Assembly: GCA_027623675.1 (NCBI GenBank)
Contig: JAQBVF010000026.1
Location: 1 to 51,617 of the forward strand
Origin: Chloroflexota bacterium
GTDB lineage: Bacteria > Chloroflexota > Dehalococcoidia > Lucifugimonadales > UBA3495
DNA length: 51,617 nucleotides
Direction of reading: 5' to 3'
Shown: in pieces, positions 1-51,617 of the stretch
Position numbering within the stretch: position 1 is the stretch's first letter
Layout of the letters: the number at the start of each line of letters is the position of its first letter
Made by a program: the position numbers and the translations under genes
The notes under the pieces: generated by a model
The model's input: the letters and a program-made list of their open reading frames with translations, nothing else
Database searches by the model: none
What the model was told of the DNA's origin: nothing

Positions 1-149
1 CGGGAATACCCGAGAGCAGACGAAGCCGCTTTAGGCGGCTAGAGCGAATTCACGTTCGCCAGTTGTTTTTGCTACCGGATTTACGAGGGAGATAGCATCC
101 TCGGCTTGCAATCCGCTACGGAACGCCCCTGTCGAACCCGCGCGTCCCC
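1..149 (-). ncRNA. ssrA: tmRNA, 5' portion (3' end lies outside the window); tag GEREFALAA* at 31..60
   Basis: Minus strand begins GGGGACGCGCGGGTTCGACAGGG (tmRNA-type 5' end with TTCGAC), followed by AAAAACAACT-GGC GAA CGT GAA TTC GCT CTA GCC GCC TAA, a typical resume context and ALAA* tag. Confidence 0.93.
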
Positions 150-161
150 TTGCTACATACT

Positions 162-191
162 ATTGTCCCACAGGCGTCTCCAAGCGGTCAA
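162..191 (-). promoter_or_regulatory. sigma70-type promoter for ssrA
   Basis: TTGACC-N18-GACAAT with TG extension, about 12 nt upstream of the mature tmRNA 5' end. Confidence 0.6.
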
Positions 192-643
192 CGAGCCCCT
201 GTCGGCGGCGGCTCTGCTGAGAAAAGAGCCCTGGGATCGGCGGATGCCGTGAGCTGGACGGTGGACGCTGGCATCCTCCTCGTTACGGCGGCGTGGTCAC
301 TAAGCGTTTGAGGTGGCGGGGTCATATTGCCTTAAGCGTCGCCGGGCGTAATCGTGGGCGACTATGCTTCCGGTAATCGGGGCTGGTCGATTCCAGCTGG
401 ACCGGAACGGGGTCCTGCGCCGGTATGCGGCTTGCCAGCGCTCCCGCCGAGGCGAGGTGTCATGATATATGCCCCAAAGTAGTGGCGGCGCTCTTGAACG
501 ACGCCCAGAAAGCCGTAATCAAGGCGGGACCATGACGAACCGCCCTCGCGGTGACTCGGCCCGGTTGCCTCGCCGGATGGCACTTCAATAAGTTTCTTCC
601 ACCAGAAGATATATGGCCGGCGGCGGGTCGAGCGGGAGGGACG

Positions 644-832
644 ATGCAGCGGATCCTTAGGAGAGGCGACCGGGTCAAGGTCCGGGGAGGACGGCATGAC
701 GCCGCCGTGGGAACCGTGGACAGCGCGGTTTTCCAGCGTACCGACGATCACCCCAATGAATTTCACCACGCCTACCATGTGATATTGGACTGCGGCCGGG
801 TGGTGACTGTGCGCAAAGACCAAGTTGATTAG
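644..832 (+). CDS. small hypothetical protein, KOW/SH3-like beta fold
   Basis: GGAGG RBS before ATG 644; LRRGDRVKVRGG...VGTV KOW-like pattern. Confidence 0.55.
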   Translation: MQRILRRGDRVKVRGGRHDAAVGTVDSAVFQRTDDHPNEFHHAYHVILDCGRVVTVRKDQVD

Positions 833-1194
833 TGGGCAAGCATCCGGCTTCTTGGCCAACCGCCCCAAGACGCCGCGGCGAGTCCCGCATCCATGACCAG
901 CGTCACTCATATGCAGTCGTTTCGATTCGGAATAATCACTTCGACCTTTGCTGCCAACAGACCCATAGCTGAAGCTTGCAGCGGTCATCCATGCCAGAAG
1001 CGGCTCCCAACTCCCTATATAGTTCCTGACCCCGATCTGCGGAGTCCCGGTCCTCTTGGGTTGCCACCGAGAGAAGGCGCCGTGAATCGGCGGCTTCTTG
1101 GCATATCCCGAAACCGCGCCCCTCCGCCTGTTACCATGGATACATACGGCGATAGACCCCGCTTCGCGCTGACCCATGATCTTGGAGAAGCACC

Positions 1195-1866
1195 TTGACC
1201 CTGGTTGAACCGGCTAGTTCCCTGACTGATTTCGCGCTTGGCATTCTGGCGATCTTCGCCGCCACCAGACTCCATGTAAAACCCTCCAACGACTCCCATT
1301 GGCGTTGGTTCTTTATCTGGATCGGCATTGCCGCTCTGTGGGGCGGGGTCCACCACGGGTTCATCGCCGCCAATGAATCTGCCGCGGCCATCAGCTGGTC
1401 GATGATCAGTCTGCTCGTCGCGGTGGCGATATCCTACCTACTGGCGGCTTCCGCCAATGCGGTGATTGGGAAAAAGCGGGGACGGCCCCTTTTTGTCTTT
1501 CGGGCCATCAGCTTGGTGGCATTCTTCTCCCTGGCCGTCTCGGGAAACGCCACCGTCACCACTTTGATGCTCACCGAGGGCTTGGCCATGGTCATTGTCG
1601 TCGGTCTCTGGATCCACGCATGGCAGTCCGGACAACCTGGCGGCAGCCTGGTGTTGGGCGCAATCGCGGTTAGCGTGCTAGCGGCAGCGTTGAAAGCGTC
1701 CGGCGCCCAATTCACCTTTAGCGGCTGGGAATTCGACCCCAACTCTATCTACCACGTTGCCCAGATGCCCGGTCTATGTCTCTTGCTGATGGCGGTCCAA
1801 CGCCGGTCAGCGGCCATGGCGGCTGGACCGGTCCTGAGCGGCGATGGCGTGGCGTTGCCCGTCTAA
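1195..1866 (+). CDS. multi-pass membrane protein (DUF6962-like)
   Basis: About 7 hydrophobic segments; EP..SLTD, GG.HHG and N..YH motifs; GGAG RBS before TTG. Confidence 0.75.
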   Translation: MTLVEPASSLTDFALGILAIFAATRLHVKPSNDSHWRWFFIWIGIAALWGGVHHGFIAANESAAAISWSMISLLVAVAISYLLAASANAVIGKKRGRPLFVFRAISLVAFFSLAVSGNATVTTLMLTEGLAMVIVVGLWIHAWQSGQPGGSLVLGAIAVSVLAAALKASGAQFTFSGWEFDPNSIYHVAQMPGLCLLLMAVQRRSAAMAAGPVLSGDGVALPV

Positions 1867-1999
1867 CTGGGCTATCATTGGTTCGGCAACCGGCCATGCG
1901 TGGACCAACGGAACGATCTCTTTTCGCGCACCCTCGGCATAGTACCGCTAGGCCTCTAGGCCGCGTTGCCCATTCCCATGACCTAGCAGGAGCGACGAC

Positions 2000-2767
2000 G
2001 TGACCGACTGGAACCCCGCCCAATACTTGCGTTACGGCAGCGAACGCCTTCGGCCCGCCCTGGACCTGATGTCGCGCATCCAGATCGACTCACCCACCGT
2101 CGTGTACGACCTGGGGTGCGGCACTGGAACCATCACCGGAATATTGAAGGAGCGTTGGCCCGAAGCCCAGGTCACCGGGGTAGACTCGTCGGCCAGCATG
2201 CTGCAACGCACCAGAGACGTGGAGACGGGTGTTTACTGGCAGCACGCCGACCTGAACGACTGGCAGCCGGAGAGCCCGGCGGACGTGGTCTATTCCAACG
2301 CGGCGCTGCACTGGCTCGACGGCCATGCCCAACTGTTTCCCCGCCTGATGAACGCCGTAAAACCCGGCGGGGCGCTGGCGGTGCAGATGCCGGAAAACTT
2401 CAGCGCGCCCAGTCACACCTCCATCGCCGAGACGGTCCGGGAGGGGCCATGGCGGGAGCGCTTGGCGCCATTTCAGCGGGAGCAGCCGGTGGCCGATCCC
2501 TCCTTCTACTACGACCTGCTTAGTCAACTGTCCCGTTCGATAGACATGTGGGAGACCACTTACATGCACATCCTGGAGGGACCGGACCCGGTCGTCGAGT
2601 GGACCAAGGGCACCATGCTGCGACCACTGCTGGATAACCTGACCGAAGAAGAGGGCGCGGCCTTTCTCCAAAGCTATACCGAAAAGGTGGCCAAAGCCTA
2701 CCCCCACAGCGCCGATGGCAAAACCGTGCTGCCATTCAAGCGGCTCTTTATCGTCGCGGTGAAGTAA
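2000..2767 (+). CDS. tam: trans-aconitate 2-methyltransferase-like SAM methyltransferase
   Basis: WNPAQYLRY..ERLRPALDL, DLGCGTG, SNAALHW, AVQMP, LPFKRLFIVA. Confidence 0.88.
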   Translation: MTDWNPAQYLRYGSERLRPALDLMSRIQIDSPTVVYDLGCGTGTITGILKERWPEAQVTGVDSSASMLQRTRDVETGVYWQHADLNDWQPESPADVVYSNAALHWLDGHAQLFPRLMNAVKPGGALAVQMPENFSAPSHTSIAETVREGPWRERLAPFQREQPVADPSFYYDLLSQLSRSIDMWETTYMHILEGPDPVVEWTKGTMLRPLLDNLTEEEGAAFLQSYTEKVAKAYPHSADGKTVLPFKRLFIVAVK

Positions 2768-2786
2768 CTAGTTAACCGTTCGGCGC

Positions 2787-2827
2787 AAAAAGGCCCCGTC
2801 CCTTCGCCGAAGAGACGGGGCCTTTTT
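2787..2827. terminator. bidirectional intrinsic terminator
   Basis: AAAAAGGCCCCGTC...GACGGGGCCTTTTT stem with A/T tracts on both sides, directly after the tam stop. Confidence 0.85.
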
Positions 2828-2845
2828 GTATTCAGTAACTAGAGT

Positions 2846-2957
2846 TTTCGTTGGGCAAAAAAATTCGCCTCAACCTTTGTTGTTGAAGCGCTTAAGCTAT
2901 TTTACCATACAGGATCTTAGTCTGTCAACTATTTACGCCTAGATCCATGAAATAGCC
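2846..2957 (-). repeat. about 110-bp direct repeat, copy 1 (promoter plus structured RNA 5' module)
   Basis: Near-identical to 3760..3872; minus strand has TTGACA(2923-2928)-N18-TAAAAT(2899-2904), then hairpin GCTTCAAC-AACAAAG-GTTGAGGC and a U7 tract. Confidence 0.9.
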
Positions 2958-3136
2958 GCACCAATACTATGGATCAAGACTACGGGAATCAGTGCCTTGC
3001 TGTTGCTCGTAGCGCCTCCTATGGTTACATCCTACCCCCGAATCTGAGCGCCTGATCAAAGGAACTTCGCGCACGACCCCACTGCTCAACGCGCATCGCT
3101 GAATGCGCTAAGAAGTGGATACAAACCAGATAGAAG

Positions 3137-3628
3137 CTATTTGTGGCTCCAGGTAAGTATCGAATACACCAGATCTCCAGTTTCGTCATCCAAAATCACT
3201 GTGTATCTCGGTTCTTCAAACTGGCCCACAGTCCTCTCTGGTCCCCGAGTTGCCGCCGGATAGTCATCAAAAACAACGATCCTGACCGGGAGATCTTCAA
3301 CCATATCAAATGGGGCGATTTCACGATTGCCACTAAACTGCGCTACGGTTACCTTCACCGGCAACCTTTCGGCGTCCTGTAAAAACATACCCGTTCGAAC
3401 GATCTCTTGGGCATTAGCTATAGAATCGGTCTTAAATAGGTTTGGCGCGAAACTCGCGAAATTAATCTCCACTTCTGGCGGGACTCTCGCACCGATATAT
3501 TGGGTACTCAATACGTCCAGGGTTTGTGCTTGGGGATTTCCTGCGGCCAAGCCCATTCCCAAGAAAATAGCACCGATCGTGGCCGCGACAAACACAATTA
3601 AAAGTGTCGTTAATTTCTTCTTCATCAT
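3137..3628 (-). CDS. hypothetical exported protein
   Basis: MMKKK plus hydrophobic signal/anchor; GGAG RBS; visibly more AT-rich than the flanking genes. Confidence 0.75.
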   Translation of the reverse strand: MMKKKLTTLLIVFVAATIGAIFLGMGLAAGNPQAQTLDVLSTQYIGARVPPEVEINFASFAPNLFKTDSIANAQEIVRTGMFLQDAERLPVKVTVAQFSGNREIAPFDMVEDLPVRIVVFDDYPAATRGPERTVGQFEEPRYTVILDDETGDLVYSILTWSHK

Positions 3629-3703
3629 CGTTTACTCCGTATTTAGTCGCTGCATCCATGTATCCCAGAGGCGATACTTGATGCCGGTCACCGTATATGT
3701 GGC

Positions 3704-3738
3704 AAAAAAAGAGGCCCCCTTCTGTAAAAGGGGGCCTT
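3704..3738 (-). terminator. intrinsic terminator between repeat copy 2 and the 3137..3628 gene
   Basis: Minus strand AGGCCCCCTT-TTACAG-AAGGGGGCCT-CTTTTTTT. Confidence 0.85.
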
Positions 3739-3759
3739 CTGGGTTTCTGGAGGGGGAAT

Positions 3760-3872
3760 TTGCGTCGGGCAAAAAAAATTCGCCCCAACCTTTGTTGTTG
3801 AAGCGCTTAAGCTATCTTAGCATACACAGGAGTAAGTTGTCAACTAATTACGTCTAGATCCATGAAATAGCC
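3760..3872 (-). repeat. about 110-bp direct repeat, copy 2 (promoter plus structured RNA 5' module)
   Basis: TTGACA(3838-3843)-N18-TAAGAT(3814-3819), then GCTTCAAC-AACAAAG-GTTGGGGC and U8. Confidence 0.9.
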
Positions 3873-3998
3873 CGATTATCCGCCAACCGCCGCCGGTGGT
3901 ATGGGCGGGGTTTGCACGCTCATGTAGAATAAGCCTGCCTTACTTGAAGCTCGCCTTAGAGCCCGTGAGAGACCACACCTTCCTACTGGAGGACCCTA

Positions 3999-4487
3999 AT
4001 GCCGGACCTAACCTCTCTGGCCGCACCGGCCGCGGCGCTGCTAAAAGAACGTGGCCAAAGCATCGCGGTGGCCGAATCGTCCTGCGGCGGCCTGATCTCC
4101 GCCGCGCTGGTGTCCATCCCCGGAGCATCGGACTATTACGTGGGCGGAAGCACTATCTACACCAGGGTGGCTCAGAAAGGCCTACTGCTGGTCCCCGACG
4201 AGACCATGGTTGGCATGCGGGCCAGCAGCGAGCCCTACGCCCAGCTGAACGCCAGGACGATTCGAGAGGCCCTGGGCACCGTTTGGGGATTGGCCGAGAC
4301 CGGCGCCAGCGGTCCCACCGGCAACCGCTACGGTGATTCCTCCGGCCACGCCTGCTTCGCCGTTTCGGGTCCGGTTGAGAGGTCCATCACGCTGGAGACC
4401 GGCGACACCGACCGCGAGAAGAACATGTGGGTTTTCGCCAAGGCTGCCTTGGACCTGTTGATCGAATGCGTCAACGAGTCCAAGTAG
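3999..4487 (+). CDS. CinA C-terminal/PncC-like protein
   Basis: IAVAESSCGGLIS, PGASDYY.G, ETGASGP; GGAGG RBS. Confidence 0.85.
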   Translation: MPDLTSLAAPAAALLKERGQSIAVAESSCGGLISAALVSIPGASDYYVGGSTIYTRVAQKGLLLVPDETMVGMRASSEPYAQLNARTIREALGTVWGLAETGASGPTGNRYGDSSGHACFAVSGPVERSITLETGDTDREKNMWVFAKAALDLLIECVNESK

Positions 4488-4518
4488 TGGGGGCCCGCCA
4501 GGATTCGGAGCAGTCCCA

Positions 4519-4986
4519 ATGAGCGTAGTCGAATCAAAGTTGGTCGAACTGGGCTACACCCTGCCTCCGCCGCCTGAGCCCATCGGCAATTATCTGTCGA
4601 CCAGCCGCAGCGGAAACATCATGTGGATGTCTGGGGTTGGTTCCCGGCGCGGTGATGGGTCGCGAATCAGCGGCAAGTTGGGCGCCGACCTCACGGTAGA
4701 GGAGGGTTACGAAGGGGCGCGTTGGTGCGCCCTGAACCTGTTGGCCCGGATGAAGGCGGAATTGGGGGACCTGGACCGCGTGGCCCAGATACTCAAGGTG
4801 GTGGGGATGGTCAACAGCTCTCCGGACTTCGAAGAGCAGGCCAAAGTGGTGGATGGAGCGTCGGACCTGTTCGTGGAGTTATTCGGTGAAGCCGGGCGTC
4901 ATAGCCGGTCGGCTCCGGGGATGGCCGTGCTTCCCCGAAACACAGCGGTAATCGTGGACTGCGTGATCGAGGTCAAAGCCGACTAG
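4519..4986 (+). CDS. RidA/YjgF family protein
   Basis: LP.PP.P.GNY, GKLGADLT.EEG, DGASDL, GRHSRSA (catalytic Arg). Confidence 0.9.
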   Translation: MSVVESKLVELGYTLPPPPEPIGNYLSTSRSGNIMWMSGVGSRRGDGSRISGKLGADLTVEEGYEGARWCALNLLARMKAELGDLDRVAQILKVVGMVNSSPDFEEQAKVVDGASDLFVELFGEAGRHSRSAPGMAVLPRNTAVIVDCVIEVKAD

Positions 4987-5060
4987 CAGCCGGGTATCTG
5001 GCCGGTCCGTTGCCCGGACCGGCGGAACAATTCCCCGATAAAACGAGCGTCGATAAAAGC

Positions 5061-5092
5061 ACACGTCCTTCCTCAGTAGAGGAAGGACGTGT
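5061..5092. terminator. stem-loop between convergent genes
   Basis: ACACGTCCTTCCTC-AGTA-GAGGAAGGACGTGT perfect 14-bp stem. Confidence 0.7.
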
Positions 5093-5144
5093 ATTTATTG
5101 CGGGCCTATTTAAGTCTGAGACCTACGTCCCAGAAGTTGTTAGC

Positions 5145-5474
5145 CTAGTAGCGTCCGCCGCCGCCAGTTCCGCCGCCCTGCCGGCTGAAGCAATCGCTGC
5201 AGTACACCGGGCGGTCTCCGCGAGGGCGGAAAGGAACCGTAGCTTCGTTGCCGCATTCCGCGCAGATCACGGTGTGCATCTCACGGGGACCCCGGTCGAA
5301 GCCGAAGCCGCCGCCGTCGGACGAGCGGTTCGCGCGCCTCGATTGTCGGCAAGAGGGGCATCGCTTGGGTTCATTGGTGTAACCCTTCTCGGCGTGGTAC
5401 GACTGGTCGTCGGCCGAGAATATGAACGATTGTCCACACTCCACGCATGTTAGGTTCCTGTCTTGGTAGCTCAT
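5145..5474 (-). CDS. double zinc-ribbon protein (CxxC-x17-CxxC domain)
   Basis: YQDRNLTCVECG..F.FS..DQ.Y...KGYTNEPKRCPSCR and CAECG...VPFRP.GDRPVYCSDCF; Gly-rich tail. Confidence 0.92.
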   Translation of the reverse strand: MSYQDRNLTCVECGQSFIFSADDQSYHAEKGYTNEPKRCPSCRQSRRANRSSDGGGFGFDRGPREMHTVICAECGNEATVPFRPRGDRPVYCSDCFSRQGGGTGGGGRY

Positions 5475-5739
5475 AGATGACTTTCCTGTTCGAATAGAGT
5501 TGGCTGAAGTCTGGTCAGAGAGACAAAAAGGCGCGGAACGTATGCGGAGGACCCTGTGGGACAAAATGCCCGTGGATTCCCGTAGACCGATCTAGTATGC
5601 CTAAAGTTAGACACAGAATACTGCCACCGAGACGGAGTATAACATATATCACGCAAGTGGGTAGAGCCTAATGTCGCGGATCATTCAAGGCATCGCAGGC
5701 TCGGATTTCCGCCTTTTTCTTATTTCTGCCCGCTAGCAG

Positions 5740-6657
5740 TTAGCCGGTGGCGCCTACTATCACCAGTATGACCCCGAGAACACTGAGCAGGGTCCCGGCA
5801 GCCAATAGCCAATCAATCGTCTCCAGACGCCTCAGAAAAACGTGGGCCAAGACCAACGTGATCAACGGGGTGCAGGCGTAGATGGGGCTAACCACGGTCA
5901 CCGGCGCCCGGCTCAACGCCTGGAACAACGAGGCCACCGCCATGCCCTGAAAAAGTCCGGCCAAACAGCAGAGCAATAGATACCTACCGGGCAGGGTCTG
6001 GAAGCTGCGAAACGCCTGCCGGTGCAGGACCACGGTTAGGATGGCTCCGCCCACGGCCAGGGCAAGCCCCGACGCGACCAACGGCCCGCCGATATCGGAT
6101 ACCACGTGGCGGCTGATGACGTCGCGGCTGGCGAATGTGGCCGCCGCGCCCAACGCCAAGAGATACCCCAATCGCCGGACCTGCGCCACCGGCAGCCCCG
6201 AGTTTGCGCCCCGGCGGGGCATCACCACCAGAAAGAGTCCAGCGACGATCACCGGCGTGCCGATGGTGACCAGCAGGTTGGGCCGTTCGCCCAGCAGCAA
6301 CACGCCCAGCGTGAAGGCGATCACCGGCTGGATGCCCCCCATGGGGACCGCCCTGGTTGCGCCGATCATGGAGATGGCGGTGACGTGCAGCAAACGGGCC
6401 ATGGGATAACCCATGATTCCCAAAACCAGTATCCACCCCATCGCGGTGGCGGAGAGAGAGGTAATCTCATTCAGGTTGAGGACCAGGGCCAGACCGGCCA
6501 CCAGCATCATGCCACTGAGCACCGTGAGCAGCGCGGCCGTGGGGGCCGGCACGTATTGGGTGCCCACTCTGACCAGGACGTTGCCGCCGGCGAATCCGCT
6601 GGCCGCCAGGAACGCAAAGGCAACTGCTAACGCCAAGGCCCCTCCAGCTTTTCCCAT
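5740..6657 (-). CDS. DMT/EamA family transporter
   Basis: About 10 TM helices in two repeats; LLGERP, A.VTVVSPI....P motifs. Confidence 0.85.
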   Translation of the reverse strand: MGKAGGALALAVAFAFLAASGFAGGNVLVRVGTQYVPAPTAALLTVLSGMMLVAGLALVLNLNEITSLSATAMGWILVLGIMGYPMARLLHVTAISMIGATRAVPMGGIQPVIAFTLGVLLLGERPNLLVTIGTPVIVAGLFLVVMPRRGANSGLPVAQVRRLGYLLALGAAATFASRDVISRHVVSDIGGPLVASGLALAVGGAILTVVLHRQAFRSFQTLPGRYLLLCCLAGLFQGMAVASLFQALSRAPVTVVSPIYACTPLITLVLAHVFLRRLETIDWLLAAGTLLSVLGVILVIVGATG

Positions 6658-6892
6658 TCGGACATTGGTAGTCCCGGCCCAGGGGTGCGAGACCCGTGGG
6701 TTGCCCGGTGGGCGCCTCCACTGGCGCCTGGCACGTTGTTACCCGGCACGCCACCGCCACCTTGCGGCGCGATCCCTTCCATATCAAGACGTCATCAAGA
6801 CGTCAAAGGCCGGGCCAACGACCAGTCAGGGCTGGTTGCCCCACAGCGATAAGTCCCCTGGTGACCCGGCCGGCAATCTAGAGACTGGATTC

Positions 6893-8422
6893 TTACGACA
6901 CCCACTCGGCAACCCGCTCGCCAATCATGATGGCCGTGGCGTTGGCGTTGGCCCTCGGGACTTGGGGCATCACGGAAGAGTCGGCGACCCACAGACCCTG
7001 CACTCCCTTCACCCGGCATTGTTGGTCCACCACCGCCATTGGGTCCGAGTCGGGGCCGATCTTGCAGGTGCCCGACACGTGCCGGGCCGAGCCGACCGTC
7101 TGCCTGATCCACAGGTCCAGGGCGTCGTCATCGTTCAAGATGTCATCGGTCGGCGTCACACGCCTTTCCGATACCTCTTTATAGGCGTCGGTCCCCAGAA
7201 TCTTGACCGCCAGACGGATGCCATCGCGCATGCGCCGCATGTCCTCGGGGTCGCTGAAATACCGGTAATCAAACTCGGGTTGAACGGTGGGGTCAGCCGA
7301 GGCCAACCGCACGAACCCGGCGCCTGCCGGAAGCTCGATGACACACGATATCCGGCCGATGCGGTCGGGCAGCATCTCGCCGGTGAACGGGCTGAACACC
7401 GAACTGGTCGTCATCATCATGTCGTTAACTTCTTTGGAGCCTCGGGCGGTGTAGCGCAGCGCGATGCGGACCCCGGCGGCATCTGGGGTGAGCGTGATGC
7501 CATCTTTCACGGCGAAGGAGATGGCGGATATGGGATGATTGCGCAGGTTGCCGCCAACCCCCGGCGTGTCCTGCAACACCTGGATGCCGTACTGCTCGAG
7601 CTGGTCTTTGGGCCCGATTCCCGAGAGCATCAGGATATGGGGCGACTTCAACGCCCCGGCCGACAGCACGACTTTACCGGCCTCTAATCTGAAAACCTCG
7701 CCGCCGCTCTCCGCTTCCACCCCAGTGACCTGTCCGCCCTCGATCAGGATCTTGCGGACGAACACGTTGCCCCTGATGGTCAGGTTGAGATGATGGCGCA
7801 TGGGACCCAGGTGAGTGATGGCCGTGCTCATCCTAACGCCGTTCTGGTTGTTCATCGGCACCATGCCAACGCCGGTGGGGTTGGGGCCGTTCATGTCATC
7901 GGTGGTGTCGTAGCCGTTCTGGAGACAGGCCGTGTGGAATGCCGACTGAATCACCGGCCAGGTCTCGCCCATCTTGCGGCTGATGGGGAGCGGACCCTCC
8001 GTTCCGTGGAAGTCGTCCCGGATGTCCATATCGGTCTCCGCCTTCCGGTAATAGGGCAGGACCTTGGTGTACGACCACTCGTCATTGCCCCATGAGGCCC
8101 AGTCGTCGAAGTCCTCGGGGATGCCCCGCAGATAGACCTGGCCGTTGATGGAGCCGCCGCCGCCGATCACCTTGCCCTGGGCCACGTGAATCTCGCCCTG
8201 CTCTTCGGTGATGGTCCCCCGGAGCGCCCAGTTGTGCGGGGACCCCTCGGTCTCGGCGGAGCGGGTGTGCCCGTACTGGACGTCGTAGGGCAGGTTGCTC
8301 AGGTCGGGGTAATCCGGTCCCGCCTCAAGGAGTAAGACATTGGTGCTGGCATCTTCGGCCAGCCTGGCGGCAACCACTGAACCAGCGGAGCCTCCGCCGA
8401 CCACGATCACGTCGTATCTCAT
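6893..8422 (-). CDS. GMC family FAD oxidoreductase (choline dehydrogenase/MftG-like)
   Basis: GGGSAG FAD motif, LLLEAG, GKVIGGGGSING, H.SGTCKIG, PRANANAT. Confidence 0.92.
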   Translation of the reverse strand: MRYDVIVVGGGSAGSVVAARLAEDASTNVLLLEAGPDYPDLSNLPYDVQYGHTRSAETEGSPHNWALRGTITEEQGEIHVAQGKVIGGGGSINGQVYLRGIPEDFDDWASWGNDEWSYTKVLPYYRKAETDMDIRDDFHGTEGPLPISRKMGETWPVIQSAFHTACLQNGYDTTDDMNGPNPTGVGMVPMNNQNGVRMSTAITHLGPMRHHLNLTIRGNVFVRKILIEGGQVTGVEAESGGEVFRLEAGKVVLSAGALKSPHILMLSGIGPKDQLEQYGIQVLQDTPGVGGNLRNHPISAISFAVKDGITLTPDAAGVRIALRYTARGSKEVNDMMMTTSSVFSPFTGEMLPDRIGRISCVIELPAGAGFVRLASADPTVQPEFDYRYFSDPEDMRRMRDGIRLAVKILGTDAYKEVSERRVTPTDDILNDDDALDLWIRQTVGSARHVSGTCKIGPDSDPMAVVDQQCRVKGVQGLWVADSSVMPQVPRANANATAIMIGERVAEWVS

Positions 8423-8444
8423 GGTTCCCCTTTGGCTCTAAATA

Positions 8445-8966
8445 TCAGAGAGCGTTTAAGAATTCCTGGGTATTCACCACCGTGCCGAACCGGGGGTAGA
8501 CCTTTTCGGTCAAAACCCGGTGGACCTCGGTGTCGCCGTCGGAACAGGCATCGGAGACCACTATGAACTTGTAATTCACGTCCACCGCCCACCTGGTGCA
8601 GGACAGGACGCAACCGCTGGTCGACACCCCCATGATCACGATGGTGTCACGGCCAAGCTCCCGCAGCGTGACGTCCAGGTTGGTGGTGGAGAAGGGACCG
8701 GGCCTGATCTTGGTTATGACCCTTTCGCCCTCCGCTGGCAGCACGCCTTCATGGAGTTCCACATCGGGGGCATAGTCGGTCAACGCTCCGCCCCGGTGCA
8801 TCACGTAAATGACCGGCAGTCCGGCGCCCCGCGCCCCTTGCAGCACCTGCGACGCCTGCTTGACGACGCCGTCGGGGTCGCTGGCATTGTTGGCGACGAT
8901 GCGCTGCTGAAAGTCCATGATTAACACCGCTGTCTTGTCGCGGTCGATCTTCAGTGGTTGAGTCAT
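8445..8966 (-). CDS. isochorismatase-family cysteine hydrolase
   Basis: TAVLIMDFQ, K.RPGPF, GVSTSGCV (D-K-C triad); GGAG RBS supports start at 8966. Confidence 0.88.
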   Translation of the reverse strand: MTQPLKIDRDKTAVLIMDFQQRIVANNASDPDGVVKQASQVLQGARGAGLPVIYVMHRGGALTDYAPDVELHEGVLPAEGERVITKIRPGPFSTTNLDVTLRELGRDTIVIMGVSTSGCVLSCTRWAVDVNYKFIVVSDACSDGDTEVHRVLTEKVYPRFGTVVNTQEFLNAL

Positions 8967-9159
8967 ATCCATCTCTCCCTGGGTTGAGTTATAGCCCCCA
9001 AGCCGCCGAGACTGGGCCGATATCCGCGCCCGGCAAGGGGGCAGCCGCGGGCTATTATAAGGGCACGGGACGGCGCGCGGGTAGCCTGGACGGAACAACC
9101 CAGCGGCCGAAACAAAACAGAGGCCGGAACAAAACAGGCGCTTCGACCGTCTAGAGGAT

Positions 9160-9801
9160 ATGAACAAGACACTATCAGTAGTTATCGGAGCAATAATCGT
9201 CCTGGCCCTGGCGTGTTCCAGCGGCACGGCTGTCCCAACTCCAACGAGCATCCCGGACACCGCCACGCCTCCGCCGGCCCAAGAGTGGCAGCTGGAGGAT
9301 ATACAGGTGGATGGGAACACGGTGCGGGTCGCCCTGAGGGTGTTCGCCGGGATAGATGTGGATGTAACGATGGATGGGGAGCCACCCAGCCGGGTGGACG
9401 CCGCCGTTCCAATCATCGCGTATGTGTTTGATGATTTGGAAAGCGGAGAGCATCAGATTCTGATGTCAGACGTGGCTGGCTACAGCCAAACTGAGTCGGT
9501 GTCCGTGATTATTCCCAGGGGACCGGGACGCCCAATCCTCCCAGAGTGGCTGACGAAATGGGTGGCTGAGTTGAACGCCGGAGAGGTTGAATTCCCGCCC
9601 TTATCCATCACCAAGTACCAGTACGAAGGAGAGACGGTCTATTTCGTGGTGAAGCAGTGCTGCGACCAGTTCAGCGACCTGCTGGACGCCGATGGCAACC
9701 TGATCGGCCACCCCAACGGCGGCATCACCGGCCAGGGCGACGGAAAGACTTTCTTCTCCACCGACGGCCAGAAGGGTGAAGGGGTCTGGTCCGCCCCTTA
9801 G
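9160..9801 (+). CDS. lipoprotein, C-terminal DUF6970-like domain
   Basis: Lipobox LALAC, Pro/Thr linker, CCDQFS.L.D.DGN.I.HP.GGITG.GDG. Confidence 0.78.
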   Translation: MNKTLSVVIGAIIVLALACSSGTAVPTPTSIPDTATPPPAQEWQLEDIQVDGNTVRVALRVFAGIDVDVTMDGEPPSRVDAAVPIIAYVFDDLESGEHQILMSDVAGYSQTESVSVIIPRGPGRPILPEWLTKWVAELNAGEVEFPPLSITKYQYEGETVYFVVKQCCDQFSDLLDADGNLIGHPNGGITGQGDGKTFFSTDGQKGEGVWSAP

Positions 9802-9813
9802 TTTAGAGAACCC

Positions 9814-10734
9814 CTAGCCTTCGTTCACCCACGCCGTGATCAGGTGGTGGGCGATGGCGATGGGCTGGGGCACGGCCAGGGACGCGTTCTTGCCCTGGAG
9901 GGCGGCGGACACCTCTTCCCGGGTGAACCACCTCACGTCGTTCATCTCGTCCTCGTCAAAGTTGATCTCGGTCGTGGCCGCATCGGCATGGCAGCCGATC
10001 ATCAACGATGATGGGAAGGGCCAAGGCTGGGAAGAATGATACCGCACATCGCCCACCTGGATGCCGGCCTCCTCCATCACCTCGCGGGCCACCGCTTCCT
10101 CGATGGACTCGCCCTGGTCCACGAACCCGGCCAGCGCCGAATAGGTGTTGGTGCGCGACAACCGGCCCCGGCGGGACTGTCCCAGCAGGCAGCGGTCGCC
10201 GTCGGAAACCACCACGATGATTACGGGGTCGGTGCGGGGGTAGTTCTCAGTCTCGCATTTGGAACATTTGCGCACCTGGCCGCCGCGCTTGACGAACGTC
10301 TCCCCGCCGCAGATGGCGCAGAAGCCGTTGCGGTTGTGCCAGTTGATCTGGGCCCTGGCCTGGGCGACGATCCCGGAATCCGGGCCGTTCAGTATCTCCG
10401 TCACCGACCTGGCGTCCACGAACCGGTATCCGTTGTCCTCGTTGAGTTCGGCGACGGCTTTTTCCTGGCCGGAGATGTCGACGGCGAAATGGGAGATACC
10501 ATCCAACAATCCCAGAAACACCGGGCTGGCATTAACGCTCAGGCGCTCCAGGTCGGCAGTCCCGACCCAACACAAGCATCCGCCTTCATGGTCAGTCACC
10601 AGCACATTCAAGTCCCGCAGGGGCAGAAACTTGCTGGTGGGGTCATGGGCCATATCGGCTAGCCACTGGTCGTCGCGGCGTTCTTTCTCACCGCGGTCAA
10701 CGGGATTTCCAGAGTAAACGTGAGAGTAATTCAA
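9814..10734 (-). CDS. nudC: NAD(+)/NADH diphosphatase
   Basis: Zn ribbon FC..CG..C..C, YPRTDP, Nudix box AGFVDQGES.EEAVAREVMEEAG, SQPWPFPSSLM. Confidence 0.95.
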   Translation of the reverse strand: MNYSHVYSGNPVDRGEKERRDDQWLADMAHDPTSKFLPLRDLNVLVTDHEGGCLCWVGTADLERLSVNASPVFLGLLDGISHFAVDISGQEKAVAELNEDNGYRFVDARSVTEILNGPDSGIVAQARAQINWHNRNGFCAICGGETFVKRGGQVRKCSKCETENYPRTDPVIIVVVSDGDRCLLGQSRRGRLSRTNTYSALAGFVDQGESIEEAVAREVMEEAGIQVGDVRYHSSQPWPFPSSLMIGCHADAATTEINFDEDEMNDVRWFTREEVSAALQGKNASLAVPQPIAIAHHLITAWVNEG

Positions 10735-11109
10735 CGGTTCGTTCCTCGATTCCTGATTTGTCGCCCGGACGTCCTAGATTTAGGGGAAAAGCCCAAGCGG
10801 ATCGTTTCCTATTCTGAGAGGCCGACCGGGATAAGTCCAACGGAGCTAACCGGACGGCGGGATTATACTAGATTGGAGCGCCGGGACCTGCTCGGTCGAG
10901 ACCGGTCCACCGGAACACCCACTAGCGAAACTAACCAGTTGGCGAACGCCAGCACCGTAGCTCCATATTAATTTATACCAGAGAGCCTCCCCACGGCCAG
11001 GCACGGTCTTGCCGTAGGGAGGCTCTCTGGTTATGATGCGCCCAGACCATGCAGGGACGGGATCCAGCCGTCCCCACACTAAGATTCTTCAGTCAACAGG
11101 GAGGACCAG

Positions 11110-11664
11110 ATGGCCCGAACACCCACCGTAACCCGAGACCAAGTGCCCGAGAAATACCGCGAGGCCTTTGACCATGAGGTGGCGATCAGCCGGAACGCCA
11201 TGGAGAACGGGCCAGGCTCGGTGATGATCAATAGCCCGGAGATGCGCAAGCGCGCCAACCACCTGGTCTTCTACTTCCGGGAGGAGTCGGAGCTGCCTCA
11301 GAACATTCAGGAACTGCTCATGATCATGACGGCGCGGGCCAAGGACTGCCAGTACATCTGGTACGCCCACGCCGCCCGGGCCCGAAAAGAAGGAATCAGC
11401 GACCAGTTCGTGGACGCCCTTCGCGACAGGAAGCCCCTGCCCAAGCTGGCCGGGGCAGAGCAGATCGTCGTGGACTACGCCACCGAGCTGTTCGCCACCA
11501 ACCGGGTCAGCCCGGCCACCTTCCAGGCCGCTCTGGACCATTTCGGCGCCCTGCTCCTGACCGAATTGACCACGATGATGGGGTACTATTCCATGTTGGC
11601 CTTGAATGTGAACGCCTTTGAGGTCGACCGGCCCGAAGGCGGCGAGGCGCCCCTGCTGGTATAG
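11110..11664 (+). CDS. carboxymuconolactone decarboxylase/AhpD-like protein
   Basis: EL.I..TAR..DCQYIWYAH..ARKEG, ELT..MGYY; GGAGG RBS. Confidence 0.85.
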   Translation: MARTPTVTRDQVPEKYREAFDHEVAISRNAMENGPGSVMINSPEMRKRANHLVFYFREESELPQNIQELLMIMTARAKDCQYIWYAHAARARKEGISDQFVDALRDRKPLPKLAGAEQIVVDYATELFATNRVSPATFQAALDHFGALLLTELTTMMGYYSMLALNVNAFEVDRPEGGEAPLLV

Positions 11665-11683
11665 GCGAAAAGGTCCGGCATCT

Positions 11684-12682
11684 CTAAAGCCGGTAAACGC
11701 GGGCGGCGGTGTCGTGGAACAGCGACGCCTTCTCACTGTCAGTGAAATCGTGGGCCAGGCGTTTGAATGCGTTCCACAGTACGGTGTACGAGCAGGCCAG
11801 CTTGTCCACCGGAAAGTTGCTTTCAAACATGCAGCGGTCCGCGCCGAACTGCTCGATGCAGTGGAGGTAGTAGGGCGCGGTGCCCTGGGCCAGTTCCCGG
11901 GAGGCCGTCGGCATGGGGCGTTCGTGCCAGTCGAAACCGCAGACCGGCATGACCAGCCCGCCGACCTTGACCACCACGTTGGGGCAGGCCGCCAACGCCG
12001 ACATGCTCTGCTTCCAATCTTCGAGTACCTGGCCGCGCTTGCCGGCGTAGGGCCCCACCCCCAACGGACCTCCGACGTGGTTCAAGATGATGGTCACGCC
12101 GGGAAAGGCGTTGGCCAGGTCGGCCAGTCCCGCCAGTTGGGTGTGATACAGATAGGCATCGAAGCTCAAGCCCATCCGGCCCAGCACGGCGAACCCCTCC
12201 CGGAACTTGGTGTCGGCCAGCAGGTTTTCGAGGAATGGGCGGGGGCGGGGTACATCGGGACTGGGGTCGGAAGCCGAGATGTGACGGACGCCACGGAACC
12301 GGCCGCTGGCCGCCTGATGCGCCTCCAACACGGGTGTCACGGCATCACCCAGGGTCAGGTCGGCGAACCCCACGATCCCCGCCGCCACCTTGGTGTCCCC
12401 ATACTGGCCGCTGTTGCTCTGGGCCACGATGCCCTGGACGAATTCGGTCTCGCCCAGGGACTTCATCTCCTCCGGACCGTCTTTCCGGTACATCGACTGG
12501 CATTCAATGAATACGGTCTGCACCACGTTGTGGCCGCCGCTCAGGTCCAGCAGCAGGTCGTCCAGGAAATAGCGGTTTCCGGGCCGGTCCCAGAAATGAT
12601 GATGGGGGTCGCAGATCGGAATCTCCGGCTCAAGGGCATCTTCTATCGTCAGGTCCAGCCATCTTCTGTGTTCAGCGGTCAT
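11684..12682 (-). CDS. amidohydrolase family protein (Amidohydro_2)
   Basis: DPHHHFWD, ILNHVGGP, VVVKVGG, MFESNFPVD; start placed at ATG 12682 with GGAG RBS. Confidence 0.9.
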   Translation of the reverse strand: MTAEHRRWLDLTIEDALEPEIPICDPHHHFWDRPGNRYFLDDLLLDLSGGHNVVQTVFIECQSMYRKDGPEEMKSLGETEFVQGIVAQSNSGQYGDTKVAAGIVGFADLTLGDAVTPVLEAHQAASGRFRGVRHISASDPSPDVPRPRPFLENLLADTKFREGFAVLGRMGLSFDAYLYHTQLAGLADLANAFPGVTIILNHVGGPLGVGPYAGKRGQVLEDWKQSMSALAACPNVVVKVGGLVMPVCGFDWHERPMPTASRELAQGTAPYYLHCIEQFGADRCMFESNFPVDKLACSYTVLWNAFKRLAHDFTDSEKASLFHDTAARVYRL

Positions 12683-12938
12683 GGTTGCTCCTAAACAGCC
12701 TCCGGCGAGTGGGGCCAGGCTTAAATTAGCACTTTCCGCCGGCAACCGCCACGTGGCCCTCGGTTGAAGACCCAAAGATGGCCCGATGGACCGGCCGCAG
12801 GCGTGGGCACAGTGCTTGAATATGCTCTGATTCCTGGCGGCCCGGCAGCCTCGATAATTCGACCCGCAACAGTTACAATATTGCACGTTACCGCACCATT
12901 AATCAGAGCCGATCTCTTCCCCAGCCAGGGAGGTTAAT

Positions 12939-14072
12939 ATGACCACCACCAAGCGCGACAAGAGTCTGATCGTAATTCAACTCACCGGCGGCAATGACTA
13001 CCTGAACACCGTCGTTCCCTACGGCGAGGGACGGTATTACGACTCCCGTTCCACGGTCAACATCCCACAAGACCGGGTCATACCCCTCGACGGCAAAGTC
13101 GGGTTCAATCCCAGCATGGGGGCCATGAAGTCGTTGTGGGATGAGGGCAAGGTTGCCGTGATCAACGGCATCGGCTACCAGACGCCCAACCGCTCCCATT
13201 TCCGGTCCATGGACATCTGGCACACCGCCGAGCCCGACGCCATCGGGAAGGAAGGCTGGCTGGGCCGGGCCATCAGAGACTTCGACCCGGGGGGCGAGAA
13301 CGTGCTCACCGGCATCAACTTTGGCCGCGGCCTGCCCCGGTCGCTGGCCTGCCAGGGCGTGTCGGTTGCGTCGGTGGGCGATCTGGCGACCTACGGCCTG
13401 TTCCCAGACGTAGAGGACGAAGAATTGCGAATGTTCACCCTGGAGGCTTTCGCCCGGATGTACGGCAACACCGCCGGACGGGACCCGGTGCTTAACTTCC
13501 TGGGGCAGACCGGTCAGGACGCGCTCCACGGGGCCGACATCCTCCGCACCGCTCCCGCCATGTACTCGTCATCGGTGGAATACGCGCCAAACTCTCTGGC
13601 CCAGAACGTGAAGAGCATCTCCCAGGTATTCCATGCCGGCCTGGGCGCCAGGGTCCTGTACACCACCCACGCCAGCTTCGACACCCATTCGGGCGAGCTG
13701 CCCACCCACGCCAAGCTGTGGGACGAGGTGTCGGGGGCTGTCGGCTGCCTGATGGACGACCTGAAGGAGCACGGCCGCGAAGATGACGCCGCCATCCTGA
13801 TCTTCTCCGAGTTCGGCCGGCGCATCAAGGACAACGGCTCGGGCAGCGACCACGGCTCGGGCGGCGTTGCGTTCCTCATCGGCGGCGCGGTCGAAGGCGG
13901 CATGTACGGCGAATACCCTTCGCTGGCCGAAGCCGAACAACTGGAAGGCGACCTGCGGTCGAACAACGACTTCCGCTCGGTGTACACCGACATCCTTGAG
14001 GACTGGTGGGGCTTGGACGCCGCGCCCATCGTTAATGGACAGTTCGAGAAACTAAACGTCTTCCGTTCTTAA
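12939..14072 (+). CDS. DUF1501 family protein (module 1)
   Basis: QLTGGNDYLNT, PNRSHFRS.DIW, FDTH, FSEFGRR, GSDHG; no Tat signal. Confidence 0.92.
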   Translation: MTTTKRDKSLIVIQLTGGNDYLNTVVPYGEGRYYDSRSTVNIPQDRVIPLDGKVGFNPSMGAMKSLWDEGKVAVINGIGYQTPNRSHFRSMDIWHTAEPDAIGKEGWLGRAIRDFDPGGENVLTGINFGRGLPRSLACQGVSVASVGDLATYGLFPDVEDEELRMFTLEAFARMYGNTAGRDPVLNFLGQTGQDALHGADILRTAPAMYSSSVEYAPNSLAQNVKSISQVFHAGLGARVLYTTHASFDTHSGELPTHAKLWDEVSGAVGCLMDDLKEHGREDDAAILIFSEFGRRIKDNGSGSDHGSGGVAFLIGGAVEGGMYGEYPSLAEAEQLEGDLRSNNDFRSVYTDILEDWWGLDAAPIVNGQFEKLNVFRS

Positions 14073-14108
14073 CCCGTTCCAATCTCAGCCAGCAAGCCAA
14101 CCCGATTC

Positions 14109-15542
14109 ATGACGAGGTCAGTGATGATAAGCAACGACACCGCATTGATGGCCCACCTGCTGCGGCGAGCCGGATTTGGCGCCAGCCGTGACGAATTGGA
14201 AAAGTACCTGGCAATGGGCTACGACGGCGCCGTGGAGACGCTGCTCAACCCGTCCGACCCTGGCAACATGCCCGACGACCTGATCCGCCGTTACCATGTG
14301 GAGCAGTCGGAACTGCGCGACCTCGCCGGTTCCGCCGCCTACTGGATGTACCGCATGATCAGCACCACCTCTCCCATGGAGGAGAAGATCGCCCTCTTCT
14401 GGCACAGCCTGTTCGCCACCGGATACGCCAAGCTCAACCAGGCGCGCTCCCTGCTCAACCAGGTGGACATGTTCCGACGGTCCGGTCTCGAAAACTTCCA
14501 GGACCTTCTGCTGGAGCTCTCTAGAGACCCAGCGATGATCCTTTGGCTGGACAACAACGAGAACCACGGCACGGCGGTCAACGAGAACTATGGCCGGGAG
14601 CTTCTAGAGCTGTTCTCCATGGGCATCGGCAACTACAGCGAGGACGACGTCAAGGAGTGCGCCCGGGCCTTCACCGGCTGGACGCTGGGCAACGCCGAAT
14701 ACATGGCCATCCGGGCCGCCAAGGACTCCATCTGGCCCTATGGCCGGATCGCTTGGCACTTCGAGTACCGGGACGAGGACCACGACGGCGGCGAAAAGAC
14801 GTTCTTGGGAGAGACCGGCCGGTTCAACGGCGAAGATATCATCGCAATCATCGTCAAGCAGGAGTCCACGGCCCGGTTCCTGGCCACCCGGCTCTTCGAG
14901 TTCTTCGCCGCCGATAAGGTGACCGAAGCGGGTGAGAAGGTTATCGGCGAGATGATGGCAACCTATTTCTCGTCGGGATACCAGGTACGGGACATGCTGC
15001 GCACACTGTTCCACTCCGATTATTTCAGGTCGGAGGAAGCCCGGTTCGCCCGGGTGAAGGGGCCCGCCGAGATGGTGGTCGGCGCCATCCGCATGGCTGG
15101 CAACTACCAGAACCCGGCCTTGGGCATCGAGAAAGTCTCCAACGCCATGCTCTACATGGGCCAGGGCCTGCTGCAGCCGCCTTCAGTGGAAGGCTGGCAC
15201 GAGGGTCTGGAATGGATCAACAGCGGCGCGTTGGTCGAGCGGGTCAACTTCGCCGCCAAGGAACTGTCCAACGTCAAAAGCCCCGGCGTCAGGTCCATCA
15301 TCGACCGGCTGGAGGCTGGTTCTAAAAACGGCGTCATCGAGCCAACGGACCTGGCCGACCGCTGCCTGGACCTGCTCGGCCCCATCCAGGTATCCGAAGA
15401 CACACGGTCGGTGCTGGTGGACTACGCCACACGCCAGGGCGACCTGCACCTGGCCGGGCATCAACCTGGCGACGAGGCCGAGCAACGTGTCGGTAACATG
15501 CTCCGGTTGGTCGCGGCGACCAAAGAGTACCAACTCGCCTAG
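14109..15542 (+). CDS. DUF1800 family protein (module 1)
   Basis: AHLLRRAGFG, EK.ALFWH..FAT, WLDN, NENYGRELLELF, ARAFTGW, PPSVEGW. Confidence 0.92.
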   Translation: MTRSVMISNDTALMAHLLRRAGFGASRDELEKYLAMGYDGAVETLLNPSDPGNMPDDLIRRYHVEQSELRDLAGSAAYWMYRMISTTSPMEEKIALFWHSLFATGYAKLNQARSLLNQVDMFRRSGLENFQDLLLELSRDPAMILWLDNNENHGTAVNENYGRELLELFSMGIGNYSEDDVKECARAFTGWTLGNAEYMAIRAAKDSIWPYGRIAWHFEYRDEDHDGGEKTFLGETGRFNGEDIIAIIVKQESTARFLATRLFEFFAADKVTEAGEKVIGEMMATYFSSGYQVRDMLRTLFHSDYFRSEEARFARVKGPAEMVVGAIRMAGNYQNPALGIEKVSNAMLYMGQGLLQPPSVEGWHEGLEWINSGALVERVNFAAKELSNVKSPGVRSIIDRLEAGSKNGVIEPTDLADRCLDLLGPIQVSEDTRSVLVDYATRQGDLHLAGHQPGDEAEQRVGNMLRLVAATKEYQLA

Positions 15543-15575
15543 ACCCGCCATATCGATTCCAGCAAAGGGGGCGGC

Positions 15576-16607
15576 TTGAGCACCCAGACACAGTCACCCA
15601 GTATCGCCCTGGACTACGTTAAGACCATTGGCATCGTGAACAACGGCCTGAATGGCCGCGGGTTCGCCAACCCCTACGACACGGCGGTGGACAGCGACGG
15701 CAATATCTATGTGCTGAACCGCTGCGACCCGGCCCGGGCCTCGGCCATCCGGGTGGGAGTCTGCAATCTGGACGAGGAATACCTGCGCGAGTTCGGCCGG
15801 GGCAACGGCTCGGGCGACGGGCAATTCATCTGGGTGGTGGCCATGGCTTTGGGGAGCGGCAATCGCCTGTTCATCACCGACGAATACAACCACCGGGTAA
15901 CCGTCTACGACACCGGTGGGAATTACCTGTCCCATTGGGGCGTCGCCGGGTCGGGAGACGGCGAACTGAATGGCCCCGCGGGCATCGCCATCGACTCCAC
16001 GGGCAGCGTTATCGTGGTTGACCAGCACAACTCCAGGGTCCAGAAGTTCACCGACGACGGCAAGTTCATCGCCGCTTGGGGCTCTTTCGGCAGCGGCGAG
16101 GGCCAATTCAACTTGCCCTGGGGCGTCGCCGTCGACGGCCAAGACAACGTCTACGTCTGCGATTGGCGGAACGACCGCATCCAGAAATTCAGCAACGACG
16201 GCGAGTTTCTGGCCGCTTACGGGGAGCCGGGTTACGGCGAAGGACAGTTCCAACGGCCAACCGGAGTTGCCGTCGACCCTGAGGGCTTCATCTACGTGGC
16301 CGATTGGGGCAACGAAAGGGTGCAGGTGCTGGGTCCCGACGGCGGCTTCCAGTTGCTGCTGCATGGCGAGGCCACGGTTTCCAAATGGGCCGAGGACTAT
16401 TTCGCCTCCAACCCGGAGGAGAAGGCCGAGCGGGATAGCGCCAACCTCAAACCCGACCTGCCTTCTCACCTGAACACGCCCTATCACGTCTCCTCCCAGA
16501 CCGAACCGTATTTCTGGGGGCCTGTGTCGGTCACCCTGGACAGCCAGGGCCGACTGTACGTGGCCGAGACCAACCGCCACCGATTGCAGGTCTACCGGAA
16601 ACGCTAG
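15576..16607 (+). CDS. NHL-repeat beta-propeller protein (module 1)
   Basis: Repeated G.G.G.F..P.G.AVD..G.VYV.D..N.R.QKF units. Confidence 0.9.
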   Translation: MSTQTQSPSIALDYVKTIGIVNNGLNGRGFANPYDTAVDSDGNIYVLNRCDPARASAIRVGVCNLDEEYLREFGRGNGSGDGQFIWVVAMALGSGNRLFITDEYNHRVTVYDTGGNYLSHWGVAGSGDGELNGPAGIAIDSTGSVIVVDQHNSRVQKFTDDGKFIAAWGSFGSGEGQFNLPWGVAVDGQDNVYVCDWRNDRIQKFSNDGEFLAAYGEPGYGEGQFQRPTGVAVDPEGFIYVADWGNERVQVLGPDGGFQLLLHGEATVSKWAEDYFASNPEEKAERDSANLKPDLPSHLNTPYHVSSQTEPYFWGPVSVTLDSQGRLYVAETNRHRLQVYRKR

Positions 16608-16671
16608 CCATGCCCTAACGGGCATTCCCCTTAGGATCCGAACTTTGGTCAGCCTGATAGGAGCCTGAGCC

Positions 16672-17823
<1,152 letters not shown>

Positions 17824-17847
17824 GCCAGCGATATAGGGAGGCGGCAG

Positions 17848-18852
17848 ATGCAGATCGGAAGCGGCGCGAACACCTACGAATGGCAGGACTCCTGGGCCGC
17901 GATACCGGACTCAGCGACCAAGCGGGAGGGTTGGGCGCACCACGGGGTTGCGGTGACCGGGTCTGGCCAGATCATCACCTACCACCCGGGAGACCAGACG
18001 ATGCTGGTCCTGGACCAGGACGGTAGTTTCGTCCGGTCATGGCAGGTGGACCTGGCCGACGCCCACGGCATTACCCTGGTCAACGAGGGCGGACAGGAAA
18101 TGCTCTGGATCGCCGACAACGGCCGCAAACGCCAACCCGGCATCGGCTACGACTACCCCGCCGGCGGCGCGCGCGGTCAGGTGCTGAAGATGGACCTGGA
18201 AGGCAACGTGCTGGCCAGCCTGACGCGCCCCGATCTGGATGTGTACCGCGAGGGCATGTACTCGCCTACCTGGGTCGCGGTCAACGAGGAACGTCACGGC
18301 GGGAACGGCGACGTTTGGGTGGCCGACGGCTACGGCCAGAGCTACGTACACCGCTATGACAAGGCCGGCAACCACATCGCCAGTATCACCGGTGAAGAGG
18401 GCGAGGCCGGCCGGTTCAACTGCCCCCACGCCATCTTTATCGACCGCCGCGGCCCGGGCCCCGAACTCTACGTGGCCGACCGGGCCAATGGCCGAGTGCA
18501 GGTCTACGACCTGGAGGGCAGATACCTAAGGACGTTCGGCGGCGATTTCCTGACCACTCCCAGCGGGTTCGCCGTGCACCGCGGCACGTTGGTCATCGCC
18601 GAACTTCGCGCCCGGTTGACCCTGTGTGACGAGGAAGACGAGTTCCTCTGCTACCTGGGCGCCAACGAGCAAGTGTGCGAAGTGGAAGGCTGGCCCAACA
18701 ACAAGGACGTTTCGGGGAAAGTCATCGCCACCAGTCTGCTGGAAACCGGCAAGTTCAACAGCCCCCACGGGCTGGCGGCCGACCCCCAGGGAAACCTGTA
18801 CGTCGCCGAATGGCTCATCGGTGGCCGGTTCGTTCGCCTGGGCAAGGCCTAG
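17848..18852 (+). CDS. NHL-repeat protein (peptidylamidoglycolate lyase-like propeller)
   Basis: HHGV, AHGI, VADGYG, FNCPHAI, VADRANGR.Q, FNSPHG, YVAEW. Confidence 0.82.
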   Translation: MQIGSGANTYEWQDSWAAIPDSATKREGWAHHGVAVTGSGQIITYHPGDQTMLVLDQDGSFVRSWQVDLADAHGITLVNEGGQEMLWIADNGRKRQPGIGYDYPAGGARGQVLKMDLEGNVLASLTRPDLDVYREGMYSPTWVAVNEERHGGNGDVWVADGYGQSYVHRYDKAGNHIASITGEEGEAGRFNCPHAIFIDRRGPGPELYVADRANGRVQVYDLEGRYLRTFGGDFLTTPSGFAVHRGTLVIAELRARLTLCDEEDEFLCYLGANEQVCEVEGWPNNKDVSGKVIATSLLETGKFNSPHGLAADPQGNLYVAEWLIGGRFVRLGKA

Positions 18853-18920
18853 TCCGCAACCGGAAACCGTCTCAGCTGGCCTCTCAAATCAACGTAGAAT
18901 CAACGTAGAAGGTGGTAACC

Positions 18921-19781
18921 ATGTCCGTCGCCCGCGAAAAGTTCCGGCAGGTCATCGCCAGAGACACCTGCACCCTGGCCGCCAACATCTTCGACCCGCT
19001 GTCGGCCCGCATCGCCCACATGCTGGAATACGAGGTCTGCGTGCTGTCCGGCTCGGTGGGCAAGGTGGCCAACCTGGGCGTGCCCGACATCGTGCTGTCC
19101 AACATGTCGGACGTGGTGGACCACTGCCGGCGCATCACCCGTATCGCCGATGTCAGCCTGATGGTGGACGGCGAAGACGGCTTTGGCAACGCCGTGAACG
19201 TGGTGCGCACGGTGCGGGAGATGGAAGCTGCCGGCGTGGCTGCCATCGAGATCGAGGACAACTTCGTGCCCAAGCGGTTCAACGTCCAAGACCCTGGGCT
19301 GGTATCGAAGGAGGAGCAGGTTGGCAAGCTGAGGGCCGCGGTCGCCGCCCGCACCGACCCCACCACGGTCATAGTCGCCCGCTCCGCCGCCTTTGGGTTG
19401 TGTCCGCTGGACGAAGCGGTGGACCGCCTCGCCGCCTATTCGGAGACCGGGGCCGAAGGGGTTATGCTAACCGGCATCAAGAGCCGAGAGCAGATCGCAG
19501 CCGCCCACGCCGCCACGCCGCTGCCCTTGTTCGTGTTGAGTCCGCCGGCCGACGCCCGGAACGACGCCAAATTCCTGGCGGCCAACGGCGTGCGCATCCT
19601 CATGCTGGGCAATCCCGTATTCGCTGTGGCCGAGAAAGCCATCTACGACAGCTTGAAACATCTCAGGGAAGGCGGGGCGCTGGAAGACCTGGCCGAACGC
19701 CAAGCGCCCCCTGAGCTTCTGCGGGCGGTCAACCGGACCGATGAATTCATCAAGCTCCAAGAGGAATACCTACGGGACTGA
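18921..19781 (+). CDS. isocitrate lyase/PEP mutase family protein (oxaloacetate decarboxylase-like)
   Basis: FDPLSARIA, LSGS, PD, VDGEDGFGN, IED; lacks the KxCGH loop of the lyases. Confidence 0.85.
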   Translation: MSVAREKFRQVIARDTCTLAANIFDPLSARIAHMLEYEVCVLSGSVGKVANLGVPDIVLSNMSDVVDHCRRITRIADVSLMVDGEDGFGNAVNVVRTVREMEAAGVAAIEIEDNFVPKRFNVQDPGLVSKEEQVGKLRAAVAARTDPTTVIVARSAAFGLCPLDEAVDRLAAYSETGAEGVMLTGIKSREQIAAAHAATPLPLFVLSPPADARNDAKFLAANGVRILMLGNPVFAVAEKAIYDSLKHLREGGALEDLAERQAPPELLRAVNRTDEFIKLQEEYLRD

Positions 19782-19823
19782 TCACTGATACCGGATTTAG
19801 AAACCGCGACTTGCCGAGGTGTT

Positions 19824-20351
19824 ATGTCAGCTAACCACACAACCGTGTCAGCCCTGGAACGCAACTGGGAGATGGTGACCTCGGCCGTGTCCGAAGTGGA
19901 CGATGCGACCATGGCCATCCGCCCCAACGACGACTCCAATTCCATGAGTTGGCTGGTCTGGCACATGGCCCGCGTGGCCGACAGGTTCATCCACTTCCGG
20001 CTGATGGAGAAGCCCCAGATCTGGACCGCGGACGCGTGGCACTCGAAGTTCAAGATGGACGCCGACCCTCAGGACTTCGGCATGGGCTGGACCAACGAGC
20101 AGGCCGCCGCCTGGCAGGCGCCGCCGAAAGGCATCCTCATGGGTTATTTCGACAGGGTGAACACCGCCGTGGCCGACTATCTGCGAAACATGCCCGAGGC
20201 CGAGTTGGAGCGGGAGATCCAATGGACCCTGCCCACCGGGGTCATGCCGGTCAAAGAGGCCCTGAGCATCCTGGTGTGGGACAACATCGTCCACGGCGGG
20301 CAGGTGGCCTACCTGCGGGGCTACTTCCGGGGCGGCGGCTGGCACCGGTAG
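19824..20351 (+). CDS. DinB family protein
   Basis: NS..WLVWHMAR..D and D...HGGQVAYLRG. Confidence 0.88.
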   Translation: MSANHTTVSALERNWEMVTSAVSEVDDATMAIRPNDDSNSMSWLVWHMARVADRFIHFRLMEKPQIWTADAWHSKFKMDADPQDFGMGWTNEQAAAWQAPPKGILMGYFDRVNTAVADYLRNMPEAELEREIQWTLPTGVMPVKEALSILVWDNIVHGGQVAYLRGYFRGGGWHR

Positions 20352-20575
20352 GCTTCCGGGTCCCAACGACTATGAAGTTTAATAGTCGGCGGCTCCGAAA
20401 CTCTCCTACAACGCGATCTTGAGCAGCTCTTCGGGGAAGACGATCTGAATCGTTGACGTATGGGGGGATTGTGATGATCGAACTGATTGGGTCAAGCCCG
20501 GAGCTTATCCTGGGCCCAAAACCCTGTGGCATAATACCGCCCTAGCCCAGTTTGAGTTCCCAGGAGATGACGAAG

Positions 20576-21727
20576 ATGGCCGTGACTCCTTTCAAGATTG
20601 AGATACCCGACGCCGTATTGGACGACCTGACAGAGCGGTTGGGCCGCACCCGCTGGCCCGATGAGATTCCCGGCTCGGACTGGGACTACGGGACCAACCT
20701 GGACTACATCAAGGGGCTGGTGGAGTACTGGCGAACCGGGTTCGACTGGCGGAAGCAGGAGCGATTGATCAACTCCTTCTCCCATTTCAAGGCCGACGTC
20801 GACGGTCTGGAGGTCCACTTCATCCACGAGAAGGGCAAGGGTCCCAACCCCATGCCGCTGGTCATCACCCACGGGTGGCCAGGGACCTTCTTCGAGATGC
20901 ACAAGGTCATCCCCATGCTCAGCGACCCGGCCAGCCACGGCGGAGACCCGGCCGACGCTTTCGACGTGGTCGCGCCGTCCATGCCCGGATACGGATTCTC
21001 CGAAGCATCCCAGAAACGTGGCCTGGACATATTCGCCATCTCCGATATGTGGGCCAAGCTCATGTCGGACAACCTGGGCTACCCCCGGTTCGCCGTTCAG
21101 GGGGGCGACTGGGGCGCCAGGGTGACCGCCAAGCTGGGGCTGTCCCACGGCGACAAGGTGGTGGGCATCCACACGACCTCTGTAACCAGTCTGACGCCAT
21201 TCCAGGGGCCGGGGACCAGGCCATTGTCCGACGCTGAAAAAGCCATGCTGAAACAGCGGGAGCAGTGGCTGGCCGACGAAGGCGGCTACTCGCATATCCA
21301 AAGCACCAAGCCCCAGACACTGTCCTACGGACTCAACGACTCCCCTGCCGGGCTGGCCGCATGGATCGTGGAGAAGTACCGCCGGTGGAGCGACTGCGGC
21401 GGCGACGTGGAAACCAGGTTCACCAAGGACGAACTACTCACAACCGTAACCATCTACTGGGCCACCCAGTCAATCAACTCTTCCACCCGCCTCTACTACG
21501 AGGCGTTCAGAAAGGCCTGGAATTTGGCGGAAGGCGAGAGGATCGAGGTGCCGGTGGCCATCGCGTCGTTCCCCAAGGAGAATTCGGTGCCGCTTCGGGA
21601 GTGGGCGGAGCGTTCATTCAACGTCCAGCAGTGGACGGACATGCCCAGCGGCGGCCATTTCGCGGCGCTGGAAGAGCCGGTCAGGCTGGTCGAGGACATC
21701 CGCAAGTTCTTCCGGGGCTTGCGCTAG
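20576..21727 (+). CDS. epoxide hydrolase (EHN type)
   Basis: HGWPG, PS.PGYGFS, QGGDWG, DSPAGLAAWI.EK, GGHFAALE. Confidence 0.93.
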   Translation: MAVTPFKIEIPDAVLDDLTERLGRTRWPDEIPGSDWDYGTNLDYIKGLVEYWRTGFDWRKQERLINSFSHFKADVDGLEVHFIHEKGKGPNPMPLVITHGWPGTFFEMHKVIPMLSDPASHGGDPADAFDVVAPSMPGYGFSEASQKRGLDIFAISDMWAKLMSDNLGYPRFAVQGGDWGARVTAKLGLSHGDKVVGIHTTSVTSLTPFQGPGTRPLSDAEKAMLKQREQWLADEGGYSHIQSTKPQTLSYGLNDSPAGLAAWIVEKYRRWSDCGGDVETRFTKDELLTTVTIYWATQSINSSTRLYYEAFRKAWNLAEGERIEVPVAIASFPKENSVPLREWAERSFNVQQWTDMPSGGHFAALEEPVRLVEDIRKFFRGLR

Positions 21728-22396
21728 CTAGCAGGCGGCCGCCAGCCACTCCAGCATGGCCGCGATGGCCTCGTCCCACACGTCCTCGCGGATCCTCCCG
21801 CTGGACTTGAGGACGGCGAACCCGTGGTCCGCGCCCTCCAAGATGTGGACCGTGGAATTCGGCACTTTCCCGGCGGCTTCCCGCAGCTCCTCCGGCGTGG
21901 CGAAGGTGTCTCTGGTGCCCGATGCGAAGAAGGTGGGGGCGGCAATCTTCGGCAGGTGCCCGTCCCGCCAGGCCGATCGCGCCAGGGATGACTTGGACGG
22001 GGCATGCAGGGGATAGGCGAACAGGGCGAGGGCGTCGACCGGCGTTCCCTGGGCGGCCACGTTGGAGCCGATGCGGCCTCCCATCGACCTGCCCCCGATG
22101 GCCAGCTTGCCGGTGTCGGGCCGAACGGCGTCTATCACCCGCCGCCAGGTTTCTTCCAACGTGGCAGGCCGGTCCGGCCCCTTGCGCCCGGCCTCCATGT
22201 AGGGAAATTGGAAACGCACAGTGGCGATGCCGGCGGCGGCCAGGCGGGGAGTCAGGTAACGTCCGAACGGATCGTCGATATTGGACCCAGCGCCTGGCGC
22301 GTAGACGAAGGTAAGCCGGGCCGCGCCGTCCGGCACCGTTTTAACCGCAGACACAGCGCCGCCATTCACCGCTATCGCCGATCGCTGTTCTGACAT
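21728..22396 (-). CDS. alpha/beta hydrolase (KANL3/Tex30-like)
   Basis: RFQFPY, GGRSMGGR nucleophile elbow, YPLH, GTRD, ADH. Confidence 0.87.
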   Translation of the reverse strand: MSEQRSAIAVNGGAVSAVKTVPDGAARLTFVYAPGAGSNIDDPFGRYLTPRLAAAGIATVRFQFPYMEAGRKGPDRPATLEETWRRVIDAVRPDTGKLAIGGRSMGGRIGSNVAAQGTPVDALALFAYPLHAPSKSSLARSAWRDGHLPKIAAPTFFASGTRDTFATPEELREAAGKVPNSTVHILEGADHGFAVLKSSGRIREDVWDEAIAAMLEWLAAAC

Positions 22397-22418
22397 CGGG
22401 CTGATCAGTTGCCGCCGG

Positions 22419-24395
22419 CTAACGAGTGAAGTGATCGAAATGCTCGGCAGCTTGGCCGGCGATCACTTCCGAGTCTTCTGCGAGGACGTATCTCTGATTG
22501 ACCAGCTTCTTGGTGGCCTGGTTCACCTGGTCCAGAAACTCGGCTTTGGACGAGTACCGTTCCTCGATGGAAAGCCTCGAGTCTCCCGACGCTGCCCGTT
22601 CTTCCTTGGTTGCCGCGAAGGGAATCACCGACCCGCGCAGTGTGCCGCCCGACGCCCCGCCGGTGGACAGAATCTGTCCGCCGCCGCCGATATCGTCATG
22701 CCGCAGGTTCCAGCCCATGTGGGTCGCCAAGGGCACGGAGACAAAGGGCAGGATTATGCCGGAGAGTTCGTTGGCGTCCTGGTTTACCACCGACACCAGA
22801 TTGGGATACACCTTGCCAATCTTGGCCGGAATCTTGGTCGGCACCATGGGGTCGGGGCCGAAGTCCAAGCGGGTGAACCGGCGCATGGGCTTGGGCAGTT
22901 TCAGGCCGGGGATGCCGCGGAACGCTTCGGCAACGACCTGAGGAGCAACTGCAGTGCCGTCATCGATGCGGGGGTGGCGGCTGGGCGGCGCGGCTTCACC
23001 GGAGGTTACCCAGCGGTCCAGGTTGGTCAGCGCGGCCCGCAAGAGACACCGGTAGTCCACGATGTTGAAGTGGTGTTGTCCGTGGTGTCCATCCACGTCG
23101 TTGTCCACCGGAGGGAACGAGGCCAGGGCGTGCTGCGTCCCGGCAAACACGTAGATGCGCACCTCTTCCGGCCCCGCCACGTCTTTGCTGGCCGTCATAT
23201 CGCTGTGCATCAGTGACCCGTGTCCGGCCCAATACTCGGACGGGGTGTGAGTGTACATGATCTTGGGCAGCCGGCCGAGTTTCGACATCCGCGAAAGCAG
23301 GCCGTCGGTCAGCCCGGTCTCGGGGTCGGTCTGGGCGACGTCGCTGAAGGGGAACAGGCTGTTGCCGCTCCGGGTGGCCTGGCTGGAAGGCTGGGCGAAC
23401 CGGTGGTTGAACTCGCCCATCTTGCCGCCGGCCACATGGGGCATGAAGCCGTCAAATACTTCACGGCCTTCCTCGTCCCAGTTCAACCCCAGGTAGAGGA
23501 ACAACCGCAGGAACCGCCCGCTCTGGGATACGCCGAAGCTGTAGGCGTGCTCGATGGCGCTGGTCAGGGGGTTGCCTTCTGAGGGGGAACTGTACCGAAG
23601 GAACGCGGCCAGGTCTCTGGTGGCCAGGTTACCCAGGCCCACCACCGGCGCGCCCGTGGTCCTGTAGATGACCTGGTAGACCTTGCCCGGCTGGAAACCC
23701 GCCTCAAGATAGACATGGCTGGCATCCGGCACGGGCTGGCCGTTGTCCAGTCGGGCGAACGACCATTGGTCTCTTGGAATCACGTGTTCCTGCGCGTCCT
23801 CGTCGTCTTGGACCGTCAGCACCGCATCCGGGTCTGCCACGTCGGCCGCCGCATAAGGCCGGTGATTGCGGCTGGAGAGGAACTCGGACTTGGACGGCGC
23901 GTTCAGTTGGAAGGTAACGACGATCTTACCCGAGATCGGGCCATCCGGAGTGACGGCGTTGGGAATATCCACCCGCAGCATGCCGGGAACATCCGGAACG
24001 TCGTGCTGCCAGGCGCACCAGACCACTGTATAGCCCATGCGCATCAGGAACCCGTTGCCTGGGTCCATGGGCGCGTCAGGGGTCACTTCGGGAGCGCTGT
24101 TGATGTTCCGGAGGGCCAGCGGCTTACCCCGGTTGGGTATGTCCATCAAGATGCGCCGGTTGGCCTTCTCCGGGTCCACGGGCTGCAGTATCCGAAAGTC
24201 CGACGAGAACGTAACCAGGCCGTCGGCGTTCCGGGGCGCTAAGTTCAGATCGGCGATGGTTTCGTTGGCGGCGTTGTTTGGGTCGACGGCGAACCGGGCT
24301 ACGCCGTCCAATTGCTCATAAGCGCCCACGTCTCCGAAGGACTTGCCTCCGGCGAAGGGCTGCCGGGTCTTGATCTCGATGTTTGTAACTGGCAA
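22419..24395 (-). CDS. large alpha/beta hydrolase domain protein
   Basis: FGDVGAYE, NRG, WQ.D, GVSQSGRFLR, SEYW, AGTQH, GWN, R.SIEERY. Confidence 0.85.
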   Translation of the reverse strand: MPVTNIEIKTRQPFAGGKSFGDVGAYEQLDGVARFAVDPNNAANETIADLNLAPRNADGLVTFSSDFRILQPVDPEKANRRILMDIPNRGKPLALRNINSAPEVTPDAPMDPGNGFLMRMGYTVVWCAWQHDVPDVPGMLRVDIPNAVTPDGPISGKIVVTFQLNAPSKSEFLSSRNHRPYAAADVADPDAVLTVQDDEDAQEHVIPRDQWSFARLDNGQPVPDASHVYLEAGFQPGKVYQVIYRTTGAPVVGLGNLATRDLAAFLRYSSPSEGNPLTSAIEHAYSFGVSQSGRFLRLFLYLGLNWDEEGREVFDGFMPHVAGGKMGEFNHRFAQPSSQATRSGNSLFPFSDVAQTDPETGLTDGLLSRMSKLGRLPKIMYTHTPSEYWAGHGSLMHSDMTASKDVAGPEEVRIYVFAGTQHALASFPPVDNDVDGHHGQHHFNIVDYRCLLRAALTNLDRWVTSGEAAPPSRHPRIDDGTAVAPQVVAEAFRGIPGLKLPKPMRRFTRLDFGPDPMVPTKIPAKIGKVYPNLVSVVNQDANELSGIILPFVSVPLATHMGWNLRHDDIGGGGQILSTGGASGGTLRGSVIPFAATKEERAASGDSRLSIEERYSSKAEFLDQVNQATKKLVNQRYVLAEDSEVIAGQAAEHFDHFTR

Positions 24396-24424
24396 AGGTG
24401 AAACCTCTTGTAAGTGATTGGTAG

Positions 24425-25657
24425 TTAGCGGGCGAATTCGGACGCTATAGAACTGATATCGACGTTCTCCACGCTGGGCCGGGAAGCCCTGATCTCTTGC
24501 ATGACGCCAGGGTCGTAGCTGGCGGTAAGCTCTTTCAGGCGCGGGTAGACCTCTTGGCTGAATAGCTTCATGGAGGACAGGGTCTCATCGAATGTCATGA
24601 AGCCGGCCTGGCTCATCATCATCAGATTGCCAAACCCGCCGCAGTACTCGTAGAAGCTCTTAATCTGCTCGAATACCTGGTCCGGGGTCCCGGCGAACAG
24701 GTTGCCGCGGGCCATCTGCTCGGCCACGGTGGTTGCCGTTGGCAGGCCGGCGCCCGACTGGTTGCCGCGCATCATGGTGGCCGCCATGGCTGGAGCATGG
24801 TAGCCGGGCGGATTGGCGAATTGGGGCGCGACCTTGTTGGAGGTCATGTACCAGAGCAGCTTCTCCGCTCCGTCCAGGCCCTCCTTCTCCGTATCTCCAA
24901 CCGAGACCAGAGCGCAGTAGGCCAGCCGGTCGACGGGCGTCTCCTGGTGGTGGGCCTCCTGGTACGCCTGACGGTAGCCGTCGAAGATGTCGCGAATGCG
25001 GGGGTAGCCGGCCAGGAAGACCGCCCCGATATGTCCTCGCTGCGCCACCTGGGCCGCCGAGCCGCCGCTGCCCATCGTCACCCACACCGGAGGGTGCGGC
25101 TGCTGGTAGGGCCTGGGCCAGATATTGACCTGCCGGGCGTGGAACCAGCGGCCCTCAAAATTGAACGGCCCCTCGTGGTGGGTCCAGGCCTTGGTGATCA
25201 GGTCGTGGGCCTCCCATAGCTTTTCCGTGCCCCGGTAGGGGTATACGTTGGCGGGTGCAATCTCGTAGGGCACGCCCCGCACGAAGCCGCATTCCAGCCG
25301 TCCCCGGGAGAGCACGTCGACCAGAGCCATCTCCTCGGCCACGCGCACTGGTTGGCTGCGGTTGGAAACCGGGTTGCCCAGGATCAGCAGGCGGGCATTC
25401 TTGGTCTCGCGGGCCAGGATGCCCAGCATGATGGGCGCCGCCGGGACCATGCAGGTGGGCGTCTGGTGGTGTTCGTTGTTCATGATGTTCAGGCCCATCT
25501 CATCGGCGGCGCACCACATGTCCAGGTACATGTTATAGAGATCGGCCCCAACTTCCGGGTCGAAATGCTTGTTGGGCAGACTGACCCGGACCGACTCGTA
25601 GGAGTCAGCATCGGGCAGGTAGGGGTAGGCGTCCTCGGTGAAGAACCAAGCTCTCAT
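24425..25657 (-). CDS. LLM class flavin-dependent oxidoreductase
   Basis: NEHHQ, PVRVAEE.A.VDVLSRGRL..GFVRG, WPRPYQQPHPPVW. Confidence 0.92.
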   Translation of the reverse strand: MRAWFFTEDAYPYLPDADSYESVRVSLPNKHFDPEVGADLYNMYLDMWCAADEMGLNIMNNEHHQTPTCMVPAAPIMLGILARETKNARLLILGNPVSNRSQPVRVAEEMALVDVLSRGRLECGFVRGVPYEIAPANVYPYRGTEKLWEAHDLITKAWTHHEGPFNFEGRWFHARQVNIWPRPYQQPHPPVWVTMGSGGSAAQVAQRGHIGAVFLAGYPRIRDIFDGYRQAYQEAHHQETPVDRLAYCALVSVGDTEKEGLDGAEKLLWYMTSNKVAPQFANPPGYHAPAMAATMMRGNQSGAGLPTATTVAEQMARGNLFAGTPDQVFEQIKSFYEYCGGFGNLMMMSQAGFMTFDETLSSMKLFSQEVYPRLKELTASYDPGVMQEIRASRPSVENVDISSIASEFAR

Positions 25658-25710
25658 TACAGGCACCTAGCTATGGGATGATTTCAGGATGCAGGAGCAT
25701 GGGTGGCCGC

Positions 25711-26499
25711 CTAACCGGCCGCGAAATGGCCGAAGATGCGAGCGAACTCGCCGGGCTGTTCAACGTGGGGGTTGTGGCCAGCGTCGGATATCACAGACAT
25801 GCTAGCGCCGGGGATCAGGTCCCGGAGCGCCTCGCCGTACTGCGGCGTTACTATCCCGTCGTTCTCGCCCCAGATCAGGAGCGTGGGTATATCGATGCGG
25901 TGCAGGCGATGGCGGAGCTTGGGGTTGTGCATGTAGGGTTCCCAGGTATAGAGACCATGCGCCACCTTGTCGGCGGCCAACAACTGGAGTTGTTCATCGG
26001 TCATCACCGTCAGGTCTGGCCCGTAGGACTGGTCGTGCCAGGTGGCCTTCAGGAGTTCTTTTTCGGACATGGCGAACACGTCGGCAATGTCCCGGTCCAT
26101 GGGCCCGCCCGGCTTGATGCCCACCGAATCCACCAAGACCAGCTTGGAGAAGAGGGCCGTTCTGCCGGTCATGATTGACGCGATCTCAGCGGCCAGCCAG
26201 CCGCCCATGGCGAATCCCATCAGGACGGCGTCTCTAAGGTCCAGTGAGTCGATCAGGTCCAGATAAAGAAAGACCAGGTCTTGCAGGCCGTCGAAATGCT
26301 CGGGGATCGGCGAGCCGTCAAAGCCGGGGTGCGTCGGGTGCAGCAACTCGAAATCGCCGGAGAGCGCGGTTGCGAAGGGCAGATGGGACACCGGGCCGTC
26401 GCCGCCGTGAAGCACCAGGACCTGGCGTCCGGACCCGCTGCGGACCAGCGGAATGTCCGCTCCGCGCAGTGAGACAACCGGCTTTTCTACGCTGGTCAT
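25711..26499 (-). CDS. alpha/beta hydrolase fold protein with Ala at the nucleophile position (start uncertain, up to 26547)
   Basis: VLHGGDG, HPGF, GFAMGG, PTLLIWGEND, AGHNPH.EQP. Confidence 0.85.
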   Translation of the reverse strand: MTSVEKPVVSLRGADIPLVRSGSGRQVLVLHGGDGPVSHLPFATALSGDFELLHPTHPGFDGSPIPEHFDGLQDLVFLYLDLIDSLDLRDAVLMGFAMGGWLAAEIASIMTGRTALFSKLVLVDSVGIKPGGPMDRDIADVFAMSEKELLKATWHDQSYGPDLTVMTDEQLQLLAADKVAHGLYTWEPYMHNPKLRHRLHRIDIPTLLIWGENDGIVTPQYGEALRDLIPGASMSVISDAGHNPHVEQPGEFARIFGHFAAG

Positions 26500-26785
26500 G
26501 CCCTGGCTCTCAATCTTCTGACCTTCATGGTAACGATGGCTTCTCACATCGGGACTTGAATTCTTCCAGCGCCGCGATTTCGGGGAATTGTACTTCCAGA
26601 ACTTGGGCTAGGCAAACGCTTTGCCTGCCTGGTGGACGGCCCGGCCACCGCGCCTCGGGTGGGAACCTCAGGCGCGGCTGTTGGGGTTAGCCCTGTTGGA
26701 AATGGGTGAGAACATGGTGGTGACCTTGTAGTTAACCGAGGGAAGATGAACAATAGATATACATCGTGGAAAAGAGGAATATCCA

Positions 26786-26950
26786 ATGAATTGTCCGGAG
26801 TGCGGGAATGTAACGCCAAGCACCAAGACGGGGGTCGTGGGGAATACCAAGATCATGTATTTCACCTGCCCCCATTGTCAGGGTTCGCTGGGCGCTGTCG
26901 ACCTCGGCAGAGCGAATAGGGCCGCTTCAAGCTTTCTGAAAGCCGCCTAA
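26786..26950 (+). CDS. 54-aa zinc-ribbon protein (not in the ORF track)
   Basis: GAGG RBS; MNCPECG...FTCPHCQG...FLKAA*. Confidence 0.75.
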   Translation: MNCPECGNVTPSTKTGVVGNTKIMYFTCPHCQGSLGAVDLGRANRAASSFLKAA

Positions 26951-27360
26951 CCCTGTCCACAGTGGGCCGCTGGGTGTGATTCCGGCGGTACTTTTTCCCG
27001 CGGCGGCTGCGAATCCGGCGATAGACCGGTCCGCCGCCTAAGGATCTCTTCGACCAACGGCCGTTCCCGTCAGCTCTTTTCCTGATTCCCCACCCGCGCA
27101 TCTCCAGCTCGAACCGCCAAGCTCGGCGGCAGGCTGTCTCCACGCCGGAGCGCCCGCCGTGGTCCGCGTCCGGCAGGGACGAGTCGTGTACCGGCCCACA
27201 CGCACGGCCATCTGCCTCGCTGCGGTTCGACTCCAAGGCCGCTTAGAATCTGCCGAACAAAGACCTACAATGGCGCAGATTGCCGATGGTGGCTGACCCA
27301 GAACGCAAAGTTTGGTCATAACTCCCTGGCTACGTGAAGCTTGCGCCGATACAATTCATC

Positions 27361-27389
27361 TTGACACCGCCTTTAGCCAATCCTACGAT
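27361..27389 (+). promoter_or_regulatory. sigma70-type promoter of DUF1800/DUF1501/NHL module 2
   Basis: TTGACA-N17-TACGAT. Confidence 0.7.
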
Positions 27390-27467
27390 GACACATCGGC
27401 AGGCCCCAGATCGGTGTCCTTCGGCGGGCCGGCCGGCACCTAGGCAGCGAGATTCGGAGGCGTGAGC

Positions 27468-28871
27468 ATGCCCCAGCAAAAAGACATCGCGCTGATGGCC
27501 CACCTGATGCGGCGCGCTGGGTTCGGCGACCCTCGGCAAGAACTGGAGACCCGCACGGCCAAGGGCTATGAAATGGTTGTCGAGGAGCTTCTGCACCCCG
27601 AGGATCAGCCCGCCATCGACGAAGAGCTCATGTACCGGGTCTTCCCCGGCTACGAGGGGGCGGGACAGGCGCCGATCAACCAGGCCGATTGGGTCTTCCG
27701 CATGGTCAACACCAAACGGCCTTTGGAAGAGAAGATGGCCCTGTTCTGGCATCAGTTGTTCGCCACCGGTAACTCCAAGGTCGACAACCCGCCGGAGCTT
27801 ACCCGGCAGATCTCCATGTTCCGGGAGCACGGATTAGGCAAGTTCGGTGACTTGCTGGTGGAGTTGGCCAAGTCCCCGGCCATGATCTTCTGGTTGGACA
27901 ACCACGGCAACCATGATGGGGCCATCAACGAGAATTGGGGCCGGGAGTTGCTGGAACTCTTCTCGCTGGGCGCGGGCAATTACTCCGAGGACGACATCCA
28001 AGCAGCGTCCAGGGCATTCACCGGCTGGACCATCGGACCCAAGATTCCACGCAATCCACTGGGCCGGTTCTTCTGGAACTTTGAATACAAAGCCGAGGAC
28101 CACGACGAGGGAGAGAAGACTTTCCTGGGCCATACCGGCAACCTGAACGGCGAAGACATCGTGGCCATCATCGTGGACCAACCGGCTTCGTCACGGTTCC
28201 TGGCCCGTCATCTTTACCGGTTCTTCGTCGCCGACGAGCCTCAGGTCTCGAACTGGAATATCACGCCGCCCAACGACCTCGCCGCCATCCAGACCCTGGT
28301 CGATGCCTACGACGAATCCCACGGAGATATCCGTTCTATCCTGCGGGTGTTGTTCAACTCGGATTTCTTCAAGAACGCGCGATTCGCCCGGGTTAAGAGT
28401 CCCGCCGAGCTGATCGTCGGCACGGTGCGTATGGCCGGCAACTATGACGGCTTCCGGCCCGGATACAACAACCTGGCCATCGAGTGCGCCTGGCAGGGAC
28501 AGGAACTGCTCAACCCGCCCAGCGTGGAAGGCTGGCACACCGGCTCCGAATGGATCGACGCTGGCGGGCTCTTGCGGCGGGTGAATTTCGCCTCGGGCAC
28601 ACTGGGCGACACGTCGCTGCCGGGCGTGCGCGCGATCATCGACCGGATCCGGTCCAAGGGCAACATGCCGCCGAAAGCGTATGTGGGCGCCTGCCTTGAA
28701 CTGCTGGGCTCGTTGCGGGTAAATGAAGCGACCTACATCGAATTAATGACCCATGCCATGGCCGGCGGAGACTTGACCTGGGACACCCCGGAAGAGGTCA
28801 AGGCATCAGAGAAGACGGTGGGCAAGATACTAACCCTGATCGCCGCTTCCAGAGACTATCAGTTCGCCTAA
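27468..28871 (+). CDS. DUF1800 family protein (module 2)
   Basis: AHLMRRAGFG, EKMALFWH, WLDN, NENWGRELLELF, RAFTGW, PPSVEGW. Confidence 0.92.
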   Translation: MPQQKDIALMAHLMRRAGFGDPRQELETRTAKGYEMVVEELLHPEDQPAIDEELMYRVFPGYEGAGQAPINQADWVFRMVNTKRPLEEKMALFWHQLFATGNSKVDNPPELTRQISMFREHGLGKFGDLLVELAKSPAMIFWLDNHGNHDGAINENWGRELLELFSLGAGNYSEDDIQAASRAFTGWTIGPKIPRNPLGRFFWNFEYKAEDHDEGEKTFLGHTGNLNGEDIVAIIVDQPASSRFLARHLYRFFVADEPQVSNWNITPPNDLAAIQTLVDAYDESHGDIRSILRVLFNSDFFKNARFARVKSPAELIVGTVRMAGNYDGFRPGYNNLAIECAWQGQELLNPPSVEGWHTGSEWIDAGGLLRRVNFASGTLGDTSLPGVRAIIDRIRSKGNMPPKAYVGACLELLGSLRVNEATYIELMTHAMAGGDLTWDTPEEVKASEKTVGKILTLIAASRDYQFA

Positions 28872-28903
28872 GAGATTGTTCGTAGATAACCCGGGAGAAC
28901 GAC

Positions 28904-30055
28904 ATGGCAACAACCCAAAAAAACTCGGGCAAGAAAGACCCGGTGCTGGTGATGCTGCAACTCACCGGCGCCAACGATTACCTCAACACCATCGTTCCTT
29001 ATTCAGACCCTCTGTATTGGGACAACCGTCCCAAGGTTAAGATATCCGAAGAGCTGTTGCAGCCCATCGACGATGAGCTGGCGTTCCGGCCCGACATGGA
29101 GCCGCTGAAGAAACTCTACGACAACGGCAAGATGGCGATAATCCACGGAGTTGGGTTCGAGAATTCGCCCCGCTCCCACTTCCGAGCCATGGACATCTGG
29201 CACACCTGCGAGCCCGACCATGTTGGGGTCGACGGCTGGCTGGCCAAGGTTATCAGGGACCTGGACCCGACGGGCGAGAATGTGCTGAAGGGCGTAAGTT
29301 TTGGGCAGGGCCTGCCCAGGGCCATGGCCATGCGGGGAGTCCCGGTAACCTCTGTTTCCAACCTTGCCTCATACGGCGTTCTATCAACCGCCCAGGGCAT
29401 CACGTCCGACCGGGAGCGGGCCCAGCTATTGGACAGCTTCGCCCGGATGTACGCCCCGGCCATCGGCACCGGGCCGACCATGGATTACCTGGGACAGGCG
29501 GGGCGGGACGCGATGAAGGGCGCCGACATCATCAGGACTGCACCGGCAAGGTACAGTTCCACCGTTGAGTACGCCAGAAACGCCATCTCGAACAGTCTGA
29601 AGGACGTGGCCCAGGTGCACCTCGCCGGTCTGGGCACACAGATCTTTTACACTTCCCACGGACCCTTCGACACCCATTACAACCAGTCGGGGTCACACAC
29701 CAAGCTGTGGGCTGAGGTATCTCGGGCCGTCGACGATTTCTTTGCCGACCTGCACGAGCACAACGCCGGCGAAGAGGTTGTCCTGATGATGTTCAGCGAA
29801 TTTGGACGCCGCGTCCGCGACAACGGGACCGGCACCGACCACGGAGCGGGTGGCGTGGCTTTCGTAGTCGGGGACCGCGTGAACGGCGGTATGTACGGCA
29901 CCTACCCTTCGTTGAAACCCGAGGACCTGACCCAAGGAGACCTGGCGCCGGGCTATGATTTCCGCGGGCTCTATTCGTCGGTCGTCGAGGGATGGCTGGG
30001 CTTGGACCCGGTGCCGATCGTCGGCGGAAACTTCGAGCAGATGTCCTTTGTTTAA
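28904..30055 (+). CDS. DUF1501 family protein (module 2)
   Basis: QLTGANDYLNT, RSHFR..DIW, FDTH, FSEFGRR, GTDHG; no Tat signal. Confidence 0.92.
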   Translation: MATTQKNSGKKDPVLVMLQLTGANDYLNTIVPYSDPLYWDNRPKVKISEELLQPIDDELAFRPDMEPLKKLYDNGKMAIIHGVGFENSPRSHFRAMDIWHTCEPDHVGVDGWLAKVIRDLDPTGENVLKGVSFGQGLPRAMAMRGVPVTSVSNLASYGVLSTAQGITSDRERAQLLDSFARMYAPAIGTGPTMDYLGQAGRDAMKGADIIRTAPARYSSTVEYARNAISNSLKDVAQVHLAGLGTQIFYTSHGPFDTHYNQSGSHTKLWAEVSRAVDDFFADLHEHNAGEEVVLMMFSEFGRRVRDNGTGTDHGAGGVAFVVGDRVNGGMYGTYPSLKPEDLTQGDLAPGYDFRGLYSSVVEGWLGLDPVPIVGGNFEQMSFV

Positions 30056-30106
30056 GCTACAGCGTCCCGAACTCATTCCCCGTGATCCTTTGCGTGGAGG
30101 ACCAAC

Positions 30107-31105
30107 ATGCTGACCACCGTTGCCGCCGGCCGGGTGTTTGATTACAGCTATTGCATCGGCATGTACAGCCAGTCGGGCCAGGGATTTTGGGCGCCTCAAG
30201 ACTTCGTATTGGGCGAGAATGACCGCCTCTATGTGCTGAGCCGAGGGGCGGAACAACTTGGCCAGCGTGTTAGCAAGATCTCGATGGACCATGAGGTCCA
30301 GGGGCAGTTCGGTTCCTTCGGCGCCGAGGACGGCCGGTTCATCTGGCCACGTTCCATCGATCTGGATGCGCACGGCAGGGTGTACGTCTCAGACGAGTAC
30401 CTCAACCGTATATCCGTGTTCGACGATGAGGGAGCGTTCCGCTACCACTTTGGGCGTCCTGGCAGCGGCGACGGTGAACTGAACGGGCCGTCTGGCATCG
30501 CTTTCGACTCTGGGAACAACCTCTGGGTCGTAGATAGCCTGAACCACCGCGTGCAACACATCAGCCAGACCGGCGAGTTCCTGGCCAAGTTTGGACGACG
30601 GGGCAGCGGCGACGGCGAACTGGAGATGCCGTGGGGGGTATGCGTTGACCGCGAGGACAATATCTTTGTCGCGGACTGGGGCAACAATCGGGTGCAGAAG
30701 TTCTCACCATCGGGTGACCTGTTGGTGAGATTCGAGGTCTCCAGCGGCGGAGTGGGCGACCTGAAGGGTCCATCGGGCGTGGCCGTGGACTCGGACGGCG
30801 ACGTGTACGTGACCGATTGGGGCAACCACCGGGTGCAGATCTACGCCGCCGACGGGCGTTACATCACGGCGCTGGTCGGTGACGCCCAGGAACCCTCTCC
30901 CTGGACGCAGACCTACATCAACGCCAACCCCGAGATCATCAAAGCGAGACGCCGCGCCGACATGGAACCCGAGTGGCGGTTCCGCCGGCCGGTGGCGGTT
31001 AACGTCGATGCCAATGACCGAATAATCGTCCTAGAGTCCTACCGGCACCGCCTCCAGATCTACAACAAGCTGAAGGACTACGAAGAACACTCGCTAAACC
31101 TGTAG
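30107..31105 (+). CDS. NHL-repeat beta-propeller protein (module 2)
   Basis: NHL repeats; paralogous to 15576..16607 including the C-terminal S.W..Y..NP insert. Confidence 0.9.
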   Translation: MLTTVAAGRVFDYSYCIGMYSQSGQGFWAPQDFVLGENDRLYVLSRGAEQLGQRVSKISMDHEVQGQFGSFGAEDGRFIWPRSIDLDAHGRVYVSDEYLNRISVFDDEGAFRYHFGRPGSGDGELNGPSGIAFDSGNNLWVVDSLNHRVQHISQTGEFLAKFGRRGSGDGELEMPWGVCVDREDNIFVADWGNNRVQKFSPSGDLLVRFEVSSGGVGDLKGPSGVAVDSDGDVYVTDWGNHRVQIYAADGRYITALVGDAQEPSPWTQTYINANPEIIKARRRADMEPEWRFRRPVAVNVDANDRIIVLESYRHRLQIYNKLKDYEEHSLNL

Positions 31106-31153
31106 AAATGTCCAGCAAGAAGCATCCCGGCGGAAGCGCCCGGTTTGGCGCGG

Positions 31154-31609
31154 CTAGCCGGTAGCGGTCTCTTGGTGGGTCTTGCCGGTGAGTATCTCTT
31201 CCAGGGGCGTGCTCTCGTATTCAGGGGCGAAGGCATATAGCTCGATCTCGATGCCGTCGGGGTCGCGGATGTACAGGCCCTTGGTGTCGCCGTGGTTACC
31301 GAAACCCGCGATGTCTACGTGATTGTCCACGACTACTTGGTAGGCATCCTTGAGCTCGTCCATCCCGGCTAGTTCCCAGGCCATATGGTACAGGCCCACC
31401 TGCGTCGGGTCCGGGGCGGCGGCATCGAGGCCCAACTCGGCGACGGCCAACTCGTGGTCGATCTCCGGGTTGCTGGTGAAGAACCGCATCTTGCCGTCCC
31501 GGGTCCGGTTCCTAACCTCCAAGCCCAACACCTTTGTGTAGAAGTCCTCGGACCGCTGTGCGTCCCGGACTCTGATCACCAAATGTCCCAACATCCTGGG
31601 TTTGATCAT
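31154..31609 (-). CDS. VOC/glyoxalase family protein
   Basis: LGHLV.RV.D...S..FY..VLG, GLYH.AW, Y..DPDG.EIE. Confidence 0.9.
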   Translation of the reverse strand: MIKPRMLGHLVIRVRDAQRSEDFYTKVLGLEVRNRTRDGKMRFFTSNPEIDHELAVAELGLDAAAPDPTQVGLYHMAWELAGMDELKDAYQVVVDNHVDIAGFGNHGDTKGLYIRDPDGIEIELYAFAPEYESTPLEEILTGKTHQETATG

Positions 31610-31758
31610 CGGGTTGCCTCCGAATTCTGATTGGCTGAGCATAAGCCCTTATTCGATATGCTACAGCATATGGTTGGCAGATTATATGTGCCCGGCGCTT
31701 GGCCGGACACTCCAAACCGACACTCCGAGCGGACGCTCCAAACGGGAAATGCACCCGG

Positions 31759-32670
31759 TTAGAGAAGCATCTGCAGCAGCGCCATACGGATGAAAAGCCC
31801 GTTGGAGATCTGCTGGAAGTAATGCGCTCGCGGGTCGGAATCAACCTCGGGCGTGATGCTGTCCACCCTTGGGAAGGGGTGCATGATGATTGCCCGCTCC
31901 CGGATATGGCGCATCATGCCGGTGTCGATGCGAAACGCCTGCCGGGGCGGTCCACCTTGCAGGGGCACATGGCCTTGGGGCAGGTCGGTTTGGTAGACCA
32001 CGTCCGCCTTTTTCAGAGCTTCATCCAGCTCCGGGCCCGGCCCCGAGATCACCTCCCACCTCACCTCATGCCGGCCCAGGTATCCCAACAGGTCTTCACC
32101 CAGGGCCAGCTCTTTGGGTGAGACCAACCATAGTTTGATCCCGGAATACTTGGCCAGGAAGTAGCAGAGGGAGCGGCTGGCCCCGCTGTGGGCAAGGTCG
32201 CCCATCAGCACCACCGATACGCCGTCTATGCCGTCGATGGCCCGGTAGATGGTGTACAGGTCCAACAGGGCCTGGGTCGGATGCTGCTCACCGCCGCCGG
32301 CGTTTATCACCGGGATGGAAGATACATCAGCTGCGCGGTAGACCAGACCGGAATCCCTGTGGCGCAGCACGATCAGGTCGGCGTACTGATTAACCATGCT
32401 GATGGTGTCTTCGAAATGGCCTGACGAGGCGAAGTCGGAGAATGACTGGGGGTTCTCGGTGGAGATCACGCTGCCGCCCAGGCGGTGCATGGCCGACTCG
32501 AATGAAAGGCGGGTCCGGGTGCTCACGGCATAGAACAGTGAGGCCATGATCCGGCCGCGCAGTTCTTCGCTGCCGCCGCGGGCGACGACCGTCTCCATCT
32601 CCTCCGCGGCGTCAAACACCCGGGCGATCAGTTTCTTATCGAATTGTTGTGCTCGAAGTACGTGTTCCAT
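31759..32670 (-). CDS. ATCase (PyrB)-fold carbamoyltransferase with altered acceptor site
   Basis: STRTRLSF, LRH, INAG, HPTQ and HPFPR retained; aspartate-binding motifs replaced (see findings). Confidence 0.85.
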   Translation of the reverse strand: MEHVLRAQQFDKKLIARVFDAAEEMETVVARGGSEELRGRIMASLFYAVSTRTRLSFESAMHRLGGSVISTENPQSFSDFASSGHFEDTISMVNQYADLIVLRHRDSGLVYRAADVSSIPVINAGGGEQHPTQALLDLYTIYRAIDGIDGVSVVLMGDLAHSGASRSLCYFLAKYSGIKLWLVSPKELALGEDLLGYLGRHEVRWEVISGPGPELDEALKKADVVYQTDLPQGHVPLQGGPPRQAFRIDTGMMRHIRERAIIMHPFPRVDSITPEVDSDPRAHYFQQISNGLFIRMALLQMLL

Positions 32671-32733
32671 TCTATTCGCTTGGCTAGCCTACTCGACCCT
32701 TTGTCTGAAATTCCAGGTGTCACCCCACCAAGG

Positions 32734-33735
32734 TCAACCGGGGACGATGTGCGTTCCGGTGCTCCCCGCCAGCGCCGATTCCGCCCAATTCAGACCGGTG
32801 ATGACTGCCCGCTCTCCGCCGAATTCGACGAACCGGATGCAGCCCATGACCTTGGGGGCCATGCTGCCCCGGCCGAACTGGCCCGCCTGTAGGTATTCGC
32901 GAGCCTGTGAAACCGTGATCTCGCCGATGGGACGCTGCCGTGCGGTCCCAAAGTCGAGAGACACGGTCTCAACATCGGTCAGGATCAGATACAGGTCCGC
33001 ATCCACGCTTTCCGCCAACTTTTCCCCGGCCAGGTCTTTGTCGATCACGGCTTCCACCCGGCGGTAAGACCCGTCGGCTTCCAGCACCACCGGTATCCCG
33101 CCGCCGCCGCCCGCGATGACGACCGCGCCCTGGTTGACGAGCGCACGCAGCGACCGGCGCTCCAACAGCCTTAGCGGCATGGGCGACGGGACCGACCGGC
33201 GGTAGGGCCGGTCGCTGCCGGGGTGGACCTCCATGATGGTGTGACCCCGTTTCTCATATTGCTCTTTGAGCGCCGCATCCAAGAATGGGCCGATCGGTTT
33301 GGACGACCAGCTGAAGTCAGGGTCGTCTTCTCCGACCACGAAGTGGCTGACGAGCGTGACCACATCCCTTTTGATCCCTTCATTTCGAAGGACCTTGTCT
33401 AGGACCTGTTGGAGCATGGAGCCGATCTGGCCCTGGGTCATTCCCACGCAGATATCCAGAGGCTGCTTGGGAATGCCGGGTCCAGATTCTTCTTGTTGAA
33501 TCAGGAGATTGCCCACCTGGGGGCCATTGCCGTGGGTTAGCACGACCCGGTTGCCGGAACGAATCAGCGGCGCCAGCTGCCGGCAAGCCAACTCCATGTT
33601 GAGCATCTGCTGCTCAATGTCCCCCGTGTCGTCCTCGGGAAGGATGGCGTTGCCGCCCAACGCGATGACGATGGTTCTAGAGTCATTGGGCAGATCGCCG
33701 TCCGAAGACGCTAAGAAATCTGATCTGTCATTCAT
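32734..33735 (-). CDS. arcC: carbamate kinase
   Basis: ALGGNA, HGNGPQVG, TQGQIG, KPIGPF, GGGGIPV, EAVIDKD, GSMAPK. Confidence 0.95.
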   Translation of the reverse strand: MNDRSDFLASSDGDLPNDSRTIVIALGGNAILPEDDTGDIEQQMLNMELACRQLAPLIRSGNRVVLTHGNGPQVGNLLIQQEESGPGIPKQPLDICVGMTQGQIGSMLQQVLDKVLRNEGIKRDVVTLVSHFVVGEDDPDFSWSSKPIGPFLDAALKEQYEKRGHTIMEVHPGSDRPYRRSVPSPMPLRLLERRSLRALVNQGAVVIAGGGGGIPVVLEADGSYRRVEAVIDKDLAGEKLAESVDADLYLILTDVETVSLDFGTARQRPIGEITVSQAREYLQAGQFGRGSMAPKVMGCIRFVEFGGERAVITGLNWAESALAGSTGTHIVPG

Positions 33736-33823
33736 CTTGTACCGCGTCTCCGCCCTGGCACATGCCTAAAACCCACGATCCGCCGGTGTCGGACCATGCT
33801 ATCGGGCCTGAAGTATCGCCCCA

Positions 33824-34975
33824 TCAGGCTGCCAACTCCGCCAGACGCTTGATCCCTTCCAGATTCAGGACCATGTTGCCCCGGTGTTGTTCCAAGCGGT
33901 TGGCGAGGATCTGGTGGGCTTGGCTGGGATGACCCTCCATCGCCCTGCCGGTGGCCGATAGGCTTGGCCCGATGACCAACCGCTGGCGCAGCCTTGTGCC
34001 GCCGGGGAGACGTTCGAGCTCGAACCGCCACTGGGCGCTGGGTCTTTCCCGGTCGTTCACGTGCCACGCGAAAACGTGGGGCGGGTCGCAGGCGACGACC
34101 CATGAGGTCGTCTCCCATTGCCGGTCCACGTCCCGACGATCGTTCCGGCCAATGAATGAAGCGCCTTCTTCCGGACCGTCGGCATCGATCCAGTCCGCGC
34201 CTCGAAACTCATTGCTGAACCGGGCTGAGATATTGATGTCACTTGCCAAGTCCCAGACGCGCTCCGGCGGCGCCGCGATGTCGATCTCCACGGTGACCCC
34301 TGGCCCGGCGGCGATCAGATCTTCGGTTTCGCCAGGGCGTTCTTTGGTGTGCCCCCAGCGGTCGAACCAGGTGATCTCCGATGCCGGCCGGCGCGATGCG
34401 GGTTTGAAATCGGCGCCGATCGTCCATGCCACGGGGAGCAGAACCACCTGAGTTACGCCGTCAGGGACCCCCAGAACCTTGGCAAACTCCTGGGATCTCC
34501 CCAGGTGTAGAGTCGTCCAGGCTGAACCTAGGCCCCGCGCACGAAGGGCGAGACAGAAGCTCCATGCGGCCTGCACCACCGAGTCGAATAGGCCGGGGCG
34601 GCCACTGCCGTCGTGCACCCCCAACACCGTGGCCAGAACCAGCACGGGGACCCGCTCCAGATTGGCGGCCAGGTGTGCCGCGGAATCCAAGACCCGCTCC
34701 TTGGGATGACCGGTCCCTCTCAGTTCTTCGGCCGATTCCATGATCTCGTTTCCGCCGGCAGCGCGGTACAGGTCAGCCAGTTGGGACTTGATCTCGGGAT
34801 CGCGGACCACCAGCCAACGGCGGCTGGAGATATCTCCTCCCGAGGGGGCCTGCTCCGCCAGGTCGATACAGCGCAGCAAAAGTTCATCGGGCACGTCCCG
34901 TTCGAGGTCGAGCCGGCGGCGCACGGCCCGTGTTGTACTGAGAAGGGCATCGGCTTGGTCTATGTCAAAGTCCAT
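33824..34975 (-). CDS. nitroreductase - SRPBCC fusion protein
   Basis: LLSTTRAVRRRLD, QAPSG, LRARGLGSAWTTLH, followed by a IDIAAPPERVW...W SRPBCC domain. Confidence 0.85.
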   Translation of the reverse strand: MDFDIDQADALLSTTRAVRRRLDLERDVPDELLLRCIDLAEQAPSGGDISSRRWLVVRDPEIKSQLADLYRAAGGNEIMESAEELRGTGHPKERVLDSAAHLAANLERVPVLVLATVLGVHDGSGRPGLFDSVVQAAWSFCLALRARGLGSAWTTLHLGRSQEFAKVLGVPDGVTQVVLLPVAWTIGADFKPASRRPASEITWFDRWGHTKERPGETEDLIAAGPGVTVEIDIAAPPERVWDLASDINISARFSNEFRGADWIDADGPEEGASFIGRNDRRDVDRQWETTSWVVACDPPHVFAWHVNDRERPSAQWRFELERLPGGTRLRQRLVIGPSLSATGRAMEGHPSQAHQILANRLEQHRGNMVLNLEGIKRLAELAA

Positions 34976-35586
34976 GGCTCACCTCGTTCGAGCAAGAAAT
35001 GGAAGCTCTTCCCTGAATCGCAACCTGAAGCTTGAGGGCCGGTCTTCTTTGCCGGTTTTCTTTGCCGGTTTTCTTCAGCGGCAGCGATTCAACAAACGGG
35101 GCAACACTATAACAGGTCGGGAACATCGTTTCGCCGCAAACCACCTCGCCGCACCATATTCCCATCGCGCTTGCCGCTCAAGTTTCTCATTGTTGTTGGG
35201 CCAGGTTGCCGGGTCTGCCCAGGCGCTCTGGAAGCTGGAATACAGCATCAGGGAACGCAAATACTCGGTCCGGTATCAGAAGTCCGCTCCCACGGCGGCA
35301 GCCTCCGCCGGAGACTAGCGTGCCCGCTGGTCGTTCCTGCCGTCCCCTTAACCCAGACCAAGCACCGCTGGAAAGACCCGGAACGGCACTCTACCCCGGG
35401 GAGCAACCTTCTCGAACGGCCGATCGCCGCTCAGACGACCCCCAGCCGTCATCCGGCAGTCCGTTGGCCCGGACGTGGGAAGCGTGGCCAAAACCAGGGG
35501 CAAATCATCGCTGCTAAACCAGCGCTACCAAGAAATAGTATGATGGGCCGGTTACCATGATCAGATGCAGATGAAGGAGCGTTGCC

Positions 35587-36651
35587 ATGGATGTTGGATT
35601 GATGATGATCTTCTCGAGCTACGGTTGGGAGGAAGGTTCTGACGGCCAGATGTGGGAGGAGGAGCTGCGCCTGGCCGAGATTGCGGCAGATGAGGGGTTC
35701 GATTGCCTTTGGTCCGCGGAGCATCACTTCAACGATTACTCCTTCGTCCCGGACAATATCCAATTGATGACCCACCTCGCGGCCAAGTATCCGGACATCG
35801 ATGTGGGAACGGCAGCGGTGATTCTGCCCTGGCATGACCCGCTGCGAGTCGCGGAGAGCGCCGCCGTGCTCGACATGTTGAGCAATGGCCGGCTCCGGCT
35901 TGGTTTCGGGCGCGGTCTTGCCCGGCGTGAGTTCGAAACCTTCGGAATCAACATGGACGAATCCCGGGAACGCTTCGACGAGGCGGCTCCGATGATCGTC
36001 GAGGCCCTCAAGACCGGGTACATCGAGGGCAACGGCGCCCACTACAAGCAGCTCCGCACGGAGATACGCCCCCGGCCGCAGCATTCTTTCGACGGCCGCA
36101 TCTACGCCGTCGCATCCAGCGAAGAGTCTGTCGTCTCCGCCGCCAAGCTTGGCGCGCATGTCGTGATGTTCGCGGACCGGCCCTGGGAGATGCGGCTGCC
36201 GACCATCGAGCGTGCCCGCGCCCTGCACCGGGAATTTCACGATACCGAAGCGCCGGATGTGATGCTGACCGAGTTTGTCATCTGCGGCCCCGACCTGGCG
36301 CAGTGCCAGGAGGACGCCCGCCAGTATCAGGGCAAATTCGTTGAGAGCAACTTCTATCACTATGAATTTCTGGGCGACCATTTCAGGTCGGTGAAGGGCT
36401 ACGATTCCTATCAGCAGAAGGCTGAGATCGCTCGTTCCGGAGGACTCGAGGGAGCGGTCGACGGCTTCATGGAGGCGGCTAGCTGGGGCACGCCGGACAA
36501 GATCCTGCGGGGCCTGGAGGAACGCCGGAACCTGATCGGCAACTTTGAGTGGAACGTGTCCTTCCGGTTTGGCGGCACGCCCTATGATGTTGCGGAACGG
36601 GGGCTGAAGCTCTTCGCCAAAGAGGTGCTGCCGGTCCTGAAATCCTGGTAG
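35587..36651 (+). CDS. LLM class flavin-dependent oxidoreductase
   Basis: WSAEHHF, ILPWHDPLRVAE...LD.LSNGRLRLGFGRG. Confidence 0.92.
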   Translation: MDVGLMMIFSSYGWEEGSDGQMWEEELRLAEIAADEGFDCLWSAEHHFNDYSFVPDNIQLMTHLAAKYPDIDVGTAAVILPWHDPLRVAESAAVLDMLSNGRLRLGFGRGLARREFETFGINMDESRERFDEAAPMIVEALKTGYIEGNGAHYKQLRTEIRPRPQHSFDGRIYAVASSEESVVSAAKLGAHVVMFADRPWEMRLPTIERARALHREFHDTEAPDVMLTEFVICGPDLAQCQEDARQYQGKFVESNFYHYEFLGDHFRSVKGYDSYQQKAEIARSGGLEGAVDGFMEAASWGTPDKILRGLEERRNLIGNFEWNVSFRFGGTPYDVAERGLKLFAKEVLPVLKSW

Positions 36652-36676
36652 GGCGCCGCCGAATAAAGACCGGATC

Positions 36677-36718
36677 AAGACCGGCCCCGGCTGACGATCA
36701 GCCTTGGCCGGTCTTTTT
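36677..36718 (+). terminator. intrinsic terminator after the LLM gene
   Basis: AAGACCGGCC..GGCTGA-CGA-TCAGCC..GGCCGGTCTT-TTT. Confidence 0.75.
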
Positions 36719-36890
36719 CGCTTACGCCGCTATATCCTTGGCCGGCGGCTGGTTCACCGAACAACCCAAGGACTTCAGGTCTGGTCTGCGCGATCTCCGA
36801 CGCTCCCCCAACCGTATCTCGCACTTTGTTACCGCACCGGTAGGATTGCTGCAGCGCCCCTTACCTATCTTGAATAGGTACCGGTTTCAC

Positions 36891-36966
36891 GTAACAAATT
36901 AGTTACAACTAGGACATATTCAGGTAACATGGTTGGCTCATAATCTGGCCATAACTTAGTTGTTAT
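36891..36966 (+). promoter_or_regulatory. AT-rich promoter/operator region with RTAAC-N6-GTTAY palindromes
   Basis: GTAAC-AAATTA-GTTAC (36891-36906), half-site GTAAC (36924), CATAAT (36939-36944), ATAAC-TTAGTT-GTTAT (36951-36966). Confidence 0.55.
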
Positions 36967-37033
36967 TTCGGGAGCCGCCGTTTGCTGAGTTCCCGTTGCT
37001 TTCCCTTGCCGCCTGATCTGAACGGAGATTGAA

Positions 37034-38749
37034 TTGCCCATATCTTTGCCCTGGTCCAACAAACTCGCGGGCGCACAGCGTGGAGAAGACCGGCTTGATT
37101 CCGGTCTCAACGGCCTAGATCAGCGCGACCATCCCGGGTCCGCGGTCCGCATCTTGCAAGACGGCGGACAAGCCCAACCGATACTTTCACTGCGCGGAAT
37201 AACCAAGCGATTCCAAGACCTGGTCGCCAACGACAACATCGACCTGGACATCTACGGCGGTGAGGTCCACGCGGTCTTGGGCGAGAACGGCGCCGGCAAG
37301 AGCACGTTGATGAAGGTCATCTACGGTGTTCATCAGCCCGACGGCGGTGAGATCAGGTTCAACGGCGAAGACGCCCATATCCGGTCCCCTCGAGACAGCC
37401 GGGACTTGGGGATCGGCATGGTATTCCAGAATTTCGCCCTGATTCCTGCCCTGACGGTAACGGAAAATGTTGCTCTCTTCCTCCCGGACCAAGGGTTGGT
37501 TCTGAGTAGACCGGACCTGGTCCGGCGGATCCGGCAGGTATCCGATAGATATAACCTGCACGTGAGTCCTTCGGCACGGATAAGCGACCTCTCCATGGGC
37601 GAGCGCCAGAAAGTAGAGCTGATCAAGCTGATCATGGCCCATGCTCAAGTCTTGATACTGGATGAGCCTACCAGCGTTCTCGCCCCCCACGAAGTCGATG
37701 GCCTGTTCGAGGTCTTCGATGAACTCAGACGGGACGGTTATGCCATCGTCTTCATCACCCACAAGATTCGGGAAGTGCTGTCGTCCGCCGATCGCATCAC
37801 CGTTCTCCGGCGCGGAGCGGTGGTGACCAACCGGTCCAGCCAGGGCATCACGGGTGACGACTTAGTTTCCCTGATGATGGGGATAGATATCGTGGAAGTG
37901 CCCCCTAGAGCCCACATTCAGAGTCATATCGCATACGATTCGAAGAAACTGGCTTATCAGAGGGACGCCAGGCACTTCGGCAGTGTGGCGGCCATCGAGT
38001 TCAAAGACGTTTCGACCAGCGAGGCCGATGACCCTCGAGGCCTGCACGGCGTGAGTTTCAGCGTCATGCCGGGGCAGATGCTGGGAGTCGCGGGCATCTC
38101 GGGCAACGGCCAGCAAGAGTTGGGCGAAACTCTGATGGGGATGGTCAAGAACACCGGCGGGACCATCTCCATAGGCGGAGACGACGTGAAGGGTTGGCCG
38201 GTTTCCAAGATCCTTGAAGCCGGCGTCAGTTACGTAACCGAGGACCCCATCACCATGGCGATGGTGCCGGAGATGCGGGTGGACGAGAACCTGGTGCTGG
38301 GGGAACTCGCCAGTTACAGCAACGGCAGGGTCTGGCTCGATATCGGCGCGATCCGCGAGAAGATCGCCGCCGCGCTGAGCGGATTCCCTCTGCAGTTGGC
38401 CGCGCATGACATGCAGGTAGCCAAATTGTCCGGCGGGAATGTGCAAAAGGTGAGCCTGGCCCGGGAGATGGAACTGACTCGCCAGGCGGCCAGCGACCCC
38501 AAGGTCTTGATGGCCTATTACCCCACTCGAGGATTGGACGTGGTAACCGCCGAAACCACCCGCCGCCTGATGATGGATTACCGGGACCGGGGCGGGGCCA
38601 TCGTTCTGGTGTCGGAAGACCTGGACGAGTTGCTGGCGCTCAGTGACCACATGGTGGTGATGTTCCAAGGCAACATAGTTGGCGCATTCCCCACCGAAGC
38701 TGCCTCGGTCCAAGAGATCGGGATGCTGATGACAGGGCAGAACGCATAG
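37034..38749 (+). CDS. ABC transporter ATP-binding protein, tandem NBD (CUT2/nucleoside type)
   Basis: GENGAGKST, LILDEPT, degenerate second Walker A GISGNGQ, LSGGN.QK, PTRGLD; start uncertain. Confidence 0.92.
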   Translation: MPISLPWSNKLAGAQRGEDRLDSGLNGLDQRDHPGSAVRILQDGGQAQPILSLRGITKRFQDLVANDNIDLDIYGGEVHAVLGENGAGKSTLMKVIYGVHQPDGGEIRFNGEDAHIRSPRDSRDLGIGMVFQNFALIPALTVTENVALFLPDQGLVLSRPDLVRRIRQVSDRYNLHVSPSARISDLSMGERQKVELIKLIMAHAQVLILDEPTSVLAPHEVDGLFEVFDELRRDGYAIVFITHKIREVLSSADRITVLRRGAVVTNRSSQGITGDDLVSLMMGIDIVEVPPRAHIQSHIAYDSKKLAYQRDARHFGSVAAIEFKDVSTSEADDPRGLHGVSFSVMPGQMLGVAGISGNGQQELGETLMGMVKNTGGTISIGGDDVKGWPVSKILEAGVSYVTEDPITMAMVPEMRVDENLVLGELASYSNGRVWLDIGAIREKIAAALSGFPLQLAAHDMQVAKLSGGNVQKVSLAREMELTRQAASDPKVLMAYYPTRGLDVVTAETTRRLMMDYRDRGGAIVLVSEDLDELLALSDHMVVMFQGNIVGAFPTEAASVQEIGMLMTGQNA

Positions 38750-38752
38750 CCC

Positions 38753-39811
38753 ATGCAGTACCCAATCTCGATGCAACAGGCCCAGGGGTTCGCGATCAAC
38801 TTGACCGGCCGTCCGATCGTTAGGTCTCTTTTTGCCATAGTCTTCGCGTTTGTGGTCTTCGCCATATTCATCGTGATCATCGGACGCGACCCGGTGGAAA
38901 TCTATACCAAGATGTTCAGCGGCACTCTGGGAAGCAAAGTGGGCCTGAGTGAAGTCGGCGTAAGGATGATTCCTTTCGTTCTAACTGCCTTGGCCGCTTC
39001 GATACCGGCCCGGGTCGGCCTCATCAACGTTGGAGGCGAGGGCCAGTTGTATATCGGGGCTTGGGCCGCGACCGGAGTGGCGCTGTACATCGACTTCGGG
39101 ACGATCTGGCTGATGCTGCCCGCCATGGCTGTCGGCGGATTCTTGGGCGGCGCGATATGGGGTGGCATCGCTATCTTTCTGCGGCATTGGCGTAACGTGA
39201 ACGAAGTCATCTCAACCCTGCTTTCCAACTATGTGGCGATCCTTTTCGTCAACGTGTTCGTCTTTGGCGCCTGGAAGAACCCCACCGGGTTCGGGTATCC
39301 CTACACCTCGAACTTCGGAGTTGAAGCGATCCTGCCAGCCATCGCCAGCACCCGGCTGCACCTGGGATTGGTCCTGCCCGTGATCGGAATCATTGCCACC
39401 TATCTGTTCCTTAGCCGTACCCGGTGGGGCGCCAACATGCGCGCCGTGGGCGGCAACCCGGACGCGGCCCGCAGACGGGGCATACCCGTGCTGCGTTATA
39501 TCATCTTCGCCATGTTGGTCGGCGGGGGGCTAGCCGGCCTTGCCGGCATGAGCGAGGTGTCGGGGATCCAACATCACCTTCGCCCCGGAATATCCAACAA
39601 CCTCGGCTACATGGGATTCCTGGCCAGTTGGATGGCTAACCATAATCCCATCGCCATCGTCGGGACCAGCTTCCTCGTGGCGGCCATCGTCGTAGGGGGA
39701 GACGTTCTCCAATTCAGCGGCAACCTGCCTTCCGCGGCCATGTTGATCCTGATCGGACTTGTGCTTTTCTCCGTTCTAGGGTTCCGGCGGTTGGAGAGTA
39801 AAGCGCAATGA
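38753..39811 (+). CDS. ABC transporter permease
   Basis: GLINVGGEGQ, NEVISTLL.NY, RAVG.N..AA. Confidence 0.92.
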   Translation: MQYPISMQQAQGFAINLTGRPIVRSLFAIVFAFVVFAIFIVIIGRDPVEIYTKMFSGTLGSKVGLSEVGVRMIPFVLTALAASIPARVGLINVGGEGQLYIGAWAATGVALYIDFGTIWLMLPAMAVGGFLGGAIWGGIAIFLRHWRNVNEVISTLLSNYVAILFVNVFVFGAWKNPTGFGYPYTSNFGVEAILPAIASTRLHLGLVLPVIGIIATYLFLSRTRWGANMRAVGGNPDAARRRGIPVLRYIIFAMLVGGGLAGLAGMSEVSGIQHHLRPGISNNLGYMGFLASWMANHNPIAIVGTSFLVAAIVVGGDVLQFSGNLPSAAMLILIGLVLFSVLGFRRLESKAQ

Positions 39812-40731
39812 CCGATGTATGGCTGGTCCTTGGCGGAACATTGACCGGAGCGGTGGGCCCTGGCATCTCGGTGTTGTACGCCACCTACGGAGAGTTGATC
39901 ACCGAAAGGGCCGGCAGGATCAACCTGGGAACGGAAGGTTCCATGCTGATGGGGGCCTGCTTCGGCTTCATCGCCACCGTTGAAACGGGCTCGGCTACCG
40001 TCGGTGTTCTGGCGGGCATGGTCGCCGGCAGCGGGTTGAGCCTGGTCTTGGCCTACCTCGTTATATTCCGGGACACCAACCAACTGGCCACGGGGTTCGC
40101 GTTAACGCTTTTCGGCGCCGGGATCACAGCGTACGCCGGGCGGGGCTATGTGGACAGCACGATCGGCGGATTGAACCCGGTAGCCATTCCGCTGCTATCC
40201 GAGATACCCGAACTCGGCCAAGCCCTCTTCCAACAGGACATCTTGGCCTACATAGCCTATCTGCTGGGCCCGTTGCTATTCATCGGCTTGCATTACACCC
40301 GCACCGGCCTGAGCCTTAAAGCGGTGGGTGAAAGCATCGACGTCGCCTTCGCCGCCGGAAGAAATCCCCGCCTGATCCAGATCGCGGCCATCGCGGCCGG
40401 CGGAGCACTGGCCGGGCTGGGCGGCGCCCAGCTTTCTTTGGGGCTGACCCATACCTGGTCTGAAGGAATGACCGTGGGCCGCGGCTTTGTCGCCGTTGGG
40501 TTGGTGATCTTTGCGATGTGGTCTCCCCTGAGGGCGATGGTCGGCGCGTTCTTGTTTGGCGGGGCCATTGGCCTTCAATTACAACTTCAAACCGTCGGCG
40601 CGCCGGTGTCGCCGTTCATTTTGGATATGCTCCCGTACCTGATAATTCTGCTGGTCATGGCCCTTTGGAGCCGGGCGTCGGCCCGGGCGATGCCAGAAGG
40701 ACTGAAAGGAGTTCTGAAGGCCACAACGTGA
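39808..40731 (+). CDS. ABC transporter permease
   Basis: GE.ITERAG.INLG.EG.ML, GRGFVAV, MLPY. Confidence 0.92.
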   Translation: MTDVWLVLGGTLTGAVGPGISVLYATYGELITERAGRINLGTEGSMLMGACFGFIATVETGSATVGVLAGMVAGSGLSLVLAYLVIFRDTNQLATGFALTLFGAGITAYAGRGYVDSTIGGLNPVAIPLLSEIPELGQALFQQDILAYIAYLLGPLLFIGLHYTRTGLSLKAVGESIDVAFAAGRNPRLIQIAAIAAGGALAGLGGAQLSLGLTHTWSEGMTVGRGFVAVGLVIFAMWSPLRAMVGAFLFGGAIGLQLQLQTVGAPVSPFILDMLPYLIILLVMALWSRASARAMPEGLKGVLKATT

Positions 40732-40875
40732 CCAGATCTAGATTGATGACCATATGGAGAGCAAAGTGACAGGCGGGCCATCTGTGTGGCCGTTCCAGGA
40801 ATAGATCCGGCTTGATCAAGCGCCTCATACGCTCTAAGCCGCCAAAAAGCACCAAAATTCTTAGGAGGAAACGGT

Positions 40876-42201
40876 TTGTACAACAGGATCAGGAATCTTT
40901 CATTATTCACGCGGTCCCACCGGGTATTGGTCGGGGCATTAATGCTGATGGCCCTGGTGGCATTGGCGGCTTGCGGGAGTGACGACCCCACCGCCGCTCC
41001 GGCCCAGCCCACCGCGACCCAGGCCAGCGCCAATCCTGGGGCGCCCGCGGCCACCGGCGTCACGGCAACCAACCCCACGATTGATGACCTGGCCGGAGGC
41101 TCTCCCGAGGTTTTCTTAAAGGGATTCAAGGACGCCGTGGCCGGTAGCGAATTCCGATCCACCTCTGAATTCGCCGCCGCTGCCAAGCCTTTGGCCGCCG
41201 GTGAAAAACTGAAGGTTGGATTCATCTTTGTCGGCTCCCAGAAGGACCTGGGCTACAACCAAGCAGCCGCGGAGGGCAGCCAATATCTCGAGCGGGCTTT
41301 CGACGACATCGAAGTCCTGCGATCGGAGAACATACCTGAAACTGCCGACGTGCAGGCGGTTGAAGAACAGATGATCCGCGACGGCGCCAAGATCATCTTC
41401 GCCACCAGCTACGGATACTCCGGCCCCACCAAAGCGATCATCAACAAGTATCCGGACGTCATGTTCCTGCATATGGGCGATGTTGAGAGCTTCGAGAATT
41501 ACTCGTCGTTCTTTGGTAATATCTGGCAATTGGAGTACGCTGCGGGACAGGTTGCCGGCAGCACATCCAAGACCGGAAAGCTGGGGTTCATAGCGGCGTT
41601 CCCCATCCCGCAGACTTTGCTGAACGTGAACGCGTTCCACTTGGGAGCGCAGTCGGTTAACCCAGATGTCGAGACCACTTTCGTCTTGACCAGCAGTTGG
41701 TGCGACCCCGCGAAACAGGCAACCGCGGTACAAGCGATGGTTGATGCCGGCGTGGACGTGCTGACCCAGCACCAGGACTGCACCAAGACCATCGTTGAAG
41801 CCGCGGAACGGGCCGGGATCTACGTTTCCGGTTACCACCAAGACGCCAGCCCGGCCGCTCCCAACGCCTGGTTGACCGGCGCCGCTTGGAACTGGGGCCC
41901 GGTCTACACTGAGATCGTTGGGGAGATCAGGCAGGGCACCTTCAAGAGCTCGGTAATGTTCCAGGGTCTGGACGCCGGCTGGGTGCGTTTGTCGCCCTTC
42001 GGCGATTTCCTTCCCGACGATGTAAAGCAGCAAGCTTTGGATACGGTAGAGGCGTTGAGGACCGGGAATTTCCAGCCTTTCACCGGGCCGATCCTAGATC
42101 AAGACGGCGTGGTCCAGATCGCCGCTGGAGTGGTCCCAACCGATGCTGATCTGCAGAGCACCGGTTACCTGCTGCAAGGCATAACCGGCAGGACTAACTA
42201 G
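40876..42201 (+). CDS. BMP family ABC substrate-binding lipoprotein
   Basis: AGGAGG RBS plus TTG; lipobox LAAC; KVGFIFVG...DLGYNQ, IFATSYGY, NAF.LGA. Confidence 0.9.
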   Translation: MYNRIRNLSLFTRSHRVLVGALMLMALVALAACGSDDPTAAPAQPTATQASANPGAPAATGVTATNPTIDDLAGGSPEVFLKGFKDAVAGSEFRSTSEFAAAAKPLAAGEKLKVGFIFVGSQKDLGYNQAAAEGSQYLERAFDDIEVLRSENIPETADVQAVEEQMIRDGAKIIFATSYGYSGPTKAIINKYPDVMFLHMGDVESFENYSSFFGNIWQLEYAAGQVAGSTSKTGKLGFIAAFPIPQTLLNVNAFHLGAQSVNPDVETTFVLTSSWCDPAKQATAVQAMVDAGVDVLTQHQDCTKTIVEAAERAGIYVSGYHQDASPAAPNAWLTGAAWNWGPVYTEIVGEIRQGTFKSSVMFQGLDAGWVRLSPFGDFLPDDVKQQALDTVEALRTGNFQPFTGPILDQDGVVQIAAGVVPTDADLQSTGYLLQGITGRTN

Positions 42202-42288
42202 CCCTTCTGGCATAATCACGACTTGGCAGGCGATCTTTGGGACAAGCCCGGTAGCGCCGGGCTTGTCTTACTCTTTGAGGAGTTCATA

Positions 42289-42975
42289 ATGGCCAACACA
42301 GTCTCCGCCGACCCCTATGAATGGCCCTACGACGGCGAGATAGATCCGAGGCGTACAGCTCTGCTCCTCATCGATTGGCAGCATGATTTTTGCGGTCCGG
42401 GCGGCTACGTAGACACCATGGGCTACGACATCTCGTTGACCAGACGGGGAGTGGAGCCGACACGTAACGTTCTCGAATCTTGCCGCCGGATCCCTGGGTT
42501 CACCATCGTGCACACCCGCGAGGGGCACAAGCCTGACCTTTCAGACTGCCCACCCAACAAGCTCTGGCGGTCCCGCCGGATGGGCGCCGGAATCGGCGAC
42601 GCGGGACCCTGCGGCCGCATCCTCGTCCGGGGTGAGCCCGGATGGGAGATCATTGACGAGCTGGCGCCCCTCGAGGGGGAGCCGGTGATCGACAAACCAA
42701 CCAAGGGCGCCTTCACCGCCACGGACCTGGACTTGGTTCTAAAGAACCGCGGGGTCACCCACCTGGTGTTCACTGGCATCACCACCGACGTATGCGTGCA
42801 TACGACCATGCGCGAAGCCAACGACCGTGGCTACGAATGCCTGTTGCTGGAAGACTGCACCGGAGCGACGGAAGAAGGAAACTATCTGGCCGCCCTGAAC
42901 ATGATTAAGATGCAGGGCGGAGTGTTCGGCGCGGTGTCAAATTCCAACGATTTCATAAACGCGATCAGCCCATGA
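42289..42975 (+). CDS. biuH: biuret hydrolase (isochorismatase-like cysteine hydrolase)
   Basis: Closely matches BiuH as recalled: ADPY.WPY, ID.Q.DFCG.GGYVD.MGYD, HTREGH, DKP.KG.F, GITTDVCV, KMQGGVFG (D-K-C triad plus F/K/Q biuret-binding residues). Confidence 0.85.
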   Translation: MANTVSADPYEWPYDGEIDPRRTALLLIDWQHDFCGPGGYVDTMGYDISLTRRGVEPTRNVLESCRRIPGFTIVHTREGHKPDLSDCPPNKLWRSRRMGAGIGDAGPCGRILVRGEPGWEIIDELAPLEGEPVIDKPTKGAFTATDLDLVLKNRGVTHLVFTGITTDVCVHTTMREANDRGYECLLLEDCTGATEEGNYLAALNMIKMQGGVFGAVSNSNDFINAISP

Positions 42976-42991
42976 TTCAGGGTGGAGGCCC

Positions 42992-44500
42992 ATGGATACC
43001 CGAACCAGCTTTCGAAACGCAGTCCAAGACGCCCGATCGTTCAATACCGACAAGGTAGACCGGCGGCCTGGATTCATCTCCAGTGTTGCCCGAATGGGCA
43101 AGACACAGAAACGCGACGTCCGCGCCCTGCCTCCGATGACCGCTCAGGCCCGGCGAGGGCCGGTAGCGGTTGCGGCGGGCCTCATGGCAGAGGGCGGCAC
43201 CTCCGCCGTTGAGCAAGTGAAACGCGCTCTAGAGGTAATCAACCGGCTGCAGCCGAAACTGAATGCCTTCGCTCACATCGCTCCCGAGTCCGAATCGATG
43301 GCGATAGCCGAGGCTTTGGACCTGGAACGGGCCGGCGGCAAGATCAGAGGTCCGCTCCACGGCCTGCCGATCTCGGTAAAAGACGTGATTCACGTTAAGG
43401 GCATGCCCACCAGCTCCGGTTCCAAGGTGATGGAAGGCTTCATGCCCGACGATGACGCCACCGCGGTGCGGCTGCTGCGGGAAGCCGGCGCGATCATCAT
43501 GGGCAAGGCCCATACCCACGAATTCGCCCTTGGGGTGACCACCCCGCAGAGCAGGAACCCTTGGGATACCAGCCGCGATCCGGGCGGGTCGAGCGGCGGG
43601 TCGGCGATCACGGTGTCCACCGGCATGAGCCTGTTGAGTGTTGGCACCGATACCAGGGCGTCGATCAGGGTCCCAGCCTCTTTGTGCGGCACCCTTGGCT
43701 ACAAACCCACCTACGGGCTAGTCTCCACCGACGGCATCGTCACCCTTTCTTGGAGCATGGACCACACCGGCCTGATGGGACGCACCAGTGAAGACGTGGC
43801 GATCATGATGAACATAATCCAAGGGGTCGACCCCAAGGACTCGGGGACCCTAGATCTTCCCGCCGATGACTACACCGGATACCTTTTCAAGGACGTAACC
43901 GGACTCAGAGTTGGGCTGTCCGTCGAGGCCCTTGAAGGCGCAGATCCGGAGACATTGCGGACGTTCAATGCAGCAGTGGAGATATTCAAGTCGCTGGGCG
44001 TTGAGATTGTCGAGACCAAACTGCCTTCCGCAGACGACTTTCGGCTGGCCAACAACTTGGGGCTGATCATCAGCAGGACCGAGGCAGCGGCGTATCAGCG
44101 GGCCTTCCCCGATGCCGGCCCCAAGTACATCAAACAGGTGTTTGAACAATTGGACGAGGCGTCGAAAGTCACGGCGGTCGACTACATCACCGCCCAGCGG
44201 TTCCGGTCGGAATTTCAAGAACGCATGCTGGCCGAGCTGGAGGGGTTCGACGCATTCATCATGCCAACCACTCTGGTGCCGGCGGTCAAGGCCGAAGACA
44301 CCGAGCAGTACCTGACCATCCTTTCCAGGAATTGCATCCCTTGGAGCATGATCGGTTTCCCCACTTTGTCGGTGCCCGCCGGCCTGACAACGGGCGGTCT
44401 CCCGGTGGGCGCTCAATTGGTGGCCGCTCCGTTCGACGACGGCATCATATTGGCCCTGGCTTCGGCGTTGGAATCCGCCACGGAAGACCTGAGACCCTAA
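42992..44500 (+). CDS. amidase signature family enzyme
   Basis: GPLHG.P.SVKD, GK..THEFA, PGGSSGGS, GTDTRASIR.PA. Confidence 0.9.
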   Translation: MDTRTSFRNAVQDARSFNTDKVDRRPGFISSVARMGKTQKRDVRALPPMTAQARRGPVAVAAGLMAEGGTSAVEQVKRALEVINRLQPKLNAFAHIAPESESMAIAEALDLERAGGKIRGPLHGLPISVKDVIHVKGMPTSSGSKVMEGFMPDDDATAVRLLREAGAIIMGKAHTHEFALGVTTPQSRNPWDTSRDPGGSSGGSAITVSTGMSLLSVGTDTRASIRVPASLCGTLGYKPTYGLVSTDGIVTLSWSMDHTGLMGRTSEDVAIMMNIIQGVDPKDSGTLDLPADDYTGYLFKDVTGLRVGLSVEALEGADPETLRTFNAAVEIFKSLGVEIVETKLPSADDFRLANNLGLIISRTEAAAYQRAFPDAGPKYIKQVFEQLDEASKVTAVDYITAQRFRSEFQERMLAELEGFDAFIMPTTLVPAVKAEDTEQYLTILSRNCIPWSMIGFPTLSVPAGLTTGGLPVGAQLVAAPFDDGIILALASALESATEDLRP

Positions 44501-44510
44501 AGTGGGCACC

Positions 44511-45497
44511 ATGCCGTTTTCGGGACCGTTGGTTGATAGGACATCAAAGTCCGTGGCTCCGCGCCCCACGGTGAAGCTTATCGGCACCAAGGCGTACCGT
44601 TACCTGAGTGCGCCGGGGTTCTCTGGCGAGGTGATCTCCGCTGGAACCAGAGCGGTGTATATCGCCACCAGTAACGGGGACATCCTGGCTGCCTGCCGGC
44701 CGGACCAGCAACCTCACCCCAGGTCGTTCCTAACCGACCTTGACCTCTCCGGATTCCGCGCCGGTCTGCACATGTGGGTGGAGGGAGCCGAACTCAGGTG
44801 CGGCAACGGTGTCTGCTTCGACCTCACAGATGCACAGGTATGGAGCAGGCGGACGCCAGATTACTCTGCCGCCGTTACCATCCAGCAGTTGGGCCTGCGC
44901 TGCGAGGAATCGCTTCGGGCGGCAATCAAACTTTACCAAGGCGATAATCTTGGGCTAGCTCTCCCTTTCCTCGACACAGGGGCCAATGCCGATAGCTCGG
45001 CTCTTCTGCCGGATATCCCATCACCGTTGATCGCCGCCGGGGTTGAGCAGATCGAAAGAATGCTGCCCTTCTGCAGGTCCGGAAACCTCGGGGCCGTGCT
45101 GGAAATGGCCGACCGGATGATCGGGCTTGGCCCGGGACTAACCCCATCGGGCGACGATTTTGTGGGCGGCCTGGTGTTCATGGCCCTGCATCTGACTTCG
45201 GCCTATCCGGTGGAGCAGTGGTGGGAAGGCGGCGACATTCCGGCGCTGCTGCAACGCTCGGAGGGCATGACTTCGCAGATAAGCCGTGCCCTGCTCACCG
45301 ACCTGTCCGAAGGCCAAAGCCACGCTTCGCTCCACGACCTGGCTGATAGCCTGCTGTCCGACGCGGAGGGTTTCGACGCTGAAACCCATGTGAGCCGTGT
45401 CAGCAAGATTGGCCATAGCTCGGGTTGGGATATGTTGACCGGGATGCTAGCCGGACTGCTGCCCGTGATGCACCGGTCTCGGGCTTCTAGGAGTTGA
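44511..45497 (+). CDS. DUF2877 / AllH (YlbF)-like oxamate carbamoyltransferase subunit
   Basis: IGLGPGLTPSGDDF..G and IGHSSG.D.L.G motifs. Confidence 0.85.
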   Translation: MPFSGPLVDRTSKSVAPRPTVKLIGTKAYRYLSAPGFSGEVISAGTRAVYIATSNGDILAACRPDQQPHPRSFLTDLDLSGFRAGLHMWVEGAELRCGNGVCFDLTDAQVWSRRTPDYSAAVTIQQLGLRCEESLRAAIKLYQGDNLGLALPFLDTGANADSSALLPDIPSPLIAAGVEQIERMLPFCRSGNLGAVLEMADRMIGLGPGLTPSGDDFVGGLVFMALHLTSAYPVEQWWEGGDIPALLQRSEGMTSQISRALLTDLSEGQSHASLHDLADSLLSDAEGFDAETHVSRVSKIGHSSGWDMLTGMLAGLLPVMHRSRASRS

Positions 45498-46759
45498 ACA
45501 CCATCAACGTCAAGGACATCAAGGAAAAGATAGCGGCGGCCAACAGAGAAGCATTCGACCGAATAGTTTCCGCCGACCCGGTCCTGGTGGACATTCTGCC
45601 GGCGGGTGACGTTATCCCGGGCTTGGAAGACCGAATGGTCCTGCACTCGGGCCCGCCCGTTGACTGGCAGCATATGTGCGGGGCGCAAAAGGGCGCGGTC
45701 ATCGCGATGACCATCTTTGAGGGTTGGGCCAGCGACATTCCGAGCTCCGAAGAACTGCTCAGCAGCGGCGGCATCCGCTTCGACCCGAACCACCACCATG
45801 ACGCGGTAGGGCCCATGGCCGGTACAATCTCCAGGTCCCTGCCGGTCTACGTGGTGGAGAACCGCGCCCGGGGGAACCGGGCGTATTGCCGGTTGGTCGA
45901 GGACGAGCAGCAATTCGGGAACCACAGCGCCAAGTCCATCGACGGACTCCGGATGTGGCGCGACGTTTGGGCGCCGTCCTTGGGCCGGGGCGTTAGGCAC
46001 ATGGGCGGGTTGAGCCTAAAACCGATCATCGCCAAGGCCCTGCAGATGGGCGACGAACTTCACAACCGGCCCAACGCCGCCAGTTCCATGTTCGCTGGGG
46101 CCATGGCGGTCCCGATGATCGAGGCGGGAGTGCCCACTTCGGACCTGACCAGCACCCTCACCTATATATCCGGACACGAATTGCTCTTCCTGGGACTGGC
46201 CATGGCCTCCGCCAAGTCGGCGACCGACGCCGCCCGGGGTATCGAATTCTCCACCGTGGTGACTGCGATGGCGCGCAACGGCTACGAATTTGGCATCAAC
46301 GTGAGCGGACTGGACGGCGAGTGGTTCACCGCGCCCGCTCCGGCCATCGACGGATTGTATCTGCCGGGATACGGCGAGGGGGACGGCGGGTTCGATATGG
46401 GCGACTCGGCGATCACCGAGACGGTCGGCTGGGGCGGGTTCGCACTCGGCGGAGCGCCTAGCATCCTGTCTCTGGTCGGCGGCACCCCCGAAGAAGCCTT
46501 GAATTACAGCCGGGAGATGCGCGAGATCACGACCGGGCTCAGTCCTGATTTCGCCATTCCAGCCCTTGATTTTGAGGGCACCGCGGTTGGCATCGACATC
46601 CGCAAGGTGGCGCTAACGGGGATCTTGCCCATCATCGACACCGCGATCGCCCATAAGGAACCCGGCCACTCCATAATCGGGGCGGGCTTGGTCCGCCCTC
46701 CCATGGCCTGTTTCCACGGCGCACTCAGGGGATTCGCGGCCAAATACGGGTTGGGGTAG
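45494..46759 (+). CDS. DUF1116 / AllG (YlbE)-like oxamate carbamoyltransferase subunit
   Basis: LHSGPP, VGPMAG, ALQMGDELHNR, MARNG, DMGDSAITET.G.GG, GIDIRKV, P.IDT.IAHK. Confidence 0.9.
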   Translation: MNTINVKDIKEKIAAANREAFDRIVSADPVLVDILPAGDVIPGLEDRMVLHSGPPVDWQHMCGAQKGAVIAMTIFEGWASDIPSSEELLSSGGIRFDPNHHHDAVGPMAGTISRSLPVYVVENRARGNRAYCRLVEDEQQFGNHSAKSIDGLRMWRDVWAPSLGRGVRHMGGLSLKPIIAKALQMGDELHNRPNAASSMFAGAMAVPMIEAGVPTSDLTSTLTYISGHELLFLGLAMASAKSATDAARGIEFSTVVTAMARNGYEFGINVSGLDGEWFTAPAPAIDGLYLPGYGEGDGGFDMGDSAITETVGWGGFALGGAPSILSLVGGTPEEALNYSREMREITTGLSPDFAIPALDFEGTAVGIDIRKVALTGILPIIDTAIAHKEPGHSIIGAGLVRPPMACFHGALRGFAAKYGLG

Positions 46760-46770
46760 GTGGGCTGGCT

Positions 46771-48309
46771 ATGATTACAGAATCGGCGTTGTTGAAAAAC
46801 CGGTATTTCGACTCTGTGTTCTTGATGCGGGTGGCCAAGCGCCTCACCGAGCAGCCGGGAATAAATCAGGCGGCGTTGGTCATGGGGACGCCCAAGAACA
46901 TCCAGGTCTTGGCGGAAGCCGGATACCACAGGATCGATGGGCTGAATGCCTCCAGCAATGACCTGGTGATTTCACTGAGGGCAGACTCGGCCGAAACGGC
47001 CCGTCTGCTGATCGAAAACCTGGACGAATATCTGGCCAGGGACACTGGCAGGCCGGCCCCGCGGACCGTCCGCTCCACCGAACAGGCCTTGACCCAACAG
47101 CCAACGTCTAATATCGCGTTGGTTTCGGTGCCGGGGGAGTTCGCCGCCAGAGAAGCCAGGCAGGCGCTCCAGAGCGGACTAAACGTGTTTCTCTTCAGCG
47201 ACCACGTTTCCGTGGCCGACGAGCTATCGCTGAAGCGGTTGGCGTTGGAGAAGGGACTGCTGCTGATGGGCCCCGACTGCGGCACCAGCATCATCGGCGG
47301 AGTGGGCTTGGGCTTCGCCAATGCCGTCCGGCGAGGCGGAATCGGCGTTATCGGCGCCTCGGGCACTGGCACGCAAGAAGTCACATCGTTGGTCCACCGT
47401 TGGGGTTCTGGCATATCTCATGCCATCGGCGTCGGCGGCAGAGACCTGTCCGACGATATCGGAGCGATTTCGACACTACAGGCGTTGGACGCCCTGGAAA
47501 AAGACCCCGGCACCGACGTGATACTCCTAGTTTCCAAACCGCCTGGAACAGCGACGATCGCGCGAGTGAACGAACGAGTCGCGGCCTGCTCCAAGCCGGT
47601 GGTCACCTGTTATCTCGGCGGCCAGCAAGCGCTGTCGCTGCCTGCCGGGAACGTCACCACCACGCACAATCTTGACGACGCGGCCACGGCGGCCATCCGA
47701 TTGGGCGGAGGCATCCGGGTGGATGAAGCGCACTCGGTCACGCCGGAAACGCTAGAGCGCGAGTCCGGAAGACTTCGGGCCAGCCAGAGGTACGTGCGCG
47801 GCGTGTTCTCGGGCGGGACGCTATGCTACCAGGCCCAGCAGGCGCTCCGTGACGCCGGGCTCATGGTCCATTCCAATGAGCCATTGGAGAAGAGCCTGGC
47901 GCTGGCCGACTCTGCCTTGAGCGTGGAACACACTCTGGTGGACATGGGCGCCGACGAGTTCACGGAAGCAAAGCCCCATCCGATGGTCGACTCGACGCAG
48001 CGTATCCAACGGATATTGTCTGAGGCCGGTGACCCACAGGTAGCCGTGCTCCTATTGGATTGCGTCCTGGGCTATGTAGCCGCTGAAGATCCTGGTGGAG
48101 ACATCGCTCCGGCAATATCGGAGGCAAGACGGATAGCGAACCTGAGGAGCGACCATCTGTGCGTCGTCGCGTCCGTCTGCGGTACCGAACTCGATCACCA
48201 AGGACTGGCAGCCCAGGTCCGTTCACTGGAAGAAGCCGGCGCCATCGTGTTTACTTCGGCTTTCCAGGCGGCTCGGTTCGCCGCGCGGCTGGTTACGGAG
48301 AGGGGTTAA
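46771..48309 (+). CDS. fdrA: FdrA / AllF acyl-CoA synthetase-like protein
   Basis: YFDSV.LM, SVPG.FAA, FSD, MGPDCGT, ASGTG.QE, SKPP, GGTL, KPHPM.D. Confidence 0.92.
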   Translation: MITESALLKNRYFDSVFLMRVAKRLTEQPGINQAALVMGTPKNIQVLAEAGYHRIDGLNASSNDLVISLRADSAETARLLIENLDEYLARDTGRPAPRTVRSTEQALTQQPTSNIALVSVPGEFAAREARQALQSGLNVFLFSDHVSVADELSLKRLALEKGLLLMGPDCGTSIIGGVGLGFANAVRRGGIGVIGASGTGTQEVTSLVHRWGSGISHAIGVGGRDLSDDIGAISTLQALDALEKDPGTDVILLVSKPPGTATIARVNERVAACSKPVVTCYLGGQQALSLPAGNVTTTHNLDDAATAAIRLGGGIRVDEAHSVTPETLERESGRLRASQRYVRGVFSGGTLCYQAQQALRDAGLMVHSNEPLEKSLALADSALSVEHTLVDMGADEFTEAKPHPMVDSTQRIQRILSEAGDPQVAVLLLDCVLGYVAAEDPGGDIAPAISEARRIANLRSDHLCVVASVCGTELDHQGLAAQVRSLEEAGAIVFTSAFQAARFAARLVTERG

Positions 48310-48492
48310 ATGATGGAGCTAGAAACCGCGATCGACCGCCTATTGTCCGGCGGCGTTGCCGCGATCAATATCGGGGTTGAGGATTTTGCGGAGAACCTGG
48401 AGGTTCAGAGCGCGCCAGTGGTGCACGTGACGTGGACACCCCCCGCCGGCGGAGACCCTGAGATCATCGCGATCCTAGATCAGATCTTGTGA
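48310..48492 (+). CDS. small FdrA-associated domain protein
   Basis: INIGV..F...L..Q...VVHV.W.PPAGGD motif; abuts the fdrA stop. Confidence 0.8.
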   Translation: MMELETAIDRLLSGGVAAINIGVEDFAENLEVQSAPVVHVTWTPPAGGDPEIIAILDQIL

Positions 48493-48524
48493 TGGAATCC
48501 CTCAAAGCAGATTAGAGAGGGAGA

Positions 48525-48570
48525 TGGTGCCCCAGGTGGGATTCGAACCCACGACCCGCTGCTTAGAAGG
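48525..48570 (-). repeat. tRNA-Arg(TCT) 3' fragment, putative att site
   Basis: Minus strand CCTTCTAAGCAGCGGGTCGTGGGTTCGAATCCCACCTGGGGCACCA: anticodon loop, T arm, acceptor 3' strand and CCA, but no tRNA 5' half upstream. Confidence 0.88.
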
Positions 48571-48773
48571 TATTTCTGCAAATGCGAACTAGTCAACGGC
48601 TAGTTTCCGCACAACTAGATATCTGCGTGCGTTACGAATTAAATCAATTAGGCGCACATCAAAATCCAGATGATTAACTGATTGGCAGTCTGTTGCCATT
48701 TTAACTACAGTTTGCAGTGGTCAACACTTAAAACTGACCCTAAGCTCCCAGCGCACTGGGAGTAGCTGGTTCT

Positions 48774-49330
48774 TCAAGCCACCGTCAGTTTCTCGAAGTT
48801 CAGGTATCGGTCGATGAACCGGTCGATCCACGCGGCATCGGTGTTCGACTTAACTGCGGTTGCAACTTCCTCAAGGGTCCATGCGGCGAACGTATCGCTG
48901 TCCGAGAGGCACTCGGAATAATCTGCGACGGCTTCTGAGCAATGGGCATTATCCATCGGGTACAAGAACACGAAGAACCCATCGCCGAAGTGGTCTTGAT
49001 GCCGTGAATCCCGGCCAGCATATGGTCCCGCCATATCTGTTGGAGCGGTTGCCTCCTTAGGTCCAGAAGCCCCTCAGGCTTAAAGCAGCCCATTACCTGG
49101 GCAACCTCGTCGTATCTAGAACGGTGCCGAGCGGCTTTCCCAGCAAGGCTTTCGTGGTACTTGGCCTCGATACCGATGAATCCCTTTCTTCCCTGTTTGG
49201 TCTCATAGGTCACATATACGTCGAAGGCCGAGTTGTCACCCGTGTAGCGCGCATCCCCACGACCGGGTGAGTACTCGAAATCTATCGATGTAACGGCGTG
49301 CACCCGGCCAGATGAGATAGCCCTGAAGGT
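48774..49330 (-). pseudogene. PD-(D/E)XK nuclease (PGN_0703-like putative restriction endonuclease), 5'-truncated and frameshifted
   Basis: FEYSPGRG...TGD.SAFDV...IGIE.KYHE and Q.WRDH.LA in one frame; FVFLYP..N..C..A...Y continues in another frame after about 49000. Confidence 0.7.
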
Positions 49331-49499
49331 TAATTATCCGCCCGGCCTGCCCTCTCGCCCAGCAAGCATTGAGCACGGTGCCGCCGGAGTGACCTTTCTC
49401 CATAAGGGGCAGTTCTAACCCTAATGGCCGATTTGGATTAGCCTTGGGCGCCGCCCGGGATGACCGGCATGGGGGCCACGCAAGGAAAAGCTATGAGTG

Positions 49500-50780
49500 T
49501 CAATAAGCCGGTCTCACAAGGACTCGCCCCTTATACCATGTCGCTAATTGGGGGTCGCCCCACAAACTACCAGGAACAGAGACTTCAAAGTCGGTCGACC
49601 AGCCTGATTGTAAGACAGTTCTCACCGGGGAGTCTCCCACAAAAACGACTCGGTTTTCAGCATCATACCCTACTACAGCAACTGCGAAGCCTTGCAATAT
49701 TTCAGTACCACCTAAAGTCTGGTCAGTGCCATTATAGATAACCCCGCGCACACCACCTTGTATGGCAAGACCCAGGCTATTATCTCCACGCACCCCTTCA
49801 AGGTCTTGGACATCAAGTCCCGCCACTCTTTTACCAAAGAGATGCGCTAAATCGTCCACCTTTGTTTGAATTTCTAGGAGGTCCCATGCTCTGACTTTGC
49901 CGTTCTCTGGTAATGCCGCCACAAATGGAACCGTCTCCTCAGGGCCAACCTCCCCATTAAGCAATACCGAGGCGTCTTTGGTCTCAACGACACGGCTCTC
50001 CATTTGATTAAGAAATCGGACAGTTATTGCTACACCAGGTATGGTCTTTTCCGTCATATTTTTGACTACACCTATAACTACTTGACCACCAAACCAACTC
50101 TCTGTCCAAACGAGAGCATCCAATTTAAGCTTTCCATCTCCTGCTAATTGTATGGCAGGGGTTGGTGTTGGCGCAGAGGTGGGTATTGGTATCGGGATTG
50201 CAGTCGGTGTTGCCATCGTTGTAGAGGTGGAGTTAGGTGCTGTGGGCGGTGTGGAAGTCAAGGAGGAGGCCGTCGGCCGAGGAGTCGTGTATGCAGGCGT
50301 TGAGAGTGGTCCTTGCCCCTCGTCCTTCCCATCGTGATTCACCATTCGTGCTTTTACAACACTGATATCCGGAATAGTAACTCTGTTCCCTAAGACGGCA
50401 GTATAGGTTCTGACCCCCACAACTGTTCCAACAAACTCTATGACGTCATCTTCCAAGAGGCGGGGGCCAGCGTAACTCAGGAACACGGTATCGTCCCAGA
50501 GGAAACGGCCTTTCGTAACATTCGCTCTCAGTTGATAGCGGTCCTTCCCAGCATCCACAACCTGAATCAGCTGGGCCTGGTAGTAGACGAGTTGCCCTAC
50601 ATACTGTTCATTGTTTCTGAAGAGGTCATTATATGGGATCGAAGAGGCATTCCCCTTCAAATCGTCGAACGATAATGCGGAAAGTCCAGGTGGAGGTGGC
50701 GTCGGTCCGACGGGTTGGCATGCCATAACTACCAGTCCAACTCCGAGAAGCAACCCAAGCATTTTCCAGATATTTCTCAT
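49500..50780 (-). CDS. lipoprotein with OB-fold-like N-domain, Pro/Thr linker and FxLYD-like Ig domains
   Basis: Lipobox VMAC; Y..L.RN...YVG......IQV; RLLEDD.I...G; G.V.N.T repeats. Confidence 0.75.
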   Translation of the reverse strand: MRNIWKMLGLLLGVGLVVMACQPVGPTPPPPGLSALSFDDLKGNASSIPYNDLFRNNEQYVGQLVYYQAQLIQVVDAGKDRYQLRANVTKGRFLWDDTVFLSYAGPRLLEDDVIEFVGTVVGVRTYTAVLGNRVTIPDISVVKARMVNHDGKDEGQGPLSTPAYTTPRPTASSLTSTPPTAPNSTSTTMATPTAIPIPIPTSAPTPTPAIQLAGDGKLKLDALVWTESWFGGQVVIGVVKNMTEKTIPGVAITVRFLNQMESRVVETKDASVLLNGEVGPEETVPFVAALPENGKVRAWDLLEIQTKVDDLAHLFGKRVAGLDVQDLEGVRGDNSLGLAIQGGVRGVIYNGTDQTLGGTEILQGFAVAVVGYDAENRVVFVGDSPVRTVLQSGWSTDFEVSVPGSLWGDPQLATWYKGRVLVRPAY

Positions 50781-50801
50781 TTCCAGGCCGCACTAACTGA
50801 G

Positions 50802-51491
50802 CCGATATTTCCCAGATCAAGCCGACTTTCCTGCATATAGCTCCCTCCGGGACGCCGTGAACTATAATCACGCGTTCCAATGAGGTCAACCGCCCTCCGA
50901 CTCGCTCTATTACCCCCTTCCCCCGGGGCAACCACTGTACTGCCAAGCGTAAAATCCCAAAACCGCTGGTCTACGCCCAAGGTTTTCCCTTGGGAATCCC
51001 TTTTGCCCTGGACAATCCCGTAACCGTCACCAATCCCGACGCTCTAAAGCAGACTAGCCAGGTGCTGGCCGCAGGCGACTGATCTGTTCCAGTATCCCGC
51101 CCAGCATTTCCCGGCTCACCAGCACTTCAGCTAGCTGGAATACCAACCTTCTGGCATGGCGTATCAACCGTCCTCCGGTTTTGATCATCCGGGTCTGGAG
51201 ACTGGTCAGCGACCAGTGCTTCATCGCCTCCGGTAGGGCCAGTCTCCGCATGAAGTTACCCAGGTTGTATGCCAGTACGAACAGGGCCAACCTCACCTGG
51301 TTGGCCACGGACTTGTGGCAGGAAAGCCGGGTCCAGTTCGGGGCGTATTTTCCCTCTTTGATCCATTGCTCCGCCGTGCCTCGGCCATTGTAAAAGCTGA
51401 CTATGCCTCTGGGAGGGTAGTTCAGGTTGGTGACGATGAAGCCCACCCTGGGAAACAGTTCTCCTTGGTGCCACTCCACCTTGGCCACCAA
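50802..51491 (-). mobile_element. IS1380-family remnant: 3' part of transposase (51054..51491) plus right end
   Basis: VAKVEWHQGELFPRVGFIVTNL, FYNGRGTAEQWIKEGK, ANQVRL.L..LAYNL.NF; putative terminal IR ATCTGGGAAATATCGG at 50802-50817. Confidence 0.85.
50861..50889 (-). promoter_or_regulatory. outward-facing promoter inside the IS1380 right end
   Basis: TTGACC-N17-TATAGT pointing at the 49500..50780 gene. Confidence 0.65.
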
Positions 51492-51617
51492 CGGGGAGTT
51501 CTAATGACCGTCTGTGGGGAATTCTTGGTGACCGTTGACACCGAACAAGCCGAACAGTGAGGTCCGGGCCTGCGGAGACGTTCTTCGTTGGACCATGACT
51601 CACGGTCGGAACCAAAC

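Follow-up and report, generated by a model that had tools for sequence, protein, structure and literature searches.

Biuret hydrolase beside an AllFGH-type carbamoyltransferase in a Chloroflexota operon: hints of ATP gain from biuret-type nitrogen compounds

The window analysed here is a 51,617-nucleotide stretch from a marine-type Chloroflexota metagenome-assembled genome (MAG) of Dehalococcoidia type (91.4% complete). Open reading frames and Pfam/NCBIfam profile matches place ten co-oriented genes in one tight run on the plus strand between positions 37034 and 48492, with intergenic gaps of -4 to +21 bases throughout except for 145 bases ahead of the BMP gene. The components listed in an earlier, sequence-only reading of this DNA (BMP-ABC transporter, BiuH, amidase, DUF2877, DUF1116, FdrA and a small protein) are all there, co-oriented and tightly packed, although its starting point of 36891 lies 143 bases ahead of the first possible start codon. 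The ABC ATPase reading frame as called aligns with its relatives, among the loci compared, over 99–100% of its length. The carbamate kinase noted about 3.3 kb upstream is also present, but it lies on the opposite (minus) strand and is paired with an ATCase-like transcarbamylase paralog that had been missed. The features are:

37034..38749, +, ABC transporter ATPase with two ABC domains (Pfam ABC_tran, two stretches)
38753..39811, +, ABC permease 1 (Pfam BPD_transp_2)
39808..40731, +, ABC permease 2 (Pfam BPD_transp_2)
40876..42201, +, BMP/PnrA-type substrate-binding protein (Pfam Bmp, 154.8 bits)
42223..42975, +, biuret hydrolase BiuH by profile (NF050097, 401.5 bits vs cut-off 370)
42992..44500, +, GatA-like amidase-signature enzyme (Pfam Amidase, 325.9 bits)
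44502..45497, +, AllH (DUF2877) subunit (PF11392, 70.8 bits vs cut-off 25)
45494..46759, +, AllG (DUF1116) subunit (PF06545, 230.6 bits vs cut-off 27)
46771..48309, +, AllF (FdrA) subunit without its tail (NF004760, 467.2 vs cut-off 433)
48310..48492, +, free-standing AllF tail protein, 60 aa (FdrA model positions 505–554 of 555)
32734..33735, -, carbamate kinase (NF009007, 290.9 vs cut-off 266)
31759..32670, -, ATCase-like transcarbamylase paralog (Pfam OTCace_N and OTCace; TIGR00670, 248.5 vs 236.95)

BiuH is the sole match over the NF050097 equivalog cut-off in its genome, and it scores far better against the BiuH structure 6xjm (E 1.5e-112) than against TrtA 6xix (1.9e-60). The catalytic triad Asp36-Lys142-Cys175 and the substrate contacts Phe41, Lys145 and Gln215 described for BiuH (PMC5806882) correspond, through an alignment with PDB 6azo, to D51, K158 and C191 and to F56, K161 and Q231. 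Where TrtA has F35, N41, E160, Y187 and I205 and BiuH has Y, Y, D, T and V (PMC7948467), the window enzyme carries Y62, Y68, D189, T216 and V234. Every one of the 13 positions examined matches BiuH, among them the five at which TrtA differs, and the earlier statement that the biuret-specific residues are present holds for those named in the portions of the two papers used here. By sequence the enzyme is a genuine biuret hydrolase, predicted to convert biuret to allophanate and NH3.

The GatA-like amidase encoded next falls under every NCBIfam cut-off and lacks an AH_C domain, a domain that a profile search found nowhere in the genome. Among PDB entries it scores best with GatA (223 bits), followed by AtzE (182) and allophanate hydrolase (141). 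Its AtzF score is 188 against a TIGR02713 cut-off of 511, with the match stopping at model position 413 of 563. AtzE, the 1-carboxybiuret hydrolase, was rejected as its identity (TIGR02715, 257 vs 425.75; NF006631, 265.6 vs 461). Across 80 BiuH loci a GatA-like amidase was found in 13 and an AtzF C-domain in 37, never both in one locus, and the amidase occupies the exact position that AtzF takes in other biuH loci. This distribution suggests that the amidase probably stands in for AtzF and hydrolyses allophanate, and AllHGF is therefore no simple replacement for AtzF. Urease, which the genome also encodes, may offer a further sink, since urea can form by decay of allophanate.

The AllH, AllG and AllF genes are adjacent and all three products exceed Pfam or NCBIfam family cut-offs, although the AllG score is below the ~280–343 bits (Pfam AllG) of most copies in the phylum. 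Identity to the E. coli proteins is 42% for AllG, 39% for AllF (E. coli residues 4–493) and 24% for AllH, the last over the C-terminal part only. The AllH-AllG-AllF set is thus complete but deeply divergent. In the AllG tree the window copy falls with those of L018, L021 and L105 in one clade (support 100/100). The TrtA-linked copies make up a different one (90/85), whose neighbour is the clade of E. coli AllG (85/85). Given the separate clade of the window copy and its AllG identity, the window subunits were not accepted as orthologs of the characterised E. coli ones. One genome, G267, has two AllG copies, one TrtA-linked and one E. coli-like; neither a second AllG nor a second BiuH was found in the window's own genome.

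The small FdrA-associated protein noted earlier proves to be the last ~50 residues of FdrA itself, encoded separately. It shares 45% identity with residues 511–554 of E. coli AllF, and its reading frame starts directly after the in-frame TAA that closes AllF. Of 50 related loci, 48 share the split, and in 21 of these the tail is read in a different frame. All 12 clade-B-like loci carry the same module within the AllG reading frame, and E. coli has it within AllF. Its position across these loci suggests that the tail is a probable bridging element between AllF and AllG.

The carbamate kinase is the only one in the genome (next match 22.6 bits) and shares 38% identity with E. coli AllK; its score of 339 is under the TIGR00746 equivalog cut-off of 358.25. 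In the close relatives L171, L179 and L183 its gene and that of the ABC ATPase are immediate, divergently oriented neighbours. It directly follows the tail gene in L018, L190, L212, L224, L230 and L242, and its orientation is the same as that of the tail gene in L018, L190 and L242. In clade-B operons it comes after AllG in seven of eight, and in L100 it adjoins AllG at the end facing away from TrtA. The transcarbamylase paralog, directly downstream of the kinase in the window, only just exceeds the TIGR00670 cut-off. Aligned to E. coli PyrB, it has S, G, D and P in place of Lys84, Arg167, Arg229 and Gln231, the aspartate-binding residues; a true aspartate carbamoyltransferase was rejected on these grounds. 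The paralog retains the carbamoyl-phosphate motifs STRTR, HPTQ and HPxPR, and K84, R229 and Q231 are likewise missing from its orthologs in L018 and L242. A housekeeping pyrB (305.8 bits) on another contig keeps R167, R229 and Q231, and one of its two residues aligned with K83/K84 is Lys. Its neighbours are a gene hit by the allantoinase profile, which we infer to be dihydroorotase-like, and low-scoring hits that cover part of the urea carboxylase profile and are presumably carB-like.

Profile matches bear out the earlier claim that the window encodes no allantoinase, allantoate amidohydrolase or ureidoglycolate dehydrogenase. Across the genome, at 91.4% completeness, neither allBCD nor atzF exceeds curated cut-offs, the best scores for AllB, AllC and AllD being 261 vs 358, 268 vs 598 and 209 vs 496. 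AllD is over cut-off in none of the 14 BiuH/TrtA-bearing genomes searched. Five of the clustered AllG loci, and L241 in addition, have PucR-type regulators of purine catabolism next to them, a setting that fits oxalurate as well as triuret.

In a survey of 401 genomes of the phylum, with BiuH/TrtA-family matches taken at E≤1e-60, AllG was found in 77 and the BiuH/TrtA family in 16. AllG is present in 14 of these 16, and in nine both lie within 6.2 kb on one contig, although related genomes do not count as independent samples. AllFGH and carbamate kinase genes beside BiuH or TrtA recur in Chloroflexota and Acidimicrobiia in at least four arrangements and in two deep AllG clades. The window and L018 have the order BiuH-amidase-AllH-AllG-AllF-tail in common with all 11 evaluable close relatives, whereas L212 and L224 have AllH-AllG-AllF-tail-ArcC-BiuH and eight Chloroflexota genomes have AllH-AllF-tail::AllG-ArcC-TrtA. 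The order BiuH-AtzF-TrtA-AllH-AllF-AllG-ArcC is complete in the acidimicrobiian L032; L042 lacks ArcC in the available stretch and that of L027 stops at AllF. The eight TrtA genomes (91–98% complete) contain neither a BiuH-type match nor a full AtzF. An AH_C match lies beside the TrtA operon in seven of them (G354 has none), and in the three annotated TrtA loci it is a stand-alone protein of ~130 aa with no amidase domain alongside. The canonical triuret route therefore appears broken in these genomes at the point where an AllFGH step would fit.

A BMP homolog lies beside BiuH in 53 of the 80 BiuH loci. Only five of the 80 carry any AllFGH gene. Distant relatives in the window's AllG clade (group 2) have BMP-ABC genes followed directly by AllH-AllG-AllF-tail, with neither BiuH nor amidase between them in 18 of 18 evaluable loci; BiuH is downstream in only 2 of 19 and ArcC occurs in 4 of 19. 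A directly imported compound may therefore have been the ancestral substrate.

The reading we favour, at about even odds, is a single operon for scavenging biuret-family ureides, with gene identities and tight spacing among the points in its favour. A BMP-type ABC importer, whose putative ligand is a biuret-family ureide, would feed it. BiuH would convert biuret to allophanate and NH3, and the amidase would do AtzF's job of hydrolysing allophanate. AllHGF, on the model of the E. coli oxalurate reaction, would transfer the terminal carbamoyl of a biuret-family N-acylurea to phosphate, and carbamate kinase would turn the resulting carbamoyl phosphate (CP) into ATP, NH3 and CO2. Candidate AllHGF reactions are allophanate to carbamate and CP (the version first put forward), triuret to biuret and CP, and biuret to urea and CP, with urease in the genome. 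AllHGF action on allophanate would be redundant if the amidase hydrolyses it, and BiuH would be redundant if AllHGF splits biuret. In the sister TrtA operon type the likely reaction would be carboxybiuret to allophanate and CP. Hydrolytic and phosphorolytic branches would operate side by side. From gene content and context we consider functional coupling of AllHGF to biuret-family ureides plausible, with the case for it about balanced. The earlier proposal that AllFGH uses a ureide other than oxalurate gains from the missing allantoin pathway and the repeated juxtaposition, but its allophanate version is unproven and the amidase is the likely AtzF stand-in. More broadly, and a little more tentatively, AllFGH-type enzymes could be an N-acylurea phosphorylase family in which the window and TrtA-linked clades strip biuret-family carbamoyl groups as CP, with the tail as a movable AllF-AllG coupler. 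If so, substrate-level phosphorylation would give bacteria ATP from compounds whose breakdown has so far been seen as purely hydrolytic.

Two separate pathways might instead share the locus, and perhaps a regulon or transporter, with BiuH and the amidase acting on biuret while AllHGF and the kinase act on imported oxalurate or a biuret-unrelated N-acylurea. E. coli AllFGH is characterised only with oxamate and oxalurate in the part of PMC11326118 drawn on here, and PMC12625717 assigns allFGHK in nitrifier MAGs to oxalurate. The BiuH-free group-2 loci and the PucR regulators adjoining several AllG loci also suit such a division, as does the apparent self-sufficiency of BiuH plus amidase in the 11 of 13 amidase-bearing loci without AllFGH genes. 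However, the oxalurate-forming enzyme is over cut-off in none of the 14 genomes searched, and AllG accompanies the rare BiuH/TrtA family in all but two of its genomes, in several gene orders and two AllG clades. TrtA genomes without BiuH or full AtzF would also waste most triuret nitrogen, and the window AllG lies outside the clade of its E. coli counterpart. We regard separate pathways as unlikely, while still giving them appreciable weight.

It is less likely again that AllHGF does not form CP but has another acyl-phosphate or CoA-ligase-like activity on the amidase or BiuH product, with the kinase serving the ATCase-like transcarbamylase. AllF does carry succinyl-CoA-synthetase-type domains, AllH resembles its E. 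coli counterpart only weakly, and L021 has amidase-AllG with no AllH or AllF. In the window the kinase adjoins the transcarbamylase paralog and not AllHGF, and a paralog without an aspartate site could be the CP-making enzyme. Against this, all three subunits pass family cut-offs, the kinase directly follows the tail gene or lies next to AllG in the loci named above, and the paralog is absent from many kinase-linked loci. Decay of the module through a nonsense mutation in AllF could account for the in-frame TAA before the last 60 codons and for the loss of AllH and AllF in L021. It is very improbable given the widely kept split, often with a frame change, the fusion of the tail module to AllG in all 12 other loci, and the full length of every gene. 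Coupling of AllHGF to biuret-family ureides remains our preferred reading.

Arginine deiminase and agmatine deiminase routes use a catabolic transcarbamylase and carbamate kinase to pass a ureido group to phosphate and on to ATP. The logic proposed here is alike, and the window differs by its three-subunit AllFGH-type transferase plus an OTCase-fold paralog. The closest characterised relative is E. coli AllF-AllG-AllH with AllK, the same three families and a carbamate kinase, in which AllFGH interconverts oxalurate and Pi with oxamate and CP (PMC11326118); the presumed common chemistry is N-acylurea phosphorolysis to CP and ATP. The window differs in its H-G-F rather than F-G-H gene order, its separate tail gene, and a kinase on the other strand 3.3 kb away. 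It also lacks allB, allC, allD and allE neighbours (AllB, AllC and AllD copies in the genome are not over cut-off), and its AllHGF genes are embedded with biuH/amidase and a BMP-ABC importer.

The hydrolytic triuret/biuret pathway described from Herbaspirillum and Rhizobium comprises TrtA, (TrtB), BiuH and AtzF (PMC7948467, PMC5806882). Judged against what those reports describe of it, the window shares a BiuH from that equivalog family, complete in its specificity residues, which is followed by an amidase-signature enzyme and has a BMP-type ABC transporter beside it. It has no TrtA and no AtzF C-terminal domain, its amidase is GatA-like and under the AtzF and AtzE cut-offs, and it adds the AllHGF module and carbamate kinase.

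Most similar in gene content are clusters in MAGs of ammonia-oxidising archaea and comammox Nitrospira, where biuH, a gatA-like amidohydrolase, bmpA-nupABC and allFGHK are collocated (PMC12625717, mSystems 2025). These belong to a different phylum but have the same gene families, and upstream purine genes are likewise missing; the gatA-like enzyme was proposed as an allophanate hydrolase by those authors too. For them allFGHK is an oxalurate pathway that just happens to share the locus, one of two separate pathways. The earlier suggestion that the route is undescribed therefore holds only for the phosphorolysis idea, which was not found in the parts of the literature covered, since the biuH-allFGH collocation is already published. 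To what that paper describes, in the portion considered here, the present analysis adds the TrtA-only operons, the two AllG clades, the migrating tail module and the transcarbamylase paralog.

The gene set and layout described in the sequence-only reading, a co-oriented run from a BMP-ABC transporter to FdrA with a carbamate kinase upstream, were borne out with small corrections. Ten co-oriented, tightly packed genes fill 37034–48492 (+), where intergenic gaps range from −4 to +21 bases except for 145 bases ahead of the BMP gene.

31759–32670 (−): ATCase-like gene, after the carbamate kinase
32734–33735 (−): carbamate kinase (ArcC), single copy in the genome
37034–48492 (+), first gene: ABC ATPase with two ABC domains
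within 37034–48492 (+): two permeases (BPD_transp_2)
within 37034–48492 (+), after the permeases: BMP/PnrA-type binding protein
within 37034–48492 (+), after the BMP gene: isochorismatase-family hydrolase, BiuH (biuret hydrolase)
within 37034–48492 (+), after BiuH: amidase-signature enzyme
within 37034–48492 (+), in this order: AllH (DUF2877), AllG (DUF1116), FdrA/AllF
48310–48492 (+), last gene: 60-aa ORF, the "tail"

The rest of the window contains no allantoin enzymes and its other genes are unrelated. A promoter and terminator scan of 31000–49000 returned fewer sites than shuffled sequence and was hence uninformative. Between the kinase and the operon lie a luciferase-like monooxygenase gene and a nitroreductase-SRPBCC gene; in close relatives a luciferase-like monooxygenase gene follows the tail gene instead. 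Downstream of the tail in the window, 48520–48600 resembles the 3′ half of a tRNA and was taken as a fragment, no tRNA being called there by ARAGORN or Rfam (E ≤ 1); after this piece come a truncated ORF for a PD-(D/E)XK nuclease and part of a DDE transposase (48520–49303 and 51054–51491), and a rearrangement boundary seems to lie here. Elsewhere, a second member of the isochorismatase family, extended at its N-terminus, adjoins an NADH-pyrophosphatase-like NUDIX gene (8445–9416 (−) and 9814–10734 (−)), a pair that probably serves NAD salvage and has no link to the biuret operon. Two copies of a DUF1800, DUF1501 and NHL-repeat propeller module are present, with DUF1501 ahead of DUF1800 at 12939–16607 and behind it at 27462–31105.

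The hydrolase scored 401.5 against NCBIfam NF050097 (cut-off 370) and matched BiuH in the PDB (6xjm) at E 1.5e-112 versus only 1.9e-60 for the triuret hydrolase TrtA (6xix). The catalytic, substrate-binding and BiuH-versus-TrtA residues given in the available text of PMC5806882 and PMC7948467 are all of the BiuH type, and by these sequence criteria the enzyme is a true BiuH. The amidase fell under every NCBIfam cut-off (GatA 287; AtzE 266 versus 461; AtzF 188 versus 511) and has no AH_C domain, for which reasons AtzF or AtzE proper was rejected as its identity. Among 80 BiuH loci from species-representative genomes, scored by tblastn, the BMP binding protein was present in 53, an amidase sharing 40% identity or more with that of the window in 13, and the AtzF C-domain in 37; 30 had neither of the latter two, many being cut by contig ends. 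Because none of the 80 has both, the GatA-like amidase appears to take the place of AtzF, and we infer that allophanate is hydrolyzed by this enzyme.

The assembly comprises 3.07 Mb in 48 contigs (91.4% complete, 5.7% contaminated), the window being contig 11, and the nearest named relatives of the genes are Dehalococcoidia and SAR202-type Chloroflexota. The lack of allantoin-pathway genes, first noticed within the window, extends to the genome, in which no AllB, AllC, or AllD reached the curated cut-off at 91.4% completeness and the AtzF C-terminal domain is absent from every amidase paralog. Urease is present in the genome and urea carboxylase was not found there. The genome encodes one BiuH-type gene and one AllG; none of its proteins fell within the TrtA score range, the next-best isochorismatase-family match reaching 76 bits.

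The predicted conservation of linkage between biuH and the allFGH genes held in part. AllFGH genes occur in only 5 of the 80 BiuH loci, whereas linkage of BiuH or TrtA to AllG recurs across the phylum: AllG was found in 77 of 401 genomes and BiuH-family matches (E ≤ 1e-60) in 16, of which 14 also carry AllG and 9 have both on one contig no more than 6.2 kb apart. These counts rest on tblastn tables; the greedy ORF caller skipped some genes (e.g., AllH in L018 and TrtA in L098, both surveyed loci). In the Dehalococcoidia locus L018 every gene of the window set is present, carbamate kinase and the ATCase-like gene come next, and the whole run has one orientation; L021 has amidase-AllG alone of the window's amidase/AllFGH set. 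Three Acidimicrobiia loci share one layout, which is complete in L032 (ABC-BMP-BiuH-AtzF-TrtA-AllH-AllF-AllG-ArcC); L042 has no ArcC within the stretch covered, and the contig of L027 ends at AllF.

Eight Chloroflexota genomes from five families (91–98% complete; loci L097–L104) possess an operon with allH, allF, tail::allG, arcC, and an isochorismatase-family hydrolase (e.g., L098:5971–13867 and L102:6562–14343). Gene order is allH-allF-allG-arcC-hydrolase in seven of the eight, the hydrolase of L100 lying upstream of allF and its arcC downstream of allG. At each of the five positions that tell TrtA from BiuH, the hydrolase has the TrtA residue (F, N, E, Y, I), and its best PDB match is TrtA (281 bits versus 266 for BiuH). 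In the annotated loci the gene after trtA encodes a polytopic membrane protein of ~520–540 aa with 10–13 predicted helices, for which no Pfam or NCBIfam family was found, and the next one a lone AH_C protein of ~130 aa without an adjoining amidase domain; no AH_C was found in G354, one of the eight genomes. A divergent PucR or GntR regulator is present in the annotated loci L098, L100, L102, and L104. The conserved neighbor of trtA in the eight genomes is AllHFG, and none of them yielded a BiuH-type match or a full AtzF. In the published triuret route, TrtA produces carboxybiuret, which decays to biuret, and BiuH is then required. In the TrtA genomes, where no BiuH-type match was found, the route would be broken unless another enzyme takes carboxybiuret, a compound one NH apart from oxalurate. 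Phosphorolysis of carboxybiuret in these genomes would yield carbamoyl phosphate and allophanate.

An IQ-TREE phylogeny of AllG (48 rows: 46 from Chloroflexota and Acidimicrobiia, the window, and E. coli, with the L102 row left out) groups the window with L021, L018, and L105 at 100/100 support (clade A). A ten-row clade (90/85; clade B) unites nine sequences from both phyla that are TrtA-linked in the tblastn tables with L154, whose adjoining isochorismatase belongs to neither the BiuH nor the TrtA type, and is sister (85/85) to a trio with E. coli AllG. Linkage to BiuH or TrtA is found in these two deep AllG clades. In further separate groups the partners are xanthine-dehydrogenase-family hydroxylases and PF04199 cyclases, the commonest AllG neighbors in the phylum (among 60 loci with clustered neighbors: FAD subunit 16, Mo 14, FeS 11, cyclases 9 and 8, amidase 10), which places the AllG family in several kinds of nitrogen-heterocycle clusters. 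Most AllF/AllG pairs of L124–L163 adjoin xanthine-dehydrogenase-family Mo hydroxylase subunits, PF04199 cyclases, amidases, Amidohydro_1, and CoA-transferase III, a setting of another kind that is so far undescribed for the AllF/AllG family. The Chloroflexota AllGs closest to that of E. coli (L143, L157) have no allantoin genes beside them, and their neighbors gave no substrate clue.

Metagenomes scanned with the window AllG yielded 80 loci, 27 in group 1 (84–91% identical) and 53 in group 2 (60–77%). Group 1 has the gene order of the window, with BiuH and the amidase directly before AllH in all 11 loci evaluable upstream and, in L171, L179, and L183, carbamate kinase directly divergent from the ABC ATPase; the loci are close kin, so the group amounts to roughly one event. 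In group 2, BMP-ABC genes run directly into AllH-AllG-AllF-tail with no BiuH or amidase (18 of 18 loci evaluable upstream), and the 19 loci evaluable downstream include four with ArcC, two with BiuH after ArcC (L212 and L224, both with the full BiuH signature), and one with an ATCase-like gene. BiuH joined in some lineages, on either side. Given the group 2 layout, the transporter is the constant partner of clade-A AllHGF, and because it, not BiuH, is constant, a requirement of AllHGF for the product of BiuH is weakened. The substrate could then be one imported directly, whether biuret, triuret, oxalurate, or another compound.

Upstream of the operon, group 2 loci as a rule carry a histidine kinase with MASE1 and GAF domains and a LuxR-type regulator. 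The MASE1 kinase was seen upstream of the ABC genes in L192, L194, L204, L206, L208, and L224 (GAF in four of the six), followed by a LuxR-type response regulator in each of the four loci whose next ORF was scanned; no such pair lies near the operon of the window. After the AllHGF-tail-ArcC-BiuH run of L224, genes with CT_C_D and CT_A_B domains of the urea-carboxylase-type carboxyltransferase (PxpB/PxpC-like) occupy L224:14329–17097, and no amidase was found in this 21-kb locus.

The tail ORF begins straight after the in-frame TAA ending AllF and aligns with the final 50 positions of the FdrA model (E. coli AllF 511–554, 45% identity). In E. coli this segment is the C-terminus of AllF, whereas in the window it is free-standing. 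Of 50 clade-A loci, 48 encode AllF and the tail in two distinct ORFs (in another frame in 21), and in all 12 clade-B-like loci the AllG ORF starts with the module (module at 48310–48492 in the window, L123:13196–13345, and L098:8680–8844). Because the module is found now at the C-terminal end of AllF, now at the N-terminal end of AllG, it most likely forms an AllF-AllG interface. We rejected AllF as a pseudogene, as the split is kept across related loci and the module is fused elsewhere.

The ATCase-like paralog (248.5 bits) adjoins carbamate kinase in every case (31759–32670 (−) in the window, L018:13168–14232, L242:4859–5806). A separate housekeeping pyrB (305.8 bits) lies on another contig. 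The gene beside it is matched by the allantoinase model and is probably pyrC-like; a portion of the urea carboxylase model gives weak matches nearby, which are probably carB-like. Carbamoyl-phosphate motifs are kept in the window paralog and its L018 and L242 orthologs. Of the residues with which E. coli PyrB binds aspartate, Lys84, Arg229, and Gln231 are replaced in all three copies, and Arg167 is also replaced in that of the window. The existence of a separate pyrB and these replacements led us to reject the paralog as the housekeeping gene. With motifs kept and residues replaced, it is a predicted transcarbamylase whose acceptor may not be aspartate, and a possible second source of carbamoyl phosphate.

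From the observed gene identities, order, conservation patterns, and genome content, we propose that the amidase would hydrolyze allophanate, AllHGF would phosphorolyze a biuret-family N-acylurea, and carbamate kinase would harvest ATP. That the module acts on allophanate, biuret, or triuret seems to us an evenly balanced proposition. Allophanate would be redundant with the amidase, and biuret with BiuH, though urease is available for the urea product. Triuret would give every enzyme a distinct role in a genome without TrtA, provided that it is imported.

An independent oxalurate-type pathway is possible, if somewhat unlikely: oxalurate is among the substrates that the transporter might import directly, and AllB, AllC, and AllD went undetected at cut-off. 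Some other activity of AllHGF is improbable. Decay of the module, to which the stop codon in AllF might point, is very improbable, the AllF/tail split being no sign of decay when it is so widely kept. If the phosphorolytic reading is correct, an energy-conserving branch would change the modeling of biuret and triuret turnover and growth yield, the newly named AllFGH family would have a second, perhaps broader, substrate range, and the occurrence of allFGHK beside biuH or trtA without allantoin genes in nitrifiers, Acidimicrobiia, and Chloroflexota would be explained.

To our knowledge, the known breakdown of biuret and triuret is purely hydrolytic, and a full-text literature search found no proposal for phosphorolysis of allophanate, biuret, triuret, or carboxybiuret. 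Both biuret and triuret are impurities of urea fertilizer, and biuret also arises from s-triazine breakdown, according to the available portions of PMC7948467 and PMC12625717. The E. coli AllF-AllG-AllH complex interconverts oxamate plus carbamoyl phosphate and oxalurate plus Pi (PMC11326118, available text). In ammonia-oxidizing archaea and comammox Nitrospira, biuH, a gatA-like amidohydrolase, bmpA-nupABC, and allFGHK share contigs; the portions available of that study suggest the gatA-like enzyme as an allophanate hydrolase and read allFGHK as a collocated oxalurate pathway (PMC12625717). The collocation of biuH with allFGH and the enzyme families are thus already known. What the present analysis adds is an argument from comparison for a single integrated pathway, together with TrtA operons that have neither BiuH nor AtzF, the division of AllG into two clades, a tail that can change place, and the transcarbamylase paralog.
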